Shown in pieces: positions 1 through 64,000 of a stretch of DNA of 64,000 bases. This DNA comes from a candidate division WWE3 bacterium. GTDB lineage: Bacteria > Patescibacteriota > WWE3 > UBA101185 > UBA10185. Positions within the stretch are counted from its first letter, which is position 1. Every line of letters begins with the position of its first letter. The position numbers and the translations under genes were made by a program. The notes under the pieces were generated by a model that saw only the letters and a program-made list of their open reading frames with translations, did no database searches and had not been told where the DNA came from. Location: positions 622,428 to 686,427 of the forward strand of contig JBPOHV010000001.1 of assembly GCA_052035175.1 (NCBI GenBank), read 5' to 3'.

Positions 1-1
1 G

Positions 2-538
2 CTTTACGATCTTACAAATATGTATGCAACCTTTGCTAGAGAAGGGGAGTATCAAAAACAAAAAACTATTTTGTCTATAAAAGGAACTGATGGCAAAGAA
101 CTTTATCAACATGACTCAAAAAGGACTAAGCTAATTTCTAGCGAAACAGCATATATAATCTGGCACATACTATCTGACAATGAAGCTAGAAAAGCTGCAT
201 TTGGTAATCGCAACGCCTTAGAAATTTCTGGCAAAAAAGTTGCTGTAAAAACAGGCACAACAGACCAAATCAAAGACAACTACACTTTGGGATTTACACC
301 TAGTTATGTAGTAGGCGTGTGGGTAGGCAATAATGACAACTCACCGCTAAACCGAACATTGGCATCAGGAATAACAGGCGCTGCTCCGATTTGGAATATG
401 ATAATGTCCACATTATTAAAAGATCAACAAGATGAAAAGTTACCTCAACCAGAGCACATCACCGAAAAGAAACTGGATTGCGGTATAAAAGAAGTCTTTG
501 ATACTACAAAGAAAATACCAGAAAAGTGTTTTTTATAG
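2..538 (+). CDS. class A penicillin-binding protein, C-terminal fragment (gene continues upstream of window)
   Basis: The frame is open to the window edge. It contains KTGTTDQ and SGITGAAPIW motifs and is clearly similar to the transpeptidase C-terminal region of the PBP1A gene at 28621-31293. Confidence 0.7.
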   Translation, partial: LYDLTNMYATFAREGEYQKQKTILSIKGTDGKELYQHDSKRTKLISSETAYIIWHILSDNEARKAAFGNRNALEISGKKVAVKTGTTDQIKDNYTLGFTPSYVVGVWVGNNDNSPLNRTLASGITGAAPIWNMIMSTLLKDQQDEKLPQPEHITEKKLDCGIKEVFDTTKKIPEKCFL

Positions 539-565
539 ATCATAAAAATCTTAGATGTTAAAATA

Positions 566-934
566 ATGAGTATGAAAAATCACATTGTTATACCAATAAT
601 AGCTCTTTCAATAATAATAGGCATTTTTATCGTCTCTACAAAAGTTACCAAATCAACACCCGCGCCAATCCAACCCATAGTAACAGAACAAAAAGCTTAT
701 ACAATGCAAGAAGTTGCTGCGCATAACAATGAAAATGATTGCTGGATGATAATAAATAACAATATTTATGATGTAACCACATATTTAGCTGAACACCCAG
801 GTGGAAACGGGATTGTTGCTTTATGCGGACAAGATGCAACAGCAGGATTTGCAACAAAAGGCAATGAAAACGAACCGCACTCAGAGCAAGCCCAACAACT
901 TAAAGAAGCCTTCCTTGTAGGTACATTAAAATAA
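566..934 (+). CDS. membrane-anchored cytochrome b5-like heme-binding domain protein
   Basis: N-terminal hydrophobic helix followed by an HPGG heme-binding signature (YLAEHPGGNGIVALCGQDAT). Confidence 0.5.
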   Translation: MSMKNHIVIPIIALSIIIGIFIVSTKVTKSTPAPIQPIVTEQKAYTMQEVAAHNNENDCWMIINNNIYDVTTYLAEHPGGNGIVALCGQDATAGFATKGNENEPHSEQAQQLKEAFLVGTLK

Positions 935-964
935 GCAATACAATGCTATAATCTCACTAAGTTT

Positions 965-1040
965 GCGCCTGTAGCTCAGGGGATAGAGCAGTTCCCTTCT
1001 AAGGAAAAGGTCGCAGGTTCAATTCCTGCCAGGCGCACCA
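965..1040 (+). tRNA. tRNA-Arg(TCT)
   Basis: Hand-folded cloverleaf with acceptor GCGCCTG/CAGGCGC, T-arm GCAGG-TTCAATT-CCTGC and anticodon loop CTTCTAA. CCA is encoded. Confidence 0.8.
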
Positions 1041-1074
1041 TATAGTCAAACACCATGAATACAAGATATAATAA

Positions 1075-1644
1075 GTGATGCTTTATACTCCACTTATACA
1101 AAAAGCTATTAGCCTTGCAGGTAATGCACATCGCACACACACGCGTAAAAATGTTAATCGAGAGCCCTATATAGTACATCCCATGACCGTAGCTTTATTA
1201 TTGGCACGAGCTACAAACAATGAAGACTTAATATGCGCTGGAATATTACACGACGTAGTAGAAGATTGCGGAATAAAAATAGAAATAATCGCAAAAGACT
1301 TTAACAAAAATATTGCTTATCTAGTAAATGCAGTAACGGAAAAAGATAAAAGCTTACCTTGGGAAACCAGGAAAAAGATTGCTACAGCTGAAATAGGACA
1401 GATGAATAAAGATGCAGCATTGCTAAAAACAGCCGATGTTTTGGCCAATATAACAAGTGATATTCATGGGATAAAACTTGATGGCTATGAAGCACATATG
1501 AAACTGCGTACAAAAGCACCAGAGATTCTAGTTGCTAAAGAAAACAAACAGTACAATGCTCTATCAAGCGTATGGCCGGAAAATCCCTTACTACCGGAAT
1601 ACAAAGCAGCTATAGATATGTTTGCAAGTTTGGCGATAAAATAG
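1075..1644 (+). CDS. HD-domain phosphohydrolase
   Basis: H...HD metal-binding motif (HPMTVA ... AGILHDVVED). Confidence 0.55.
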   Translation: MMLYTPLIQKAISLAGNAHRTHTRKNVNREPYIVHPMTVALLLARATNNEDLICAGILHDVVEDCGIKIEIIAKDFNKNIAYLVNAVTEKDKSLPWETRKKIATAEIGQMNKDAALLKTADVLANITSDIHGIKLDGYEAHMKLRTKAPEILVAKENKQYNALSSVWPENPLLPEYKAAIDMFASLAIK

Positions 1645-1657
1645 TAACTTTTTAGTT

Positions 1658-2053
1658 ATGGATAACTGTATTTTTTGCAAAATAATAAAAGGTGAAATAC
1701 CAGCGTATAAAATTTGGGAAGACGCTCAATATATTGCGATATTAGATATTTTCCCATCTTCAAAAGGAATGACACTGGTAATACCAAAAGAACACCAGCC
1801 TAGTTATATAAAAGATCTTGATACACAAAGTTGGACAGATATGCTTAAAGCTCTAAAAGCAGTAGCAGAAATCTTGGATACAAAGTTACCTAATATAATA
1901 AGAACGAAGTTTGTTTTTGAAGGCTTGGATGTACCGCATCTACACGCAAAGCTAATACCTGAGTATCCAGAAACTTTGAAAAACCAACCACAGCCGCAAA
2001 AAGCTAGCGACGCAGAACTAGCGGAAGTAAAGAGATTACTAGACCTGGTCTGA
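1658..2053 (+). CDS. HIT-family (HINT-like) nucleotide hydrolase
   Basis: CIFCKIIKGEIPA N-terminus and a histidine-triad-like HLHAKLIP motif. The stop codon lies inside the palindromic repeat at 2042-2060. Confidence 0.7.
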   Translation: MDNCIFCKIIKGEIPAYKIWEDAQYIAILDIFPSSKGMTLVIPKEHQPSYIKDLDTQSWTDMLKALKAVAEILDTKLPNIIRTKFVFEGLDVPHLHAKLIPEYPETLKNQPQPQKASDAELAEVKRLLDLV

Positions 2054-2063
2054 CCTGGTCCTT
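2039..2063. repeat. tRNA-associated palindromic repeat (GACCTGGTC-T-GACCTGGTC)
   Basis: CTAGACCTGGTCTGACCTGGTCCTT. Same family as the copies at 11721, 27247, 28262 and 28593. Confidence 0.8.
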
Positions 2064-2067
2064 TGTA

Positions 2068-2096
2068 TTAAGTTTTCAACGCAAATAGTGTAGAAT
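2068..2096 (+). promoter_or_regulatory. putative sigma70-type promoter for tRNA-Leu(TAA)
   Basis: TTAAGT, 17-nt spacer, TAGAAT, ending about 9 nt before the tRNA 5' end. Confidence 0.4.
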
Positions 2097-2105
2097 GTGC
2101 ATCAA

Positions 2106-2191
2106 GGGCGAGTGGTGGAATGGTATACACGAAGGACTTAAAATCCTTTGTTCTTACGAACTTGAGGGTTCAAGTCCCTCCTCGCCCACCA
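2106..2191 (+). tRNA. tRNA-Leu(TAA)
   Basis: Type II tRNA with acceptor GGGCGAG/CTCGCCC, anticodon loop CTTAAAA, long variable arm and T-arm GAGGG-TTCAAGT-CCCTC. CCA is encoded. Confidence 0.8.
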
Positions 2192-2207
2192 GATAATCCC
2201 CTTATTT

Positions 2208-2771
2208 ATGCAAGATAGCATCGAGATAACAACATTAGAAAGCCTTATAGAACTTTTAAATTCTTTTAAAGTACCGTATGCAACTTGGGGTAAAGTCAGA
2301 ACTTTAGACCATTTATTTTCTGAGTTAATTGCTGGCGAATCTTATCTTACAAACACAAATAACCAGCTAACGCGTAATTTGGATGTAATATGTCTGAAAA
2401 TCATAAAAGATAACAAAGTATTACTTCAATACAAACAAATATTTGTTACAAGAGAAGAAAACAATACAATAAAACTACCTTCAGAAAAAATGTTGCAAAA
2501 TGAAAGCATTGATACTGCTTGCGCAAGATTATTAGAAGAAGAGCTTAATATAACAGGTAGCTTTAAATTCACACATCTAAAAGATAAACAAAACATAGAA
2601 CCAGCTTATGCATATCCAGGTCTTACAAATGCATTAAACTTGCATTTTTATGAAACAAATTTACCAAGCGATGTGTATATAAAAGATATTTACGAAGAGA
2701 TTAACAAAAAGCAAACAACTTATTTCAAATGGTTTGATCAAAGTAAATTAGACGAACTTAGTGATTTTTAA
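2208..2771 (+). CDS. hypothetical protein with a degenerate Nudix-like box
   Basis: ESIDTACARLLEEELNI resembles E-x7-R-E-U-x-E-E but is degenerate. Confidence 0.4.
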   Translation: MQDSIEITTLESLIELLNSFKVPYATWGKVRTLDHLFSELIAGESYLTNTNNQLTRNLDVICLKIIKDNKVLLQYKQIFVTREENNTIKLPSEKMLQNESIDTACARLLEEELNITGSFKFTHLKDKQNIEPAYAYPGLTNALNLHFYETNLPSDVYIKDIYEEINKKQTTYFKWFDQSKLDELSDF

Positions 2772-3213
2772 ATTCTTGTTTAAAATAAAGTCTTCTCATC
2801 GGACCACTTCGAGACCAAGTCTCATTTAACCCTATTGTGTCTATAATCTTTGCAGAAAGTACCACCGCTAAAATAACAGTCAAAATTAACACTGGAAAAT
2901 TCTTTTTATAAGAAAAATCATATTTCTTAAGAAGAAGAATCCCTAAGATAACTAATATGAGTGCTATAAAAGGGACCCACAAAGGAAATGCATCAAACAT
3001 TTGTATAAGACGCCCAGTACCAGGACCTTGCTTTCGTAATAAAAATAAAGTTAAATTTGTAAAAAATACCGCACCAATCATAAGACCCACAAGCCCTATG
3101 AAAGACACTATCGATCCAATTATAAAATAGATTCTCGGTTTCATTTTTACTTCACCAGACATGACTTGACTCATTATTTTATTTTCTAGATCTATTTTTA
3201 TGTTGTTTGACAT
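2758..3213 (-). CDS. membrane protein, putative anti-sigma factor
   Basis: Overlaps the 3' end of the ECF sigma gene and has three predicted TM helices. Function is inferred from context only. Confidence 0.4.
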   Translation of the reverse strand: MSNNIKIDLENKIMSQVMSGEVKMKPRIYFIIGSIVSFIGLVGLMIGAVFFTNLTLFLLRKQGPGTGRLIQMFDAFPLWVPFIALILVILGILLLKKYDFSYKKNFPVLILTVILAVVLSAKIIDTIGLNETWSRSGPMRRLYFKQEFKNH

Positions 3214-3740
3214 ATTTTCCTCATCATAACTTTGGCTCTATTAATCCTTGTTGCTACTGTACCCATAGGTAATCGTAAGATATCTCCTATTTCCTCGTAA
3301 GACTTATTTTCTATATAATACAGTGATAAAGGTTCTCTGTACTTTATATCCATAGTATCTAGACATTTGTGAATACTGGAAGCAACCTCTTCTTTTATGT
3401 ATGCGTCCTCCAAATTATCTGTACTACTAAAATCCATGTAATCTTCTATTGAAAAGCTATGCTTATATTTACCAAGTATATTCATAACTTCGTTATGAAC
3501 GATTTGATAAATCCAGCTTGAAAACTTTCGTTTCGTTTGGAAACTATTCAAATTGATATATGCCTTAATAAAACCATCTTGAACCGCATCACTTGCTTTA
3601 GCCTCATCTCCTGCTAAATAATAAGCATATCTCATAAGCTTAGTCTGATATCTCCGTATAATTTCTCCATATAATTCTTTATTGCCTTGACGCACAAGTT
3701 CTACAAGCTCTTCATCAGTTGTATTTTTATTATCATCCAT
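3198..3740 (-). CDS. ECF-type sigma-70 family RNA polymerase sigma factor
   Basis: Region 2 (YLAGDEAKASDAVQDGFIKAY) and region 4 HTH (PMGTVATRINRAKVMMRK). Confidence 0.8.
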   Translation of the reverse strand: MDDNKNTTDEELVELVRQGNKELYGEIIRRYQTKLMRYAYYLAGDEAKASDAVQDGFIKAYINLNSFQTKRKFSSWIYQIVHNEVMNILGKYKHSFSIEDYMDFSSTDNLEDAYIKEEVASSIHKCLDTMDIKYREPLSLYYIENKSYEEIGDILRLPMGTVATRINRAKVMMRKICQTT

Positions 3741-3762
3741 AGTATTTCCATTATTTTACAGT

Positions 3763-3789
3763 GCGCCCCAGTGCTTCGCGCTGGGGCGC
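3763..3789. terminator. GC-rich hairpin between the secreted-protein gene and the sigma gene
   Basis: GCGCCCCAG-TGCTTCGCG-CTGGGGCGC, a 9-bp stem. The flanking T-run is weak. Confidence 0.35.
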
Positions 3790-3807
3790 ATTGTTTCCAA
3801 TCTAACC

Positions 3808-4176
3808 TTAACGGTTATTATATCCTCTACCCATTCTCTGACCAGAACCATTGTTATAGCCTAATCCAAGTTCTTCTCTTATCTTCATCGCATCATCTTT
3901 CTTTCCTTCCAATTCTAACCTATGCGCTTCTGCAAAACGAGAAAAGTTTTGCTCATTAATTACTTGTAAGACTCTACCCTTACCTTGCATCAATTCTTTC
4001 CAAGCATTGTAATCATTAGTTTCAAATGCACTAGCCATAGCTTCATGCCTTTCTTCCGAAAAGTTTGGACCTTGTACCAATGGGTCACCTCTGTAAGCAA
4101 ACGCTTGTTGAGGAAACAACATGATCCCTCCTAAAGCTATTACTGCTGTTAATATTACTAATGTTTTTTTACTCAT
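3808..4176 (-). CDS. secreted protein (signal peptide), function unknown
   Basis: N-terminal signal peptide ending in AFA, followed by a charged helical region. Confidence 0.5.
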   Translation of the reverse strand: MSKKTLVILTAVIALGGIMLFPQQAFAYRGDPLVQGPNFSEERHEAMASAFETNDYNAWKELMQGKGRVLQVINEQNFSRFAEAHRLELEGKKDDAMKIREELGLGYNNGSGQRMGRGYNNR

Positions 4177-4293
4177 CTGAATTCACCCCCTCAATTTAAC
4201 TTTATACATATGTATTACAAATCAAGTTCTAGTTTTCTTTCATCTTTTTTGATTTTTTAAAACGGATAACAGAAAATAGCGGATAAATAGTAA

Positions 4294-5676
4294 CTAATTT
4301 TCTTTAATTTCTAGGCCTACAGTATTTAGCAAATGTGTAAACATCTCTTTTTCTATCTCAGGAGGTATTTTATAAACATCTTGATTGTTTATACGCTTCA
4401 TGACGCTTTCAATATTCGCCTGGTCATACATAAGAGCAATTAGATCTTCTACAGGTTTAGGCGATTCTGGATGCTGCTTCAAATATTCTTGTGCATATTT
4501 TATAACTAATGGCTCAAAGGCACTACGTATAGCCACATAAAAAGCATTGGTACGATCAGTATACTCATCAAAATTCACATAAGCAGTCTTCATATACTCT
4601 GCAATACTTTTACATTGAGTAAACCGTTCGCGTTCTGCCCGCTGATGAGGAGCATCAGGATTGGCTATTGGATTTGATAGCGCCTCGCTAAATTGCATAC
4701 AAATCGCTTGTTGAGCTTTCAGATGCCCAGGCTGGGTCGCAAACCACCCCATGGTTTTTTGTAAAATATAAAATTTGTCATCGTCGGTTGCCTTTTCAAA
4801 AGATTCATCAAAAGTTGCACCAAATTCTCGTAATCCCAAATTAATTTCACCAAAAAGGTTTTTACTTCCTCGTATATACGCATCATATCCATCTTTGGAG
4901 GCCGCAGCACGTAAGTCAGCATTCGCCAAACTAACACCAGCCAATAACGCACGTGGCCTTAAAGAAGCCAAATCAAAGTCTGGCAAATATTTACGAGCGT
5001 TAGATTCATATTCTTCTAATGCAGCAATATCTATGGCAGAAATACCCATAGGATTGTCTTTATTTGGTATCTTTCCTACTTGAAGAGCACGCACGGCAAA
5101 ACTAGCTAAAGGCTGAGACACCATAGTTGCTTTTATATGTGGCTTGCGTGATGTATCCAAATACTCCGAAAGATTTGGTTTCGTGCACCCGATAATAAAC
5201 ATGACTTCGGTAGGTGTATAAGACGATTCCAAACCACATGCAGTTAATGCATCAATTGCATGCACAGCAGAGTCAATTTCGTTTTGACCCTGTGGTACAG
5301 AATAACTGACTCGTTTTATGCCAGCAGCAAATTTATTTGTATTTTGTTGTATATCATGATGTTTAGCTACTATTTCGGTAGCTTTACACAAAAAAAGAAG
5401 CTCAGTTTCAATAGGAGTCAAACTTTCACCTTGATTATGTAAAGCTTCTAAATACTTTATGTAAAGTGCGTCAACTCCTAAAGCCGTAGTAAATCCTTCG
5501 AGTGTATCGGCTGTTACTGCTTGAGTATGTTCTACCATGTGAAAGGGTCTTTGATCTTCTAAAGAGTTTGATAAACCAAATCTACGATCTATTTCAGCTA
5601 CCACAGTAGCATTTACTTCATTTATCCTAGATTTACCAGGCGCTATACTTTCTAAAGTTGGTGTTAAGCTTGACAT
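4294..5676 (-). CDS. hypothetical 460-aa protein, possible HD-like motif
   Basis: Long uninterrupted ORF. The HMVEH ... AKHHDIQ spacing weakly suggests an HD-fold. Confidence 0.45.
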   Translation of the reverse strand: MSSLTPTLESIAPGKSRINEVNATVVAEIDRRFGLSNSLEDQRPFHMVEHTQAVTADTLEGFTTALGVDALYIKYLEALHNQGESLTPIETELLFLCKATEIVAKHHDIQQNTNKFAAGIKRVSYSVPQGQNEIDSAVHAIDALTACGLESSYTPTEVMFIIGCTKPNLSEYLDTSRKPHIKATMVSQPLASFAVRALQVGKIPNKDNPMGISAIDIAALEEYESNARKYLPDFDLASLRPRALLAGVSLANADLRAAASKDGYDAYIRGSKNLFGEINLGLREFGATFDESFEKATDDDKFYILQKTMGWFATQPGHLKAQQAICMQFSEALSNPIANPDAPHQRAERERFTQCKSIAEYMKTAYVNFDEYTDRTNAFYVAIRSAFEPLVIKYAQEYLKQHPESPKPVEDLIALMYDQANIESVMKRINNQDVYKIPPEIEKEMFTHLLNTVGLEIKEN

Positions 5677-5838
5677 GTATTATTAACCTTGCGACATCTG
5701 CGCTGCACCATTAGTAGCATCACCAGGCACAGAAGCAGAACCAAAACCACCTTGCTGATTTGCAGACGGAGCAGGCTGAGCGTTAATATTAGTCTGTTTT
5801 CTTTTACTCATGTTAAGTTAATTGTATTATATAGACAT

Positions 5839-6546
5839 ATGCAATTCAAAGAAATAGTGACAAAAAACAAAGTAGAAACATTAATAATTTGTTGCATATT
5901 AATTTTTGTTATAACCGGAGTTGCATCAAATATACAAGGACAAAGAGCAGTTGATCGCTCAAAATTACCTGAAAAAGTTGAATTAAATAAAAATTTTCAA
6001 AGATGGTTAACAAATCTAAAAAATAAAGAGTTACCTGTTAGTGCAGACGAATTTGTTTTTGTGGAAGACGCAGAAATTTATAATACAAAATGGATAAAAG
6101 TGTTATCGGGCGACGATCCAAATAATATTAAAGCGTATGAAGAAAACTTGGCACAACACGTTAACTTAAAAAAAGTTGTATTTTCTCCAAGTGAACACTT
6201 ATACATAGATATCAGGCCAGAAATAAGAGAAGGGTATAATCCAAACGAAGCTCATTTTTACGGTTTACTCGACGGTAAAATATTGGATGCACGTATTTTA
6301 GATTGTTCTGTAGATGCTAATTGCTATTTTGACAGGGCATATTTCATCGAGAATGATGTTTTTATTATTAGTGAATTTTCGAGAAATATTGATAAACGCC
6401 AAGCAAATAACCCTGTTTGTACAAAACAAGACATGTGCACATATAGCTTTAAACTTCATTTGATTGATTTGAAAAATAATAAAAGACTTGTATACGAATC
6501 AGCGCCATTTGACGGCATTTGGGAACAAGTCGTCCCAGAGCTATAA
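5839..6546 (+). CDS. membrane-anchored hypothetical protein
   Basis: An internal ATG (MQFKEIV...) is followed by a TM helix. The upstream part of the listed ORF (5689-5838) is R/S/T-rich and looks like a non-coding extension. Confidence 0.45.
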   Translation: MQFKEIVTKNKVETLIICCILIFVITGVASNIQGQRAVDRSKLPEKVELNKNFQRWLTNLKNKELPVSADEFVFVEDAEIYNTKWIKVLSGDDPNNIKAYEENLAQHVNLKKVVFSPSEHLYIDIRPEIREGYNPNEAHFYGLLDGKILDARILDCSVDANCYFDRAYFIENDVFIISEFSRNIDKRQANNPVCTKQDMCTYSFKLHLIDLKNNKRLVYESAPFDGIWEQVVPEL

Positions 6547-6607
6547 TGAAGCTCCCTTAGATTTCTGACCTATGATATGCTATCCAAAATCTGTAAGGAG
6601 GCTGCCA

Positions 6608-6691
6608 ATGAAAAAGAAATTCTTGATTGGATTTCTGATAGTCATAGGCATTGGGCTTATAATTAAAAAAGCCCTAGACTATGACATCTGA
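6608..6691 (+). CDS. 27-aa hydrophobic micropeptide (MKKKFLIGFLIVIGIGLIIKKALDYDI)
   Basis: A perfect SD (TAAGGAGG) lies 7 nt upstream, and a strong terminator follows immediately downstream. Confidence 0.3.
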   Translation: MKKKFLIGFLIVIGIGLIIKKALDYDI

Positions 6692-6697
6692 AGCCAC

Positions 6698-6723
6698 GCA
6701 CCGAGGCATAAATGCCTCGGTGC
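6698..6723 (+). terminator. rho-independent terminator
   Basis: GCACCGAGGCA-TAAA-TGCCTCGGTGC, an 11-bp stem, then GGATTTGTT. Confidence 0.6.
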
Positions 6724-6847
6724 GGATTTGTTAGATTAAAGGTGATAAAATAAGGCCGACGAAGTACAGTCTTGGGTATACGAGCTTACTCATCCCGCTT
6801 CGCGGGATTGCGTTTCCTCGTATAACCCCTCGCGCACTTCGTGCTCT

Positions 6848-6923
6848 CGGGGTATAGCTCAGTTGGTAGAGTGCGCGGTTTGGGACCGTGAGGTCGTGTG
6901 TTCGAGTCACACTACCCCGACCA
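6848..6923 (+). tRNA. tRNA-Pro(TGG)
   Basis: Acceptor CGGGGTA/TACCCCG, anticodon loop TTTGGGA, T-arm GTGTG-TTCGAGT-CACAC. CCA is encoded. Confidence 0.8.
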
Positions 6924-6961
6924 TTTAGCAATTTAACGTAAGTGATAGATTACCGTGACAG

Positions 6962-8551
6962 GTGATTATGAACCAAGACAAACCATTAAAATTTTCTCAG
7001 TCTTACCCAGTAATTGCACAATCAAAACTATTTGGCACACGATATGAAGTAAATAAAATACTCAAACAAAACGCAGAGAAAGTATTTTTAAAAAAGCTAT
7101 CTCAAATATTTCCAGCAATTAATATAAAAACTGAAATCATAGCTACCACATATTTTGAGCCTATACTTATGTTTGAGCCAAAAAAGTCATGCATCGTTAG
7201 ATATAGACAAAGAACAGACTTTGACACAAAAAATCAAAAATACCATATACCAAAAAAATGGGTTTTTGATGGCCCTGGGACATTGGAAGTGAAGCTGCGT
7301 GATAATGCGGAAAGGGGCAATGTTGATAAACAAGGAACATTTTTTCCAAACACAAAAGACATAAACATTAAAACATTTTTAAACCAACCAACACAGTCAA
7401 AAGTAGAAAAATATATAGAGTACGCAAATAATATGCAATACAAATGCACACTTAATAAGCACTTACGTCTTCTAGACCCCAAAACCATATCAAAAATCAC
7501 TGAAAAACTTTATCCGTATGCTACAAGGTTAAATATACGATATACGCTAGAAACAAAAACTACCGAAGAAATTCGTATTACATTTGAGACTAACCCAGTA
7601 TTTTATATATACCCAATATATCATAAAACAGGAGACACCAATACAAAACCAAAGCAATTTATTGCTGATATTGGAGAAGTTTCTAACCGAACAAAGATTG
7701 AAGTAAAAACTGAGACAAAAGCTAAAAACAGCGAGATTTATAAAAACTTGGAAAAAGAACTACGTAAGTTTCAACACCCTACAAATACATATACTGATGT
7801 ACCTTATGCAAATATGATTGTCAAAGCATCGTTGAAAACTGGTACATTGATAAATGAAGCGCCTAATATAGAAATTGAATCAAAAGCAAGTCTACCCAAT
7901 CAAACAAACATAGCAGAGTTAATCGAGACTATACGTAATGAATTGCTAAAGACTAAAAATCCAAAATATTTACTTTTTTTAACTGACCCTCGTGTAGGCT
8001 TGAGAGAATATCCAAATGTTAAAAGAACTATATTTGGATACCAAGACGAAAATGATCAATGGCATGAAGCAGTGAGATTAAATCAAGACATATCAAAAAA
8101 GACTGGATACGTATCACTTAAATGGAAGTCTGATGCTAATACTATTAATAAAACCCTTGTAAGAAAAGAGGTTACTGAAACCTTTGACCACAAGCTTACA
8201 CATAGAGAAGTAATAGAACTTGTAAAAAAACGCTTGGGGAAAAAAGTAGTGCCGCTTGGTAGCTTTACAAAGACCAAGTATAGAATACTTGTACAAGATA
8301 CAAATGGCAGAAATTTTAATATTTCAGTAGATAAAGTTAATATCTACAATAGCAGCATCTGCATGGTTCAGCTTGAATCAGAATACATTCATACAGTTGT
8401 AGCAAACAATGACCTACCAAATACATCCGTGTCTGAAGCATGTGAATCATGTATGAAATACTTTCAAAGTTTACTTAAAAAGATAGGTGTTGTAGCTGTA
8501 CCAACAACCGAACGAAAGCTAGATTTTCTTATAAAAAACAAATTACGCTGA
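6962..8551 (+). CDS. hypothetical 529-aa protein
   Basis: Long ORF with no motif I can name. Located directly 3' of tRNA-Pro. Confidence 0.45.
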   Translation: MIMNQDKPLKFSQSYPVIAQSKLFGTRYEVNKILKQNAEKVFLKKLSQIFPAINIKTEIIATTYFEPILMFEPKKSCIVRYRQRTDFDTKNQKYHIPKKWVFDGPGTLEVKLRDNAERGNVDKQGTFFPNTKDINIKTFLNQPTQSKVEKYIEYANNMQYKCTLNKHLRLLDPKTISKITEKLYPYATRLNIRYTLETKTTEEIRITFETNPVFYIYPIYHKTGDTNTKPKQFIADIGEVSNRTKIEVKTETKAKNSEIYKNLEKELRKFQHPTNTYTDVPYANMIVKASLKTGTLINEAPNIEIESKASLPNQTNIAELIETIRNELLKTKNPKYLLFLTDPRVGLREYPNVKRTIFGYQDENDQWHEAVRLNQDISKKTGYVSLKWKSDANTINKTLVRKEVTETFDHKLTHREVIELVKKRLGKKVVPLGSFTKTKYRILVQDTNGRNFNISVDKVNIYNSSICMVQLESEYIHTVVANNDLPNTSVSEACESCMKYFQSLLKKIGVVAVPTTERKLDFLIKNKLR

Positions 8552-8615
8552 TATTCTAGTATTCTTATATTCTAGTATTTTTATATTCTAGTACTTTTAC
8601 TATTCTAATATTCAT
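8552..8615. repeat. 16-bp tandem repeat (ATATTCTAGTAYTTTT x3 plus a degenerate unit)
   Basis: Direct tandem units start at the stop codon of the 529-aa gene. Confidence 0.6.
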
Positions 8616-8914
8616 AGAATTTGCATACTATTAATATTTAAAAACATAATTTATAACGATAAATATTTCGTCAGCTTAACGCACATTCAAAATTATTTCT
8701 AACAACCTTTTCTATAGTACTAATTGGAATTTTTGTATACGTAATAACAGACCGGCAATCCCCTTATCAACCAAAAGTATTCACACCTGCACAACGTACA
8801 AAAACGCAAAACTGCAAAGCTAATGGACCACTCCCTGATCGAGAATGTACACCAGGAGCGGTCTTTGAAAATGCGACAAAAGAAATAGTATGCGTTAGTG
8901 GATATTCAAAAACA

Positions 8915-9244
8915 GTGAGAATCGTATCTCAAAGTACCAAAGAAGCCATTTATAAAGCATATGGAATAACATCGCGCAAACCAAGACAATACCAAGTAGA
9001 TCATTTTGTGAGTTTGACACTAGGCGGTTCTAACGAACTCGCTAACTTGTGGCCCGAAGCAGCAGAACCATTTCCTGGTTACAACGAAAAGAATTTGATC
9101 ACAAATTACTTACACGAACTAGTCTGCAAAGGTGATCTGCCTCTAAACCAAGCTCAATATATGATTTCATGGGGCTGGGTTGACACATATAATTCTTTGA
9201 AACCAAAAAATCCATTTTTCGAAATTTACAAGCTCATGAAATGA
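8915..9244 (+). CDS. HNH-motif nuclease family protein (possibly truncated or using a non-canonical start)
   Basis: YQVDHFVSLTLGGSNELANLWPE fits an HNH/His-Me finger. The same frame is open from 8702 and encodes a TM helix and Cys-rich segment, but has no ATG, GTG or TTG until 8915. Confidence 0.45.
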   Translation: MRIVSQSTKEAIYKAYGITSRKPRQYQVDHFVSLTLGGSNELANLWPEAAEPFPGYNEKNLITNYLHELVCKGDLPLNQAQYMISWGWVDTYNSLKPKNPFFEIYKLMK

Positions 9245-9290
9245 AATATCAATATTTAACTTTTTAGTATCAAGCGTATAATTCATTCAT

Positions 9291-9767
9291 ATGAAATTGA
9301 ATCACGAACAAATACGTAATATTGTTTTTGGCGTAGAAGACAGCATAGTTTCTACAACAGGAGTTCTATTTGGAATTGCGTCGGTACAAGGCTATAACTT
9401 TAAGCAAATAGCAATAGTCGGACTTGTATTAGTAGCCGTAGAAGCAATTTCGATGGGTGTCGGGTCATTTTTGTCTGAAACGTCTGCACAAGAAGTAGAA
9501 AAGTACAAAAATCAAACACCTTTCTTAGACGGCATTTTAATGTTTTTTTCATATTTTATGACAGGAGTAATCATAGTTATGCCTTATATAATCCTCAATT
9601 CAAACAATGCAAGATATTATTCGGCAGCGCTAGCATTTTTATTATTAGGTTTATTAGGCTATATGCCACAACGAAAACTAAAATCGGCGTTACGTATGTT
9701 GTTTCTAGGTGGTATGGCACTCATTGCTGGTTACACTATTGCCAATTATCTAAATCTCAATTTGTAA
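9291..9767 (+). CDS. VIT1/CCC1-family membrane protein (putative Fe/Mn transporter)
   Basis: FGVEDSIVSTTGVLFG motif and multiple TM helices. Confidence 0.6.
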   Translation: MKLNHEQIRNIVFGVEDSIVSTTGVLFGIASVQGYNFKQIAIVGLVLVAVEAISMGVGSFLSETSAQEVEKYKNQTPFLDGILMFFSYFMTGVIIVMPYIILNSNNARYYSAALAFLLLGLLGYMPQRKLKSALRMLFLGGMALIAGYTIANYLNLNL

Positions 9768-9844
9768 TCGCAATTTCTAATAAAAATAGAATTTACGTGC
9801 TTGAAAATTCCGGTGTATACCGTTAACATTAGTCTTACATATAT

Positions 9845-10549
9845 ATGTCCAACTTTTTTTCAAAAAATGGTAAACAACTCAAAGGCTATGAAACTACAAT
9901 AAAACACGTAGAAACTATAAACTCACTAAGCGACTTAAAACCATTATATGAATCAATTCAAATAAAGTGGAAAAGTTTATTTTCGTCACTTGCTATGACT
10001 GCAGTGTCGTTTGGGGCTGTACTACTTGTAATTGCGCCATCGGTAAAAGCATCTGTAAATATTCAAAAGTACAATATTTTTTCTTCCAGACCATTTGTAA
10101 TGGAAGACGTCTCTAATGTAATCAATACTGGTGATTCTCGATCTCAAAAAATTAATGCCGTTTTCAAAGAATTTAATTGCCCTTTGTACGGTTATGGAGA
10201 AACATTTGTAACTGAAGCCGATAAAAATAATATACCTTGGTGGTTGGTTGCATCAGTATCTTTTCAAGAATCAAATTGCGGAAAGAAAACACCACTTAAT
10301 GATGGGCAAGAAACTTACAACGCATATGGCTGGGGTGTTTGGGGCGGAAATGCATTTCAATTTGATAATTGGGAACACGGCGTAGCAGTTGTATCTCGTT
10401 ATATGAGCACAAAATTCTTTTCGAAAGGTGTTACAGAACCTTGCACTATAATGGCAACCTACACACCACCTTCTAATGGATCATGGTGCAGAGGTGTTCA
10501 ATATTTTGGCGATATTATTCAAAATTACGAATCTCCCGATTACCTTTAA
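9845..10549 (+). CDS. membrane-anchored protein with putative transglycosylase-like (lysozyme-like) domain
   Basis: SFQESNCG...YNAYGWGVWGGN resembles ES...N.YGG transglycosylase-like motifs. Paralogue of 10676-11197. Confidence 0.35.
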   Translation: MSNFFSKNGKQLKGYETTIKHVETINSLSDLKPLYESIQIKWKSLFSSLAMTAVSFGAVLLVIAPSVKASVNIQKYNIFSSRPFVMEDVSNVINTGDSRSQKINAVFKEFNCPLYGYGETFVTEADKNNIPWWLVASVSFQESNCGKKTPLNDGQETYNAYGWGVWGGNAFQFDNWEHGVAVVSRYMSTKFFSKGVTEPCTIMATYTPPSNGSWCRGVQYFGDIIQNYESPDYL

Positions 10550-10675
10550 GACTAAACCGTTTGAAAGTTGCTAAACCGCGATATATGGTATAATTTCTCT
10601 TGTCTTCGACCTTATTGGTCAGATAAATACTCTTTAAAAAGGCTTACATAAGCCACAAATTCCTGCATACAACTT

Positions 10676-11197
10676 ATGATCAAAATTTACAACATTATTG
10701 CTATATTTGCGTTTATTTATATCTCTGCAATTACCAACAGTGAAAAGATATTTGCAGAACCCTTTGTCGATGAAAGTATAAAAATTGAAGATAAGATCGA
10801 GAGTAAACAAGTAAATAGAGCAGAATTAATAGATAAGTATCTAGATAAACATAAATCACCTGTGATGGGTAAAGGGGAATTCATAGTACAAACTGCTGAT
10901 AAATATAATCTGGACTATAAACTATTGGTAGCAATTTCTGGAATAGAATCTACTTTTTGCAAAAGAATTCCTTATCAGTCTTATAACTGCTGGGGGTGGG
11001 GGATATATGGCAATAACATGATTAAGTTCAACTCGTTTGAAGAAGGTTTTGAAAAAGTTGCGCAAGGGCTTAGCGAGCATTATGTAAGTAAAGGGCTAGA
11101 TACTCCTGAAAAGATTGGTAGAAAGTATAACCCTCCAAATCCTGTAAAGTGGGCTGCAGCTGTGAATAAATTTGCGAGTGATATTGAGAAAAACTAA
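10676..11197 (+). CDS. secreted paralogue with putative transglycosylase-like domain
   Basis: GIESTFCKRIPYQSYNCWGWGIYGNN. Shares the ES..C...N..GWG(I/V)(W/Y)G pattern with the upstream gene. Confidence 0.35.
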   Translation: MIKIYNIIAIFAFIYISAITNSEKIFAEPFVDESIKIEDKIESKQVNRAELIDKYLDKHKSPVMGKGEFIVQTADKYNLDYKLLVAISGIESTFCKRIPYQSYNCWGWGIYGNNMIKFNSFEEGFEKVAQGLSEHYVSKGLDTPEKIGRKYNPPNPVKWAAAVNKFASDIEKN

Positions 11198-11607
11198 CTT
11201 ATCAGAGATTCTGCAACTAATCTCGGCAATACATCATGTTTAAATATAGAGCCTATTTCAATATCTTCTGGAATATTCTTGCCAACCCATAAGGTAGATT
11301 CAACCTCATTACTGGGAATGAAATCTCCAACCCAAGACTTTACAACAAAGACTTGCATTGTGACAAAGAAGCCAGGTTTACCGGCTGCTTCTGCTCTAAA
11401 TGTACCAAACTCTTGTAAGTCTACCTCTGTAACAGCTATGTTTAACTCTTCCTTTAATTCGCGCACTAATGCTTGTTTAGCTGTTTCACCAGCTTCCAAC
11501 TTGCCTCCAGGAGAAACATAGACAGTTTTATTAAATGACTTTGTGAGTAATAATTTTTTATCTTTTATGATAATTCCAGCAGCTTTATGTATATCCACGT
11601 CTTGCAT
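11194..11607 (-). CDS. Nudix hydrolase
   Basis: Nudix box GGKLEAGETAKQALVRELKEELNI. Start is set at MQDVDIH because the longer listed ORF overlaps the tRNA. Confidence 0.7.
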   Translation of the reverse strand: MQDVDIHKAAGIIIKDKKLLLTKSFNKTVYVSPGGKLEAGETAKQALVRELKEELNIAVTEVDLQEFGTFRAEAAGKPGFFVTMQVFVVKSWVGDFIPSNEVESTLWVGKNIPEDIEIGSIFKHDVLPRLVAESLIS

Positions 11608-11615
11608 ATAGTTTA

Positions 11616-11699
11616 TGGTGGGCGAGAGAGGACTTGAACCTCCACCCCTTGCGGGACATGGTCCTAAGCCATGCGTGTATACCATTCCACCACTCGCCC
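11616..11699 (-). tRNA. tRNA-Leu(TAG)
   Basis: Reverse complement folds as a type II tRNA with anticodon loop CTTAGGA. Its 5' half is identical to tRNA-Leu(TAA) at 2106. CCA is encoded. Confidence 0.8.
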
Positions 11700-11720
11700 A
11701 AGTGGTTGTATTTTAACACA

Positions 11721-11743
11721 GAGACCAGGTCAGACCTGGTCTC
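11721..11743. repeat. tRNA-associated palindromic repeat (perfect palindrome GAGACCAGGTC-A-GACCTGGTCTC)
   Basis: Lies 22 nt upstream of the tRNA-Leu(TAG) 5' end, overlapping its inferred -35 region. Confidence 0.8.
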
Positions 11744-11767
11744 TAAATAACTGCTACAATATATGCA

Positions 11768-12547
11768 ATGCTCACAAAAGACAAAATAAAAGGCTTTCTG
11801 ACCCCCCAGAACATTTATTTGACTATCATTACAATATTAGTCTTATTTTGTGCCGTACAACTAGCTTGGATACAAATACAGTATAAGTATTTTAATGCAA
11901 ATGAAGAATTTCGTAAGCAAGCACTCAATAAATATGTAAACACACAACTACAATTGAAAGACCGCATTTCAGATTTGGAAGCAAAAGAAAAAGCTTCTCA
12001 ATATAAAATCCGCGAAGCCTACGAACATGTCTTGCATACTATGTTCTTCGAAGAACTTGGTAATAAGCAAACTTATTTAGATGGCAAATACAAACTTCAG
12101 TATTCTTTTCAAAGTGGAGGCCAGTTCTGTTATGACTTTTATATTTGCAATGGTATAGATTGCCAAATGCACCCAGACTCAGAAACTATGGCATGTATAA
12201 ACAGCAATAAAGAACTTACTGATTTTCATGTAGACGAACTACTTACAAAAGTAAGCAAACACCCGCTGATTGTAATAAATTACGAAGAAAACAGCTGGAC
12301 TAAACAAGAAATGCTACTTCCTTACGATTGTAACTCACAAATATGTTATGAACAGTTGTCAAACAAAACTAAAATAAGCGCAGATGATAAATATCAATTA
12401 GACAGTTTTGAAATTAGCACAAATGCAACAACAGGAGATTTGGAAGTAAAAGCCAGGTTGTACAATGGACAAAGCGGAGTACCGACAATATGGAGAACTT
12501 ATACTCTTACAGAGAAAGACGGCATGATCATAGTTAGTATAGGTTAA
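11768..12547 (+). CDS. membrane-anchored Cys-rich hypothetical protein
   Basis: N-terminal TM helix and a Cys-rich extracytoplasmic region. Confidence 0.45.
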   Translation: MLTKDKIKGFLTPQNIYLTIITILVLFCAVQLAWIQIQYKYFNANEEFRKQALNKYVNTQLQLKDRISDLEAKEKASQYKIREAYEHVLHTMFFEELGNKQTYLDGKYKLQYSFQSGGQFCYDFYICNGIDCQMHPDSETMACINSNKELTDFHVDELLTKVSKHPLIVINYEENSWTKQEMLLPYDCNSQICYEQLSNKTKISADDKYQLDSFEISTNATTGDLEVKARLYNGQSGVPTIWRTYTLTEKDGMIIVSIG

Positions 12548-12550
12548 GTG

Positions 12551-12611
12551 ACAGATAGGTGCGCATCCGCATGCCTGCTCAGGCATGCATGGCGGTGCGG
12601 AACTATCTGTG
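12551..12611. repeat. GC-rich structured repeat, family B, copy 1
   Basis: ACAGATAG ... CTATCTGT outer inverted repeat enclosing TCCGCATGCCTGCTCAGGCATGCATGGCGGTGC. An inverted copy lies at 52581-52617. Confidence 0.6.
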
Positions 12612-12616
12612 TAACA

Positions 12617-14377
12617 TTACTCTAAGTACTTCAAAAAGTTTTCTTTTATCTCAGTCATACTTTTCACAAATTCTGACTTATTAGTTTCGGTAATATTTGC
12701 TGGAGGATTATCTATTAAGCTTTGTAATTGAGAAACAGCAAAACTTATACGCTCTTTCCTTCTTGCCATGTTTCCATAAAAGTATTTGCGAAAATAAACA
12801 TCAGGGTTATCTGGTGGTAAATGCGCTGCCAGATCTATATCTGACTCTGCAAAAAGTTTGGGGGTATCCCAATGTTCGACAAATCTATCTTTATACCAGT
12901 CTTCACGAGCTAATAACATCGCGTCATTAATATACATACGCACTTCTTTAGGACCAAATGGTTCATTTCGCGGCAAATCCAGCTCTGAAGCTCCAAAAGA
13001 ATACTTATAGCTTTGAACACCAAAGTCTATCTCGACCTGGTTTAATGCCAACAAGTCGTCATACACTTCTTGAGGTAATTCATCTCTAATCCCACACAAG
13101 ACAGTAGCACCTCGGCGTGAAAACATTGCTTGAGCTGGAGCAATATTATGTTTTAAAAACACTCGATACACTTGGTCATACATATTGACGATTCCTTCGT
13201 CACCATGCGCGTAACTAAGAGATGAATTAGTTTCTTTAATAGGAAAATCAAAAATCATTATCTTTGAAAAGGCTGAAGTCTCCATTACTTGTGAAAACTC
13301 ACTTATACTAGCCACACGCCTTCCAAGCAATTTATCACTTACCTGATTGTCAAAAAAATCTATAAATTCCCATAATAATCTTGCTCTCGAAGCATCATCA
13401 GCAACTTGCATTCGTGCTACTCCAGAAATCATATCGGCAAGTTCAGGATATGCTTTAGACATTTGACGTAATTCAAATTCTAAAGACTTTATATATTTAG
13501 GATCAGACTTTTCGTCCTCAGTAGGTTTCCATTCAGTAAATTCTTGTTTTATGTAAGCCTCTCCCAATGTTTCGACGATAATTTTTGTCTGGCTTGGCGG
13601 AAGGATCATACGATCAAAATAATATCTAAAAATCTCTTGTTCCATGGGAACTTCTGGAACACGTATATTTGTTGATAATGGATTGATCGCTACATTTTCA
13701 AGCTTACCGCGACCATAATAGCCACTAACTGAAGTAATACGTTCCTTAATCTTTTGGTAAGCAAAATCTCTAAGCTTTTCTGGTACTCCAACAAAACCAA
13801 AATAAAATTCATCACCACCATACCTACAAACAACTATATCCGCGTTAGGATTTGCTGCTTGAATCAACTGCTTTATGTAGGGTAATTCTTCGTTTATAGA
13901 GCCTCCGACTTGATTTAGCAAAACATCGGCTGCACTATTACCTACCTGGTCACGTGCTCTATCTGATGCACGCAAGTCTTTTAGATCTAGATCTTTAAAG
14001 TTGACATTTTTACCTGCATCAACAAACTGCTTCAGATGATGTGTAAACGCATTTCTGTTTAATATTGGCGTACCTGAAACATCAAGTACTTCGCCAGTTG
14101 GTAAAGTAAATTGACGAGGCTGATTAATGCCACCATCGATACAATACTCAAAACACCTTTCTAACAAAGCTTGCGACTCAGGTGTATGTAACTCTGAAAG
14201 CGTCGTTAAAAAAGTAGGAACATACTGAAGATAAAAATCTTCATCTGCTGGAGGCAACTCTTGAGACCTGATTTTTTGATATGCAGCCTCGTATGGACTC
14301 GGCATTACTTCTTGATCTTGGTTGTATATCTTGTCTAACACACATAAATTATGCCGCATTATAAGATTTTTTACCAT
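12617..14377 (-). CDS. GGDEF-motif domain protein (putative nucleotide cyclase-like), 586 aa
   Basis: VVCRYGGDEFYFGF, with an upstream D..D...D...G...AD.LL pattern compatible with a GGDEF palm domain. It has a large C-terminal extension of unknown function. Confidence 0.45.
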   Translation of the reverse strand: MVKNLIMRHNLCVLDKIYNQDQEVMPSPYEAAYQKIRSQELPPADEDFYLQYVPTFLTTLSELHTPESQALLERCFEYCIDGGINQPRQFTLPTGEVLDVSGTPILNRNAFTHHLKQFVDAGKNVNFKDLDLKDLRASDRARDQVGNSAADVLLNQVGGSINEELPYIKQLIQAANPNADIVVCRYGGDEFYFGFVGVPEKLRDFAYQKIKERITSVSGYYGRGKLENVAINPLSTNIRVPEVPMEQEIFRYYFDRMILPPSQTKIIVETLGEAYIKQEFTEWKPTEDEKSDPKYIKSLEFELRQMSKAYPELADMISGVARMQVADDASRARLLWEFIDFFDNQVSDKLLGRRVASISEFSQVMETSAFSKIMIFDFPIKETNSSLSYAHGDEGIVNMYDQVYRVFLKHNIAPAQAMFSRRGATVLCGIRDELPQEVYDDLLALNQVEIDFGVQSYKYSFGASELDLPRNEPFGPKEVRMYINDAMLLAREDWYKDRFVEHWDTPKLFAESDIDLAAHLPPDNPDVYFRKYFYGNMARRKERISFAVSQLQSLIDNPPANITETNKSEFVKSMTEIKENFLKYLE

Positions 14378-14431
14378 ATCAGCAGTTAATGATTTGAAAT
14401 GCTAAAAACACATGATACAATAAAACCCGTT

Positions 14432-15334
14432 ATGAAGGCAGAGGTCAAAAAATTACCAAAATCAACCATAGAACTCACCGTCACAGTAGAAGCTACACAG
14501 GTGAAAGCTATGTACGACCATGTTTTGAATGAAGCAGTGGAGTCGACTACTATAGCTGGTTTTAGAGCCGGCAAAGCTCCCAAAGAAGCTGTAGAACAAA
14601 AACTCGGAGTTTCAAAGTTATATGCAGATGTGATAGATCATTTATTACAGTTGTATTATCCACAAGCACTCAAAGAAAATCATATTATGGCTATAAGCAA
14701 CCCTCGAGTTGAAATCAAAGAATTTGACCTCGAAAAAGATTTTATATTTACAGCACAAATCCCAGTAAAACCAGAAGTTAAAATTGCAGAATTCAAAACT
14801 ACACTAAAAAAGACATTTGAAGAACAAAAAGAAGCAAAAAAGAAAGAAAACGAACAAAAGCTTAAAGATGGCCAACCAATAGACTCAGACCACATACATT
14901 TAGCTTCAAATACAGTCATAGATGCAATAACAAATGCTACAACCACAGAGTTACCAGAAATAATTATAGAAGAAGAAACAAACCGCATGATGACAAGACT
15001 GGTTGATCAAGCTCAATCTATAGGACTTTCTTTGGATGACTATTTGAAATCTCAGAACAAAACCAAAGAAGACTTACGCAAAGACTACGATAAAGTAGCC
15101 GAAAGAAATGTAAAAGCTGAATTTGCATTGGCTCAATTGGTAGAACAAGAAAAAGTCGAAATTTCTGAACAAGAGATAGAAGAATTAATCAAAGCATCAG
15201 GGACAGAAAATACAGAAGTTTTATTAAATGATCCTTTACAAAAGCTTTATGTAAAGTCTATCTTACAAAAAAGTAAAGTAATTAGTAATATAATTGCCGA
15301 AATAGAAGGAGATCACGCACATGAGTCACTTTAA
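14432..15334 (+). CDS. tig: trigger factor (short form)
   Basis: N-terminal ribosome-binding domain (MKAEVKKLPKSTIELTVTV...GFRAGKAP) and a position immediately upstream of clpP. Confidence 0.7.
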   Translation: MKAEVKKLPKSTIELTVTVEATQVKAMYDHVLNEAVESTTIAGFRAGKAPKEAVEQKLGVSKLYADVIDHLLQLYYPQALKENHIMAISNPRVEIKEFDLEKDFIFTAQIPVKPEVKIAEFKTTLKKTFEEQKEAKKKENEQKLKDGQPIDSDHIHLASNTVIDAITNATTTELPEIIIEEETNRMMTRLVDQAQSIGLSLDDYLKSQNKTKEDLRKDYDKVAERNVKAEFALAQLVEQEKVEISEQEIEELIKASGTENTEVLLNDPLQKLYVKSILQKSKVISNIIAEIEGDHAHESL

Positions 15335-15929
15335 TACTTTGGTTCCTACAGTTGTTGAAAAAGATCCAAAAGGTCAAGAAAGATATTTTGATATCTATTC
15401 TAGACTTTTGAAAGATTATGTTGTTTTCGTTACTGGACCAATAGACATGATCGAAGCAAATACTTTTATCGCACAACTTTTATTTTTGGAAAGCGAAGAC
15501 CCTAAACGCACTATAAATATATACATAAATACCCCAGGAGGAAGCGTACACTCCGGAATGGCTATGTACGATACAATCAAATTAATTAAAAATCCAATTA
15601 GTACAATAAATGTCGGACTAGCTGCTTCAGCTGGTGCATTATTGTTGGGAGCAGGGGATAAAGGAAAAAGATTTTCATTGCCATACGCAAAAACAATGAT
15701 TCATGAAGCTCGTATTATGGGTGGGGGAATGACTGGCCCAACCACTGACCTAGAAATAGAAATTGAAGAATTAAAACGAAACACAGAAGACTATGCAACA
15801 ATTATTTCTAAAGCTTCAGGACAACCTATCAAAAAAGTTAAAGAAGATATTAAACGTGATAAATGGTTTGATGCAAAAGAAACTATAGAATACGGATTGA
15901 TAGACGAAATTCTCAAACCCAAAAAGTAA
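15321..15929 (+). CDS. clpP: ATP-dependent Clp protease proteolytic subunit
   Basis: DIYSRLLKDYVVFVTGPI ... INTPGGSVHSGMAMYDT ... GLAASAGALLL. Confidence 0.9.
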   Translation: MSHFNTLVPTVVEKDPKGQERYFDIYSRLLKDYVVFVTGPIDMIEANTFIAQLLFLESEDPKRTINIYINTPGGSVHSGMAMYDTIKLIKNPISTINVGLAASAGALLLGAGDKGKRFSLPYAKTMIHEARIMGGGMTGPTTDLEIEIEELKRNTEDYATIISKASGQPIKKVKEDIKRDKWFDAKETIEYGLIDEILKPKK

Positions 15930-15990
15930 TCAGCCAAAATAAACAAAGATTAGTATCTTTTTAGTGAGTCTGATAAAATCGGAGTGTTGT

Positions 15991-16067
15991 GGGCTCATAG
16001 CTCAGATGGTTAGAGCGTTGCATTGACATTGCAGAGGTCTCTGGTTCGATTCCAGATGAGCCCACCA
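15991..16067 (+). tRNA. tRNA-Val(GAC)
   Basis: Acceptor GGGCTCA/TGAGCCC, anticodon loop TTGACAT, T-arm TCTGG-TTCGATT-CCAGA. CCA is encoded. Confidence 0.8.
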
Positions 16068-16074
16068 TTTAACA

Positions 16075-17172
16075 ATGAACATATACAAAAATTTATCATC
16101 AGGAGATATCTCCTTACAAGAAACGGCAAGTGAAACAACATATACAAAAGATTCAAGAAAACACGACATCGGATCTGCTAAAGATCTCGCAAAGGAAATA
16201 ATTAGGAAAATAAGACACGCCCCCTATGTAACAAAACAGGTAGCGAACTCAGGCGTAAATAATATTGCAGAATCAATAGTATTACAAGATTTGGAAAACA
16301 AGGGGGTAGACCATATCTCTCGAATAAAAAAAGATGATAACGGTTTACCGATGTCTATTAGTGGACTTGTATCAATTGGCAATAAAGGAGATCCATATTT
16401 ACTTACAAGTCTAGGGCTCGAAAAAATTGATGGGGAGGATTGGGAAAATGTGGAATTTGAAAGCGAGCATGCCTTAGTTAGGGCAAGTATAAATGCATGT
16501 TATACACTCCAGGATATATACGACAAAGGTTATCTGCATCACGATATAAAACCAACAAACTTGATGCAAGGTAAAGATGGGAACACATATATTATAGACT
16601 TTAACAGTGCAAAAAAACATAAAGATGGAATTTCAAAGACAGAGACAGGAACACCTGAGTATCAATCTCCAGAAAGACGCTTTCCAGAAATATTTCGACA
16701 ATTTTATGGGGGACCTGAGGTACTACTTAAAACTAAAGTAACCGGTGATATATATGCACTTGCCGTAACAATAGCAAAAACGGCCGGCATTGATATCACA
16801 CCTTTCTTGTTAGAGTTTCCAAAATACATACAATCAACCGATCAAGAAGAAAACGAAAAAAAATATAAGCTATACGCAAGTGCAGTCACCGCATTGATAC
16901 AAGAGAGACTTAATACATTTCATCAAAGTATCGAAGACGCCGTCGTAAGGAGGGAAATGTCAGGAAAATTGGGGCTGGTACTAATATTAAATACTAGTGA
17001 GGATTATTTAAAAAGAGCTCAATCATTTGGCGAATTTGCAAAAACCTTAGAAATGGTAAACGACGCACAAATTGCAGATAGCACACTGTTTGAGTATATT
17101 AGCCCTAGACAGAGGAAGAAAATAGCTACAACTACAACAAAGGTCAACCCATTGCCAATGAGTAACGAGTAA
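16075..17172 (+). CDS. atypical eukaryotic-like Ser/Thr protein kinase-like protein
   Basis: Catalytic-loop HHDIKPTN, DFN in place of DFG, and GTPEYQSPE in place of APE. There is no obvious glycine-rich loop. The gene starts 7 nt after tRNA-Val. Confidence 0.55.
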   Translation: MNIYKNLSSGDISLQETASETTYTKDSRKHDIGSAKDLAKEIIRKIRHAPYVTKQVANSGVNNIAESIVLQDLENKGVDHISRIKKDDNGLPMSISGLVSIGNKGDPYLLTSLGLEKIDGEDWENVEFESEHALVRASINACYTLQDIYDKGYLHHDIKPTNLMQGKDGNTYIIDFNSAKKHKDGISKTETGTPEYQSPERRFPEIFRQFYGGPEVLLKTKVTGDIYALAVTIAKTAGIDITPFLLEFPKYIQSTDQEENEKKYKLYASAVTALIQERLNTFHQSIEDAVVRREMSGKLGLVLILNTSEDYLKRAQSFGEFAKTLEMVNDAQIADSTLFEYISPRQRKKIATTTTKVNPLPMSNE

Positions 17173-17213
17173 TATACGCTATATACATAGTACTACTTTA
17201 AAACGCACCCCAT

Positions 17214-18482
17214 ATGGCGCGATTTGGTGAAGAATTAACAGAAATACAATCAGAAATAGCTGGCACAGCCCCAAGTGGGAACAAATACATTTTTTTGTAT
17301 TTGACTATGATTTTTTTGGTGACATTATCTGATGCGGTAATGTCATATCTTTCCCCTGTATACATCAATAACGTCTATAATGATACGTTCGCTGTTGGGT
17401 TAATACTTGCTATATCATCGTCATGCGGGTTTTTCTTTGACCTGTTTGTTTCGACCAGACTCAGACACAAAAGTTTTAGATTTTTTACAAAATATATGGT
17501 CATTTTCTCGATCGTATTCCCGCTATCATTTTTATTATTGCCACATATCTTTTTTACTTTTGCATTAGGCATGGTTGTATGGGCGATTTATTATGAAATG
17601 CGCGGTTACTCAAACTTTCATTATGTGCAACACACAGTCAAAGTTTCTCAACACGCAAAAATGTGGGGATTTATTTTGACAACTCAATACATCGCATATT
17701 TCATCGGGCCATTGATAGCCACAAGTATAGATACACAATGGGATCGATTGCCTTTATTAATAGCAGTTATTTCTACCACACTTGGCTGTTTTATCTTTTA
17801 TTCATCAAAATACTTTAAAGCGCATCAAGAAGTCAAAGAAGCAAAAGTATACACTCTGAACGATTTGGTAAAAGAGTTTAGAGCTATGAATGCTTTGGTA
17901 AAGCGCACTTTTTTCTTTTTGTTATTTAGCTTTACTTTGATACTTATTGACGTATCTTTTTGGACAATGGGTGCACTCTATTCACAAGAACTAATGCAAA
18001 AATCAGAATTGGGGAAGTTTTTCATTAGCATGTATGGTATTCAAGGACTTTATTGCGGAATACTTGCTAGTAAAGCTAATCTCTTTGGTAAAAAGAAAAC
18101 CTCATTCTTAATAGGTATAGTTGTAGGACTTATGATGATAGGCATTTCAATAACTGACAGTGTTTATAAAACACTTTTACTTGTCATGGGAGTTTCTGCA
18201 TTGTATGGAATATGCATAATATTGATAAGCGCTGTCTTTGAAGACTATGTTTCGCGATTACACGAAACATCAAACTATATGATTTCGTTGGAACAGATGA
18301 TTGCAAACATGGCATATGTTATAGGACCAATAGGTCTTGGTTGGGTAGGTCAAACAGTAGGAGTAAAAAACACATTTGGAGTCGTAGGTATTGTAATAAT
18401 GATAGCCTCTGCATGTGCATTAGTTTTTGTACCTAAAAAAATCAAAATGCCACAGGCAGAGTTAAAGTCTATCGAACAATGA
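17214..18482 (+). CDS. MFS-type transporter
   Basis: About 12 predicted TM helices in a 6+6 arrangement. Confidence 0.55.
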   Translation: MARFGEELTEIQSEIAGTAPSGNKYIFLYLTMIFLVTLSDAVMSYLSPVYINNVYNDTFAVGLILAISSSCGFFFDLFVSTRLRHKSFRFFTKYMVIFSIVFPLSFLLLPHIFFTFALGMVVWAIYYEMRGYSNFHYVQHTVKVSQHAKMWGFILTTQYIAYFIGPLIATSIDTQWDRLPLLIAVISTTLGCFIFYSSKYFKAHQEVKEAKVYTLNDLVKEFRAMNALVKRTFFFLLFSFTLILIDVSFWTMGALYSQELMQKSELGKFFISMYGIQGLYCGILASKANLFGKKKTSFLIGIVVGLMMIGISITDSVYKTLLLVMGVSALYGICIILISAVFEDYVSRLHETSNYMISLEQMIANMAYVIGPIGLGWVGQTVGVKNTFGVVGIVIMIASACALVFVPKKIKMPQAELKSIEQ

Positions 18483-19297
18483 ATCTTCATCTGACAACTA
18501 AGACTTATATAAAATTGACACCAATAGTTGCCACACTTGCAGTTGCAGCTTTTTTTATTTCACAAAGTATAGTCGAATTATTGCAAAGAAACATTTTTGA
18601 TATACACCACGAGCTATATCTGCAAATAGTATTGGCACTTACGCTTATGTTTGTAGCGACGACGCTTACAATAGGTGTATGGGGTCAAAATATTCAATGG
18701 TTAATTATAACGTTGCCGATTATTTTAGGCACAATATTTGCCATCCCAAATAATCTTACAAATATACTGATGATAGCACCACTTATTTTTTATGGAATTT
18801 ATCTTTCTACTAAAATCTCACAAAATTCGATCAAGATCGATATCATTACTTCGCTAACTCCCGTGATTAAAGCGCTTATTTTTTATTTTTCATTAATAGC
18901 TGCAACTATTTACTATACTAACTTTGCAAACATTGAGTTGATAAAACAGTCTACAACAAAACTACTCCAAAATACGGTGCAAGAAATAGTATCAGCTCAA
19001 ATTAATAGTACACTAGGTGCAAACTTTGCTTATCTTGAAAAGCTGGGATTTTCTACAGACTTTGCAATCGCACAAATTATAAACACAAAAGATATTGTCA
19101 ATCCTTGGTTTGATAAGTATGAAGAGGCGATATCTCCTATAGTTTCTATTATTTTCTTCACATTGATAGGATTTCTTGGAGGAATTGCAAGATATATCTA
19201 TATGATTGTCATTATGCCTATAATATTTATTTGCAAAAAAACAAACTTTTTGAATACACAAAACATACAAGTTGAAAAAGAAACTCTTACATTTTGA
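18479..19297 (+). CDS. polytopic membrane protein, function unknown
   Basis: Multiple hydrophobic helices. Overlaps the MFS gene stop. Confidence 0.4.
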   Translation: MNLHLTTKTYIKLTPIVATLAVAAFFISQSIVELLQRNIFDIHHELYLQIVLALTLMFVATTLTIGVWGQNIQWLIITLPIILGTIFAIPNNLTNILMIAPLIFYGIYLSTKISQNSIKIDIITSLTPVIKALIFYFSLIAATIYYTNFANIELIKQSTTKLLQNTVQEIVSAQINSTLGANFAYLEKLGFSTDFAIAQIINTKDIVNPWFDKYEEAISPIVSIIFFTLIGFLGGIARYIYMIVIMPIIFICKKTNFLNTQNIQVEKETLTF

Positions 19298-19299
19298 TA

Positions 19300-20049
19300 C
19301 TAAAGAGGCTGAACCAACTCGGCTATCTTTACAGCATCTTCAAGCTTATAAACACCTATACGTGTGCGTAACAACGACGTTAAAACAGCGGATGTGTTTA
19401 AATATTGGCCAAGATCGTGTGCAAGTGACCGTATATAAGTACCGCTACCGCATACTACTTTTAGAGATAAAATAGGTAAGTTTACTAACTTTTCGTCGAT
19501 TAAAATCTCAGTTTCAACAAAGTCTATAATGTCGATTTTATAAATGTGTACTCTTTTAATTGGTAAATCTACATGTGTTAATAAATTATTTCTAGCTAAA
19601 TCGTAAAGTTTTTTACCTTTAACTTTGACTGCTGAATAAGGAGGAACTGTTTGATCGATGTCTCCTATAAATTTTGAAAGCGCAGATTGAATGCGCATTA
19701 AATCTAGATTTGCCCCTTTAACAAAAGAAATTTCTGATGAATCAAGGTCATAAGTAGGAGAATCAACTCCAAACGCTATTTTTGCTATATATTCTTTGTC
19801 GTAAGATAAAAAGTCATTTTGCTTTTTGGTATCTTGCTCTGTCAAAACCACCAAAACTCCCTCAGCCGCTGGATCAAGTGTTCCTGCGTGACCAATCCGG
19901 CGAGTATGCAAAACACCTCGTAATTTGGCCACAACGTCAAATGACGTCCAACCTCTTTCTTTATAAATATTTATAATCACACTGGCATTATATGCTAATA
20001 TGGGCGTAGATAAAATTCCCTGCCTACAATTAATATGGTGCCTGAGCAA
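19300..20049 (-). CDS. truB: tRNA pseudouridine(55) synthase
   Basis: GHAGTLDPAAEGVLVV catalytic motif. Confidence 0.8.
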   Translation of the reverse strand: MLRHHINCRQGILSTPILAYNASVIINIYKERGWTSFDVVAKLRGVLHTRRIGHAGTLDPAAEGVLVVLTEQDTKKQNDFLSYDKEYIAKIAFGVDSPTYDLDSSEISFVKGANLDLMRIQSALSKFIGDIDQTVPPYSAVKVKGKKLYDLARNNLLTHVDLPIKRVHIYKIDIIDFVETEILIDEKLVNLPILSLKVVCGSGTYIRSLAHDLGQYLNTSAVLTSLLRTRIGVYKLEDAVKIAELVQPL

Positions 20050-20910
20050 GCTAAATTCTTAGTTATAGTAAACAGTATCATTAATAATGCCGAGCAAAAA
20101 ATTTTGATACTTAAACGTAGTCCAAAAAGAGAATATAACCCAGGTAAATGGGAATTACCTGGTGGTAAAGTTGCGCTTTACGAATCGTTAAAAAGCGCCG
20201 TCGAGAACCTTGTCTTCACAGATTACGGCATTTCAATTACATCAAATGATAATAGATACTACTGCAATAATCACTTTATCTCCGAAGGAAAATACAAAGG
20301 CTACGAGTATCTAGAGCTTACAACCGGTGCAAAATTGATCGCTGGCAGTGTAGATATAAGTATAGATGAATATACTCAATTTGAATGGATAAAGATTGAA
20401 GATGCATTTGATTACGACCTAACTATAAACACATTACACTCTTTGACGAAATATTATGAAGATGTAAAAAAGCTAGAAAACTTGGACGAACCGAACGAAC
20501 GCCCAGTAATCATAGTCGGAAGAGCACTTATAAAAAATAAAGATGACAAATTTTTATTTATTAAAAGAAGCGAAACTAATACATATCCAAATACTTGGGA
20601 ACTTCCAGGAGGAAAGCTAAATATGCTAGAAACAATCGACAATGCTGTAATCAGAGAAGTATTTGAAGAAACCAATCTTGTTTTGAAAATAAAAAACCTA
20701 GTCTTGTATATAAACAGTTATATCGAAAATTCTGGACGACATAGGGGATATACATATGTAAACTTTGTTAGCGATACGCAAATATCTTCTGGCAAGATAA
20801 AACTCACTGAAAAGCATTCTGCATACAAATGGGTAACAAAAAAAGAAATACAAGATTTGGAATTATCACCATATATGGGGTTACAAATTTCAGAAATCTT
20901 TTTTAAATAA
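20035..20910 (+). CDS. tandem Nudix-domain hydrolase
   Basis: Two GKWELPGGK / NTWELPGGK Nudix-type segments, the second followed by REVFEETNL. Confidence 0.6.
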   Translation: MVPEQAKFLVIVNSIINNAEQKILILKRSPKREYNPGKWELPGGKVALYESLKSAVENLVFTDYGISITSNDNRYYCNNHFISEGKYKGYEYLELTTGAKLIAGSVDISIDEYTQFEWIKIEDAFDYDLTINTLHSLTKYYEDVKKLENLDEPNERPVIIVGRALIKNKDDKFLFIKRSETNTYPNTWELPGGKLNMLETIDNAVIREVFEETNLVLKIKNLVLYINSYIENSGRHRGYTYVNFVSDTQISSGKIKLTEKHSAYKWVTKKEIQDLELSPYMGLQISEIFFK

Positions 20911-20947
20911 TTGACTAAGAAACAATACACATTGTAATATATTAACA

Positions 20948-21235
20948 TTGTTTAGCAATCTATCCCCAGAATTTATAGTCACTACACTTTTTGGCAGCGG
21001 TATTTTACTAACAACATTAAAAGGTAGCATTGAAATCGGCAGATTTTCACAAAGATTAGATAATTTAGAGAAACGCGTAGATAGTTTGGATGAAAAGTTA
21101 GATAGAAAAATCGAATCTCTAGACACAAAGCTAGAAGGGGCTTTCAGGTATTTAAACTCACGCATAGACAACTTGGCTTATTATGTTAGCGGCATAAAGC
21201 AAGCAGAAACCATAAAAACAACAACCCGCCAATAG
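20948..21235 (+). CDS. small membrane-anchored coiled-coil protein
   Basis: TM helix followed by heptad-like LDNLEKRVDSLDEKLDRKIESLDTKLE. Confidence 0.35.
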   Translation: MFSNLSPEFIVTTLFGSGILLTTLKGSIEIGRFSQRLDNLEKRVDSLDEKLDRKIESLDTKLEGAFRYLNSRIDNLAYYVSGIKQAETIKTTTRQ

Positions 21236-21323
21236 GCGGATATACTTTAAATAAAGTAGATAGTTCAGGTAATAAATATTAAATTTCTTGCATCTCTAAA
21301 CAAACCCTTTAGTTGGTGCTAAA

Positions 21324-23108
21324 ATGAGGTCACTTCATATGAGTAAAATACGAAACGAACTAAAAGACGATCCTTTAATGCCATTAAGGCATACTGCAGA
21401 ACACATATTGCATATGTCTATGGAAAAACTATTTCCAGGCTTGATGAAAGTAATGGGACCACCTATTGAAAACGGGTTTTACCACGATTTTGACTATGAA
21501 GGAAAAGTTTCAGAAGAAGATTTTCCAAAAATCGAGGCTGAAATGCAAAAAATAATTGACGCTGATTTACCAATTAAACTAGTCGAAACTACCGTAAAAG
21601 AAGCCAAAGAAATATTTAGCTCTAATAAATACAAACTCGAGTTTTTGGAAGAAATTGAAAAAAAAGGCGAAAAAGTAACTTTGTATCAAATAGGTGAAAA
21701 AGACACACAATTTTATGATTTAGATCTGTGTGCAGGCCCACATATATCAAGTACTGGTGGCGTTAAAGCATTCAAACTCATGAATATAGCCGGAGCTTAT
21801 TGGAGAGGGGATTCAAACAACAAAATGTTAGGGCGCATTTATGGGACTGCATTTGATAAGCAAGAAGCTTTGGAAGAGTACCTGAAAAACTTGGAATTGG
21901 CCAAAGAACACGATCACAAAAAACTTGGCGTAGCTTTGGAATTGTTTATGTTCCACGAAACTGCTCCTGGTATGGCATATTGGTTACCAAAAGGCGTAAC
22001 ACTTTATAACGAGCTCGTTGAATTTTGGAGACAAGAACACAAACAAAGAGGCTATCTAGAAATATTTTCACCATTAATCAATAAAAAAGCATTATATGAA
22101 ACATCAGGACATTGGGAACATTACAAAGAAGACATGTTTATCGCTGATATGGGTGAAAATGAAGTCTTCGCTCTTAAACCAATGAATTGTCCAAACGCAA
22201 TGGTCGTTTTTGGAAGCAAATCACGATCTTATCGAGAACTACCATTTAGACTGGGTGACACTGACTGTTTACATAGATACGAGTTATCTGGCGCACTCAA
22301 TGGCTTACTTAGAATTCGAGAGTTTAGACAAGACGATGCACATATTTTTGTATCAGAAGATCAAATCAAAACTGAATTTCAAAATTTATTTGAAATTACA
22401 CAAAAGTTTTATTCTATATTTGGATTAGAATATAGATTTAGACTAGGAACCAGACCAGAAAAGTTTATGGGTGACCCAAAGTTGTGGGACCGTGCCGAAA
22501 AAGAACTTACTGAAATACTAGAAGAATCAGGTAAAGACTATTTTGTACGTGATGGAGATGGTGCATTTTATGGGCCAAAGATAGATATTTTGATGAAAGA
22601 TGCTTTGGGACGAGATTGGCAAATGGGTACACTGCAACTAGATTTACAGATTCCACGCAGGTTTGGATTGGAATACACCGATAAAGAAGGTAACGCACAA
22701 ACACCAATTGTTATCCATAGAGTGGTTTATGGATCATTAGAAAGATTCATAGGATTAATTACAGAACATTTTGGTGGGGCATTTCCGGTATGGTTAGCGC
22801 CCGTCCAAGTAAAAGTTATAACTATATCTGACAAACAAAATGACTACGCCTACAGCGTAAAACAAGCCCTAGAAGCTAAAAACATAAGAGTAGAGGTCGA
22901 TGACCGTAATGAATCAATGGGTGCAAAAATAAGAGACGCACAAATGCAAAAGACACCTTATATGTTGGTAGTAGGTGATAGAGAAAAAGAAAACAACCAA
23001 GTTAGCGTACGCTTACGCACCGGAGAAGACCTAAAAGCACTACCATTAAACGAAGTAACTGATAAAATATCTGAAATATATTTGACCAAAAGCCTACAGT
23101 TATGGTAA
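21324..23108 (+). CDS. thrS: threonyl-tRNA synthetase (lacks N-terminal TGS domain)
   Basis: HTAEHILHMSMEKLFP...GPPIENGFYHDFD plus class II core motifs. An alternative start at 21339 has a better SD. Confidence 0.9.
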   Translation: MRSLHMSKIRNELKDDPLMPLRHTAEHILHMSMEKLFPGLMKVMGPPIENGFYHDFDYEGKVSEEDFPKIEAEMQKIIDADLPIKLVETTVKEAKEIFSSNKYKLEFLEEIEKKGEKVTLYQIGEKDTQFYDLDLCAGPHISSTGGVKAFKLMNIAGAYWRGDSNNKMLGRIYGTAFDKQEALEEYLKNLELAKEHDHKKLGVALELFMFHETAPGMAYWLPKGVTLYNELVEFWRQEHKQRGYLEIFSPLINKKALYETSGHWEHYKEDMFIADMGENEVFALKPMNCPNAMVVFGSKSRSYRELPFRLGDTDCLHRYELSGALNGLLRIREFRQDDAHIFVSEDQIKTEFQNLFEITQKFYSIFGLEYRFRLGTRPEKFMGDPKLWDRAEKELTEILEESGKDYFVRDGDGAFYGPKIDILMKDALGRDWQMGTLQLDLQIPRRFGLEYTDKEGNAQTPIVIHRVVYGSLERFIGLITEHFGGAFPVWLAPVQVKVITISDKQNDYAYSVKQALEAKNIRVEVDDRNESMGAKIRDAQMQKTPYMLVVGDREKENNQVSVRLRTGEDLKALPLNEVTDKISEIYLTKSLQLW

Positions 23109-23159
23109 GTTTTAGGGCGTAAAGACGGAGGTTTTTCAACTATACAAAGAAAATACGAT

Positions 23160-23651
23160 ATAAATGAACGAATAAGGTTGCGAGAGATGCTAGTAATCAC
23201 TAGAGATGGTGAAAATCTCGGGGTCATAACCAAAGAGCAGGCCTTGAGAGAAGCAAAAGAACGAGAGCTCGATTTGGTTGTCATAGCTGAGAATTCTCAG
23301 CCTCCTGTAGCCAAGATCTTAGACTTTAAGAAGTTTTTGTACGAAGAAAACAAAAAGCTTTCTGCAGCTAAGTCTAGAGCAAAAAAGAGTGAACTTAAGA
23401 TCTTTGAGATAGGTCTTTACATAAGTAAAGGCGATCTAGACAAGAAATTGGGTAGATCAAAAGAGTTTTTACAAGACGGAAATCGAGTAAAGTTTTCTAT
23501 CAAAATGAGAGGAAGACAAAACTTGTTTCCTGAAGTAGCCTTGGAAAAACTACAGATTATTGAAAAAGAACTTGAAGGTATAGGAAAAAAAGAGTCTGAA
23601 CCTAAAAGACAAGGAAATGGCTTTTGGGTAGTATATGTTTCTGCAAAATGA
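23160..23651 (+). CDS. infC: translation initiation factor IF-3 (probable non-canonical ATA/ATT-type start)
   Basis: INERIRLREMLVITRDGENLGV...DLVVIAENSQPPVAKILDFKKFLYE. The conserved N-terminus lies upstream of the first ATG/TTG. Confidence 0.8.
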   Translation: MNERIRLREMLVITRDGENLGVITKEQALREAKERELDLVVIAENSQPPVAKILDFKKFLYEENKKLSAAKSRAKKSELKIFEIGLYISKGDLDKKLGRSKEFLQDGNRVKFSIKMRGRQNLFPEVALEKLQIIEKELEGIGKKESEPKRQGNGFWVVYVSAK

Positions 23652-23663
23652 TATAAGTTTGAT

Positions 23664-23873
23664 ATGAAGACAAGAAAAACGTTAATAAAAAGAATAAAAA
23701 TAACAAAAAGCGGTAAAATTGTTAAAAAGCAAAATAGCACAGGCCATTTAAAAGCAAAATGGGACGCTAGCAGAAAAACAAGAAAAAGAACCAGACTAGT
23801 ACAATTGAACAAAGGACATAGAAGGTTATTTAAAAAAATGCTAGGAAAAGCAGGAAAAAAGATAAAAGGTTAA
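23664..23873 (+). CDS. rpmI: ribosomal protein L35
   Basis: MKTRKTLIKRIKITKSGKI... Confidence 0.85.
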   Translation: MKTRKTLIKRIKITKSGKIVKKQNSTGHLKAKWDASRKTRKRTRLVQLNKGHRRLFKKMLGKAGKKIKG

Positions 23874-23877
23874 TAAT

Positions 23878-24234
23878 ATGCCAAGAGCAAAAGGTGGATT
23901 TAAAACAAAACGAAAACATAATAAAGTACTTAGCTTAGCAAAAGGCTATCGTGGTACTAGAAATAGACTTTTCAAAAGAGCTAATGAAGCAGTCTTAAGA
24001 GCAGGAGAACATGCATTTGCAGGACGTAAAATAAAACGAAGAGATTTGCGCAGATTATGGATTGTACGTATAAATGCTGCACTCATGCCATTTGATATCA
24101 AATACAGCCGATTTATAAATGCTCTCAAAAAAGCAAATATCGACTTGGATCGCAAAGTATTATCCGACATGGCTATTACTGATCCCAAATCTTTTGAAAA
24201 GGTGGTTGAAAAAGCCAAAGAATCGTTTAATTAG
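23878..24234 (+). CDS. rplT: ribosomal protein L20
   Basis: MPRAKGGFKTKRKHNKVLSLAKGYRG... Confidence 0.9.
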   Translation: MPRAKGGFKTKRKHNKVLSLAKGYRGTRNRLFKRANEAVLRAGEHAFAGRKIKRRDLRRLWIVRINAALMPFDIKYSRFINALKKANIDLDRKVLSDMAITDPKSFEKVVEKAKESFN

Positions 24235-24269
24235 TTTAATTCGACCAACTACCCTGATAGAATATCAAT

Positions 24270-25298
24270 ATGGATTTGGAACGCGATGTAAAAGCATTAC
24301 AAGATAAGTTTCTACTCGATCTTACTGAAGCCAGACAAACTGGTAATTTTGACAAGCTTTATCTAAACTATTTTTCAAAAAGTCATGGAGCTACCATCGC
24401 ACTATTGCAAGTGTTACCAAAGATGTCGTCGGATGAAAAACGCGTTTGGGGACCAATTTTGAATGCTCTTCAAGAAAAGCAAAAATCTGACATCGAAGAA
24501 GCAAAATATCAGTATAATCAAAATTTGTACAACGACCCTACAATCGATCTAACAATTCCACAAGTACCACAAAAAGTGGGAAGACTGCATCCTACAACTC
24601 AAACTTTTAGAGAAATGAATGAATTCTTTAGATATCTAGGATTTTCTGTTATAGATGGGCCAGAAATTGAGACAGCATTATATAACTTCCGTAAACTAAA
24701 TTTACCAGAAGGCCATCCGGCAAACGATTTGCAAGACAGTTTGTTTATACATAAAGACGATAAAAATAGCGATAATGATATTTTATTAAGAACACAGACT
24801 TCATCGGTAGAAGCCAGAATTTTGTCAGAATACAAACCGCCGATCAGGATTGTCGTTCCTGGCAATTGTTTTAGAAACGAAACTTTGAATATGACCAATA
24901 GTGACTTTTTTACGCAATTTCAAGGCGTTGTTGTTGATAAAGGTATAACAATACAGCACTTGAAAACTACCTTGACACAATTTCATAAATTTTTGTTTGG
25001 AGATGATGTTGTATTGAGATTTAGATACAAATATTATCCAGAAGTTAGCCCTGGAATGGGCGTAGACATGAAATGCAAATTTTGTGAAGGAACCGGCTGC
25101 ACCACATGCAAACAACGTGGGTGGATCGAAGTATTAGGCAGCGGTATGATTCATTACAATACGCTCAAGATGTGTGGAATAGATCCAGAAATTTATACTG
25201 GATATGCATTTGGTATAGGAAGCGACAGACAAGTAATGATGAAACACGGAATCACAGACATCAGAGCATTATACGGAGCTGGTTTGGTATATAAATAA
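24270..25298 (+). CDS. pheS: phenylalanyl-tRNA synthetase alpha subunit
   Basis: HPTTQTFREMNEFFRYLGF...EGHPANDLQDSLFI and class II motifs. Confidence 0.9.
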   Translation: MDLERDVKALQDKFLLDLTEARQTGNFDKLYLNYFSKSHGATIALLQVLPKMSSDEKRVWGPILNALQEKQKSDIEEAKYQYNQNLYNDPTIDLTIPQVPQKVGRLHPTTQTFREMNEFFRYLGFSVIDGPEIETALYNFRKLNLPEGHPANDLQDSLFIHKDDKNSDNDILLRTQTSSVEARILSEYKPPIRIVVPGNCFRNETLNMTNSDFFTQFQGVVVDKGITIQHLKTTLTQFHKFLFGDDVVLRFRYKYYPEVSPGMGVDMKCKFCEGTGCTTCKQRGWIEVLGSGMIHYNTLKMCGIDPEIYTGYAFGIGSDRQVMMKHGITDIRALYGAGLVYK

Positions 25299-25306
25299 AA
25301 ACAAAT

Positions 25307-27250
25307 ATGAAAATACCTGTTGAATGGTTATCTGAATACATAAAAATAAATAAGACGCCAAAAGAACTAGCGCAAGACTTTACAGCGGTTGGATTGATGC
25401 TTGATAAGTATGATGAAAAAAACAGTGTACTCGATCTAGAACACCGCATGGATCGCTCTGATTGGCTTTCTATATTAGGGTGTGCTAGAGATTTGGCAGC
25501 ATATAACAAAACTGAACTAAGATATCCAAAAGCTTACTTAGCAGATTTACCAAAGATTCCTGAAAGTGAGCAAGTGCAAATAAATGTAGAAGGAACTGAT
25601 TTTGTTAATAGATTTTATACACGTATTTTCAAAAACATAAAAATACAAGATTCTCCAGATTGGCTGAAAAAGCGATTGGAAGCATATGGTTTACCTTCTA
25701 TAAATAATATTGTAGATATAACCAATTATGTAATGGTCGAATACGGACAACCAATGCACGCACACGACTTGGACAAAATGCAAACAAAAGAGATTACTTT
25801 CAGACACGCAAAACCTGGTGAAAAGATTGTAACCTTGCTAGGACAAGAGATAGAACTCGACTCTAATACTTGGATAACAACAAACAACAATTTACCTACA
25901 GGCGTAGCTGGAATTGTAGGTGGAAAACAAGTAGCAATAGATGCGACAACAAAAAATATTGTTTTGGATTCTGGAAATTATAATCAAACAACAATTAGGC
26001 ATACATCAAGAAACATTAAAATAACCAATGAAACTGTTTTGCGCACAGATAAGTTTTTGCACGCGCACAACAATGAACTTGCAATAAAAAGAGCAACTCA
26101 GCTCATACTAGAACTGGCAGGCGGGGACGCTTTTGAAAATTTCGACTATTATCCAACGAGGCAAGGCCTGACCAAGCAACAGCTTAGATATAGCAGACTA
26201 GTAAAAATTGGCGGTATGCATTTTTCAGACGCTGAAATTGAAGATATTTTAACGAGATTAGAATACAAAGTATTATCAAAAAAAGAAGCTGAAGATAATA
26301 CAAAGTTATGGGAACTCGAAGTACCTTATTTTAGAACAGACGTCCAAGTCGAAGACGACATTGTCGCAGATATATTGCGAATAAACGATTACAACAAAAT
26401 ACCAGCCGCATCGATAGACATGGCACCACCATCAGAGATAACACCTGCGGCATATAAATTTGAACAACTATTAAAAGATGAATTGGTAAAATTAGGTCTT
26501 GACGAACATATAACTGCCCCAATGATACCTATCGACAAACTTAACACCGAGCAAGTAACGATTTTGAGTAGCCTGAGCGCAGACAGACAAGGTCTGAGAA
26601 CAAATGTATATACTACGTTGAAAGCTGCTATCGACACTTATAAAAAGCACAATTTACATGAAATAGGGGTATTTGAAATAGGAAATACTTTTCACAAAAC
26701 TGGGAATGGTTCAAAACACGAAGACTATTTAGAAAAAAAGGAAGTAGAAATAATATACGAAAATACTCAGATGAACGTGAAAGAAAACTCAATCAAACTG
26801 AGACAAATTTTAGCAAGCTTATTAACTACTTTGGGAATCGCTAACTACTATCTAGAAAAAGAAGGTCAAAATGTGTGTATAAAATCACAAAGTCAAAATA
26901 CTTTGGGAATACTCACACATACGCACGCTACCTTGGCGATTGATACGTTGCTACTTGAGTATAAAAAACCAAGGTTAGCTATTTCTGAAATGCAAAACTT
27001 TACCAACTTTGATATTTCTTTGGTTATGAATCTAGAGCAACAATTTGGTGCGATATATAAATCTATTAAAGATTTTGATCAAAATATTGTTGATGTCGTT
27101 GTTGCTGAAGACTACATTGGTGCAAATGTCGAACAAGGCAAAAAAGCTGTGTTGGTTCAAATTACGCATAAATTAGCTGATACTTCAGAAGCACGAGTTA
27201 AGCTTTTGGAACATTTGGTTAAAACTTTTAATATTTCTCACCGCAGTTAA
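25307..27250 (+). CDS. pheT: phenylalanyl-tRNA synthetase beta subunit (short form)
   Basis: Its position after pheS, the B3/B4 and B5-like regions, and its length of 647 aa. Confidence 0.85.
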   Translation: MKIPVEWLSEYIKINKTPKELAQDFTAVGLMLDKYDEKNSVLDLEHRMDRSDWLSILGCARDLAAYNKTELRYPKAYLADLPKIPESEQVQINVEGTDFVNRFYTRIFKNIKIQDSPDWLKKRLEAYGLPSINNIVDITNYVMVEYGQPMHAHDLDKMQTKEITFRHAKPGEKIVTLLGQEIELDSNTWITTNNNLPTGVAGIVGGKQVAIDATTKNIVLDSGNYNQTTIRHTSRNIKITNETVLRTDKFLHAHNNELAIKRATQLILELAGGDAFENFDYYPTRQGLTKQQLRYSRLVKIGGMHFSDAEIEDILTRLEYKVLSKKEAEDNTKLWELEVPYFRTDVQVEDDIVADILRINDYNKIPAASIDMAPPSEITPAAYKFEQLLKDELVKLGLDEHITAPMIPIDKLNTEQVTILSSLSADRQGLRTNVYTTLKAAIDTYKKHNLHEIGVFEIGNTFHKTGNGSKHEDYLEKKEVEIIYENTQMNVKENSIKLRQILASLLTTLGIANYYLEKEGQNVCIKSQSQNTLGILTHTHATLAIDTLLLEYKKPRLAISEMQNFTNFDISLVMNLEQQFGAIYKSIKDFDQNIVDVVVAEDYIGANVEQGKKAVLVQITHKLADTSEARVKLLEHLVKTFNISHRS

Positions 27251-27273
27251 GGACCTGGTCAGACCTGGTCTAG
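27247..27273. repeat. 27-bp inverted-repeat end (left) TTAAGGACCTGGTCAGACCTGGTCTAG
   Basis: Perfect reverse complement of 28593-28619. It overlaps the pheT stop codon. Confidence 0.9.
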
Positions 27274-27377
27274 TGTTCATAAATATGTTATCGTCTCATC
27301 GTAGGTTTTGTGAGCAGCTAATCCCGCGGCCCGGGAAGTAGCTGTCTTAATCAACACAAGACCTGCAACACCAGATG

Positions 27378-27440
27378 GGAACAGTAGCTTCAAAGTGACG
27401 TTTGTCGCACCTCCCATCTGGTTTTTCTTTTTTTTGCACT
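27378..27440 (+). terminator. rho-independent terminator (likely end of the thrS-pheT operon)
   Basis: CCAGATGGGA ... TCCCATCTGG 10-bp stem followed by TTTTTCTTTTTTTTG. Confidence 0.55.
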
Positions 27441-27578
27441 TCCGAGACAATCATAGTAATATCCCAACAGCTAAAGCAGTGGCGAGATATGTGTAGGCGA
27501 AAGCCAGCAAGCCGCGAATCGCGGAACACTAATCTCCCTCTGCTTTAGCACACTCGTTTAAAGGTTAAACCTTCATAT

Positions 27579-27607
27579 TTGCTTATTTTAAAAGTTTTGT
27601 ATAGAAT
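27579..27607 (+). promoter_or_regulatory. putative sigma70 promoter for the tRNA-like gene at 27621
   Basis: TTGCTT, 17-nt spacer, TAGAAT. Confidence 0.4.
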
Positions 27608-27620
27608 GCACTCCATCGCC

Positions 27621-27692
27621 GGAGATGTAGCTCAATTGGGAGAGCACCGAGCTTTTGCTCGTAGGTTGCAGGTTCGAGTCCCGCCATTTCCA
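27621..27692 (+). tRNA. tRNA-like gene, anticodon region CTTTTG (Lys-TTT-like), apparent 6-nt anticodon loop, no encoded CCA
   Basis: Acceptor GGAGATG/CATTTCC pairs at all 7 positions with one G-U, and the D-arm GCTC-AATTGGGA-GAGC is canonical. The T-arm GCAGG-TTCGAGT-CCCGC has one mismatch. The anticodon stem CCGAG/CTCGT leaves only 6 loop nucleotides. Confidence 0.45.
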
Positions 27693-27960
27693 TTCGAGTG
27701 CACAACAGGTAGAACGTCTCCTATCATGTTGTGCGCTCGTGTAGGGCTGACAAGGTGATGCGCTCGCATCATTAACCTTGTCAGCCCTCCTCCAAATTCT
27801 TCACATACACCACTTACGTGATACTATTCAAACATTAAAATGTGCAAGCGGGAAACTATATGCACATACGGAGTGAAGCTTAGAAATGCTCGGTCAGGCA
27901 TCGGGGATTTTATTCTAGCTTCACTCCTTTGCTTTCTAAACACCCAACTTTAAGATTTGA

Positions 27961-27989
27961 TTGACCTATAGTTGTGGTGTTGTTATACT
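27961..27989 (+). promoter_or_regulatory. near-consensus sigma70 promoter
   Basis: TTGACC, 17-nt spacer, TATACT. Confidence 0.5.
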
Positions 27990-27996
27990 AGCGTTT

Positions 27997-28085
27997 GATA
28001 AACTGTGCCCAAGAAACTTGGACACAGTATCGTTGGGGCATTGCTTCGCCGCAAGGCACAGGAAAAGCAATGCCCCCATTTTCTT
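27997..28085 (+). ncRNA. candidate small RNA or structured tRNA leader
   Basis: Directly downstream of the consensus promoter. Ends in GGGGCATTGC...GCAATGCCCC (10-bp stem) followed by CATTTTCTTT, which abuts the tRNA at 28087. Confidence 0.3.
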
Positions 28086-28086
28086 T

Positions 28087-28160
28087 AGGGATGTGGCGCA
28101 ATTGGAAGACGCGTCGGACTTATAATCCGAATTTTGCGGGTTCGAAGCCCGTCATCCCTA
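28087..28160 (+). tRNA. candidate tRNA-Ile(TAT), no encoded CCA
   Basis: Acceptor AGGGATG/CATCCCT, anticodon stem TCGGA/TCCGA with loop CTTATAA, T-arm GCGGG-TTCGAAG-CCCGT. The D-arm is irregular (3-bp stem, 11-nt loop). Confidence 0.5.
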
Positions 28161-28261
28161 TATAGCCTACAAGAACAAACGTCTCTCTTGTAGACTTACT
28201 GGATGCATTTGGTGATAGCCTCCTTCTATCTTCTAATGCATCCAGTTTATTCAAATGTTAT

Positions 28262-28288
28262 TTAAGGACCTGGTCAGACCTGGTCTAA
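28262..28288. repeat. internal direct copy of the 27-bp repeat (TTAAGGACCTGGTCAGACCTGGTCTAA)
   Basis: 26 of 27 positions identical to the left end copy. Confidence 0.9.
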
Positions 28289-28400
28289 TATTTATAAATC
28301 CCACGTCTTAGGTTAATAGCTTATTTTTTTTAATAGATTGTTTTTTTAATGGACAAGTTTGCCTTTTGTTCGGGTACTTAGTATAATCCAAGACATAAAA

Positions 28401-28471
28401 GGCGGTATAGCTCAGCGGGAGAGCACCGGGCGACAACCCGGAAGTCCGTGGTCCGACTCCACGTGCCGCCA
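28401..28471 (+). tRNA. tRNA-like gene, anticodon region CGACAA, apparent 6-nt loop, unusual T-loop TCCGACT, no encoded CCA
   Basis: Acceptor GGCGGTA/TGCCGCC, D-arm GCTC-AGCGGGA-GAGC, anticodon stem CCGGG/CCCGG enclosing 6 nt, T-stem CGTGG/CCACG. Confidence 0.45.
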
Positions 28472-28592
28472 ATCCGGAGTATATTATGCGGTCGTAACCA
28501 ATCGTTCCGCTTATATACTCTAGAGTAGAGTGAACTAAGGGCCTTACCTAAGGCGTTCGCCTTTAGTTCACTCTAATTTTCTTTATTGGAAA

Positions 28593-28619
28593 CTAGACCA
28601 GGTCTGACCAGGTCCTTAA
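28593..28619. repeat. 27-bp inverted-repeat end (right), exact reverse complement of 27247-27273
   Basis: CTAGACCAGGTCTGACCAGGTCCTTAA. Abuts the PBP1A stop codon. Confidence 0.9.
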
Positions 28620-28620
28620 A

Positions 28621-31293
28621 TTACTCCAGAACCCAGCCTTTAATATTTAAATCAACGCTATCTGAACCTTCGTTACCGTCATCGTCTTCGGCTTCTACTT
28701 TAAATGTGTGATTGCCCAATTGATTTTTATTAAACGTAAAGTTATAACCATACGGCGCTGACTTATCTGTTGCAACCTCATTACCATCCATATATATTTT
28801 GATACGCTCAATATCGTTGTATGCCGATATTTCAACATTAATTCTAAAATCTAGTGGAACGTCGTCACCATTTTCTACGCCTACAATAGAAACATTAACA
28901 TCATCTTTGTTTGAAACTTCGTTTCCGTCAAACTCTAACTTACTAACCATTTGAGGAGGGAAATATTTATCATCACCACTAAAGTTCTCTTTTAACCAAC
29001 TATCTACATAAGTCTGCCACAATGAAACTTCTGGTTTTATTTTGATAAATGTTTTGACTTCTGTTTCATCTGCATCTCTACATTCATTATTTGCTATACG
29101 ACCATCAATTTTGCATATTTCTATTTTTTGATACCAATCGCTCACCGAAGTAGGCTCGGTACCTTTTACAAACCATTCTTCGCGTGTGGCTTCCTCACCA
29201 GTAGGTAATCCACCTGTCAAACGGTCAACTTTGATCTTTTGTACATTTTCTGGAGATTCAAACTTTTCTTCTTCTTTATCTTTTAAATATTCAACAAAGA
29301 AATTATGCCAAATAGGTGTCGCACCAGTTATACCAGAAGAAATATACTGGTTTAAAGGCTCGTTGTTGTTGTTTCCAACCCAAGTACCAACGACAAGCGA
29401 AGGAGTATACCCAACAGCATAATTATCACGCTTATCATTGGTTGTACCTGTCTTAACTGCTACTTGATGACCAGGAATATTTAGTAAACTACTAGGACCA
29501 AACGCATCACTACGTGCGCCATTATCAGATAAAATATCTGAAATCAAAAAAGCAACACCATCGCTTAGTGCACGTTTGCCACCAGCGTCTGTCCACTTGT
29601 ACAAGGTATTACCAGATGAATCTTTTACTTCTAATATTGGCGTAGGTTCTCGATACATGCCTTTGGATGCAAAAACAGTATATGCACCAGTCAATTGAAG
29701 TAAAGACGTTTCTGCGCCACCAAGCGTAATTGCAAGCCCATAACGAGAACGATCGGTAAATGAAGTTATACCCATTTTTTCTGCTTGATCTATCATTGTA
29801 TCTACACCTACAATCTGCAAAGCTTTTACAGCAGGAATATTCAATGAATTAGCTAGTGATTTTCGTAATGACATCGGTCCCCTAAAAGTACCATCATAAT
29901 TTACAGGCTCATAAGGTTCATCAACTTTGGCGCCAGGAAATTTTGTAGGAACATCTAAAAATGGAAACGCTGATGTATAACCCTTTTCTAGCATTGTTGC
30001 ATACGTCACTGGTTTTATCGCAGAACCAGGCTGACGAAGCGAAGTAGCTACATTTACTTGCGGTTCAAATGTACAGCTATCTTCACCAGTTATACCAGAA
30101 ATGCAATCTGCTGGTTCTGAATTCAAGAAAAATCCTTTACTACCTACCATTGCAAGAACTTGCGAAGTTTTGGAGTCTAAGGCAACTAATGCACCGTTTC
30201 CTACATTATAATTCTTTTCTTTTTCAACTTGGTCAAAAACTATTTGCTGTGCTTTATTTTGTAAATCTAAATCTAGTGTGGTTGTTACTTGTAAACCAGC
30301 TTGATCTACATAATCTTCTCCAAACATATCGGCCAAAACACTTTTGACATAAAAGACGAAATGAGGAGCATTCAATGGAACATCGGCGTCTTGAAATGCC
30401 AATTGCTCGTTTTTTGCTGCTTCATAGTCTTCGGTACTCAAAAAGTATTTATTGCCATCTTCTCCTTGCCAACCGCGTTCGTGCATCAATTGCAAAACAT
30501 AGTTTTTGCGTGATACACCTGCTTCTGGCGTATTACCAAAATAAGAATACCGAGATGGACTTTGAGGTAAACCAGCAATATATGCTGCTTCGGCAATCGT
30601 AAGGTCTTTTGGTGATTTATTAAAATAAGATCGTGCAGCAGTAAAAACCCCATAATTTTGCCCACCGTATGGAGTCTCATTCAAATACATTTGTAGTATT
30701 TCATTTTTTGTATATCTGTTTTCTAATTGTAAAGAAAGTATAAGTTCTTTGGCTTTGCGTGTAATAGTTTGTTCTTGGCTCAAAAGGGTATTTTTTACAA
30801 CTTGCTGTGTAAGCGTAGACCCGCTTTGTAAACCTTCACCCAATGCTATGTTTTTGACTGCGCGCAACATGCCCAAAAGATAAAAACCTTGATGGCTATA
30901 AAAGTTTGCGTCTTCAGCAGCTAATGTAGCGTGTATCAAGTTTGGTGAAATATCTTCGAATTTGACTAAAGTTCTATTTTTATCGCCATAAAATTCGTAT
31001 AAGATTTTGCCATTGCGATCAAAAATCTTTGTCGAAAGCTCAAAACTGCGCTCCAACAATTCATTTGGATTGGGCAATTCATACGAAAAATATGCAAAAA
31101 CAGCAAAAATTAATGTGATTGCAAAAACTAGTCCAAATAAAGACATTTTGGCCAAAAACAAAGCAATTTTTAGCTTTTTAGTTTTGTCTGTAATAAATTT
31201 CTTTGGTATAAGTCTGCTGCTAATACTAGGAGACTTTGATGATTTGCTTGGTAAGGTTGCTTTAGTTTTCTGTTGCATACGATCATTATACAA
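28621..31293 (-). CDS. class A penicillin-binding protein 1A (transglycosylase/transpeptidase) with C-terminal extension
   Basis: N-terminal TM and GT51 motifs (EDANFYSHQG, GGSTLTQQ). Transpeptidase SxxK/KTG motifs (KTGTTND). Confidence 0.9.
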   Translation of the reverse strand: MYNDRMQQKTKATLPSKSSKSPSISSRLIPKKFITDKTKKLKIALFLAKMSLFGLVFAITLIFAVFAYFSYELPNPNELLERSFELSTKIFDRNGKILYEFYGDKNRTLVKFEDISPNLIHATLAAEDANFYSHQGFYLLGMLRAVKNIALGEGLQSGSTLTQQVVKNTLLSQEQTITRKAKELILSLQLENRYTKNEILQMYLNETPYGGQNYGVFTAARSYFNKSPKDLTIAEAAYIAGLPQSPSRYSYFGNTPEAGVSRKNYVLQLMHERGWQGEDGNKYFLSTEDYEAAKNEQLAFQDADVPLNAPHFVFYVKSVLADMFGEDYVDQAGLQVTTTLDLDLQNKAQQIVFDQVEKEKNYNVGNGALVALDSKTSQVLAMVGSKGFFLNSEPADCISGITGEDSCTFEPQVNVATSLRQPGSAIKPVTYATMLEKGYTSAFPFLDVPTKFPGAKVDEPYEPVNYDGTFRGPMSLRKSLANSLNIPAVKALQIVGVDTMIDQAEKMGITSFTDRSRYGLAITLGGAETSLLQLTGAYTVFASKGMYREPTPILEVKDSSGNTLYKWTDAGGKRALSDGVAFLISDILSDNGARSDAFGPSSLLNIPGHQVAVKTGTTNDKRDNYAVGYTPSLVVGTWVGNNNNEPLNQYISSGITGATPIWHNFFVEYLKDKEEEKFESPENVQKIKVDRLTGGLPTGEEATREEWFVKGTEPTSVSDWYQKIEICKIDGRIANNECRDADETEVKTFIKIKPEVSLWQTYVDSWLKENFSGDDKYFPPQMVSKLEFDGNEVSNKDDVNVSIVGVENGDDVPLDFRINVEISAYNDIERIKIYMDGNEVATDKSAPYGYNFTFNKNQLGNHTFKVEAEDDDGNEGSDSVDLNIKGWVLE

Positions 31294-31331
31294 GTTTTTT
31301 TCTACAAAAGATGAGATATAATGACTTTATA

Positions 31332-31469
31332 ATGCAAGCCAATGATTTAAAACATAAATTCAAAAGAGTGCTTAAAAGAGTTTTCAATAAAGACACACTG
31401 GTCAAGGCCATAATAGGATTTGCAGGATTTTGCCTTTTGGCAACATCGATACTACCTTATCTATTATGA
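31332..31469 (+). CDS. possible 45-aa small membrane protein
   Basis: MQANDLKHKFKRVLKRVFNKDTLVKAIIGFAGFCLLATSILPYLL. No clear SD. Confidence 0.2.
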   Translation: MQANDLKHKFKRVLKRVFNKDTLVKAIIGFAGFCLLATSILPYLL

Positions 31470-31497
31470 GGCTTCATCAGTATAACAATTAAGCAGT

Positions 31498-33522
31498 ATG
31501 ATGATTAATCTAAAAGCTTCTGTTTCAAAATTAGCGGGTGTAGGACCCAAATATCTTAAATTATTGGAAAAACTGTATATATATACCACCGAAGACTTTT
31601 TGTACTATTTTCCTTTTAGATACGATGACTTTACCAATATCTCTACGATAGATAATTGGCAAAACGGTCAAACACTCACGACATCTGCCCAAATTACAAG
31701 CATAACAAATGTAATTTCAAAAAACGGCAAAAGACTGACAATCGCACAAATACAAGATAATACAGCTAAGGGTAGAGTAGTGTGGTTTAATCAACATTTT
31801 TTGATAAAAGTTTTGAAAAAAAATATAACTTACAATTTTTCTGGAAAAGTTGCAGAGTTCAACGAAAAAAACACATTAGTTAATCCGATATTTGAGTCGG
31901 TAGACAATCAAAGTATTCACACTCAAGGGTTAGTACCAATTTACCCAGAAACTGAAGGCGTGTCATCAAAATGGCTTCGCACTAAAATAAAAGACTTAGT
32001 AACCAAAATAGATACTGACTCACTCGATGAGTATCTTCCTGAACATTTATTAAATGAATACGATTTGCTAGATATAAATACAGCAATCAAAGATATCCAT
32101 TTTCCACAAAGTCACATTCACGCACAAAAAGCAAAAGACCGACTTGCGTTCGAAGAAATCTTTTTTGAACTTTTAAATGTTGAATACCGAAAGTATGAAT
32201 TGGAAAACAAACATAAGGGTATTAAATTAAATATAAATCAAACATATATCAACGAGTTTATAGCTACATTACCTTTTGAACTAACATCAAGCCAAAATGA
32301 CGCATGTGATCATTTACTGAGATTGATGCAAATAAATAAACCAATGAACTCATTGCTCGCTGGAGACGTAGGCAGCGGAAAAACAATAGTAGCTGCTATA
32401 TGTGCATATGCCGCATATACAAGTGGCTATCGGACTGTATATTTGGCGCCGACAGAGATCTTGGCCAACCAACACTTTCAAACATTTTCAAATTTGTTTA
32501 CCAAACTAGGTATCAAACTACAACTAGTTACTAGCAACACAAAAGAAAAAACATTTGATGCAGACATGTTGATCGGAACGCATGCACTTTTGTACAAAGA
32601 AGATATTTATAAAAAAATTGGATTTGTTGTAATCGATGAACAACATAGATTTGGTGTAGAACAAAGACATAAAATCTCGAAAGTATTAACAGCAAACGAA
32701 ACGATACCACATGTACTTAGTATGACTGCAACACCAATACCGCGTACGTTAGCTTTGACGCTTTTCGGCGATTTGGATATCTGCACGTTAGACGTTTTAC
32801 CAAATAAAGATAAAAAAATAATTACAAAAGCAGCAACACATACACAAAGAACCACTATTTATACTTGGATAAAAAACAGCAACAAAAGAGCCTTTATTGT
32901 TTGCCCGTTTATAGAAGTGTCTGATCAACCTAATTTGGAAAATGTAAAAGCAGCGCAAGTAGAATACGAAACACTCAAAAAAACGTTTTTTAAAAACCAT
33001 AATGTTGGTTTACTTCACGGCAAGCTCAAACCAGAAGAAAAAACTAAGATAATCGAAGATTTTACACAAGGTAATATTCAAATCTTGGTTTCTACGCCTG
33101 TTATAGAAGTAGGCATAGATATTCCTGACGCTGAAATTATTGTTATCGAAAGTGCAGAGAGATACGGCCTTGCGAGTTTACACCAGCTCCGCGGCCGTGT
33201 AGGCCGCGGAGCCAAAACCGGCTATTGCTTTGCAATAATGAGCGATAACTCTACAACAGGCTATTCACGACTTAAACACCTAGAAACAATAGATAAAGGC
33301 ATAGAACTCGCCGAAATAGATATGCAGACACGCGGCAGGGGAGACATCTTCGGAACAATACAACACGGATTCAAAAGCTTTAAACTAGCAGACTTATCTG
33401 ATATAAATCTGTTAGAGAAAGCAAAAAAAGCTGCAATTGCTACATTTGAACAAATAGATACTTTGCCCAAGCTCAAAGCCAAGCTCGAAAATAAATACAG
33501 CAAGTTTATTTCTTCAAATTAG
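31498..33522 (+). CDS. recG: ATP-dependent DNA helicase RecG
   Basis: Wedge domain plus helicase motifs (LLAGDVGSGKT, DEQHRFGV, LHQLRGRVGRG). Confidence 0.9.
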   Translation: MMINLKASVSKLAGVGPKYLKLLEKLYIYTTEDFLYYFPFRYDDFTNISTIDNWQNGQTLTTSAQITSITNVISKNGKRLTIAQIQDNTAKGRVVWFNQHFLIKVLKKNITYNFSGKVAEFNEKNTLVNPIFESVDNQSIHTQGLVPIYPETEGVSSKWLRTKIKDLVTKIDTDSLDEYLPEHLLNEYDLLDINTAIKDIHFPQSHIHAQKAKDRLAFEEIFFELLNVEYRKYELENKHKGIKLNINQTYINEFIATLPFELTSSQNDACDHLLRLMQINKPMNSLLAGDVGSGKTIVAAICAYAAYTSGYRTVYLAPTEILANQHFQTFSNLFTKLGIKLQLVTSNTKEKTFDADMLIGTHALLYKEDIYKKIGFVVIDEQHRFGVEQRHKISKVLTANETIPHVLSMTATPIPRTLALTLFGDLDICTLDVLPNKDKKIITKAATHTQRTTIYTWIKNSNKRAFIVCPFIEVSDQPNLENVKAAQVEYETLKKTFFKNHNVGLLHGKLKPEEKTKIIEDFTQGNIQILVSTPVIEVGIDIPDAEIIVIESAERYGLASLHQLRGRVGRGAKTGYCFAIMSDNSTTGYSRLKHLETIDKGIELAEIDMQTRGRGDIFGTIQHGFKSFKLADLSDINLLEKAKKAAIATFEQIDTLPKLKAKLENKYSKFISSN

Positions 33523-33595
33523 TAGATTTGTTGATACAAAATAGCAAGTTTGTTGCTACAAAAAGCAAGTTTGTTGCCACAAATGGGAAAATAAT

Positions 33596-34147
33596 ATGTT
33601 ACCAAGTTTGCGAATTACATCTGGAATAGTAAAGAACAAAAAACTTACTGCACCAAAGATAGAAGGTTATCGGGCCGTGCAAGACAAAGCTAAGTTGGCT
33701 GTGTTTTCAATATTGGAAGACACAATACTTGACGCCAAATGCTTAGATTTATATGCGGGTAGTGGAAGTATGGGGCTCGAAGCTTTGAGCCGTGGAGCAG
33801 CCTGGTGCGATTTTGTAGATCAAAGCTATGAAGCAATAGGAGCAATCAGGCAAAATATTGCTGATTGCAAATTTGAAAACAAAAGCTTAACTCACCATAC
33901 TGATGCCGTTAAATACGCCGCTAATACCAGTGAAAAATATGACGTTATCTTTTGTGATCCGTTTTATAAAGATACAGCCCACATTTTTTTATTAAAGAAT
34001 ATAAGTGAAATTTTGACTGAAAATGGTGTTTTAATATTTTTTCATGGTGGATTAGACTTCACCAAGCTTTTAAAAGATAATTCATTGAAAGTGGTAGATG
34101 ATAGAAGGTTTGGAAAGAGTTTTGTCACCTTTTTAAAGTGCAATTAG
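33596..34147 (+). CDS. rsmD: 16S rRNA (guanine966-N2)-methyltransferase
   Basis: LDLYAGSGSMGLEALSRGA SAM-binding motif and a DPPY-like FCDPFYK. Confidence 0.8.
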   Translation: MLPSLRITSGIVKNKKLTAPKIEGYRAVQDKAKLAVFSILEDTILDAKCLDLYAGSGSMGLEALSRGAAWCDFVDQSYEAIGAIRQNIADCKFENKSLTHHTDAVKYAANTSEKYDVIFCDPFYKDTAHIFLLKNISEILTENGVLIFFHGGLDFTKLLKDNSLKVVDDRRFGKSFVTFLKCN

Positions 34148-34235
34148 AAATACACTTTTTGTAAAGTTTGTTTTGTGGGTGGGCCAAGAATATGCATAAA
34201 GCACGATTCTTGGCCCACGCCACGTCACCAGGGTT

Positions 34236-34385
34236 GGGTTAGGACTTTTTTTCTGGGTCCTTTTCCCCTGGTGACGTTGTTTCGCCATGCGCGCCTTTGG
34301 GGGCGAGCATGGCCATAACACCCAAGAAAAGCACGAATCCTCCTAATAGAAGGAGGACCGTACAAACGGGTTGGATAATATCCAT
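34236..34385 (-). CDS. 49-aa hydrophobic small peptide A (MDIIQPVCTVLLLLGGFVLFLGVMAMLAPKGAHG...)
   Basis: AAGGAGA SD about 4 nt upstream and a single TM helix. Lies in a GC-rich palindromic insert and is a paralogue of peptide B. Confidence 0.35.
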
Positions 34386-34594
34386 GGCTCTCCTTTGTCC
34401 CGCCGAAGCGGGACAAGATAAATATTTTTGATAGAAATAGTATAACCTATAGCTAGTTTTTTGTAAAATTGAAAGATTTAATCAATAAAGGATCAATGGC
34501 CAAGTGAGGTTTCGCAAAAAAATGCGACCTTCAAATGGCCATTTGAGTCAGGGGGGAACGATTTTGTTTATGTTTCTTGCAACATAAACAAATA

Positions 34595-34616
34595 GGAATA
34601 GTCCTAGGACTATTCC
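34595..34616. repeat. perfect 22-bp palindrome GGAATAGTCCTAGGACTATTCC
   Basis: Exactly self-complementary. Lies just downstream (minus-strand sense) of peptide B. Confidence 0.8.
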
Positions 34617-34647
34617 CAGCCCCCCACAGAAAAAAAACCGATGCCCA

Positions 34648-34788
34648 TTAGGACCTCCTTTTATCCTTGGGGGCAATATGAATGCTCCAATGAGCAAACA
34701 CCGCCCCCAAAGTGAGGCCGCCGAAGGCGGCCAAAAAAAAGATAACAGCGGCGAGTTGCTCGCCGAAGTTATTTGCCATGGTATCCAT
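34648..34788 (-). CDS. 46-aa hydrophobic small peptide B (MDTMANNFGEQLAAVIFFLAAFGGLTLGAVFAHWSIHIAPKDKRRS)
   Basis: Strong SD AAAGGAGG 4 nt upstream. TM helix with a GG motif and an APK motif shared with peptide A. Its stop overlaps a second SD-preceded 12-codon ORF (TAATG). Confidence 0.35.
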   Translation of the reverse strand: MDTMANNFGEQLAAVIFFLAAFGGLTLGAVFAHWSIHIAPKDKRRS

Positions 34789-34912
34789 GGCACCTCCTTT
34801 TCATAAATCACACGACCTAACGTGACTTATGAATTAGTGGAATTATTATTGATATTAGCATCGGGTACAGATGTATGGAAGGTCAGTCCTCGATGAGGAC
34901 TGACCTTCGGCT

Positions 34913-34939
34913 TGACTGACATAAGTCCTCATGTATAAT
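34913..34939 (+). promoter_or_regulatory. sigma70 promoter for rpmF (near-leaderless transcript)
   Basis: TTGACT, 15-nt spacer, extended -10 TGTATAAT. The ATG lies about 10 nt after the -10. Preceded by the perfect hairpin GAAGGTCAGTCCTC-GAT-GAGGACTGACCTTC. Confidence 0.5.
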
Positions 34940-34949
34940 GGGCTGCAGT

Positions 34950-35096
34950 ATGCCAGTACCAAAAAGAAAACATTCATTAGGAAGAGTCAGACGCAAAAGA
35001 CAAGAAAAAATGCGTAAGTCAGCTGTAATAGCAGTTCAAGACAAAAAAAGCGGAACTTACCATAGACCTCACGTAGAAGAAAAAGTTAAAATCTAA
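34950..35096 (+). CDS. rpmF: ribosomal protein L32
   Basis: [48 protein letters not shown] matches the bL32 pattern (MAVPKRKTS...HRV). Under 60 aa, so absent from the ORF track. Confidence 0.75.
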
Positions 35097-35098
35097 GC

Positions 35099-35518
35099 AT
35101 GAAATCAAAACTTGACCCACGTCACGGAGCGAGAAAACTTGCACTTTCTTCAATCTTTTGTTGGTTGTTTTCTGAGCCAGACCAGCGAATGACCTTAAAA
35201 CTCGCTGAAGATGTATTAGAAGAGCAAAGTGTCGACACAACATTGACAAACGAAATAGTCGAAGGCGTAAAAGTTCACAAATCTGATATTGATGATATAA
35301 TCCAAAAATGCGCGCCAGACTGGCCTTTAGATAAGATCGCACGTATAGACCTTGTCATATTAAGGATAGCAATTTTTGAGGTTCTTTTTGCAAAAAAGAC
35401 TCCACAAAAAGTTGCAATTGACGAAGCAATAGAACTAGCAAAGGAATTTGGAGGCGAAAGCTCATCTAAATTTATCAATGGGGTTCTAGGCACAGTAGTA
35501 CAAAATTATAAAATTTGA
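35099..35518 (+). CDS. nusB: transcription antitermination factor NusB
   Basis: [15 protein letters not shown] ... typical NusB helical fold sequence. Confidence 0.8.
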
Positions 35519-35585
35519 TCGGAGATCAAGAAGGATTGACCAGGAGTCAAGAAAATTTGATCGTCAGATCAAAAATAAATTTAAA

Positions 35586-35819
35586 ATGGATAACGTTTCA
35601 AAAAAAATATTACATATAATAGCAAATAACTGCGCAGTGGAAGAAACCGAAATTACACCAGAATCTTTTTTGGAAGAAGATTTGAATATAGGTGAGATGG
35701 AGCTCTTAGAGCTTTGGCCAGATATCGAAGAGGCTTTTGGTGTAGAACTTGAAGAAGAAGTAAAAGAAGGCGTAGAATCTGTCCAAGACATAATAGATAT
35801 AGTCGAAGAAGAATTATAA
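35586..35819 (+). CDS. acyl carrier protein homologue lacking the phosphopantetheine-attachment serine
   Basis: Aligns to ACP helix II. SFLEEDLNIGEMELLEL corresponds to SFVEDLGADSLDTVELV, so the DSL serine is replaced by Glu. Located immediately upstream of rnc, as acpP is in Firmicutes. Confidence 0.6.
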   Translation: MDNVSKKILHIIANNCAVEETEITPESFLEEDLNIGEMELLELWPDIEEAFGVELEEEVKEGVESVQDIIDIVEEEL

Positions 35820-35822
35820 TTT

Positions 35823-36527
35823 ATGGCAGTTGAGACTATGGCATTTAATTTTGATAAGATAAAAATCTTGCTTGAGATTGTATCAGACAATGAAACATTG
35901 TTTAAAACAGCCTTTACGCACAGATCTTATCTCAACGAGCACCCAGAATACACAAATCCCTCTAATGAAAGGCTAGAATTCTTGGGAGACGCAGTTTTGC
36001 AACTGCTTTCTTCTGAATACTTGTATGAAAAATACCCAAACTCACCAGAAGGAGAACTTACCAACTTTCGGGCTTCAATAGTATGTACACAATCTTTGGC
36101 GCAAGAAGCCAAAAGGTTAGGCTATGGCGCACATTTATTGCTTTCAAACGGTGAAGATGCAACTGGTGGTAGAGACAGAGAATATATATTGGCAAATACA
36201 TTTGAAGCCGTGTTGGGAGCTATTTTCTTAGAAAAAGGCATAGACACAGCAAAAGCATTTGTATCCAAAAACTTACTTTATAAGATTACAGAAATTGTAG
36301 ACAAAGAAAAATATAAAGACGCAAAATCGATGTTTCAAGAGAAAGCTCAAGAATTAAAAGGCCTTACCCCGCAGTATAAAGTTGTAGATTCTTGGGGATT
36401 AGACCACGAAAAAACCTTTAAAATCGGGGTTTACATAGGCGATGAGCTCTATGGCATGGGTGAAGGAACGAGCAAACAGAAAGCAGAACAACAAGCTGCA
36501 ATTACGGCCTTGGAAAAATTGAAGTAA
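35823..36527 (+). CDS. rnc: ribonuclease III
   Basis: ERLEFLGDAVL signature and a C-terminal dsRBD. Confidence 0.9.
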   Translation: MAVETMAFNFDKIKILLEIVSDNETLFKTAFTHRSYLNEHPEYTNPSNERLEFLGDAVLQLLSSEYLYEKYPNSPEGELTNFRASIVCTQSLAQEAKRLGYGAHLLLSNGEDATGGRDREYILANTFEAVLGAIFLEKGIDTAKAFVSKNLLYKITEIVDKEKYKDAKSMFQEKAQELKGLTPQYKVVDSWGLDHEKTFKIGVYIGDELYGMGEGTSKQKAEQQAAITALEKLK

Positions 36528-36548
36528 TCTGCTAGAATTGGCGATGTT

Positions 36549-36845
36549 ATGTCAGTATCAATACGTTTAGCAAAAATAGGAAGAATACATACACCTGCAT
36601 ATAGGATTGTTGTAGCAAATACACGAGATAAGAGAAATGGACGTTCTCTAGATATATTGGGGCATTATAACCCAATAGATAAAAAGAATACTTTTGTTAT
36701 CGACAACGACAAATACGCAGAATGGGTAAAAAAAGGCGCAATAGTCACAGATGCAGTCAAAAGCCTAGTAGCTGGAACATATGTATTTAAAAAGTATGAT
36801 CCAAAAGCTGCTAAAGAAGCCGCAGAAGCAGCATCACAAGCATAA
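36549..36845 (+). CDS. rpsP: ribosomal protein S16
   Basis: MSVSIRLAKIGRIHTPAYRIVVANTRDKRNGR... Confidence 0.9.
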   Translation: MSVSIRLAKIGRIHTPAYRIVVANTRDKRNGRSLDILGHYNPIDKKNTFVIDNDKYAEWVKKGAIVTDAVKSLVAGTYVFKKYDPKAAKEAAEAASQA

Positions 36846-36890
36846 AGTCTAGATTTAAAGTAACAGCTTGTAATCAAAGAACTAAATAAA

Positions 36891-37127
36891 ATGATCGATT
36901 TCATAAAATATATATTTCAACAAATAGTCTCAAAACCCGAAGCAGTTGAAGTTGATGAACTACAAACGGAAGACGCTAACACTTATAGTGTTTCTCTAGA
37001 CAAAGACGATATTCCATTAGTTATAGGAAAACAAGGAAGAAATATAAAAAGTATCCGCAGTCTGGTTAAAGTAAAAGCCCTCAAACTGGGCTTGAACAAG
37101 CAAATCTATATAGATATAAAAGAATGA
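36891..37127 (+). CDS. KH-domain RNA-binding protein (YlqC-like)
   Basis: VIGKQGRNIKSIRSL GXXG loop. Sits in the conserved rpsP-KH-trmD context. Confidence 0.7.
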   Translation: MIDFIKYIFQQIVSKPEAVEVDELQTEDANTYSVSLDKDDIPLVIGKQGRNIKSIRSLVKVKALKLGLNKQIYIDIKE

Positions 37128-37786
37128 ACTTCCATATTCTTACACTTTTTCCGCATTTGATACAAACTCACTTTACTGAAAATCCATTTAAAAAAGCTCA
37201 ACAAATAAGTGCTGCAGAATATAAAACTTGGAATTTACGAGACTACGCGATCGATAAAAGAGGAACTGTAGACGACAAACCTTATAGTGGGGGAGTAGGA
37301 ATGATTTTACGTATAGAACCCATTTATAATGCTCTACGAGACATAAAAGCATCTATCGGGCCAGAAGCAAAGATAAAAGTTATATTACTTTCACCAAGAG
37401 GTAAAACTTTTGATCAAAAAAAAGCTATAGAACTTTCGAATGAAGACAACATTGTACTTATTTGTGGTAGATACGAAGGTATAGATGCACGAGTAGAACA
37501 ATATCTAGTAGATGAAACTATTTCTATAGGCGATTACGTATTAACTGGAGGTGAAGTACCCGCTTTGGCTGTAATGGAAGCTGTAACTAGATTATTACCA
37601 AATGTATTAGAAAAAGAAAATGCCACTACAAACGAATCTTTTTCTATAGATCAACTAGATCAAACTAAAAAAGAATACCCACAATATACGCGGCCAGAAG
37701 AATTTGACGGTATGAAAGTGCCAGAAGTACTTTTATCTGGAAACCACAAAGAAATAGAAGCCTGGAAAAAAGAAAATACAAAATAG
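37124..37786 (+). CDS. trmD: tRNA (guanine37-N1)-methyltransferase
   Basis: ILTLFPHL...YSGGVGMILRIEPI...LICGRYEGIDARV. Confidence 0.9.
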   Translation: MNFHILTLFPHLIQTHFTENPFKKAQQISAAEYKTWNLRDYAIDKRGTVDDKPYSGGVGMILRIEPIYNALRDIKASIGPEAKIKVILLSPRGKTFDQKKAIELSNEDNIVLICGRYEGIDARVEQYLVDETISIGDYVLTGGEVPALAVMEAVTRLLPNVLEKENATTNESFSIDQLDQTKKEYPQYTRPEEFDGMKVPEVLLSGNHKEIEAWKKENTK

Positions 37787-37796
37787 CTAAACAAGA

Positions 37797-38597
37797 TTAT
37801 ATTTCTGGAGTTTCTTCTGTATCTTCGGTAGCTGGAACAGGTAAAGCATTTATATCTTCTTGAGTAATCTCATAATATTTCAATGACTTTACTGCATTCA
37901 TTACGTTTACAAAATCTGGGCTAGCTATATCCAAATTTATTGGGTCATCTGTGACCGCAGCAGATTGTATACTGATATAAGGAGATGCTAAAGAAAAGCT
38001 AACTGTCAGTCCAAAGCCTCCAGACTGAGTTTCACCATTCATAAATCTAAAATTTGACACATTTATCATGCGCGAAGCATTTTCTAGAGTCTTTAAAAAT
38101 AAGACTAACTGATCGTAAGTACCTTCTGCACCCATAGATAACGCTACTGTTTTTGATTGAGTGCTGTCACTCGTAGAAACATCGTAAGAATAGCTCAATC
38201 TTGTAAGTTTGAGGCCAGATTCAGCTGCAATTTTGTTTACTTGAGTCGACAATTGCAAAACTTGAGCCTCTGATAAAAGAACTTTATCGACTAATGAAGA
38301 ATTTTCACTTACAACTGCTTGAAAATCGACTAATTTATTTAGTGTAGAAAGCTTTGTAGCCAAAACATCTCGCAAATTTTGATTGGTTTGAAGCTCTGCC
38401 CTTATATTTGGTAAATCATTTATTGCAGGATAAATCACAAGCAAAAATAACAAAACCGAACCGCTCAAACAAAGTAAAGGCGTCAAAAAGTTTATAAACA
38501 ACTCTTTCAACGAATCCTTATCTACACCAACACTAGACTTTGGCATATCGTTTGCAGGAGTGTTATTGATATTTGGAAATATACTATTTAGCTGCAT
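37797..38597 (-). CDS. pilO: type IV pilus assembly protein PilO-like
   Basis: Single N-terminal TM plus coiled coil. Located downstream of the pilM and pilN homologues. Confidence 0.5.
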   Translation of the reverse strand: MQLNSIFPNINNTPANDMPKSSVGVDKDSLKELFINFLTPLLCLSGSVLLFLLVIYPAINDLPNIRAELQTNQNLRDVLATKLSTLNKLVDFQAVVSENSSLVDKVLLSEAQVLQLSTQVNKIAAESGLKLTRLSYSYDVSTSDSTQSKTVALSMGAEGTYDQLVLFLKTLENASRMINVSNFRFMNGETQSGGFGLTVSFSLASPYISIQSAAVTDDPINLDIASPDFVNVMNAVKSLKYYEITQEDINALPVPATEDTEETPEI

Positions 38598-39150
38598 ATG
38601 GCTTTGTGAGCTTCTCGGCTGAATAATTTACTACTATAAAATAACTGACTTTTCCGCTGTTGATATCGAGGTTAACTGTATTTATATTTGCAGAAGTAAA
38701 TATTTCTGAAACTAATAAATTATCTATAAATTTTGAAATATCCAAATATGTGTCTCCTATACCAGATATACTTACCGAACCATCTAGGCCGAATGCAAAT
38801 TCATCGATTGCTACTGTAGAAGGGACTCGTGTAGCCAAATCTTCTAAAAGAAGAGAATAGTACTGGCGTGTAGAAAACATATCTTTTAAAATACTAACTT
38901 TTGCACCTAGGTTACGAGCAGTTATTTCTATTTGTGCCATTTCAGATATTTTTGTACGAGAAGACTCGATTTCAGTTTTGGTCGCTGCTACTTCTTTTTT
39001 CAAATTTGACGTAGTAAACATATAATAACCGCTAATACCCAAAGTAATAAGTAAAACTATTGCTGAAATTACTGTACTAAAATGAACAAAAAAGATTTTT
39101 CTCCTTTGTTGTATCTCTTGATCGGTTAATAAGTTTATTCCTTGTCCCAT
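38584..39150 (-). CDS. pilN: type IV pilus assembly protein PilN-like
   Basis: Short cytoplasmic N-terminus, TM and periplasmic domain. Overlaps its neighbours. Confidence 0.5.
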   Translation of the reverse strand: MGQGINLLTDQEIQQRRKIFFVHFSTVISAIVLLITLGISGYYMFTTSNLKKEVAATKTEIESSRTKISEMAQIEITARNLGAKVSILKDMFSTRQYYSLLLEDLATRVPSTVAIDEFAFGLDGSVSISGIGDTYLDISKFIDNLLVSEIFTSANINTVNLDINSGKVSYFIVVNYSAEKLTKPYAAK

Positions 39151-39151
39151 A

Positions 39152-40180
39152 TTATAAGCCTCTCATTGCCAAACCAACGGCCACAGCGTATTCGGGGCCA
39201 TGTTCTTTGAGATAGTCTTGCTGTTTGCTCAATCTTTGAGAAATTTCGACATTTACCCAAGGGTTTGCCAACGAAACCTCAGCATCAAATGTATTTGCCA
39301 TGTATAAAATTAGTCCGGGCATAAGAGCAGTGCCACCACACAATACTACTCGTTTAATCGTAGCACCTGGATACTGCGTTGTGAAGAACATCATGCTTCG
39401 GTTAATTTCTAAAACTAGCGTTTCAAACATAGGCCTTAGAGCTTCATAAACTTTGCCGTCGACATAAGACTTATCTAAACCATAAACTTTTTTGTATTCT
39501 TCTGCTTTTAGTTGGTCCAGCTCTAGGCCTTGCTGTATAGCTTTTGTAAAATCATCTCCACCCATTGAAATACTTCTAGTGAATCTAACTATGCCACCAT
39601 AAGTTACGACTAGGTAAGTACTAAACCTCCCAATATTCAAAATTAGTGTAGGGACTTTGTCGTCTTCAGAATCACCAAACAATCTAGCAACAGCCAAAGT
39701 TTCTGGTTCGAGTGCATCGGGTATCAAATGCGCACTTCTTAACAGTTGTTCATAGCGCTCTGACACATTGTTTTTGGTTGCAACTAGTTGAACGCTGATA
39801 GCTTCTTTTGTTGATTCACTGTCAATTTCTTGCCAAGAAATACGCATATCTTTGGCTGGAAATGGTAAATATTGCTCTGCATGATACATAACAGAGTTTT
39901 TGAGGTCTTTACCTGTTATCTTTGGCATTTTAACAATACGCATAAAAATATTGCGTTCTTCTAAACCCCCAATAATATGAGGGGTTGAGAATCCGATTTC
40001 TGAAAAGAAATTGTGCAATGCATCTGAATATACTTGTAAGTCATCCATATCTTCGTGATCAAAGTTTAATTTTGGGTTTTCATAGGCTCCAAAATTCTTG
40101 AGCAAAACACCTTTTTTTGTTTTTTCGAGTTCTACGGCTCTGAAACTATATTTACCTAAATCTAAACCAATTATGGACAT
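39152..40180 (-). CDS. pilM: type IV pilus assembly ATPase-like protein PilM
   Basis: Actin-like fold motifs (IIGLDLGKYSFRAVEL ... LCGGTALMPGL). Confidence 0.75.
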   Translation of the reverse strand: MSIIGLDLGKYSFRAVELEKTKKGVLLKNFGAYENPKLNFDHEDMDDLQVYSDALHNFFSEIGFSTPHIIGGLEERNIFMRIVKMPKITGKDLKNSVMYHAEQYLPFPAKDMRISWQEIDSESTKEAISVQLVATKNNVSERYEQLLRSAHLIPDALEPETLAVARLFGDSEDDKVPTLILNIGRFSTYLVVTYGGIVRFTRSISMGGDDFTKAIQQGLELDQLKAEEYKKVYGLDKSYVDGKVYEALRPMFETLVLEINRSMMFFTTQYPGATIKRVVLCGGTALMPGLILYMANTFDAEVSLANPWVNVEISQRLSKQQDYLKEHGPEYAVAVGLAMRGL

Positions 40181-40201
40181 AATTTATTATACAAGCTTCA
40201 A

Positions 40202-40987
40202 CTAATCATTTGACAAGTCATCTGTATTTGAAAATTGATACAACGCATAATCAAATATTTCTGGTAATGATGTATAAGTCTTGAGCACACTAACAGTTTT
40301 CGAAACATTTTTAGTTGTACCAGTTGCAGTTATAACGATACCCTGAGATGGTAGTGAATGTCCAGCTTGTGGAATTACAAATGCTTCTACATCTTTATAA
40401 ACTGATTTGAGTCGCAAAACTTGTGGCGTAGTTGCAGTCGGTATTGTATAGCAATTTGAATACCCACCAGACGCCGTTGCTAGCTCAAAACCATTGAATG
40501 GATCATGCGGTTGTACCGCATTGACGGCATATACATTGGCCTTATATGTTGTACCTGTTTTATATATGTACGATGCATAAATAGACGCTCCAGAATCTTG
40601 CCAACACACATTTATATTTGTACCAGCATATGAACTCAAACTTATTTCAGTAATTTTTGTGGTTAGTAGATCTACAGTATGCGGATCTGTAGAATTGCCA
40701 TCAAAACTTAAAGCAATAGAAACATCTGAAGTCACGCCATCGTCTCCGGTAATAGTATAAAAACAATTCGACCCACAATTATTACCATTTATATAGCCAG
40801 ATAAAGTAGCATTTGGTATTAAAAGTGTTTTTTCAGCACCAGACTCAGCTGCAGCCAATGACCGGGATGCAAAATCTACAGAAACAGAATTATGAAGATT
40901 TTTTACAAAGCGCATAGACAAGCTTATACCAGCCGCCAAAGCAATAATCATAAGCATTATAACTGATACTAAAACCTGACCTTTCAT
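40202..40987 (-). CDS. PilX-like pilus-associated protein (paralogue of 45155-46063)
   Basis: N-terminal hydrophobic segment IIALAAGISLS without a G/FTLIE site. Shares a ...SRV/LAAAE(A/S)G... region with 45155-46063. Confidence 0.4.
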   Translation of the reverse strand: MKGQVLVSVIMLMIIALAAGISLSMRFVKNLHNSVSVDFASRSLAAAESGAEKTLLIPNATLSGYINGNNCGSNCFYTITGDDGVTSDVSIALSFDGNSTDPHTVDLLTTKITEISLSSYAGTNINVCWQDSGASIYASYIYKTGTTYKANVYAVNAVQPHDPFNGFELATASGGYSNCYTIPTATTPQVLRLKSVYKDVEAFVIPQAGHSLPSQGIVITATGTTKNVSKTVSVLKTYTSLPEIFDYALYQFSNTDDLSND

Positions 40988-41005
40988 GTTTATTAATTCA
41001 AATTC

Positions 41006-41593
41006 TTAATAAGTATTCCGAATGACTATAGTATTCTTAGAAATAACTTGAGCTGAAAAATTTATACCCGTTACTGTAGTTGGTTGTGCAAACACAAGAC
41101 TATAACTAAAAATTTGTGGTGAAGTACCAGTCACTGTAAAACAGCTCCCGCTGCAGGCTACTGCAACACCTCCCGATACATTTTTTGTAAGACCCTCGTA
41201 TGTACCTGCAACCAAGCAATTTGCAGTATTTAACCGTTGAAGCTCGTTACTTTGGACTCGGTAAAAAGAACAACTACCATCAGAAAATCTTACAATTGCG
41301 ACATTACTCAAAACCGAGACATTTGTTGCTTTGCGTAATTCTTTCTCTAACTTTTGTGTGGCAAAATTGGCGCTTTGTTCCACATCACTTAAGATTTGTG
41401 TTTTACCATAACTACGAGTCAAAGATAATAAAATATCGGTAGTTAAACCTACAGTTATACCGAGCAAAGCAATAACAAGTAACAATTCAATAAGGGTGAA
41501 GCCCGCAAGCTTTTCATTTTGAGTAGACAAAGTTGAAGTCTTATCATCATGAAGATACTTTTGTGAAAATAGCTTCATTACTGACCCCTCCAA
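41006..41593 (-). CDS. type IV prepilin-like minor pilin
   Basis: Prepilin signal KLAGFTLIELLLVIALLGI (G/FTLIE). Confidence 0.6.
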   Translation of the reverse strand: MEGSVMKLFSQKYLHDDKTSTLSTQNEKLAGFTLIELLLVIALLGITVGLTTDILLSLTRSYGKTQILSDVEQSANFATQKLEKELRKATNVSVLSNVAIVRFSDGSCSFYRVQSNELQRLNTANCLVAGTYEGLTKNVSGGVAVACSGSCFTVTGTSPQIFSYSLVFAQPTTVTGINFSAQVISKNTIVIRNTY

Positions 41594-42081
41594 TTGGTAA
41601 GGTCGGTATAAACATTTGTACTTATAGTTCTACCTCCTATTGGCCACGACGCACTAGCTCTAACACGGACTGTTTGATCTGTTGATACTAAAACCCCACC
41701 ATTTACATTTGTAGCTCTAAAAAAATATGTCACAGTACTCAAACCAGTACCAGTTGTACCGTTGCCTACAGTTACTGTAGGTAATCCGCTACCCGTAGGC
41801 TCTGTCATATAACAACCAGTGGAACACGGAGTAACAGCAGAAATGAAAGTAGCCCAATTTGCAGTAATATCACGCAAAGCTCTGACCAGTTCTATTTGTT
41901 TGTTTGCAGTTTTTGTACCTTCCAAATAAAGTTTACTTTGTAATGATGAACGCAAAGAAAAGACTGATAAAGAAACCAATGATGTAATAACAATCACAGC
42001 TACACCGACTGCCGCGATTACTTCGACCAAACCTATACCAAGACTATGCTTAGTTACATGCGATACTTGCGCTGCTGACAT
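41578..42081 (-). CDS. divergent prepilin-like protein
   Basis: KHSLG/IGLVEVIAAVGVAV with Glu at +5. Start trimmed to the internal Met to avoid a 98-nt overlap. Confidence 0.45.
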   Translation of the reverse strand: MSAAQVSHVTKHSLGIGLVEVIAAVGVAVIVITSLVSLSVFSLRSSLQSKLYLEGTKTANKQIELVRALRDITANWATFISAVTPCSTGCYMTEPTGSGLPTVTVGNGTTGTGLSTVTYFFRATNVNGGVLVSTDQTVRVRASASWPIGGRTISTNVYTDLTNWRGQ

Positions 42082-42622
42082 CGATAAGCCCTCCTTGGTA
42101 AATTTGTAACCTTCTACAATTTGTACTGGCGCCTTGCTTACCCACAATTATATTCAAAGGAAATGAAGCTGCAGTGTTTGTACTTGTACTACCATCAGAA
42201 TAAGAAAAAAATACACACATAGAAACTCGCGACACAAGTCCACCAGGCAATGCGCGGCTCGTACCTTTACTCAAAACATCTGTGGTAGGAGGGCAATCAG
42301 CTGCTTTTGAAGATATAAAATAACTGTAAGTTGTAGCATTTTGTATAAACCGAACACCCCAATAAGAAGGGAGAATATTAGCGCTTACTTGATCCAAAGA
42401 ATTTTCTCCAGTAAGAGCCTTGTTTTGTAATGAACGTAAATCTGATCGTATTTGGTCACGTGCTTGATTCACATTTTGGTTTGCAATATAAGTTGAAAAA
42501 CCCGGGATCATTGATCCGGTAATGATTATAATTATTGAAACAACCAACAATAATTCAATTAGAGTAAAACCTACATTTTTAAGCTGGGCAGATAACATAA
42601 TTATATTTATTATACATTGCAA
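42050..42622 (-). CDS. type IV prepilin-like minor pilin
   Basis: KNVGFTLIELLLVVSII. Confidence 0.6.
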   Translation of the reverse strand: MQCIINIIMLSAQLKNVGFTLIELLLVVSIIIIITGSMIPGFSTYIANQNVNQARDQIRSDLRSLQNKALTGENSLDQVSANILPSYWGVRFIQNATTYSYFISSKAADCPPTTDVLSKGTSRALPGGLVSRVSMCVFFSYSDGSTSTNTAASFPLNIIVGKQGASTNCRRLQIYQGGLIDVSSASIACN

Positions 42623-42627
42623 TCCAC

Positions 42628-43158
42628 TTACAAAATAGTCAAATCTGATCCTATTTCATACAAATCTAGATCATTCCCAGAATCTGATGTTTCATAATCT
42701 ATAAAAGCTTCCATATTTACATTGAGTTCAAATCCAACATCTGTGTGTCGATAAATATATAAATGCAGTTCGTCATTCAACGGGTCAATCGGTAATTTAA
42801 CAATATATGGTGATAAATCTTGAGCTATCCAACCGGTACTAGAACTCACCAACGGACCAGCCTGACCAGAAGGTAAAGTATTACTCAAATATGTTGTATT
42901 TGAAACACCAGGGTATGCATAATTGTCTAAAGAATATTCACTGATAGCACGTTCTAGAGTCGACAAGTCTGATAAACGTTTTTCATCACGGGTTTTGCCA
43001 TGATAAGCATTTGATGTAATTAAAGTAGAGTAAGTTGTAATTAATATACCGACAACTAAAATAACCACTAAAGCTTCGATAAGTGTAAAACCTGAAGGGT
43101 CTTTGGCTTGACGAGAATAAAAGACTTTAAGGGTTTTCTGTACCATAACAATAATCAC
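42628..43158 (-). CDS. type IV prepilin-like minor pilin
   Basis: DPSGFTLIEALVVILVVGIL. Confidence 0.6.
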   Translation of the reverse strand: MIIVMVQKTLKVFYSRQAKDPSGFTLIEALVVILVVGILITTYSTLITSNAYHGKTRDEKRLSDLSTLERAISEYSLDNYAYPGVSNTTYLSNTLPSGQAGPLVSSSTGWIAQDLSPYIVKLPIDPLNDELHLYIYRHTDVGFELNVNMEAFIDYETSDSGNDLDLYEIGSDLTIL

Positions 43159-43705
43159 CTACAGTACCAGCCATAGAACAACCTAATGCTGCCCAATTAT
43201 TGAGACCCGTGCATTCATATCCATTATTTGAATTTGCTTCTTCCATAATTGCAGTCAAAATGTATGAACTACCAGCACCACCAGGTCTATATGAATACTT
43301 TCTATCTGTCGACGCATTACACGGAGATGCATTTGTATAAGAGAGTAGGGGATCGACTGGAATTTTATTCATATAGTTTGGAGACAATAAAGTGGAAATG
43401 TTATCTGTACCTGTAATTACAAAATAAGTAACCCCAATCACATTTGGAGCAGGATAGGCACGATTTTGAGCATAATATAATTCGAGACCAGCTTGTAATT
43501 TTTTGAGATCAGCAATCCGTTGAGAATCTCGCGCTTTACCTTTGATTGCTTTGGAATTAAGCAAACCTATAACCACACCAGAAAGCACAGCTATAATTAA
43601 AACCACTAAAAGTAATTCAATTAGCGTGAAGCCTGTTGGCTTCTTTGTGCTGCCTTGGTGAGACAAATAGAAACTTTTTGTATTTGTAGATATTTGTTTA
43701 AACAT
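43127..43705 (-). CDS. type IV prepilin-like pilin
   Basis: KKPTGFTLIELLLVVLIIAVLSG. Confidence 0.6.
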   Translation of the reverse strand: MFKQISTNTKSFYLSHQGSTKKPTGFTLIELLLVVLIIAVLSGVVIGLLNSKAIKGKARDSQRIADLKKLQAGLELYYAQNRAYPAPNVIGVTYFVITGTDNISTLLSPNYMNKIPVDPLLSYTNASPCNASTDRKYSYRPGGAGSSYILTAIMEEANSNNGYECTGLNNWAALGCSMAGTVGDYCYGTENP

Positions 43706-43709
43706 ATAT

Positions 43710-44267
43710 TTAAGGGCAAAGCGCGTTTCCGGCTAAAGCAGCACAAGTTCTTATACTAGTCCAAGTAGAGTGATATTTATAAAATTGGCTTGTACCAGAT
43801 TTCTTTATACCAACCGCAAAGTTATCGGTATCGATAAAATAGTAATAATAAATTTCTGAACCTGCAGGAATTGGCCCACCTGTCTGGATGTACCCTGGCC
43901 AATATTTTAAATAAGTACCCAAAGCTGTGGCATCTGTGCCACCTGTACCCAAAGGATTATTATAGTTGCCCTGAGCTGGATACTTACTCTCTACAGTATA
44001 AAATGCCTCTATACCTTGAATAATCTTTTCTAGATCTGCCATGCGCACACCGTCGCGAGCACGATCTTTGGTTTGCGTAATATTTATAACGCTTGTCATT
44101 ACTCCAGCGAGAACTCCAATTAAACCTACTACCAACAATAACTCAATCAAGGTGAAGCCTGTTGGCTTCCTTGTCTGAGACAAATAGAAGCCTGCTGGCT
44201 TTGAACCAGTACCATCCCCAGTTGATTTTAAAACTTTATGCTGATTTAAAATTTTTGTATTAAACAT
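43710..44267 (-). CDS. type IV prepilin-like pilin
   Basis: RKPTGFTLIELLLVVGLIGVLAG. Confidence 0.6.
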   Translation of the reverse strand: MFNTKILNQHKVLKSTGDGTGSKPAGFYLSQTRKPTGFTLIELLLVVGLIGVLAGVMTSVINITQTKDRARDGVRMADLEKIIQGIEAFYTVESKYPAQGNYNNPLGTGGTDATALGTYLKYWPGYIQTGGPIPAGSEIYYYYFIDTDNFAVGIKKSGTSQFYKYHSTWTSIRTCAALAGNALCP

Positions 44268-44362
44268 AGAAACTATTCATTTAAATTTTTCATTTTCATG
44301 CCCCCCGCGATCGCGGGGGGCATAAAAGAAGTTAACATACTTAAGTCTATTAACTAAAAATA

Positions 44363-44974
44363 CTATAGACTACATGAAGCGCTAGCAGAAAGATCTGCAG
44401 TACCATCCAAGTTTGCAGTCGCATCACAATTGTACATTTGACCTAAACTCGTATCGTAAGCAAATATTCTACCGGTTAAACCGAAAGATTTAGCATAGAT
44501 TCTGAATCTTTCAACAGCCCAAGGTGAAGCACTGTTGTTTCTGTAATAGCGGTAATAACATTGAGTAGCACCATTACCATTCCAACCGTTGGAAGCTCCA
44601 GTACAAGTTGAAGGTAAATTGTTGCCTGTTACAGCAAAAGTACAATCAAAACCGCCTGTTGTTCCACAAACTGGTGTACCACCACCACTATCAGAAGCAA
44701 AATTCAATCCTCCCAACATCTGTACTTCATCTGGAGCAGAACCATAAGCAGAAACGTAACCTTGTGTCGCCAAAACTACTTTATTAATAGTTGCGATAAC
44801 ATTTGCGTCTCTTGCTCTATTTTGTTGCTTTGCTGGATTGATAACTGCCATCAAAACCCCTGCTAGAATACCGATAATAACGATAACTATCAAAAGTTCG
44901 ATAAGCGTGAAACCTTTTGCTTCAGCATCATCTGAAGATCTAAGCTTTGCGAGGGTCGTTCTTTTTTTGAACAT
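44363..44974 (-). CDS. type IV prepilin-like pilin (long leader)
   Basis: AKGFTLIELLIVIVIIGILAGV after a 19-aa charged leader. Confidence 0.6.
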   Translation of the reverse strand: MFKKRTTLAKLRSSDDAEAKGFTLIELLIVIVIIGILAGVLMAVINPAKQQNRARDANVIATINKVVLATQGYVSAYGSAPDEVQMLGGLNFASDSGGGTPVCGTTGGFDCTFAVTGNNLPSTCTGASNGWNGNGATQCYYRYYRNNSASPWAVERFRIYAKSFGLTGRIFAYDTSLGQMYNCDATANLDGTADLSASASCSL

Positions 44975-45154
44975 AGTATTCTACACCCCCTCTCATAGCT
45001 TTATGTTGAATTTGGGCAGACATATACATAAAGTTCTATATCAAAGTATGAATTTAAATAATTTCACTGTCAAGAAGTACGGACTATAAGTTTATTTCTG
45101 TAGCAAGTGTAAGCGCTAGCTTAGCTTGCAAAGAAAGAATACTTAGCAAAGTCT

Positions 45155-46063
45155 TCATTGTATTCCTTGATTTGCAAATATACTAAAATCAAATATACCT
45201 GATAAGTAAGGAACTGATTTGTAAGCTACAATTTTTCTTTTTGTATTTGGGTCTTGAGACAAAACACCGGTTGACTCGAGCATGTATCCTTGAGAAGGTA
45301 AGGTTCCTCCATTTAACGGGAACACACCTACTTTTGCGTCTCCTGCCAATGACCTCAAACGCAAACCGTACATTCCATTTGCCGCAACGGTCTGACAATA
45401 AGTAAAACCATTTGCACCGCCAGGTTGTGGTTTAAACCCATGCCTATCATAACCATTGGATGAAGCATTACCTTGAACCCCAGCACTTTCTTGGATCCCA
45501 GACGAGTTGTAAGTTATATAAAATAAATCTGCGCCAGTTGATGAAGTAGGTGTCCAACAAACTTGAACATTGGCTGCACTATAGCCAGACAAATTTACTT
45601 CTTTTACTACGCCATTTTTCAAGTTGAAAAAGTAATGACTAACTGGACTTGTTTTATTGTAATTGAACGATGACGCATCTAGTAGAGCAGTGGAAGTTAT
45701 GGCATCTCCACTACTTGGAGTTGTTATGGTTAATAAACATTTGTTTGACGTAGCATCATAAGTAACACCAGGAATCAAACCACAATTTGTAGAATTGGGT
45801 GTTGTATCTATGAGGCTCAGTACATTGTTTGGCGTATTTAACAACCTCTCTATTCCTGCCTCTGCGGCAGCCGATACGCGAGAACTAGTATCACTTTGTG
45901 ACGTACGAGATAGAGAAGAAATTGTATTGACTGAAATGCTTACACCAGCAGCCAAAGCTATAGTCATCATAACTACAACAAAGAGTAGAGTTTGACCAGA
46001 CTCAGCTGGGTTTTTATCTGAAAGCTTTTCTTTTGTAAATAGTTTATTCATATTGAACGTCAT
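45155..46063 (-). CDS. PilX-like pilus-associated protein
   Basis: N-terminal TM TIALAAGVSISV. Paralogue of 40202-40987. Confidence 0.4.
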   Translation of the reverse strand: MTFNMNKLFTKEKLSDKNPAESGQTLLFVVVMMTIALAAGVSISVNTISSLSRTSQSDTSSRVSAAAEAGIERLLNTPNNVLSLIDTTPNSTNCGLIPGVTYDATSNKCLLTITTPSSGDAITSTALLDASSFNYNKTSPVSHYFFNLKNGVVKEVNLSGYSAANVQVCWTPTSSTGADLFYITYNSSGIQESAGVQGNASSNGYDRHGFKPQPGGANGFTYCQTVAANGMYGLRLRSLAGDAKVGVFPLNGGTLPSQGYMLESTGVLSQDPNTKRKIVAYKSVPYLSGIFDFSIFANQGIQ

Positions 46064-49000
46064 ACATCATCAAACCAGTATAGTTTTCACCAGCTGAAGG
46101 CAAACCAGAACGTGACTGGTTTGTAAGTTGATACAAATATTTGTAATTATACATAAATATCTCTGCGGGATTACCTGCAGACAAACCGCGATCTCTTTCT
46201 AATTGAAGTTTTGCGCCTGTCGCAATTGGACCTTCAACAATAGCTGTTGTATCGCTACCACTCGGAATACCTGCCATTAAAACATTGGCCGTAGTAGATT
46301 TACTTATAATACCTGCTTGAATATGTGGAGTAAGAGAACTTTGAACAGGGTTGGCGTTACCAAAAGTATAATCGTATTTTACGCTTACTCCTGAACCAAG
46401 AACAAAAAGTATACGTCTATTATTAAGTAACTCTGGATAAAATATTGCGTTAAAATTTAATTGACCCGTACCAGTCACATAAACTACCAAAATGCCTTCG
46501 GTATTACTGCTTGCTCCCGTAAATTTATAACCGCCTCCCAAGTTTTCTGCAGTATCAATGGCTTGTTGGACACAACTTACTGACGCATAGTACGTACTTA
46601 GATAAGTAGGCAATCCTGTAACTTTACGGAACATCTGCGAACAATTACCACCTGTAGCAACTTGCAAATCTAAAGCAGTAGAAGGATACGTAGCTGGAAT
46701 AGTTGTAGGCCACATACTGCCGCCAGTATTCACGTTTTCTACATATTTACCAGATTGATTTGGATTGGTTTGACCATTTGCAAACACAATATTACTGTCA
46801 GAAATAAGCATTGCATCAAAGTCGGCAGATTCTTGTCCATAACTTAAATAAGGTGGTGTCCAATCGGCATCGGGCACAGCAGGACCTTGCACAGCTTCTA
46901 AACCACTTGAGATAAACACATTACCTTTGTAAGAAGTAAACCACGGAGCATCTGCAGGAGCTGACACAACGACTTGTGAAGCATCATCTACACCTGGAGA
47001 ACATTTTGCATAGTTAGAATCATTACTAGATGTTGCGTAATAACTTGTACCACTACCACTACGACCCGTGCACAAACCAGCGCCACCAGGATTTGCATCT
47101 GTAGCTTCTGTCCATATATTCCAGGTACCTACGTCACCAGCAACAGGTGTCCAAGTAAAGGTAGAGGCAGGAGGTGTACAAAAATTGCTTGTCCCACCGC
47201 AGTTATGCGTACCGATTGTCGTAACGGCTCCAGGTGCAGTAGTTTTTGCACGCTTTACACTTATCGTACTTATTTTTGATTCTGTATCTCCACCTTGAGT
47301 AGTAAATGTTAATGCAGGATTTCCAATTGTATATGAATATTGGCCAGAAGCTGGCTCGTTGAGAAATACTGCTGACGGTGAATCATTTATAAATACTTGA
47401 GCATCATCAGTAATACCGCAGGCAGCTGCATTATCGCCAGAATTACCACTACACATAAGTCCATATGAATCTGTTGCACGCAAAAATAAATGCCATGAGC
47501 CTGGTTGTGGATTTTCCCAATTTAAATTTGCACCTAAATCACACGGAGATACCGAACATTGGGAAGCTGCGATTAATGAAATACCCGATGAACCTGGGTA
47601 ATTTGCCTGAAGCATTTTGTGAACTGCTGTTGTCAAAGTCACAGGTACAGTTGCATCTGAAGAAGATGCAGCTAGATTTAATGTATTAAAAGATAATCCT
47701 GGCAATTTGGTGAGCGTGTTGAAATTATAGCTAGTCGTTGGCGCCGACAGAGTACCAGTTGGAGGCGTATTTGTAATTGGTGCGTCTACAGTGATAAATA
47801 AATCATCCAAAGAAGCGTGGCAATCATCCCAATTGGCTGGGTCTTGCTGCCAATTTCCACTGCATGCATTTCCACTATTATCAACAGCATTCACTACTAC
47901 CTGCCATGTACCGGTCTCATTTGGAATCCAATTATTATAAGAAAACGTACACGACGTATTTCCTACATTACAATTTTGAGAAGTCATTTGGTTTTTTGCA
48001 AAAACTATCCACGGACCAGGAAAAGTAAAATTCCAGTGGCGTGCAGCAAAATAATAATCAGACAAACCACCTGTGTCTGCGGCAGTACCAGAAAGAGTAA
48101 CAGGCAAGTCTTCAACATAATGTGCACCGTATATAGGGCTGCTCATACTTGCTGTAGGTGCTTGACCATCGGTAACATTTATTTCTATAAGGTCTTGAGT
48201 TGCGTGGCAACTCGTCCAATATTGTGGGTTTGTAAAATCGTCTCCAGCGCAAATACCAGTATTAGCATAATCGGCATCGGCGTTATCAATGACGCGTAAT
48301 GCCAATTGCCATCGACCTTCTGGCAAAGTAGCAGTGCGATCGTAAGAACAATTATTATTACCACCGCAGTTAGAAAAAGCCGCAAACGTACTCCAGCTAC
48401 CTGGAACATTGGGATTAGAATAATCGCGCTTCCAAACTTCTATTCTATATAACCCAGTTGGATCAGGGTCTGTAACATTAGCTGTAACTACGCGTACATT
48501 ATTTGCCGTTACAGGAAAATTTGCTTCATCCGCAGGCTGACTTATACGACCTGTAGGGTTTGTATTTGATGTAACAGTAAAAGACCAAACATCTGATTCT
48601 CCTTCACCGTTATCTACACCATTAGTTGTTTTTACTTGCCAATAATATGTACCAGACGTAACTGGAACTGTTTTTGTAGGACCACCTTGCAAATAAAATG
48701 GTGGGGGATTGGTAGTTCCAAAATGCAAACGGTATTCATTTTCACGATCGCCATCGCAAACTTCGCCCCATTGATTATCGCTTAATTCTTGCCAATTCAA
48801 AACTACTGTTGTTGGATTTCCAGTAAACAGAGTGCCGTTAATAGGTGAAATTAAATTCGGATCATTCGGCGATGTGGTTTCACAATTATTACCAGGATTA
48901 CAATCAGCAGTACAACCACCATCAAATTGGCCAGGATTTTGGTAGTACCCAAAAGCACAACTGCTACAAGATATCATATTGCCACCATTAATAGGGTCAG

Positions 49001-49229
49001 AATCACATAAATCACTATTAGTACAACTACCTTGCGAACCACTAGCATTGACATAGTAATAGGGTTGATCTGGAGAACAATCTGGACCTAACGAGCATTG
49101 CTGGACAGAACATGAGCAAGAATATGCATATAAGAATTGCGTCTTTGCATAAAAACTAAAAACAACAAACAAAGATAAAACATAAACAGTAAAAGTGGGT
49201 AATCTTTTTAACAAACTTCTGGATGACAT
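46044..49229 (-). CDS. 1061-aa Cys-rich secreted protein, putative pilus-associated adhesin (PilY1/PilC-like position)
   Basis: Signal/TM N-terminus, a Cys-rich N-domain, and long G/N/T/S-rich repeats. Heads the operon of PilX-like and minor pilin genes. Function is inferred from context only. Confidence 0.45.
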   Translation of the reverse strand: MSSRSLLKRLPTFTVYVLSLFVVFSFYAKTQFLYAYSCSCSVQQCSLGPDCSPDQPYYYVNASGSQGSCTNSDLCDSDPINGGNMISCSSCAFGYYQNPGQFDGGCTADCNPGNNCETTSPNDPNLISPINGTLFTGNPTTVVLNWQELSDNQWGEVCDGDRENEYRLHFGTTNPPPFYLQGGPTKTVPVTSGTYYWQVKTTNGVDNGEGESDVWSFTVTSNTNPTGRISQPADEANFPVTANNVRVVTANVTDPDPTGLYRIEVWKRDYSNPNVPGSWSTFAAFSNCGGNNNCSYDRTATLPEGRWQLALRVIDNADADYANTGICAGDDFTNPQYWTSCHATQDLIEINVTDGQAPTASMSSPIYGAHYVEDLPVTLSGTAADTGGLSDYYFAARHWNFTFPGPWIVFAKNQMTSQNCNVGNTSCTFSYNNWIPNETGTWQVVVNAVDNSGNACSGNWQQDPANWDDCHASLDDLFITVDAPITNTPPTGTLSAPTTSYNFNTLTKLPGLSFNTLNLAASSSDATVPVTLTTAVHKMLQANYPGSSGISLIAASQCSVSPCDLGANLNWENPQPGSWHLFLRATDSYGLMCSGNSGDNAAACGITDDAQVFINDSPSAVFLNEPASGQYSYTIGNPALTFTTQGGDTESKISTISVKRAKTTAPGAVTTIGTHNCGGTSNFCTPPASTFTWTPVAGDVGTWNIWTEATDANPGGAGLCTGRSGSGTSYYATSSNDSNYAKCSPGVDDASQVVVSAPADAPWFTSYKGNVFISSGLEAVQGPAVPDADWTPPYLSYGQESADFDAMLISDSNIVFANGQTNPNQSGKYVENVNTGGSMWPTTIPATYPSTALDLQVATGGNCSQMFRKVTGLPTYLSTYYASVSCVQQAIDTAENLGGGYKFTGASSNTEGILVVYVTGTGQLNFNAIFYPELLNNRRILFVLGSGVSVKYDYTFGNANPVQSSLTPHIQAGIISKSTTANVLMAGIPSGSDTTAIVEGPIATGAKLQLERDRGLSAGNPAEIFMYNYKYLYQLTNQSRSGLPSAGENYTGLMMYDVQYE

Positions 49230-49274
49230 TAAGTAAATGATAGAGTATTGAGTTATTTTTGTGAAGAATCAATC

Positions 49275-49622
49275 TTAGAATGCCCTCCCTTGCGGGAACA
49301 AGGGAGGGTGGTTCGAGCCGATTCGGCGGTACAGTTCGGTTTTTTCAAGCGCACTTATGTACGCTTGATAACCTATCGGCTCAATGTAGAGCCGAACCGT
49401 ACCGGGGTAATCTTTTTGGTACACCAAGTAAATAGGTGTACCTGTTTTTACGGCAGTATCGATCAAAATATCGATATCGCTATTATATGTCGACCCCCAG
49501 TCGACATACTCAACGGGTGGATTTGTTCCCACCCGAATCAGGATGCTATTATGGCTTGCAGCCGAAGCTGGCACAGCCAATAACAAAAGTAATGCGAGCA
49601 AAATCAAAACCCGTTTCATTTT
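49275..49622 (-). CDS. small secreted protein in a GC-rich segment
   Basis: GAGGAGAG SD. Signal peptide MKRVLILLALLLLLAVPASAAS. The 3' end of the ORF reads through a GC-rich hairpin, CCCTCCCTTG..CAAGGGAGGG. Confidence 0.45.
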   Translation of the reverse strand, partial: KMKRVLILLALLLLLAVPASAASHNSILIRVGTNPPVEYVDWGSTYNSDIDILIDTAVKTGTPIYLVYQKDYPGTVRLYIEPIGYQAYISALEKTELYRRIGSNHPPLFPQGRAF

Positions 49623-49832
49623 TTTCTCTCCTCTGGCTGCCGCCAGACTTTTCCCCCGAGGGGGATTCATGTTTTAAAAACAATCGATGCATTATGAATA
49701 TCACACCTTTCAAATAACTGCAAACTATAGGTTTACAAGCATAGTATAAAATCTATCAATAGCACTATAGGGTATTATGAGGTAGAAAACACATCAAAAA
49801 ATAACTTTTTTTGTATATCGAAAAATATTAAT

Positions 49833-50354
49833 TTAATTCACAACGCATCCAGAAACAAAACTCGTACAATCAACATCATTACACAACCCGCTAAAAGAAA
49901 CGTACTCATTAGCAATTAATCCAGCTTGTAAATCGGTGAAAGACAATTGTTCAAAATTGGGCAGCTTGACTGTTGATACCTCTTGAGGCCACGTACGTAA
50001 GCGATAATCATTTACATCACACGCCATTATTGCTTTTACATTTGATTGGTTAAAATTTGGTGGCCAAGTGACTTCGCCACTTATAAGATTTTGATCTTGA
50101 TCATAGTTAGTAATTTTCAAATAAACTACTTCATGCTCTGGATTAAATTCGATACCTTCGTATTTTTTTATAGTTTCTTTGAGTACTTGTTCTGGAGTGA
50201 CTGTTTTTGCAAAAGGGGAGTCAGATTCAGTTAAAGCATTTGTTTGTGTATCAGATACATTTGCAGGTTTTGTATAAATTTTGTACAGCAAAAACCCGCC
50301 TACACTTACTAATAAAGCTATACTCAACAATAGTAAAATTCTTTTGGACAGCAT
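49833..50354 (-). CDS. membrane-anchored/secreted hypothetical protein
   Basis: N-terminal signal-anchor. Confidence 0.4.
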   Translation of the reverse strand: MLSKRILLLLSIALLVSVGGFLLYKIYTKPANVSDTQTNALTESDSPFAKTVTPEQVLKETIKKYEGIEFNPEHEVVYLKITNYDQDQNLISGEVTWPPNFNQSNVKAIMACDVNDYRLRTWPQEVSTVKLPNFEQLSFTDLQAGLIANEYVSFSGLCNDVDCTSFVSGCVVN

Positions 50355-50434
50355 GTATTTATCTTAACATACGAATTACTATTCATCGGAATTAAACTAG
50401 CCTCGTAATATACACAGTGCTAATATAAGAGCAT

Positions 50435-51577
50435 ATGAATCAATATCTGCCCATTATTATTTCTGCAGGAAGTGCCTTCACTGTAGCAACAATCTTTTAC
50501 CTTAACATAATCGCAGCAATAAATAGTGAAAAAAAGAAAAATCAGCACATGCTAGACGGCGTTTTGGAATCGATTTTTACATTGACGCAAGACAACAAAC
50601 TTATTTTCGCAAATACAAATCTTCTTCAAATACTTGGGAAACCATTACGAGATATCAAAATGAAGAAAGTAGACGAAGTAGTAAAAATTATGGATAAAGA
50701 TGATAAGCAAATGCTTGCACGAGACTATGTAAACAAAAAACTTGTCGCAGGAGTATTTTTTGTCCACCCAAACGACGCTGAGCATAAGTATTTTGTAAAC
50801 CTTAAATCTACTCAAATCAAAAACACTAATGAAATTATGATAACCATGACCGACGTTACATATGAAAAACGACTCGAACAATCAAAAAACGACTTTATAT
50901 ACGTTACCTCTCACGAATTGCGCACACCGTTAACAATCATAAAAAGCTATTTGTGGATGCTAGTCAAAGACAATACAGAAAACTTATCTGACAAACAAAA
51001 AGATTATATAAAAAAGGCTTATACTGGCGCAGAAAGAATGTTGGAGCTCATCAATGATACTTTGAACATCGCACGAATCGAACAAGAAAAAGAAATGATA
51101 GCTTCGGAAGACATTAATATAAAAGAATTTCTGACTGAGGCAGGAGAAGAATTTACTGTCAAAACAAAAGAAAAGGACCTAGAGTTTAAACTTGAGATTC
51201 CAGATAGTATTCAAAATATATACGCCGACCGCAAACGCTTACGAGAAATTTTGAATAATTTATTTACAAATGCGCTCAAATTTACACGATTAGGCTATAT
51301 AAAAATACGTGTAAGAGACTTTGGATCTGACTTTGTCGAAATATCTGTAGTCGATACTGGTAAGGGTATTGATCCTGTAGATATACCCAAATTGTTCAAA
51401 AAATTTAGTCGCCTCGACAACACTTATCAAACTGTTGCAGAAGCCGGTGGTACTGGCCTAGGTTTGTATATCGTCAAAAGCCTCGTCGAAACAATGCGAG
51501 GGGGAATAGGTGCATATTCTGAAGGACTAGGGAAGGGGAGCACCTTCTGGTTTATCTTGCCAAAGAAAAAGCTCTAA
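50435..51577 (+). CDS. sensor histidine kinase (no adjacent response regulator in window)
   Basis: TM N-terminus, H-box SHELRTPLT, N-box NLFTNALKF, G-box GTGLGLYIVKSLVE. Confidence 0.75.
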   Translation: MNQYLPIIISAGSAFTVATIFYLNIIAAINSEKKKNQHMLDGVLESIFTLTQDNKLIFANTNLLQILGKPLRDIKMKKVDEVVKIMDKDDKQMLARDYVNKKLVAGVFFVHPNDAEHKYFVNLKSTQIKNTNEIMITMTDVTYEKRLEQSKNDFIYVTSHELRTPLTIIKSYLWMLVKDNTENLSDKQKDYIKKAYTGAERMLELINDTLNIARIEQEKEMIASEDINIKEFLTEAGEEFTVKTKEKDLEFKLEIPDSIQNIYADRKRLREILNNLFTNALKFTRLGYIKIRVRDFGSDFVEISVVDTGKGIDPVDIPKLFKKFSRLDNTYQTVAEAGGTGLGLYIVKSLVETMRGGIGAYSEGLGKGSTFWFILPKKKL

Positions 51578-51605
51578 ACAATATATTAATGTATGAGATT
51601 TGAAT

Positions 51606-52511
51606 TTAGTTTCCAAAAAGCTTGAAGTACCAGTCCAAAATGACTTGACCCCAAATCAATGAAAATACACTACCCATTATCAAAAATGGACCAAATGGAA
51701 TTGTATCTTTCATAGTCTTTTTCTTTGTTACGACTAAGACCAAGCTAATTACAGATCCCAAAACAAATCCTATAAATATAGCTAAGATGTTATATGGAAA
51801 TCCGTTGAATATACCGATTAATGCAGCAAGAGGCACGTCACCAGAACCCATACCACGACCACGAGTAATCCAGATCAAGAATGAGAAAAATAAAACTATA
51901 CAAAGTGTACTTACTAGCAAAATACCCAGATTCCATAAGCCAGAATACACATTTTGATGCCAATAACCTGCATCGTATAAATATTTACCAAATTCATCGG
52001 CTAACAAAGTCTTTCTAAAAATAAACATTGAAATAACAAAATTAACTACCAAGAACATAAGTGAAAAAATAATAGCTGGAAAAACTACTTTGCTAGGAAT
52101 AACTTTTTCTTTAGCATCTGTCATAAACAAAACTACAAAGAATGAAAAAACTACTGAAACAAAAACAAAACCGATGAATGGGTAAATACCTTGTGTAGAA
52201 TCTTGAAAAATATTTGTAATGTGTGCTGCTACAACAAAAAGTGCGCCTGTAAGAATTTCGGAAATTGGATAATACCAAGATAACTTCTCTGTACAATAAG
52301 AACATTTACCTTTTTGAAAAAGAAAGCTGAAAACTGGAAAAAGATTTTTCCATGAAAGTGGCTTATTGCAAAAATCACATTTTGATCTATCAAAAACAAT
52401 AGATCCACCTTTTAATAAACGGTCAGAAACCAAATTTAAAAATGAACCAACAAATAAACCAGATAAGAAAACAAGCCCGTAGTATATGTATAAGAGATAG
52501 TTTGAAATCAT
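51606..52511 (-). CDS. pilD: prepilin peptidase (A24 family)
   Basis: Paired CxxC (CDFC ... CSYC) zinc-binding N-domain and polytopic membrane domain. Lies downstream of the pilin gene. Confidence 0.8.
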   Translation of the reverse strand: MISNYLLYIYYGLVFLSGLFVGSFLNLVSDRLLKGGSIVFDRSKCDFCNKPLSWKNLFPVFSFLFQKGKCSYCTEKLSWYYPISEILTGALFVVAAHITNIFQDSTQGIYPFIGFVFVSVVFSFFVVLFMTDAKEKVIPSKVVFPAIIFSLMFLVVNFVISMFIFRKTLLADEFGKYLYDAGYWHQNVYSGLWNLGILLVSTLCIVLFFSFLIWITRGRGMGSGDVPLAALIGIFNGFPYNILAIFIGFVLGSVISLVLVVTKKKTMKDTIPFGPFLIMGSVFSLIWGQVILDWYFKLFGN

Positions 52512-52580
52512 GCGAGGATTGTAGCACTATGATTTCTTATGCACAATAAAAACTTTCTTACCTTATGCAGATAATCACGC

Positions 52581-52617
52581 GCCGCCTTGCATGCCTGAGC
52601 AGGCAAGCGGACGCATG
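52581..52617. repeat. GC-rich structured repeat, family B, copy 2 (inverted relative to 12551-12611)
   Basis: Reverse complement reads TCCGCTTGCCTGCTCAGGCATGCAAGGCGGCGC. About 31 of 35 positions identical to copy 1. Confidence 0.6.
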
Positions 52618-52650
52618 TCTACCTTCGTATAGTAAAAATGGATGAATGCA

Positions 52651-52709
52651 AAAAGCTATGCTCGGAAGCTTGCCTGTGAATACATGCAATGCTGAAGAGC
52701 ATAGCTTTT
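52651..52709 (-). terminator. rho-independent-type terminator or attenuator between pilin gene and pilD
   Basis: AAAAGCTATGCTC ... GAGCATAGCTTTT, a 13-bp perfect stem, followed on the minus strand by a T-rich tract. Confidence 0.5.
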
Positions 52710-52727
52710 GCGTAAAAACATAAAGCT

Positions 52728-53261
52728 TTATGGTACCAAAGTTAAATTTGTACCAACCTCGTATCTAGTAGCGCTATCGCCACCATCTACAGTGTACTTA
52801 GCTTGATTAGATAAATGTTCAAATTGAGCATTTAACTCATAACCTGATGCGGTAGATGCAAACTCATAAAAATATGTTGCATCGTTAGTTGGATCCAAGG
52901 GCAGAGCTGCAATATAATTTGCAAGTGAGCCAGTTCCTATTTGTACCCAACCAGTACCGTCAACTGCAGTTACTGTTCCAGAACCACTATTACTTGCGCA
53001 AGCACTGCAGTTTGCTCCAGTGATTTGCAAAGTGATAGCTTGTTCGGCCAAAGCTAAATTCAAAGCTTTATTCATAACTTCCAAGTCTTGAAGTCTTCTG
53101 GCGTCTCTACTCTTTTGCAAGAGTGAAACAGGATCAATTGCCAATGCTAAAACACCAGCTAAAACTGCGATAATAGCAATAACTACCAAAAGCTCGATAA
53201 GCGTAAAACCTGTTGATTTCTTTGTATATTTATTCATCATGTTCTGTTTCACCTCCTTCAA
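52728..53261 (-). CDS. type IV pilin (candidate major pilin)
   Basis: KSTGFTLIELLVVIAIIAVLAGV. Sits between pilC and the terminator plus pilD. Confidence 0.7.
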   Translation of the reverse strand: MKEVKQNMMNKYTKKSTGFTLIELLVVIAIIAVLAGVLALAIDPVSLLQKSRDARRLQDLEVMNKALNLALAEQAITLQITGANCSACASNSGSGTVTAVDGTGWVQIGTGSLANYIAALPLDPTNDATYFYEFASTASGYELNAQFEHLSNQAKYTVDGGDSATRYEVGTNLTLVP

Positions 53262-53315
53262 AATATCGAAAAACTTAATACTTAATCATAAACAACTAAT
53301 CAAAACTACAAGTAT

Positions 53316-54518
53316 TTATATCGCACTCGTAATTTTGTAAATCGGTGTGATGATTGCGATTATCAAAATACCTACCATACCTCCCAAAAGAATGAGAATG
53401 ATAGGTTCCAAAGCACCTGACAAACCTTTTACCAAATGGTCAACCTCACCATCAAAATAATACGATGACTTTTCAAAAAGTTTATCCATTTGACCAGTTT
53501 CTTCACCTACGTGTGCCATATCTCCGATAAAAGGTGGGAAAATTTTGTTTGACATAATATATTCTGACAAAGGTCTTCCTTTGCGCACATGCTCAGCAGC
53601 TTCGAGTGAAGCACGTTTATATGCATCATTAGACATAACTTCGCTTACTATTTCTAAAGCATCGACAATAGGAACTGCAGATGAAATAAGTAATCCCATC
53701 GTACGAGTAAATTGCGCATTTTCTTTCATACGATTTATTTTTCCAAAAACCGGTAATCTAAAAGAAATATCAGAAGCCAATTTTTTACCAGCTTCGCTAC
53801 TAAACAAAGTACGTAGACCCCAAACCGAAAATGCCATCAATCCCAAAACTGCAAATATATTACGAATAATAAATTCAGAGAAATTAATTAAGAATTGAGT
53901 TGATGTCGGTAGATCAACATCCAAAGACTTATACATCTCGGCTAGCTTTGGAATAACGAAAATCATCAATATAAAAAACACAGCGATCATCGCTACAAAA
54001 ACAACCACAGGGTATACCATTGCAGATTTGAATTTACCATTCAACTCACGTTCGTTTTCGAGTGTAACAGCAAGCCTTTCCAAAATTGTGTCAAGCTTTC
54101 CCGAAGATTCACCAGCTTTGACCAAAGATCTGTAAGTGCGTGTAAAAATGTTTGGATATCTGCCAAGACCAGCAGACAACGCAGAACCACCTTCAACATC
54201 GCGTAATACATCTAGAAGTATTTTTTTGAAATGCTTATTTGCTGACTGCTGTGCCAAAACATCCAAAGCACGTGAAACAGGTAAGCCTGAAGAAAGCATT
54301 GTTGAGAATTGGCGTGTAAACGCAGCAAGCTCACTTTGCGGAATCCCACGTAAGCCAACTATATGATCAATAACAGACTCTTTCTTTTCTTGTAATGCAA
54401 CAACAAACAAACCTTGTCCGCGCAATAAATCTACTGCTACTTCTTTTGAACGAGCATCGACAGTACCTTCTTTACGGAGTCCAGACTGCTCTGTTGCTAC
54501 ATACAAATATATAGGCAT
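53316..54518 (-). CDS. pilC: type IV pilus platform protein PilC (GspF family)
   Basis: Two GspF-like repeats with three TM segments. Confidence 0.85.
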   Translation of the reverse strand: MPIYLYVATEQSGLRKEGTVDARSKEVAVDLLRGQGLFVVALQEKKESVIDHIVGLRGIPQSELAAFTRQFSTMLSSGLPVSRALDVLAQQSANKHFKKILLDVLRDVEGGSALSAGLGRYPNIFTRTYRSLVKAGESSGKLDTILERLAVTLENERELNGKFKSAMVYPVVVFVAMIAVFFILMIFVIPKLAEMYKSLDVDLPTSTQFLINFSEFIIRNIFAVLGLMAFSVWGLRTLFSSEAGKKLASDISFRLPVFGKINRMKENAQFTRTMGLLISSAVPIVDALEIVSEVMSNDAYKRASLEAAEHVRKGRPLSEYIMSNKIFPPFIGDMAHVGEETGQMDKLFEKSSYYFDGEVDHLVKGLSGALEPIILILLGGMVGILIIAIITPIYKITSAI

Positions 54519-55591
54519 TATCTAGATTTTACTCCTTTCACAAGGCGTCTTAGCTCACCAACACGACTTGTATGCTTTGCAGCCTCTTCAAAAGTAATCA
54601 CATTGTTATTTACCAAATCAGCCAAGCTTCTCTCCATACTGATCATGCCCAAATGTAAACTGGTATCGATTACATTATCGATAAGATGTGGTTTACCTTC
54701 GCGTATAAGATTGCGCACAGCATCATTACCAAGCATCACTTCTACAGCAGGTATAACTTTTGAGTCTAGAGAAACTACTAATCTTTGTGACAAAACAACT
54801 TCCATAACCCCGGCTAATTGCTCTTTTACTTGATCTTGCTTGGCTTCTGGAAAACTAGAAATAATTCTCTCGATTGTCTGAGACGCAGAGTTCGTATGTA
54901 AAGTTGCAAATACCAAATGGCCAGTTTCCGCAATATTCAAAGCAGCTTCTACTGTTTCTGTATCGCGCATTTCTCCTACAAAGATAATATTTGGATCTTG
55001 CCTTAAAACCGATTTGAGAGCAGCAGGCCACGAATGGGTATCTATATACATTTCTCTTTGTTCGATAAGCGAAAGCTTGTTTGTAAAAACATATTCTATA
55101 GGATCTTCGACAGTAACAATGTGCTCAGCACGTGTCTCGTTAATGTAATCAATCATAGAAGCTATGGTAGTGGACTTTCCTTGACCTGTAGGCCCAACAA
55201 CCAGCACCAACCCTTGAGTCAAACCACACAGTTGTTTAACTGTGTCTGGTAAATGCAAATCTGAAAGTGAAGGGATATCTACTGGAATGTGTCTTAAAGC
55301 AACAGAAGAGTATCCGCGCTGATAATATGCATTTACTCTAAATCTAGATTTGCTACCCAACGCTACAGAAAAGTCTAATTCTTTATTTACCTCCAACAAT
55401 TCTTTTTGATCAGTTTCTAAGATTTGAGACAAGAAATATTCTATGTCTTCTAAACTCAAAGCTTGCATATCTTCCATTGGAACCAATTTTGTATTTACCC
55501 TGATTATAGGAACGCTACCTACAACTAAATGTAGATCTGATGCGTTTTGATCCATTATTCTTTCTAAAATTTTTGTTGCATTAAGTGGCAT
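54518..55591 (-). CDS. pilT: twitching-motility (retraction) ATPase PilT
   Basis: Walker A GPTGQGKSTT, Asp box, Walker B and His box. The 357-aa length is typical of PilT. Confidence 0.8.
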   Translation of the reverse strand: MPLNATKILERIMDQNASDLHLVVGSVPIIRVNTKLVPMEDMQALSLEDIEYFLSQILETDQKELLEVNKELDFSVALGSKSRFRVNAYYQRGYSSVALRHIPVDIPSLSDLHLPDTVKQLCGLTQGLVLVVGPTGQGKSTTIASMIDYINETRAEHIVTVEDPIEYVFTNKLSLIEQREMYIDTHSWPAALKSVLRQDPNIIFVGEMRDTETVEAALNIAETGHLVFATLHTNSASQTIERIISSFPEAKQDQVKEQLAGVMEVVLSQRLVVSLDSKVIPAVEVMLGNDAVRNLIREGKPHLIDNVIDTSLHLGMISMERSLADLVNNNVITFEEAAKHTSRVGELRRLVKGVKSR

Positions 55592-55603
55592 AAAAAAACC
55601 TAA

Positions 55604-57373
55604 CTAAGAACTTGATACACGCATTACTTCTTCCAAAGTTGTTACACCCTCTATAACTCTTAAGAAACCATCTTGTTGAAGTGTAACCATACCCTCATCT
55701 TTAGCGACTGATTCAATCTTGCTAGCAGGGCTATTTTCCAAAGTCATATGAGCAACTTCTGTAGAAACCCTCAAAACTTCAAAAATACCAACTCGACCTT
55801 TATAACCTGTATTACCGCATTTATCGCAGCCTTTACCTTTGTATAAACTAAGCTTTTCTTTACTCAATAAATCTATAAGCTTCGCAACTTCGTGATCTTG
55901 CGTCATCAAAACTTTATTGTCTTTAAGTGGTTTTAATGATGCTGTGATGTCTTCTGCAATTTCTGATGGTGCATCATAAGCTTCTTTACAATCTGGACAT
56001 ATGCGACGTACAAGACGTTGTGCTAAAACAGAGTTTATTGTTGAAGCCAACAAAAAGCTTTCAACGCCCATATCTAAAAGTCTAGGAATAGCACCAGATG
56101 AAGAATTTGTATGCAAAGTAGCCAACACTAAGTGACCGGTAAGAGCAGCGTGTACTGCAAGTTCTGCAGTTTCTGCGTCGCGGATTTCTCCGATCATTAT
56201 GACGTTTGGATCTTGACGTAAAAATGCACGCAACCCAGTTGCAAATGTAAGACCAGCTTGAGGATTTACTTGAACTTGATTTACACCAGGCACACGAATT
56301 TCAACTGGATCTTCTATAGTAACAATGTTTACTCTAACAGAATTTAATTTTGATAAAGCAGACGCCTGGGTGACTGATTTACCTGAGCCAGTAGGACCAG
56401 TAACCAATACCATACCTGTCGGTTTTAAAAGAGATTCTTCAAAACGACGCAAAGAAAGACCGCGTAATCCCAAATCTTTAAAACTGAAAACAACGCCTTC
56501 TTCACGCAAAAGTCTTATAACAACTTTTTCACCAAAGATCGTTGGCAAAGTTGAAACTCTCAAATCGACCGAAACTTTACCAACTTGAAACTTTATACGA
56601 CCATCTTGAGGAATACGTTTTTCGTCTATTTTCATACTTCCAGACAAAATCTTTATTCTTGCGATGATAGAATCGTGCATTTCTTTTGGAATTCTACGTT
56701 TTTCTTCCAAAACACCATCGACACGATAACGCAAACGTGAGTCTGATTCGCCTGGTTCCAAATGAATATCTGAAGCGCCAAGTTTGACAGCTGTTTCCAA
56801 AATCATACCTACAACACGCGCAATTGGTGCATCACGAATAGTAGCTTCGGTAAGTTCTTGATGAGATTCTTCAATTTTTAATACATTTTTCTCATCGCTA
56901 ATCTCTTGAAGTGCGGCACTTATCTCATCTGCGATTGCTTTTCCGTGTTGTTCATCTAAAAAGTGAGATATTTGATTTTCTAATGCGATAAGAGGAACAA
57001 TTTTATAACCACTTTTTCTTTCGACAAAATCGATTGTTTGCAAATCCAAAGGATTGCCCATAGCAAGTTTCAAAATATTGCCATCTAGGGCTACAGGTAT
57101 AACTTTGAATTTTTGCGTAAGACTAAGTGGAACATTTTCAAATAATTTTGGATTAATTTTAAAACCTGTTAAGTCAATGAATTCAAACCCATATGCTTCA
57201 CCAAATGCTTTGGCATAGTCTTCACTGCTTACATAACCACGTTCTTTGATTATTTCGGTTGTTGGTTTATCTGAATTTACATGCTCAAATTTGATAGCAG
57301 AAAGCTGATCGGTAGTCAGGAGCTTTCTTTCGAATAAGACATCTTCAATTGACTTTGGTTTATTAACACTCAT
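55604..57373 (-). CDS. pilB: type IV pilus assembly ATPase PilB (GspE family)
   Basis: GSPII N-domain, Walker A GPTGSGKS, and a C-terminal tetracysteine CPDC...CDKC. Confidence 0.85.
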   Translation of the reverse strand: MSVNKPKSIEDVLFERKLLTTDQLSAIKFEHVNSDKPTTEIIKERGYVSSEDYAKAFGEAYGFEFIDLTGFKINPKLFENVPLSLTQKFKVIPVALDGNILKLAMGNPLDLQTIDFVERKSGYKIVPLIALENQISHFLDEQHGKAIADEISAALQEISDEKNVLKIEESHQELTEATIRDAPIARVVGMILETAVKLGASDIHLEPGESDSRLRYRVDGVLEEKRRIPKEMHDSIIARIKILSGSMKIDEKRIPQDGRIKFQVGKVSVDLRVSTLPTIFGEKVVIRLLREEGVVFSFKDLGLRGLSLRRFEESLLKPTGMVLVTGPTGSGKSVTQASALSKLNSVRVNIVTIEDPVEIRVPGVNQVQVNPQAGLTFATGLRAFLRQDPNVIMIGEIRDAETAELAVHAALTGHLVLATLHTNSSSGAIPRLLDMGVESFLLASTINSVLAQRLVRRICPDCKEAYDAPSEIAEDITASLKPLKDNKVLMTQDHEVAKLIDLLSKEKLSLYKGKGCDKCGNTGYKGRVGIFEVLRVSTEVAHMTLENSPASKIESVAKDEGMVTLQQDGFLRVIEGVTTLEEVMRVSSS

Positions 57374-57466
57374 ATGGGCAGTTCTCTATGCAATATTATT
57401 GCAATATCTTCTTAATGATAACAAGTTGTATCTCTACCATCAATAATTTAAAGTATAATACCGAAT

Positions 57467-58117
57467 ATGGCGGCGATTTTTATATACGGAAGCGAGGATT
57501 CAGCTAGGCAAAACAAGCTAAACGAGTATATTGCACAATATTTTGAAAAAAAAGAGCATGCAGACTTACTAATAGTAGAAGCAGAGAAAGACAAGAAAAG
57601 CATCGGCATCGACCAAATAAAACAAATTAACCAGTTTAGTATAAAAAAACCATTTTCTGCTAACAAGAAAATATGTGCGATCCCTCATGCAAATAGTTTG
57701 ACTATACAAGCTCAAAATGCTTTGTTGAAAATTTTGGAAGAACACCCAAGTTATTTGGATATTTACTTACTAGCACCAAATGTAAGCGCAGTTTTACCCA
57801 CAATATTATCTAGGTGCAAAAGAATACGTATAAATGAGCAACAAGAAGTGTTTTCACAACAATTTTCTGATGTTTTTGATATTTCTATTGGACAAAGACT
57901 AGACTTAGCTGATGAGATTTCTGCGCAAACGCCTGAAGAAATTGCTGAAACATTCAAATCGTGGATTCAAATAATCAGGAAGCGACTACACCAAAATCAA
58001 GATGCTATGGCGTTTGCGCATAACACAAAACTTATAATGAAAGCGAAAAAAGACCTTGAAACCACAAATATGAATAAGAAGCTAATTGTGGAATGGTTGT
58101 TAGTTAACCTCACCTAG
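57467..58117 (+). CDS. holB: DNA polymerase III delta-prime-like clamp-loader subunit
   Basis: SRC motif (PTILSRCKRI), degenerate Walker A, AAA+ lid. Confidence 0.65.
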   Translation: MAAIFIYGSEDSARQNKLNEYIAQYFEKKEHADLLIVEAEKDKKSIGIDQIKQINQFSIKKPFSANKKICAIPHANSLTIQAQNALLKILEEHPSYLDIYLLAPNVSAVLPTILSRCKRIRINEQQEVFSQQFSDVFDISIGQRLDLADEISAQTPEEIAETFKSWIQIIRKRLHQNQDAMAFAHNTKLIMKAKKDLETTNMNKKLIVEWLLVNLT

Positions 58118-58142
58118 GGTAAAATCATTTGGCTAATTCTAT

Positions 58143-60110
58143 ATGACAAACTCTTACAGCTCAGAACAAATACAAGTACTCGAAGGTTTAGACGCAGTTC
58201 GTAAGCGCCCAGGTATGTATATTGGGTCTACAGGTGAACCAGGCTTGCATCATTTGATTACAGAAATAATCAATAACTCGATGGACGAAGCCATGGGCGG
58301 ATTTGCGACTCATATCAGGCTCGACTTTCTCAAAGATGGTTCCACTGCGATATACGACAACGGCCGAGGTGTTCCTTTTGATATTAAAAAAGAATACGGT
58401 GTAAGTGCATTGCAACTTGTTTATACCGAATTACACGCAGGAGGAAAGTTTGGTGGCGGAGGATATAAAGTAGCAAGCGGTCTGCACGGAGTAGGTTCGT
58501 CTGTAGTAAACGCACTTTCCGAGTGGATGCGTGTTGTTGTAAAACGAGGCGACAAAATAGTTATTCAAGAATACGAAAAAGGCGGAAAAGTTTTGCGCCC
58601 TGTTGAAGATCTAAATATAAAAAAACCAATTTCTAAAATAAAAGGTGTCGATGTAAATCTCGACTTGGAAAATTGGCAATACGAAAGCGGCACTATCGTA
58701 CAATTCTTACCAGACGCATCAATTTTTGAAACTACCGATTTTAAACTGAAATTCTTTTTGACACAGATAAAAGAGTACGCTTATCTTACACCTGGCGTTA
58801 AATTTGAAATAAATGACGAAAGAGTAGGGGAGCATTTGGTATTTTACTTTGAGGGTGGCCTCAAAGCTTACCTAAAAGCATTAAATAGAAATAAAAAGAT
58901 TATTAACGAGACTCCATTTGTTATACGTAAAGAAGTTGACGATGTAGATGTAGAAGTAGGTATTCAATACACTGATGCATACGGTCAAAACTTACTTAGT
59001 TTTGCAAATAATTTGCGTACACAAGAAGGCGGTACACATTTAACTGGTTTCAAAACTGCGCTTACAAAATCTATAAATGACTATGCCAAAGCGAATAATC
59101 TTGTAAAAGATACTGACAATGGCTTGATGGGTGACGACATTCTAGAGGGCATTACTGCTATTGTTTCTGTCAGGCTTGACTCAATGAAATTGCAATTTGA
59201 AGGACAAACCAAAGGCAAACTAGGTAGCTCAGTAGCAAGACCTGCAGTAGAAACTGTAGTAAAAGAAGGCTTAGAGCAATTTTTGGGAGAAAATCCAAAA
59301 GACGCCAAAGCTATCATCGAAAAAAATCTTATAGCTTACAAGGCAAGGCTTGCTGCCAAAGCAGCCCGCGATAGTGTTATTAGAAAAAGCGCACTCGAAG
59401 GTGGCGGTGTTTTACCTGGTAAATTGGCCGATTGCTCGACCAAAGACAAAGAAAAAAGCGAATTATTCATAGTAGAAGGAGACTCAGCAGCTGGACCTGC
59501 AAAAGACGGAAGAGACAGGGTGACTCAAGCGATATTACCGATGTTTGGAAAAATCATTAATACAGAAAAAGCTCGATTAGACAAAATTGTCGAGTCAGAG
59601 AAATTTAAAACTCTTATTATTGCAGTAGGCGGCGGTATAGGAGATCTTTATAATCCAGAACGCTTGCGTTACGGCAAAATAATAGTCATGGCTGATGCAG
59701 ACATCGACGGGCAACATATTATGACTTTGTATTTAACATTCTTTTATAGACATATGGTTCAACTAGTACAAGAAGGCCGAGTTTATCTGGCTGTTCCTCC
59801 TTTATACAAAGCAACATGGGGCAAAGAAAAGAAATACCTTTTTGACGATAAAGATTTAGAAGCGTTTAACAAAACACCAAACGGCCCAAAGGCTACTATT
59901 CAACGGTTCAAAGGTCTTGGTGAAATGAATTCTGACGAGCTATGGGAAACTACAATGAATCCTCAAACTCGAAGACTCAAAAAAATTCAAGTCGACGATG
60001 CAGCCAAAGCTGACGAAATATTTACTATGCTTATGGGTCAAGAAGTGGCCCCACGCAAACGCTTTATTCAAGCCAATGCCAAATACGCAAATATCGACGT
60101 TGCAGGCTAA
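58143..60110 (+). CDS. gyrB: DNA gyrase subunit B (topoisomerase IV ParE not excluded)
   Basis: GHKL ATPase motifs (LHHLITEIINNSMDEAMGG), TOPRIM EGDSAAG, and a C-terminal tail. Confidence 0.9.
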   Translation: MTNSYSSEQIQVLEGLDAVRKRPGMYIGSTGEPGLHHLITEIINNSMDEAMGGFATHIRLDFLKDGSTAIYDNGRGVPFDIKKEYGVSALQLVYTELHAGGKFGGGGYKVASGLHGVGSSVVNALSEWMRVVVKRGDKIVIQEYEKGGKVLRPVEDLNIKKPISKIKGVDVNLDLENWQYESGTIVQFLPDASIFETTDFKLKFFLTQIKEYAYLTPGVKFEINDERVGEHLVFYFEGGLKAYLKALNRNKKIINETPFVIRKEVDDVDVEVGIQYTDAYGQNLLSFANNLRTQEGGTHLTGFKTALTKSINDYAKANNLVKDTDNGLMGDDILEGITAIVSVRLDSMKLQFEGQTKGKLGSSVARPAVETVVKEGLEQFLGENPKDAKAIIEKNLIAYKARLAAKAARDSVIRKSALEGGGVLPGKLADCSTKDKEKSELFIVEGDSAAGPAKDGRDRVTQAILPMFGKIINTEKARLDKIVESEKFKTLIIAVGGGIGDLYNPERLRYGKIIVMADADIDGQHIMTLYLTFFYRHMVQLVQEGRVYLAVPPLYKATWGKEKKYLFDDKDLEAFNKTPNGPKATIQRFKGLGEMNSDELWETTMNPQTRRLKKIQVDDAAKADEIFTMLMGQEVAPRKRFIQANAKYANIDVAG

Positions 60111-60216
60111 ACCTAACAGTTTAAATACCACCCTATAGCTTTCTTATATATTTTTGATACAATCCCTATCATATATTCACTATGGGGATCATCGTCCCCG
60201 AAGGAGAAAAATAACG

Positions 60217-60867
60217 ATGAAAAAATTGATTGTTTTGGTTCTGCTTTTCGCAACTATGGTTGCGTTAGCAGGAATGCCCTCCCTTACGGGAGGAGCGACG
60301 GGCGGTGAACCCACCCCGACAAATGTTCCAAATTTGCCACCAACACCAACTCTGGTACCGGCGAATGGGTTGGAGCCAAAATCTTTTTTGGCGTTGGTCC
60401 AAAATGGACCAACCTTGGTGCCCCCAGTCCCACCGACTGGAACACCAACGGCAACTCCGACTGATCTACCAACCCCCACCCCAGCACCTTATCAAGAAAC
60501 AAAGTGCGGGCCGTTGCCAGAAGGCATTATTGACGGGTTTTATGATCCGGAATGGACGTCTATCTGGGCACAAAGCAATGCCATCGGCTGGACAGGGCCA
60601 GCTAGGATTGATGCCATGGAAAATGAATTCACTGTCCCAGGGGGGGATGCGGCAGTGTTTATTCTGACAGACCATGGTGCCATCTTCTGGGATCAAACCC
60701 AGGTCGATGGCCATGACCAAATGTCTGCGTGCCATACCAATATGGCACCAGATGAAAACACAGTGAACAAATGGGCACAAGATGCCCAAACAAATACTGG
60801 GGCTCCCAATATCTGGATTGTCACCATCATTGACGGTGACCTCCACGCGGTATTGTGGGCCCCATAG
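60217..60867 (+). CDS. secreted Pro/Thr-linker protein in a GC-rich island (copy 1)
   Basis: SD AAGGAG, a signal peptide and a PTPT linker. Paralogue of 61020-61595. The longer listed ORF start is upstream of the SD. Confidence 0.5.
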   Translation: MKKLIVLVLLFATMVALAGMPSLTGGATGGEPTPTNVPNLPPTPTLVPANGLEPKSFLALVQNGPTLVPPVPPTGTPTATPTDLPTPTPAPYQETKCGPLPEGIIDGFYDPEWTSIWAQSNAIGWTGPARIDAMENEFTVPGGDAAVFILTDHGAIFWDQTQVDGHDQMSACHTNMAPDENTVNKWAQDAQTNTGAPNIWIVTIIDGDLHAVLWAP

Positions 60868-60884
60868 TAAAAATATGTTAGGCA

Positions 60885-60942
60885 AAAAAGACCTTGTCGA
60901 GCCGATAGCGATATCGCATGACGAGGTCTTTTGCGTTGTATA
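60885..60942 (+). terminator. 58-bp repeat containing a terminator hairpin (copy 1)
   Basis: AAGACCTTGTC ... GACGAGGTCTT stem then TTGCGTTG. Near-identical to 61610-61668. Confidence 0.6.
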
Positions 60943-61019
60943 CATAAAAGCAAACATTGATATAATCCCTACTAATAATTCACGTGTGAGTACAATTACT
61001 TGCACAAAAGGAGCAAAAG

Positions 61020-61595
61020 ATGAAGAAGTCTTATTTAGTTCTGCTGATACCATTAGCAATGGTGATCTTAGCAGGCATGCCGGCCCTTACGAGCCAGGCA
61101 CAAGGTGGCGAAGCTACCCCTTCACCAGAACAACCCACAAAAAGTTTTCTAGTGTTCATGCCTGCAGTAATGCGGGCAGACACATATCAAGAAAGTTTTT
61201 GCGGGCCAGTGGAAAGCGGAGGCGTAATTTTGAATTACGAATCCAATTTCCCGGCGCTGCAAGCGCCAGAAGATCCCCAGTACACCCACATCGTTGGGTG
61301 GGCCAGTTGGTCTTATGTAACATATCAAGGCCAAAGTTGGTTGATTCCAGAAGGGGATGTTGCTGTTTTCATTACTCAGGCGAACCAGTCACTTGAGTTT
61401 TTTAACATGCAACTCGTTGAAGGACATGCTTTTATGGAAGCGTGTGCCGCTACAAAGTTCCCGCCTGGGCCAAGTCTCCTAGCATGGGGAGATAAAGCCA
61501 GAACTGGGACTGGCGTTGGCGGGCTGCTTTGGCTCATCACAATCACTGAAAGTGGTGAGCTAAAGGTTGATCCCTGGCCAGGGATCGTGCAGTAA
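61020..61595 (+). CDS. secreted protein in a GC-rich island (copy 2, diverged paralogue)
   Basis: Signal peptide MKKSYLVLLIPLAMVILAG. Shares CGP..G.I, PEGD.AVFI and EGHAFMEAC blocks with copy 1 and the same TTGATAYAATCCC promoter-like upstream sequence. Confidence 0.5.
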   Translation: MKKSYLVLLIPLAMVILAGMPALTSQAQGGEATPSPEQPTKSFLVFMPAVMRADTYQESFCGPVESGGVILNYESNFPALQAPEDPQYTHIVGWASWSYVTYQGQSWLIPEGDVAVFITQANQSLEFFNMQLVEGHAFMEACAATKFPPGPSLLAWGDKARTGTGVGGLLWLITITESGELKVDPWPGIVQ

Positions 61596-61609
61596 ATCTT
61601 TATGGCGCG

Positions 61610-61668
61610 AAAAAAGACCTCGTCGAGCCGATAGCAATATCGCATGACGAGGTCTTTTGCGTTGTATA
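61610..61668 (+). terminator. 58-bp repeat containing a terminator hairpin (copy 2)
   Basis: AAAGACCTCGTC ... GACGAGGTCTTT, an 11-bp perfect stem, then TTGCGTTG. Confidence 0.6.
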
Positions 61669-61695
61669 GATATATTTAATGAAATTCCGAGATAA

Positions 61696-62304
61696 TTAGT
61701 TTGCTAGCTGACCGTCAAAAGTTTTTTTGAAAAACTCATGAGCTTCTTTGATTATCTTGTAAGCGTCTTCTTTGTTACCCCAACCTTCGACTAATACCTT
61801 TTTGTCGTGTTGACCTTTGTATTTGAATTGAAGATCTTTGTATCTTTCAAAAAAGAAAGTGATTTCATCTCTTTGATGCGTACTCAAATCATTTATATCT
61901 TCGATATGTTTGTATCTTATATCATCAGCAGGAACTGCTAATATTTTGTCATCTTTGTCACCACTATCATTAAAAAGCATTACACCAATAGGTCTTACAG
62001 AAATAAGACACCCCGGAAAAGTTGGATAATGTACCAGGCACATAACATCGAGCAAATCATTGTCATGATCCCAAGTTTGTGGAATAGCGCCATATTCAAC
62101 AGGGTAGGGGAGTTTGGAAAATAAAACTCTGTCTAGTTTGATCAAACCAGTTTGAGTATGAAATTCGTATTTGTTTATAGAACCCATTGGAGTCTCGACC
62201 AACATATTAATTTCTTTTGGCGTATTATCTCCTACAGGTAAACCAAAGAGAGGATTAAACATAGCATGAAATACTGTATCATTAAGGTGTTTTATGTCAG
62301 CCAT
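61696..62304 (-). CDS. ppa: inorganic pyrophosphatase (family I)
   Basis: YPVEYGAIPQTWDHDNDLLDVMCL...DDKILAVPADD. Start set at MADIKH. Confidence 0.8.
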   Translation of the reverse strand: MADIKHLNDTVFHAMFNPLFGLPVGDNTPKEINMLVETPMGSINKYEFHTQTGLIKLDRVLFSKLPYPVEYGAIPQTWDHDNDLLDVMCLVHYPTFPGCLISVRPIGVMLFNDSGDKDDKILAVPADDIRYKHIEDINDLSTHQRDEITFFFERYKDLQFKYKGQHDKKVLVEGWGNKEDAYKIIKEAHEFFKKTFDGQLAN

Positions 62305-62388
62305 AGTAAAAGTGATATTACTACAATCAAAAAAGCTCTGCAACATTGAACCAACCTGCTAAACCTGGTACGATGTGTTAGCTCTGAT

Positions 62389-64000
62389 ATGAAAAAAGAT
62401 AAAGTCACACAATTAAATGAAGAAATCGAAGGCTCAACCTCACAAGGTACTATCCTAAATTCAGATATTTCAGAAGAAATGCAAAGGTCATACCTCGATT
62501 ATGCGATGAGCGTAATTGTATCTCGTGCATTACCTGACGTAAGAGACGGCTTAAAACCAGTTCACCGAAGAATAATTTATTCTATGGCTGAAAAAGGTTA
62601 TAACTCAACTTCAAATTTCAAAAAATGCGCAACGGTCGTAGGCGACGTCATGGGTAGATACCACCCTCATGGTGATAGTTCTATATACGAAGCACTCGTT
62701 AGGATGGGGCAACCATTTTCTTTGAGATATACATTTATCAACCCACAAGGAAATTTTGGCAACATCGACGGTGACCCTGCAGCCGCAATGAGGTACACAG
62801 AATGTAAACTTACAAAGCTAGCAGAAGAACTTTATCGAGACATTGACAGCGACACTATAGATTTTGTGCTAAATGACCTTCAAAACTATGAACCTACTGC
62901 ACTTCCTTCAGCTATACCAAATCTAATAATCAACGGCGCAGTTGGTATTGCTGTTGGTATGGCTACAAATATTCCACCGCATAATCTTGGCGAAATAATC
63001 GACGGTATAAGCTTGTTAATCGATACTGCCGAAAAGATCGGTACACCACCGGTAAAAGATGCAGTTGGTAAAGAAATACTAATATACGAAGGTAAAGTAC
63101 CTAGCGTATTTGCACAAGTTGCGGCAACCGAGTTTGTATCAAAAGCAACTGTAGAAGATTTGATCAAATATGTAAAAGGACCCGACTTCCCAACCGGCGG
63201 TATTATTTATGATCAAAAAGAACTTATGCAGGTCTACGCTACGGGACGAGGCCGAGTAGTAACCAGAGCTAGAACACAAATAGAAGAAGTAAAAGGTCAA
63301 ACACGCATAATTGTTAGCGAAATACCATATCAAGTAGTCAAAGCAACGCTGATATCAAAAATAGCTGACCTCGTTAAAGAAAAGAAGATTGAAGGAATAT
63401 CAAATCTACGCGATGAATCAAACAAGCAAGGAATGCGCATAGTAATAGAGCTTAAACGCGATGCAATTGCAAAAAAAGTTGAAAACCAATTGTTTAAGTA
63501 CACCGCATTGCAAAGTACATTTAACGCAAACATCGTTGCATTGGTAAATAATGAACCGCGCTTACTCACGCTCAAAATGATTTTGGAAGAATTTATCAAA
63601 CACAGACAAAGCGTAGTAGTAAGACGCACTTTATTCTTATACAAAAAAGCTAAAGAAAGAGAACATATCTTAATAGGATTGAAAAAAGCCTTGGATATTC
63701 TCGACGAAGTAATAGCGCATATTCGAGCCAGTAAAGACGCAGAAACAGCCAAAGCAGGATTGATAACCAAATTTGGTTTTTCTGAAATACAAGCTCAAGC
63801 AATCTTGGATATGCAATTACGAAAATTGGCAGCACTAGAACGAAAGAAGATTGAAGAAGAATTGGCAGAGATATTAAACACAATTAAATCGTTTGAAACT
63901 TTACTGGCTTCCCCTGAAAAGATTATTAAAACTGTAAAAGATGAACTACTTTCTCTTAAAGAGAAATATGGTGATGAGCGCAAGACAAAAGTTATAAAAG
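62389..64000 (+). CDS. gyrA: DNA gyrase subunit A, N-terminal part (continues beyond window)
   Basis: [33 protein letters not shown]...[16 protein letters not shown]. The frame is open to the window end. Confidence 0.9.

Follow-up and report, generated by a model that had tools for sequence, protein, structure and literature searches.

A lineage-specific, hairpin-rich cassette of three putative small membrane protein genes at the rsmD–rpmF junction of a CPR bacterium

The 790-nt spacer between rsmD and rpmF (34148..34937 of the 64-kb window, the whole stretch of DNA that was analysed) is a lineage-specific accessory cassette in a CPR/Patescibacteria genome of ~0.93 Mb. It probably encodes three orphan single-pass membrane proteins (A, B and C) in two minus-strand units, whose hairpin-rich mRNAs would be gated by their structure. 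The first unit would run from a candidate extended -10 promoter through a 5' stem-loop and gene B to the TAATG-coupled gene C (33–36 aa) and a long terminator hairpin. The second would consist of a TTTACA/TATACT promoter, a 5' hairpin, gene A and, in common with the convergent rsmD, two 3' hairpins.

The insert and its coding capacity

The insert extends from the rsmD stop (34147) to the rpmF promoter and start. Its right-hand border is the plus-strand rpmF promoter TTGACT-16-TATAAT with the start codon at 34950 (34912..34952), which is 100% conserved in the relative used for comparison (R; 86% RsmD identity, represented by loci L085, L089 and L090). Locus comparison revealed the same insert at the identical site in R only. 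In more distant relatives it is absent, with an rsmD–rpmF spacer of 50–125 nt, or replaced by unrelated inserts. The first-pass annotation had described an abruptly GC-rich insert between these genes, and the synteny it proposed to check agrees with that description, as does the GC content (0.444 in the spacer versus 0.367 in the window, with 200-nt peaks of 0.52–0.53). A search for further copies, whole or partial, found none in the 64-kb window of the ~925-kb genome and none in the 87 remaining loci that were fetched (L001, L085, L089 and L090 set aside). A blastn search of the insert against phage and plasmid collections returned nothing beyond one 32-nt chance match. The most conserved block of the insert is 34457–34576 (90–97% identity to R), and 34845–34884 is 97% identical. 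The transmembrane segments retain only 47–60% nucleotide identity to R, versus ~84% in the flanks.

Comparison of the window with R showed that three minus-strand ORFs are kept. Because the frames are preserved, the differences are biased by codon position and the indels within the ORFs are in frame, we regard A, B and C as real genes for small single-pass membrane proteins, as judged from this pattern of change. Substitutions summed over the three ORFs amount to 27/16/45 at codon positions one to three (chi-square p = 6.7e-4). They are distributed as 8/6/9 in A, 13/6/23 in B and 6/4/13 in C, so the third-position excess is absent for A overall. Codons 33–48 of A, its hydrophilic tail, show three synonymous and no non-synonymous changes. 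Apart from a single-base frameshift at a T8 run in C, the indels inside the ORFs measure 6 and 9 nt, and the non-coding ones 16, 2, 4, 4, 1, 2, 2, 12 and 11 nt. The maximum 19-aa Kyte–Doolittle hydropathy of the products is 2.2–3.1, and the C-termini of B and C are basic.

Gene A (34385..34239, minus strand) encodes MDIIQPVCTVLLLLGGFVLFLGVMAMLAPKGAHGETTSPGEKDPEKKS, with a maximum hydropathy of 2.68. The peptide had been counted as 49 aa; the ORF is there, but its length is 48 aa. The orthologue in R also has 48 codons, with no indel, and starts with GTG behind AAGGAGG. Gene B (34788..34648, minus strand) encodes the 46-aa MDTMANNFGEQLAAVIFFLAAFGGLTLGAVFAHWSIHIAPKDKRRS, as had been proposed; its orthologue in R has 44 aa owing to a 6-nt in-frame indel. 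Over its first 14 codons and the surrounding sequence, B matches R at every synonymous site (97% identity in 34745–34784). AAGGAGG or AAGGAGA lies 4–6 nt upstream of each ATG (core AGGAG at 34394..34390 for A and AGGAGG at 34798..34793 for B). Strong SDs are rarely used in this genome, yet they precede these starts. Of the 10 AAGGAGG occurrences on both strands of the window, 3 fall in the spacer, in line with the earlier remark that the SDs were unusually strong.

The first-pass annotation's view that A and B encode small peptides is thus strengthened by their conservation in R with a coding-type substitution pattern, but its proposal that they are paralogues was not supported. BLASTP gave no alignment between them at E up to 100. 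Their DNA similarity is confined to the SD/start context AAAGGAG.GCCATGGATA, and its score of 26 lies below the shuffle maximum of 31, so that A and B show no detectable paralogy. The shared MD, GG and APK motifs are literally present in both peptides, but the GG of B and both APKs are lost in R. Gene callers annotated nothing in the spacer on the Logan contig, and the track of the window called two ORFs (34548–34811 and 34225–34416); the earlier suspicion that these are spurious was correct, as neither is open in R. The 87-aa ORF of the track is a chimera, the last 27 codons of which are the true frame of gene C.

Database searches placed none of the three peptides in a family. Neither A nor B nor the 87-aa ORF had an exact counterpart on record, and word-indexed homologue searches with A and B as queries gave nothing. 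The same held for the concatenated peptides searched against viral and metagenome contigs. An exhaustive phmmer search of A against 1.84 billion representatives returned two repetitive artefacts only. A, B and C of both lineages had no match in Pfam/NCBIfam at E up to 1–5, including the described type I toxin families (Hok/Gef, Ldr, Fst, TisB, Ibs, TxpA, AapA and others), and PADLOC and PHROGs yielded no credible family. At the RNA level, the spacer contained no tRNA or tmRNA by the dedicated scan. It had no Rfam match at the gathering threshold; the best sub-threshold score was 20.9 bits against a gathering value of 50 (E = 0.28).

RNA structure and expression signals

Perfect hairpins with 11 bp or more number five in the 790-nt insert. 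Shuffling (1000 replicates) gives a mean of 0.005 and a maximum of one, and the remaining 63 kb of the window contain 12. Each hairpin differs from the others in sequence. Against shuffles, the predicted folds of the two mRNAs have z scores of -10.5 and -9.1 for the window, and of -9.2 and -9.7 for R. Permutation of synonymous codons left each of the three ORFs, in either lineage, with a z between -2.8 and -5.0. In the B–C region, the minus-strand RNA was calculated to be 24 kcal/mol more stable than the plus-strand RNA. Hairpins are co-located in the two lineages at 47–60% sequence identity; GGCCGCC-UUC-GGCGGCC, for example, corresponds to UGCUGCC-CCA-GGUAGCA, with two double compensatory pairs. 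Threading the minimum-free-energy (MFE) structure of the window's B–C unit on R yielded five compensatory and 36 broken pairs, and covariation is thin because there are just two lineages to compare. The calculations indicate that the mRNAs are structured, in two lineages, far beyond the demands of composition or of the encoded protein.

The earlier emphasis on perfect palindromes needs qualification: they exist, but several of them, including the 22-bp one, lie inside coding sequence and are not conserved in sequence, and R has one perfect stem against five in the window. Most of these palindromes are probably mRNA hairpins, namely 5' stems, an anti-SD/SD stem, the AUG hairpin of B, stems within coding sequences and terminators, and neither mobile-element scars nor a non-coding RNA gene. 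An integron attC-like or REP/MITE element was rejected on the grounds that the stems are perfect, all different, and without further copies in the window or the fetched loci. Template switching or another mutational process, and not selection, could have produced the perfect stems.

For gene A, a promoter-like site TTTACA-17-TATACT (34439..34467, minus strand) has its -10 hexamer conserved in R (TTCCCA-17-TATACT). A 5' hairpin UUGUCCCGC-UUCG-GCGGGACAA (34395..34416, minus strand) lies directly 5' of the SD. Its stem is kept in R, where a C-to-U change gives a G·U pair, and the loop differs. The window's predicted fold leaves the SD of A unpaired, so that sequestration is not clearly seen for this gene. 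Two tandem hairpins follow at its 3' end (34179..34277; z of -9.0 and -8.5 on the two strands). The one facing the convergent rsmD is the proposed inverted repeat with 13-bp arms (34179–34191/34206–34218); R keeps its stem with 100% identity, and the indels are confined to the loop. The other encloses the stop codon of A and is imperfectly kept in R. It had been given as an 11-bp-arm repeat at 34223–34276, but the arms extend to 12 bp (34222–34233/34266–34277).

The start region of B is predicted to be closed in both lineages. At the base of the 5' stem-loop (34793..34840, minus strand), an extension would bring the SD into pairing with an anti-SD upstream of it. In the window, the predicted partners are CC.CU and the GG.GG of the SD, which flank a 13-bp stem. 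At the same place R has a stem of another sequence, with ACUUUC paired to GGAGGU. The start codon of B falls within an adjacent hairpin with a predicted 8-bp stem, UGCCAUGG-AUA-CCAUGGCA (34774..34792, minus strand), which is 100% identical in R. A candidate promoter of the B–C operon, TTCCAT-17-TAATAT with the extended -10 TGCTAATAT (34852..34880, minus strand), was placed by eye within the 97%-identical block at 34845–34884. It is counted as inferred because the consensus scan did not report it. Between the divergent B and rpmF promoters lies a perfect 14-bp hairpin (34878..34908), a possible insulator, terminator or operator. It had been placed one base off, at 34879–34909; its arms are 34878–34891/34895–34908, and in R it is lengthened by a self-complementary 12-nt insertion.

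Such mRNA structure may stabilise the transcripts. Until the mRNA is remodelled, it may also limit translation of the peptides, which are hydrophobic and probably toxic or sensitive to dosage.

Gene C and the T8 run

Gene C (34548..34648, minus strand), the third small membrane protein gene, appears to be translationally coupled to B through TAATG and is frameshifted in the window. As sequenced, it reads MGIGFFSVGGWE and then stops (34648..34610, 12 codons). One extra T gives the 33-aa MGIGFFFCGGLGIVLGLFLFVYVARNINKIVPP. In R, C is intact and encodes the 36-aa MGIATLFCGGLILVGVVLVVAVFVYVARNINKVVPP behind AGGAGGTCCTAAAATG, the two versions differing by a 9-nt in-frame indel. The mini-ORF that had been noted to overlap the stop of B exists, but it forms the N-terminus of C and is no gene in its own right.

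The frame is lost at a T8 homopolymer (34630..34637, minus strand; A8 on the plus strand), which is also found in the independent Logan contig L001. A -1 slip on U UUU UUU would restore the conserved C sequence, and a three-way structure closed by GGGGGG...CCCCCC is predicted 5 nt past the run. Homopolymer-dependent expression is known from phase-variable contingency loci, transcriptional slippage and -1 ribosomal frameshifting (dnaX). C resembles these cases in being out of frame exactly at the T8/U8 run, in being restored by a -1 slip and in the strong structure predicted just beyond. It differs from them in that R has an intact C and no homopolymer; therefore, slippage is not ancestral to the gene. 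A plain inactivating mutation or a homopolymer assembly error accounts for the frameshift equally well. Full-length C would be produced here only upon T8 slippage, or never.

Two hairpins lie within the coding sequence of C (34563..34616, minus strand). The perfect 22-bp palindrome at 34595–34616 is present as first described; it is not conserved in R, though another hairpin occupies the same position. The second hairpin, reported as an 11-bp repeat at 34564–34591, has 12-bp arms (34563–34574/34581–34592), and this stem is conserved. After the C stop, a long imperfect hairpin with a U-rich tail (34495..34543, minus strand) is the probable B–C terminator. Its stems are identical in R, with the sole change falling in the loop.

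Candidate functions of the cassette

Our leading functional guess, a tentative one, is a type I toxin-like module, for which the RNA antitoxin is a postulate. A bona fide type I toxin–antitoxin locus is possible but doubtful. A, B and/or C would then damage the membrane, a cis or adjacent antisense RNA would block translation or trigger decay, and the structured mRNA would serve as a long-lived template. Known type I toxins (hok/Sok, AapA/IsoA, Fst/RNAII, TisB/IstR-1, TxpA/RatA, BsrG/SR4) share several features with the cassette. These are hydrophobic single helices below ~60 aa (here 48, 46 and 33–36 aa) with polar or basic tails, a narrow taxonomic distribution and fast sequence evolution. 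The translational coupling of B to C recalls mok/hok. The identity of the first 14 codons of B at synonymous sites is expected of an RNA–RNA target site, and the narrow, lineage-specific distribution at a variable genomic spot and the inactivation of C by frameshift fit as well. Type I toxin mRNAs are structured and carry an SD/anti-SD pairing and 5' and terminator stem-loops, the determinants by which T1TAdb finds type I toxins (PMC8594479); all are predicted here, the SD pairing for B, together with the occluded AUG of B. Against these stand the lack of a toxin-family or PADLOC match and the unusual layout of three different peptides, two of them sharing an operon. The locus also differs in having no identifiable antisense RNA gene. 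The consensus scan of both lineages, which covers canonical promoters, found no conserved antisense promoter; the one σ70-like plus-strand site inside the insert (34822–34849) is lost in R. The A and B–C transcripts have complementarities of 11 and 14 nt in the window, but these are not conserved in R, and we rejected the action of A mRNA in trans on B–C for this reason. The CPR host is a further difference: according to PMC12390103, type I systems are so far on record only from Proteobacteria, Firmicutes and Tenericutes. On that account, there would be no CPR precedent, and our literature search for type I systems in CPR found no paper. We consider it unlikely that this is the first CPR type I-like module in the full sense, with homologue-free toxins, selected intragenic hairpins and C switched on via U8 slippage 5 nt before the three-way structure.

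The same coding evidence also fits harmless small membrane proteins, such as subunits accessory to transporters or envelope machines, regulators of these, or episymbiosis factors, whose hairpins merely stabilise or terminate the transcripts. We would not favour this possibility, but it deserves serious consideration. The majority of the small membrane proteins described in bacteria are not known to be toxins. A second case occurs in the window, where an SD-preceded 27-aa membrane peptide (6608–6691; excess structure, z = -3.1) is followed by a perfect hairpin (6697–6724); the SD–membrane peptide–hairpin arrangement may therefore be the organism's general mode of expression. KdpF, CydX, AcrZ, MgrB and MgtS likewise have a single helix, 27–50 aa, short and often unannotated ORFs and their own ribosome-binding sites. 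Their genes are usually found beside the complex in which they act, or share its regulation, and their conservation spans a genus or family. In contrast, the present cassette lies between rsmD and rpmF with no nearby membrane partner. It is confined to two close lineages and is absent outside the closest relative, which argues against a core function. Its mRNAs are unusually structured and predicted to be partly occluded for translation, and the occlusion of the SD and AUG of B suggests repression over mere stabilisation. The very fast divergence of the transmembrane segments relative to the flanks argues against a specific protein partner. Two further readings deny the peptides a role of their own. 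A non-coding structured RNA or a palindromic DNA element (REP/MITE-like, attC-like or an operator array) with incidental ORFs would agree with the extreme folding z on both strands and with the spacer being free of gene calls on the Logan contig. Loopless perfect palindromes, such as 34595–34616, are also suboptimal as RNA hairpins. This reading is very improbable in view of the codon-periodic substitutions and in-frame ORF indels, the loss in R of the 22-bp palindrome and the GC-rich B stems where the reading frames are kept, the empty Rfam search, the lack of a second copy in the window or the other 87 loci, and the absence of any phage or plasmid match beyond the 32-nt chance hit. Translated leader peptides or attenuators regulating a neighbour such as rpmF-nusB could be suspected from the small ORFs preceding hairpins and from a terminator-like hairpin with a U-tract in the early B coding sequence (34765–34749), conserved in R. 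However, the Phe, Ile and Leu codons of the transmembrane helix account for the U-tract. The ORFs run in the opposite direction to rsmD and rpmF, no larger minus-strand gene lies downstream, the end of A faces the 3' end of rsmD, and rpmF has its own conserved promoter immediately 5'. With the gene orientation against it, we discarded this reading as scarcely credible.

The accessory cassette of putatively structure-gated small membrane protein genes is a concrete example of genes that gene callers systematically overlook, with three real genes probably encoded in one spacer. Within the group, the rsmD–rpmF junction comes out as a place where lineage-specific inserts recur. The locus is also a clean case of coding and RNA-structure constraints sharing one sequence, in which the predicted hairpins survive ~50% divergence. 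Should the peptides turn out to be toxic and under RNA control, the range of type I systems would come to include a superphylum from which none are known.

Location of the insert and the rsmD–rpmF junction in relatives

The genes recG (31498-33522), rsmD (33596-34147) and rpmF (ATG at 34950) are followed by nusB, an ACP-like gene, rnc and rpsP, in that order and all on the plus strand. A 790-nt gap (34148-34937) separates rsmD from rpmF. Logan contig L001 carries an identical stretch, and the closest named relatives bear the labels Saccharibacteria or WWE3, which places the genome in the CPR/Patescibacteria. The gap had a GC content of 0.444, with peaks of 0.52-0.53, against 36.7% for the whole window, in line with the GC-rich composition reported in the first-pass annotation; all features named there were found, with positions correct to within 1 bp. 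Of perfect hairpins with stems of 11 bp or more, the gap contains five and the remaining 63 kb of the window 12; shuffles of the gap averaged 0.005 and never exceeded 1.

The order recG–rsmD–rpmF–nusB is kept with a spacer of just 47-123 nt in relatives whose NusB is 59-72% identical (L005/6, L011, L013, L015, L017); L009 and L086/7 likewise have no insert. Other contents occupy the same junction elsewhere. In L002 (6579-7151, 190 aa) and L014 (4184-4666, 160 aa) it holds an orphan ORF, the two being distant homologues (BLASTP E = 2e-6), and in L088 (3614-4753) four small plus-strand orphan ORFs. Pfam gave no match for the junction ORFs of these three loci, and their contents are unrelated to the insert in the window. 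The synteny supports the earlier reading of the region as an insert. Since unrelated inserts are found in other lineages, the junction is a recurrent site of lineage-specific insertion and, as judged from these loci, behaves as an insertion hotspot.

The closest RsmD homologue (P0002, 86% identity) was found on a short metagenome contig, L085. Through members of the L32 90% cluster we reached L089, which spans the full gap, and L090. These three contigs together make up one relative, R, in which this insert occupies the equivalent position. No second copy or paralogue of the insert was found in the 64-kb window.

At 60176-61650, GC rises to as much as 0.57 over about 1.4 kb; ORFs on the two strands overlap there, and the starts at 60216 and 61019 are preceded by SDs. 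This stretch had no match in Rfam and may likewise be foreign or accessory DNA.

Three small genes on the minus strand

AAGGAGG occurs ten times in the window, three of them within the gap. Two of these copies lie 5-6 nt ahead of the ATGs of B (34788..34648) and of a mini-ORF, and A (34385..34239) has AAGGAGA 4 nt ahead of its ATG. Only a handful of the larger ORFs in the window have a comparable motif. The strong SDs described previously were recovered. Peptide B has 46 residues, as reported, and A has 48 instead of 49.

In R, A is a 48-aa ORF with a GTG start behind AAGGAGG, and B has 44 aa. A third ORF, C (36 aa, MGIATLFCGGLILVGVVLVVAVFVYVARNINKVVPP), starts 2 nt past the B stop codon, behind AGGAGG; all three are on the minus strand. 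The product of the mini-ORF in the window, MGIGFFSVGGWE*, is the start of C (34648..34548). Differences between the window and R at codon positions 1/2/3 were 8/6/9 for A, 13/6/23 for B and 6/4/13 for C, giving 27/16/45 in total (chi-square against uniform, p = 6.7e-4). Codons 33-48 of A showed three synonymous and no non-synonymous changes. Apart from the frameshift in C, the indels within ORFs were of 6 nt (B) and 9 nt (C); those in non-coding sequence were of 16, 2, 4, 4, 1, 2, 2, 12 and 11 nt. A single strongly hydrophobic segment is present in each product. Their retention in R, the codon-periodic differences and the in-frame indels argue that the small ORFs are real genes. On this comparative evidence the insert carries three small membrane-protein genes, rather than two plus a mini-ORF, which is the N-terminal part of C. 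The proposed paralogy of A and B did not hold, because they have no detectable mutual similarity, and the GG and APK motifs said to unite them are not conserved in R. Within the 87-aa ORF called at 34548-34811, the C-terminal portion is in the true C frame. The rest of this ORF, and the 63-aa ORF at 34225-34416, are not open in R and are therefore spurious, as had been suspected.

In the window, C lacks one base within a run of eight T (T8, 34630-34637); adding that base (T9), or a -1 slip, gives MGIGFFFCGGLGIVLGLFLFVYVARNINKIVPP, with its end at 34548. An ordinary inactivating mutation fits this difference. A homopolymer assembly error fits as well, although L001 agrees with T8. Slippage-dependent or phase-variable expression also fits: slipping by -1 on U UUU UUU brings back the conserved C protein, and a GGGGGG...CCCCCC-closed three-way structure is predicted 5 nt after the run. 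Because R lacks a homopolymer here, a slippage mechanism, if there is one, would have arisen recently.

Expression signals and mRNA structure

Reading by eye, we noted a candidate minus-strand B-C promoter (TTCCAT-17-TAATAT with an extended -10) inside the block 34845-34884, which is 97% conserved in R; the consensus promoter scan did not report this site. Downstream, a 5' stem is predicted in both lineages to pair an upstream anti-SD with the SD of B. A fully conserved hairpin, UGCCAUGG-AUA-CCAUGGCA, likewise predicted in both, holds the B AUG. C is translationally coupled to B, and past its stop codon lies a long hairpin whose stems, but not its loop, are conserved. For A, a promoter-like minus-strand site (TTTACA-17-TATACT) has a -10 conserved in R. 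R also retains the 5' hairpin, of UUCG type in the window, by way of a substitution that gives a G·U pair, and at the 3' end, where A meets the convergent rsmD, two hairpins of high stability are predicted. B and rpmF diverge, and between their promoters stands the perfect 14-bp hairpin (34878-34908), which is symmetrically lengthened in R. The rpmF promoter (TTGACT-16-TATAAT, plus strand) is conserved in R and ends 10 nt before the ATG; it lies within 34912-34952, a segment 100% identical in R. Its -10 ends at 34939, and no SD precedes the conserved ATG at 34950 (MPVPKRK). The rpmF transcript may have little or no leader, and the 52-aa gene call starting at 34938 is probably four codons too long.

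Folding z values on the minus strand were -10.5 (A unit) and -9.1 (B-C unit) in the window, and -9.2 and -9.7 in R. The minus-strand RNA of the B-C unit folded 24 kcal/mol more stably than the plus-strand RNA; this difference suggests G·U pairs and hence structure at the RNA level. When synonymous codons were permuted within each ORF, with protein and codon composition held fixed, native A, B and C folded more stably than the permutations in both lineages (z -2.8 to -5.0). In a codon-aware alignment, hairpin positions coincided even at 47-60% identity. The B 5' stem has a wholly different sequence in R, GGCCGCC-UUC-GGCGGCC in the window is matched by UGCUGCC-CCA-GGUAGCA (two double compensatory pairs), and in place of the 22-bp palindrome R has a different hairpin. 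The mRNAs are thus probably selected for dense structure. Individual pairs are less well kept: in the B-C unit 5-8 compensatory pairs stand against 33-36 broken ones, and just a single perfect stem of 11 bp or more occurs in R. Template switching or a like mutational process may contribute to the perfect stems of the window. The palindromes are present as first described. The structured-DNA setting needs correction, in that the predicted folds identify most of them as mRNA hairpins, largely within coding sequence.

Elsewhere, 6596-6724 encodes a fourth SD-preceded small membrane peptide (SD region TAAGGAGG; 27-aa ORF 6608-6691, MKKKFLIGFLIVIGIGLIIKKALDYDI), followed directly by a perfect 13-bp hairpin (6697-6724) just upstream of tRNA-Pro. 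The ORF is more structured than its synonymous permutations (z -3.1); the architecture is that of A and B, and the codon usage is native low-GC. The 24-nt repeat AAGGACCTGGTCAGACCTGGTCTA has four copies in the window (2040-2063, 27249-27272, 28264-28287, 28594-28617), three exact and one with two mismatches, in both orientations (shuffles, 0). Located next to tRNA genes and gene ends, the repeat may serve in termination, processing or recombination. The 1.37-kb intergenic tRNA cluster at 27250-28620 contains six further perfect hairpins of 11-14 bp with 18-36 nt loops. ARAGORN assigned abnormal anticodon loops to two of its tRNAs (27621-27692, 'tt'; 28401-28471, 'ac'), both scored as tRNA by Rfam.

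Possible function of A, B and C

No homologues of the insert or its peptides were found in any resource searched, and no protein family model matched A, B or C. Rfam returned no family for the insert; a match to a known ncRNA family, which would have spoken against the first-pass annotation, was not seen. That annotation was confirmed as an observation; its interpretation stood for the real small ORFs, the spurious large ORFs and the insert, and needed correction on gene number, paralogy and the palindromes.

A type I-toxin-like role is the leading functional guess, unproven and rather doubtful. Peptide size and hydrophobicity fit, as do the predicted occlusion of the B SD and AUG and the 5' and 3' stem-loops; SD occlusion and stem-loops are among the mRNA determinants used by T1TAdb (PMC8594479). 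Between the window and R the first 14 B codons do not differ at any nucleotide, the insert has a narrow distribution, and C appears decayed. However, the promoter scan of the window and R revealed no conserved antisense promoter, the A and B-C transcripts have no conserved complementarity, the peptides belong to no known toxin family and the three-peptide layout is unusual. The literature searched gave no precedent in the CPR/Patescibacteria superphylum. A harmless, accessory role in the membrane is about as probable. A, B and C are thus orphan small membrane peptides, possibly toxins, with structured mRNAs, and this dense structure would most likely restrain translation and stabilise the transcripts.

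Follow-up and report, generated by a model that had tools for sequence, protein, structure and literature searches.

Two head-to-tail, self-contained units, gene A and gene B, form an islet of 1.5 kb (approximately 60154-61672) between gyrB and the pyrophosphatase gene ppa of a candidate division WWE3 bacterium, in a stretch of 64,000 nt (contig JBPOHV010000001.1) that was analyzed as a whole and is referred to as the window. Judging from the sequence, the explanation that is favored as a whole, with moderate confidence, is that the islet is lineage-specific and carries two separately transcribed secreted-protein genes of an orphan family, which were probably acquired. As a genomic islet it is ordinary, being a small lineage-specific orphan pair in a variable spacer. 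It is chiefly through secreted and surface proteins that episymbionts of this kind are expected to interact with their hosts.

Layout of the gyrB-gyrA spacer and of the two units

The distance between gyrB and gyrA in the window was 2278 nt, which agrees with the gap of 2.3 kb given in an earlier note on this DNA; the other sequence features described there were likewise all recovered at or close to the same positions. The features of the locus are as follows.

58143-60110, plus strand: gyrB, left flank, with the Pfam domains DNA_gyraseB, Toprim and GyrB_C
60154-60180, plus strand: putative promoter/leader module of gene A, copy 1 of a 27-nt direct repeat, with the extended -10 element TGATACAAT at 60155-60163, followed by CCC
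60165-60187: left arm (23 nt) of the gene A inverted repeat, partner 60860-60882
60183-60206, plus strand: predicted leader stem-loop of gene A, UGGGGAU-CAUC-GUCCCCG, with the Shine-Dalgarno (SD) sequence AAGGAG at 60201-60206
60217-60867, plus strand: gene A, 216 aa, GC 0.518, GC3 0.479, hyper-structured coding sequence
60860-60882: right arm of the gene A inverted repeat, spanning the gene A stop codon
60884-60946, plus strand: putative terminator copy 1, comprising an A-tract, a 13-bp stem (one U.G pair), an internal loop, a 5-bp stem and the GNRA loop GCGA, followed by UUUUGCGUUGU
60957-60983, plus strand: putative promoter/leader module of gene B, with the extended -10 element TGATATAAT at 60958-60966, followed by CCC
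60984-61013, plus strand: predicted leader stem-loop of gene B, 9 bp with the loop CAAU, followed by the SD sequence AAGGAG at 61008-61013
61020-61595, plus strand: gene B, 191 aa, GC 0.495, GC3 0.453, hyper-structured coding sequence
61610-61672, no strand assigned: putative terminator copy 2, with a perfect 13-bp stem and the GNRA loop GCAA
61696-62346, minus strand: ppa, family I inorganic pyrophosphatase, GC 0.344, GC3 0.286, native composition
62389-64000, plus strand: gyrA, right flank, running past the window end (Pfam DNA_topoisoIV, E = 1.7e-151)

The statement that gyrB and gyrA are normally adjacent did not hold when their spacing was compared among WWE3-like relatives, since the two genes were never adjacent and lay 0.6-7 kb apart in all 18 genomes. 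These relatives are distant (GyrB identity 58-71%), so absence from them cannot date an insertion. A pyrophosphatase gene was found inside the gap in 15 of the 18, and the gap pyrophosphatases belonged to three unrelated families, namely, family I, family II and the membrane H+-pyrophosphatase. Because the gap is so often occupied in this way, ppa is a resident of the spacer and not a component of the island, as had been supposed; its composition is native as well. Its closest relatives (75-78% identity) are ppa genes sited elsewhere. The likely start of ppa is at 62304 (202-aa product according to the Logan gene call), and its orientation is divergent with respect to gyrA, as described previously, but convergent with respect to gene B. 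The gyrB-gyrA spacer is naturally variable, and the islet does not split a normally tight gyrB-gyrA pair. WWE3-like genomes have a conserved slot between gyrB and gyrA that is filled by a family I, family II or membrane-bound pyrophosphatase, a clear case of non-homologous replacement at a single locus.

The predicted parts of each unit are, in order, an extended -10 promoter of the form TGATAYAATCCC, a leader hairpin, a strong SD sequence, a signal peptide of the Sec type and a terminator module of 63 nt. The same promoter-like sequence was indeed found before each gene: the repeat TTGATAYAATCCCTA starts at 60154 and 60957, has no third match in the window, and extends to 27 nt with 78% identity between the units, the modules being 803 nt apart. 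Both copies contain a putative sigma-70 extended -10 element, that is, TGn upstream of a hexamer resembling TATAAT, suitably spaced from the gene, with the consensus form TGATAYAAT followed by CCC. In the promoter scan, gene B had 10 of 12 consensus matches with TG present, and its -35-like hexamer TATACA (60939-60944) is supplied by the 3' tail of terminator copy 1; the predicted -35 of gene A is weak. On reading the sequence, no terminator hairpin was found between the gyrB stop codon and the gene A promoter. The leader is approximately 50 nt long in each unit, and its stem-loop, which abuts the SD sequence, is paired at the same position in A and B alike, with five of the seven pairs changed on both sides. 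It should be noted that the coding sequence of gene A is also bracketed by an inverted repeat, the arms of which are complementary at 20 of 23 positions (reached in 0 of 2000 shuffles) and pair as the helix that closes the predicted fold of the transcript; no equivalent bracketing repeat was found in gene B.

The two terminator modules, the only copies in the window, are 63 nt long, 95% identical and 726 nt apart, and they differ at three positions (T/C, G/A and C/G). They had been described as a near-identical 58-bp repeat forming an 11-bp-stem terminator; the near-identity and the hairpin were borne out, but the repeat is longer, and the stem has 13 bp with a 5-bp upper stem. In both copies, a G+C-rich stem-loop is followed by the U-run UUUUGCGUUGU, as predicted for an intrinsic terminator (dG = -31 and -39.6 kcal/mol; z = -6.4 and -8.5, respectively). 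The consensus terminator scan missed both copies, its loop limit being 8 nt, whereas the 13-bp stem encloses 21 nt. Copy 2 folds on both strands (dG = -39.6 on plus and -29.0 on minus), lies 24 nt past the stop codon of ppa and, read on the minus strand, carries a T6 run, so that transcription of both gene B (plus) and ppa (minus) can end there. No gene converges on copy 1, and the only stem difference between the copies is its U.G pair on the plus strand, which becomes A.C on the minus strand.

Proteins, composition and relatives of genes A and B

Inspection of the translations by eye revealed Sec (SPase I) signal peptides in both proteins, MKK-LIVLVLLFATMVALA|G and MKK-SYLVLLIPLAMVILA|G, each with a basic n-region, a hydrophobic core some 15 residues long and small amino acids at -3 and -1 of the A-x-A cleavage site; neither has a Cys lipobox. 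In the gene A protein, the signal peptide (MKK, hydrophobic core, A-L-A|G) is followed by a linker rich in Pro and Thr and then by a C-terminal domain of 125 aa that contains YQETKCGP and another conserved Cys; in the gene B protein, the linker is short and the domain, with YQESFCGP, is 136 aa long. The products are small, acidic, predicted Sec-exported proteins; both have a low-complexity linker, and the Pro/Thr linker reported for one of them is confined to gene A. Their relationship as paralogous signal-peptide proteins was confirmed by BLASTP (29% identity, 222 alignment columns, E = 1e-22), and the MAFFT alignment gave 37% identity over aligned positions. The common C-terminal domain (125-136 aa) has the motif YQExxCGP and two conserved cysteines and is predicted to be beta-rich. 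No protein family was matched at E <= 0.01 (Pfam, NCBIfam, PHROGs, PDB sequences); the AlphaFold models had a pLDDT of 54-55, and a Foldseek search with a low-confidence model gave no match below E = 0.1. A new exported-protein domain (YQExxCGP and a Cys pair) is defined here, so far in two small-genome bacteria only. The spurious antisense ORFs mentioned previously were also found, as antisense and out-of-frame ORFs of 86-204 aa. The A and B reading frames themselves are truly coding, because identity between the genes follows codon position (0.53/0.61/0.34 at positions 1/2/3) and because of the signal peptides, the SD spacing and the protein similarity to a distant homolog, P0005.

Genes A and B are true tandem paralogs with duplicated regulatory modules, being adjacent and in the same orientation with repeated junctions (BLASTP E = 1e-22; unit alignment). 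Identity at third codon positions (34% versus 0.25 by chance) is near saturation, which indicates that the duplication is old. Terminators that are 95% identical therefore could not be neutral relics of it, and they would need homogenization or constraint. The GC3 of the two genes shows no drift toward the host value despite the near-saturated third positions.

The synonymous-site composition of genes A and B is foreign to the genome. In 59 other ORFs, GC was 0.360 ± 0.029 and GC3 0.274 ± 0.044, whereas the comparison of codon usage gave a GC3 of 0.479 for A and 0.453 for B; GC and GC3 of the pair deviated from the background at z = +4.1 to +5.4 (+4.1 and +4.7 for GC3). The amino acids of the two proteins combined with native codon usage would give a GC3 of 0.29 versus the observed 0.46-0.48, and the share of ATA among Ile codons was 0.05 versus 0.44 in the background. 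No other native ORF exceeded a GC3 of 0.34, a likely highly expressed pilin gene included. Amino acid composition accounts for about half of the GC excess, and the two-fold-degenerate codons of Asp, Asn, Glu and Tyr retain the native A/T preference. The description of the whole gap as GC-rich applies to the two coding sequences but not to the leaders, spacers and ppa, which are host-like (0.34-0.39).

The gene pair was found at this site in none of the 18 relatives with a covered gyrB-gyrA gap (GyrB identity 58-71%), and tblastn detected no A/B homologs in the loci of 25 relatives. Besides A and B themselves, word-seeded and exhaustive HMMER searches of 1.84 billion protein representatives yielded one homolog, P0005 (E = 5e-4), which is encoded in another low-GC genome. 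Its gene (GC 0.497, GC3 0.472) lies among neighbors with a GC3 of 0.31-0.36 and AT-rich flanks, is preceded by GTTATAATCCCGC and has a hairpin terminator downstream; the protein has its own signal peptide, PT linkers and two domains. The motif TATAATCCC is shared by A/B and P0005 and occurs at only four sites in 28 loci, two of these sites being one and the same P0005 locus counted twice. A and B are 30% identical to each other versus 24-26% to the two P0005 domains. Given also the near-saturated third positions, the previously proposed order of acquisition followed by tandem duplication is not favored.

Composition is the sole positive sign of transfer. Among the neighbors (gyrB, ppa and gyrA), no integrase or transposase, tRNA target, flanking direct repeats or target-site duplication was found; the islet had no PHROG match or viral relatives, and no homolog clade in which A and B nest pointed to a donor lineage, the lone homolog being P0005. 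Patescibacteria often exchange genes horizontally, for the most part with other members of their phylum (PMC12455944), and acquisition of the islet is plausible. The proposal of horizontal acquisition is thus upheld as to the foreign synonymous composition and the absence from 18 relatives, but neither a donor nor mobility genes came to light. As counterpoints to acquisition, a GC-rich coding sequence surrounded by regulatory DNA of host-like composition would also suit a native gene under compositional selection, and long residence is compatible with the data, the insertion carrying no date.

Hairpin-dense coding sequences and alternative explanations

The predicted folds of the A and B coding sequences had dinucleotide-shuffle z values of -6.5 and -6.6 (versus -0.49 ± 1.2 in 47 native ORFs) and synonymous-codon-shuffle z values of -6.8 and -5.5, and GC-matched controls ranged from -0.3 to -2.2. 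Both coding sequences contain far more predicted pairing than the encoded proteins and the codon usage would produce. The P0005 gene is GC-rich yet not hyper-structured (z = -0.9), so GC-richness and hyper-structure are not one phenomenon. GC3 was no more concentrated in helices than in shuffles, and most coding-sequence hairpins lie at non-homologous positions in A and B. No two of the 14 perfect hairpins of the island have the same sequence, and a blastn comparison of the island with itself and the collected loci revealed no repeat beyond the terminator pair. Three other small exported-protein ORFs in the window fold likewise, at 49275-49622 (minus strand), 34239-34385 and 34648-34788 (minus strand), the last two being membrane-peptide ORFs of 46-48 aa; all three have a GC-rich coding sequence, a leader hairpin, a strong SD sequence and extreme structure. 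Synonymous-shuffle z values were -5 to -9 for A, B, 49275-49622 and the two membrane-peptide ORFs, and -4.4 for one GC-rich gene of the P0005 genome. We tentatively suggest that this genome, and perhaps other Patescibacteria, possesses a distinct class of small exported- or membrane-protein genes with GC-rich coding sequences and hairpins at synonymous sites. This may be a strategy of extreme mRNA stabilization or structure-based regulation in slow-growing, ribosome-poor cells; alternatively, it may be the footprint of a mutational process (e.g., template switching) that makes perfect inverted repeats in acquired genes.

The three further ORFs bring into consideration an origin without transfer, in which A and B are native, fast-evolving, lineage-specific genes whose GC-rich, hairpin-dense coding sequences are under selection, e.g., for mRNA stability. 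The end of GC-richness at the coding-sequence boundaries, the native bias of two-fold-degenerate codons and the contribution of amino acid composition to about half of the GC excess are consistent with it. However, GC3 is not placed preferentially in helices, P0005 is equally GC-rich without excess structure, the genes are missing from all sampled relatives, and other native ORFs, the pilin gene included, stay within a GC3 of 0.34, so we consider this origin rather unlikely. More doubtful still is the insertion of a single gene from a high-GC phylum (e.g., Actinobacteria, Chloroflexi) between adjacent gyrB and gyrA with duplication in place. The high GC and GC3, the Pro/Thr linker, the tandem duplicated promoter and terminator, and the lack of the pair in relatives would all fit, but gyrB and gyrA are not adjacent in this lineage, and no high-GC homolog was present among 5.8 billion clusters or 1.84 billion representatives. 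The sole homolog sits in a low-GC genome with the same AT-rich promoter motif TATAATCCC and is GC-rich there too, which speaks against such a donor. Moreover, A and B differ from each other about as much as from P0005, and an in-place duplication so old should have erased the GC3 signal, since synonymous sites are near saturation.

GC-rich islands in AT-rich genomes are often structured non-coding RNA genes, and the fold z values of -6 to -9, typical of structural RNAs, together with several spurious ORFs in other frames, would suit such an interpretation, with ORFs A and B as by-products. It is very unlikely, because divergence tracks codon position (highest at position 3), signal peptides and SD spacing are canonical, protein homology is retained at conserved Cys, Trp and Gly, including in the distant homolog without RNA structure, internal helices are not kept between the paralogs, and no Rfam match was found at gathering thresholds. 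As a caution, coding capacity and RNA structure can coincide in one GC-rich island of an AT-rich genome. An assembly artifact (an expanded or collapsed repeat, or a chimeric foreign join in a metagenome bin) could be suspected since the source is probably a metagenome-assembled genome and a short repeat flanks gene B, but it is highly improbable: a separate Logan assembly (SRR34217543) matches the window at 100% identity where gyrB meets gene A and likewise over the stretch that leads from the second terminator through ppa into gyrA, and its contigs break at 60940 and 61639, both within the 33-nt core shared by the repeat copies and nowhere else, which is what a genuine two-copy repeat would give. 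The three differences between the terminator copies and the mere 29-37% identity of the genes show that A and B are not a collapsed or expanded duplicate.

Under the favored explanation of a probably acquired orphan pair, the promoter-plus-gene unit would have come by horizontal acquisition from a pool of small-genome, low-GC bacteria (Patescibacteria or their mobile elements), and the pair would derive from an old duplication, probably earlier than its arrival at the present site. The terminator modules would have been homogenized later by gene conversion or fixed by a bidirectional-terminator role. The dense hairpins, the leader stem-loop and the pairing of the 5' and 3' ends of gene A may produce long-lived mRNAs, and these in turn a sustained high output of two extracellular or surface proteins, which could plausibly serve the dealings of an episymbiont-type organism with its surroundings or host.

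Comparison with known systems

The islet resembles the ORFan islets and genomic islands of Patescibacteria (PMC12455944) in its atypical synonymous composition, absence from relatives, variable spacer and family-less proteins, and the within-phylum transfer of those islands fits the lone homolog P0005. Unlike them, it is just 1.5 kb long, has no integrase, transposase, tRNA target, flanking direct repeats or donor, and its atypical composition is confined to the coding sequences. Compared with tandem secreted or surface paralogs that have their own promoter and terminator, genes A and B have the same head-to-tail order, duplicated modules and junctions, as well as signal peptides and low-complexity linkers typical of extracellular proteins. 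However, their coding sequences are 29-37% identical, whereas the terminators are 95% identical, a contrast that is not predicted by simple duplication and needs gene conversion or strong constraint.

As in bidirectional Rho-independent terminators, the G+C-rich hairpin lies between an A-tract and a U-tract, and copy 2 separates gene B from ppa, which converge on it, and folds on either strand. The hairpin departs from such terminators in its unusual length and two tiers (13 + 5 bp, GNRA cap) and in the interruption of its plus-strand U-tract (UUUUGCGUUGU); moreover, copy 1 has no convergent partner. A conserved palindrome of approximately 60 nt 3' of each otherwise diverged ORF in a short array also recalls integron cassettes with their attC sites; recombination between the copies would release a 726-bp circle carrying gene B, and the spacer differs from one relative to another. 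Integron-like or other site-specific mobile cassettes, with the 63-nt imperfect palindrome as an attC-like site, are nevertheless highly improbable here: no integrase adjoins the islet (neighbors gyrB, ppa and gyrA), RYYYAAC...GTTRRRY core sites are lacking (GTTGTAT comes closest, and an inverse core is missing 5' of the stem), the perfect stem without extrahelical attC bases reads as an ordinary terminator, each unit has its own promoter, and the element, present twice only, is absent from the rest of the window, from viral contigs and from metagenome contigs. A diversity-generating retroelement target was rejected as well; the only long repeat is the post-stop terminator, its differences (T/C, G/A, C/G) are not an adenine-specific pattern, and there is no reverse-transcriptase gene among the neighbor genes of the islet.

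Rickettsia palindromic elements and yeast mitochondrial GC clusters are mobile palindromes that invade coding sequences in AT-rich genomes. Genes A and B likewise carry GC-rich hairpins within ORFs of an AT-rich genome, but, unlike these elements and MITEs, the hairpins are of differing sequence and form no repeat family. Long-lived bacterial mRNAs, such as those with the ompA and S-layer gene leaders, are stabilized by 5' stem-loops and 3' hairpins, and genes A and B, which also encode exported proteins, similarly have a predicted leader stem-loop beside the SD sequence and a strong 3' hairpin. In contrast to those mRNAs, the excess structure of A and B spans the whole coding sequence at synonymous sites (z of about -6), and we know of no description of coding-sequence-wide structure of such magnitude for bacterial protein-coding genes. 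If this structure is real in vivo, these genes would offer a case in which selection on the structure of entire bacterial mRNAs can be tested.

The gene pair between gyrB and ppa

The block between gyrB and gyrA consists of two paralogous genes, A and B, arranged head-to-tail, each of them a self-contained unit; the pair is lineage-specific and foreign in composition. Upstream of the pair, the window carries holB and a cluster of type IV pilus genes. As an islet, the pair is ordinary. It stands out for its orphan exported domain, for terminators that are conserved against the divergence of the genes and, most of all, for coding sequences that are hyper-structured. The following elements were identified:

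gyrB, ending at 60110: left flank of gene A
60217–60867, plus strand: gene A, ORF of 216 aa between gyrB and ppa
60884–60946: terminator module copy 1, a 63-nt hairpin repeat 3' of gene A
61020–61595, plus strand: gene B, ORF of 191 aa between gyrB and ppa
61610–61672: terminator module copy 2, 3' of gene B, 95% identical to copy 1
61696–62346, minus strand: ppa, family I pyrophosphatase (Pfam E-value = 1.7 × 10−51)
gyrA, starting at 62389: right flank

The identity between genes A and B was 29% over 222 columns (BLASTP, E-value = 1 × 10−22) and 37% over 180 aligned codons (MAFFT). Both proteins begin with MKK and a hydrophobic core ending in A-L-A or I-L-A before G, and the earlier description of two paralogous signal-peptide genes in tandem thus stands. 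After the signal peptide, the two proteins share the stretch GMPxLT..GGE.TP as well as a KSFL motif; beyond these, the gene A protein carries the long Pro/Thr linker that had also been noted. YQE(T/S)xCGP opens the C-terminal domain (125–136 aa), in which a further Cys is conserved. In mature form, both proteins are rich in Trp and have an acidic pI of 4.1–4.3. The identity of A and B at codon positions 1, 2, and 3 was 0.53, 0.61, and 0.34, respectively, and this pattern, together with canonical SD spacing and signal peptides and a distant homologue sharing the domain in protein, argues that both reading frames are genuine. The GC-rich sequence also accounts for the remaining ORFs in the block, which are spurious, as the earlier note had supposed.

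The G+C content was 0.518 in gene A and 0.495 in gene B (window overall, 36.7%), whereas in the 59 other ORFs it was 0.360 ± 0.029; at third codon positions (GC3), the values were 0.479 and 0.453 versus 0.274 ± 0.044. Recoding the A and B proteins with native codon usage gave GC values of 0.456 and 0.432 and a GC3 of 0.29, so about half of the GC excess is due to amino acid composition (rich in Pro, Thr, Gly, Ala, and Trp, poor in Lys and Arg) and the remainder is synonymous. The shift was strong in four-fold-degenerate families and in Ile (ATA 0.05 versus 0.44 in the background) and was absent from Asp, Asn, Glu, and Tyr codons. It should be noted that the whole gap had been described as GC-rich, which holds for the two coding sequences and not for the gyrB–A, A–B, and B–ppa spacers (0.35, 0.36, and 0.39, respectively) or for ppa, whose composition is native (0.344).

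Word-seeded searches of 5.8 billion clusters matched solely genes A and B themselves, whether the query was an alignment of the pair or one of four domains, and a further word-seeded search with the protein P0005 found P0005 alone. One of the two proteins is recorded from an NCBI contig of 925 kb. When 1.84 billion representatives were compared exhaustively with HMMER, P0005 (351 aa, E-value = 5 × 10−4) emerged as the one further true homologue; it has a signal peptide and PT linkers, and its YQExxCG domain occurs twice in tandem. Two other weak matches were rejected as low-complexity or repeat artefacts: the Cys/Trp repeat protein P0003, and P0004, in which repeats of PNLADQPT align with the linker. 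Genes A and B had no match in Pfam, PHROGs, NCBIfam, or PDB sequences and no relatives in viral contigs. AlphaFold models from four-sequence alignments reached pLDDT values of 54.9 and 53.5, and Foldseek with such a low-confidence model found no PDB match below an E-value of 0.1, an output that was given no weight. In the literature, no description was found of the locus, of the A/B family, or of hyper-structured mRNAs in Patescibacteria.

The P0005 contig has 39% G+C and carries sortase, PMT, Rho, and Obg genes; thus, no high-GC donor is indicated, although the linker had been taken as a trait of high-GC phyla. The P0005 gene itself had a GC of 0.497 and a GC3 of 0.472 (neighbours, GC3 0.31–0.36; flanks, GC 0.31–0.33), with GTTATAATCCCGC on its 5' side and a hairpin terminator on its 3' side. 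Since TATAATCCC was found at just four sites among 28 loci (the P0005 locus counted twice), a chance origin of the promoter context common to A/B and P0005 seems unlikely. The P0005 locus (L027) also contains more GC-rich genes (2668–5390, GC 0.45–0.57) within AT-rich DNA; two of them are mutual paralogues (34% identity) without a known family, and kinship of this pair with the A/B family was rejected (hhalign probability <1%).

Repeated modules and the history of the pair

The sequence TTGATAYAATCCCTA occurs in the window at two sites only, 60154 and 60957, so that each gene is preceded by the same promoter-like sequence, as the earlier note had reported. It sits inside a 27-nt repeat (78% identity between copies) and reads as a predicted extended −10 promoter, TGnTAYAAT, whose discriminator is CCC; the gene B site scored 10/12 in the promoter scan. 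In both leaders, a stem-loop lies immediately 5' of AAGGAG; the stem sequences differ between A and B, with five of the seven aligned pairs retained via two-sided changes.

The near-identical terminator repeat was confirmed as a hairpin, with a corrected size of 63 nt instead of 58 and a stem of 13 bp instead of 11; beyond this stem come an internal loop and a second stem of 5 bp, capped by a GNRA tetraloop (folding-energy score against shuffled sequences, z = −6.4 and −8.5). The copies differ in the stem (U.G versus C-G), in the loop (GCGA versus GCAA), and at one site outside the hairpin, differences of kinds by which the plus-strand RNA structure is preserved. In view of its position 24 nt beyond the ppa stop codon and the T6 run on its minus strand, copy 2 can, by prediction, end ppa transcription too. 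No gene converges on copy 1, and there the differing stem pair is mismatched (A.C) on the minus strand; the minus-strand dG was −21.3 versus −29.0 in copy 2. The terminator pattern had no match in viral or metagenome contigs. On the 3' side of terminator copy 2, TTGTATAGATA... matches the start of the A–B spacer (TTGTATACATA...), and the repeated unit therefore spans the −35 region to the terminator tail.

A 23-nt inverted repeat (60165–60187 and 60860–60882) flanks the gene A coding sequence, with 20/23 positions complementary, a level reached by none of 2000 shuffles. Its arms close the predicted transcript fold, and its orientation is the same in the Logan assembly; gene B has no counterpart. 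The repeat may serve the pairing of mRNA ends; alternatively, a past recombination or inversion may have left it behind.

Domain A had an identity of 30% to domain B and 21–22% to the two P0005 domains, and domain B of 24–26% to the latter. The low domain identity and third codon positions near chance (34% identical between A and B; 25% by chance) point to an old duplication. Had it occurred in place after transfer, GC3 should by now approach 0.27; either the pair may have come in already duplicated, or selection may maintain its composition. Judged by this divergence, terminators that are 95% identical cannot be neutral relics of the duplication; their identity would need gene conversion, recent copying, or constraint. 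Consequently, of the proposed acquisition followed by tandem duplication, the foreign composition and lineage specificity are retained, while the order is doubtful, the duplication being probably older than residence at the gyrB–gyrA site.

Logan contigs (SRR34217543), an independent assembly that may share its reads with the NCBI genome and hence not necessarily an independent sample, were 100% identical to window positions 50217–60940 and 61639–64000. They end within the 33-nt identical core of both terminator copies, as expected for a k = 31 graph at a true two-copy repeat. Readings of the gene pair as an integron, DGR, palindromic element, ncRNA, or assembly artefact were all rejected.

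The gyrB–gyrA spacer in related genomes

The window GyrB was 58–71% identical to GyrB of MAGs labelled candidate division WWE3, Saccharibacteria, or Patescibacteria, which places the window in a Patescibacteria/CPR organism of the WWE3 type with a small genome. Both gyrase genes were covered in 18 of the 25 related loci compared, and in all 18 they were co-oriented and 0.6–7 kb apart, contrary to the earlier assumption that they are normally adjacent. The spacer pyrophosphatases belonged to three unrelated families: family II (DHH/DHHA2) in nine relatives, a membrane H+-pyrophosphatase in four, and family I, as in the window, in one (L010). A membrane H+-pyrophosphatase gene interrupted by the contig end was also present in the L009 spacer, a weak DHH-like ORF in that of L011, and a pilin-like gene alone in three relatives. 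These contents show that the spacer of WWE3-like genomes is a conserved pyrophosphatase slot with ppa as its resident, and the three families look like non-homologous replacement at one locus. The inclusion of ppa in the island is thus contradicted by both its native composition and its residence in the slot.

No homologue of genes A or B was detected by tblastn in the 25 related loci, although these relatives are distant; the spacer itself was always present. A metagenome scan with ppa revealed nearer ppa genes (75–78% identity) away from gyrase genes. Since the relatives are distant and the nearer ppa genes lie in another context, these comparisons set no limits on when the insertion took place. 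Among ppa relatives on long contigs, the closest (L032, 368–1099, 76% identity) adjoins mnmA-like and sortase-region genes, not gyrase genes, and has a C-terminal extension of about 45 residues that are nearly all Cys, Asp, Glu, and Lys (...ECECDECCECDKCDNCKKCDCKDCKCEEGKCDCKDCDC...).

Two further features were observed in relatives. In WWE3 isolate SURF_46 (L019, 10015–10900), an 850-nt block with 55–59% G+C directly follows gyrB and lacks a convincing ORF. The block has a promoter of the TTGACA type and ends in a hairpin with a T-run; its folding z was −3.5, and Rfam gave no match at E ≤ 1. It could represent a large non-coding RNA or, at the same hotspot, an insert that has decayed. In another WWE3 relative (L022, 9338–10539), GyrB is split in frame by about 400 codons with a Cys start and a ...VHN end before S, the signature of an intein inserted after the conserved EGDSAGG motif.

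Hyper-structured coding sequences

The whole-transcript fold z was −8.2 for gene A and −9.2 for gene B, and −0.25 and +1.0 for ppa and holB. The minus-strand block 49275–49670 contains a third GC-rich ORF (GC 0.48, GC3 0.50), more structured than any other coding sequence in the window. This ORF (49275–49622) encodes a 114-aa signal-peptide protein (MKRVLILLALLLLLAVPASA...) and has two hairpins, one in the leader and one of 10 bp at the 3' end; directly downstream of it, in the pilus region, comes an ORF of 1061 aa. The third ORF had no match in Pfam, PHROG, or NCBIfam and is unrelated to genes A and B (kinship rejected, hhalign probability <1%). Against dinucleotide shuffles, the coding-sequence z was −6.5 for A, −6.6 for B, and −11.8 for this ORF, with a mean of −0.49 ± 1.2 and a minimum of −2.9 in native ORFs (n = 47).

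With synonymous-codon shuffles, which hold protein sequence and codon usage constant, the values were −6.8, −5.5, and −9.3, respectively. Two minus-strand membrane-peptide ORFs, 34239–34385 and 34648–34788, had values of −4.8 and −4.9; ppa, holB, a pilin gene, and P0005 had −1.1, +0.8, −2.8, and −0.9. In the P0005 genome (L027), a 150-aa GC-rich ORF (4092–4544) had a z of −4.4. An artefact of GC content was rejected, since GC-matched controls from relatives gave −0.3 to −2.2. Helix demand for G/C as the source of the raised GC3 was likewise rejected: paired and unpaired GC3 equalled the synonymous-shuffle expectation, so that GC-richness and structure are separate features.

Perfect hairpins (stem ≥ 6 bp) numbered 8.8–14.3 per kb in the hyper-structured genes versus 3.2 per kb window-wide, every one of them different in sequence, and the sense strand outfolded the antisense in four of the five genes. 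The internal hairpins of A and B are mostly not conserved: besides the leader stem-loop and the terminator, the two genes have few helices in common. From these folding data, we infer that genes for exported proteins have been selected for high mRNA stability.

Other structured stretches were observed in the window. At 27250–28620, a 1.4-kb block without ORFs (GC 0.43–0.48, z to −10) contains three tRNA genes, two with abnormal anticodon loops (ARAGORN, tRNA-???); in the Rfam search of the whole window, tRNAs alone reached gathering thresholds, and the rest of this block was unmatched. At 6572–6850, a 27-aa hydrophobic mini-ORF (MKKKFLIGFLIVIGIGLIIKKALDYDI, ATG at 6609, SD TAAGGAGG) precedes a strong hairpin, and another structured GC-rich stretch (z = −7.9) is found immediately 5' of tRNA-Pro. 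The GC-rich minus-strand block 34150–34860 had a folding z down to −13.8, and the Rfam search of 33900–35300 gave noise below threshold and no significant match. This block contains two small tandem ORFs:

34239–34385, minus strand: 48 aa, one hydrophobic helix and a basic end
34648–34788, minus strand: 46 aa, one hydrophobic helix and a basic end

A strong SD precedes each of these ORFs, and hairpins flank them; the predicted peptides resemble the small membrane toxins of type I toxin–antitoxin loci.
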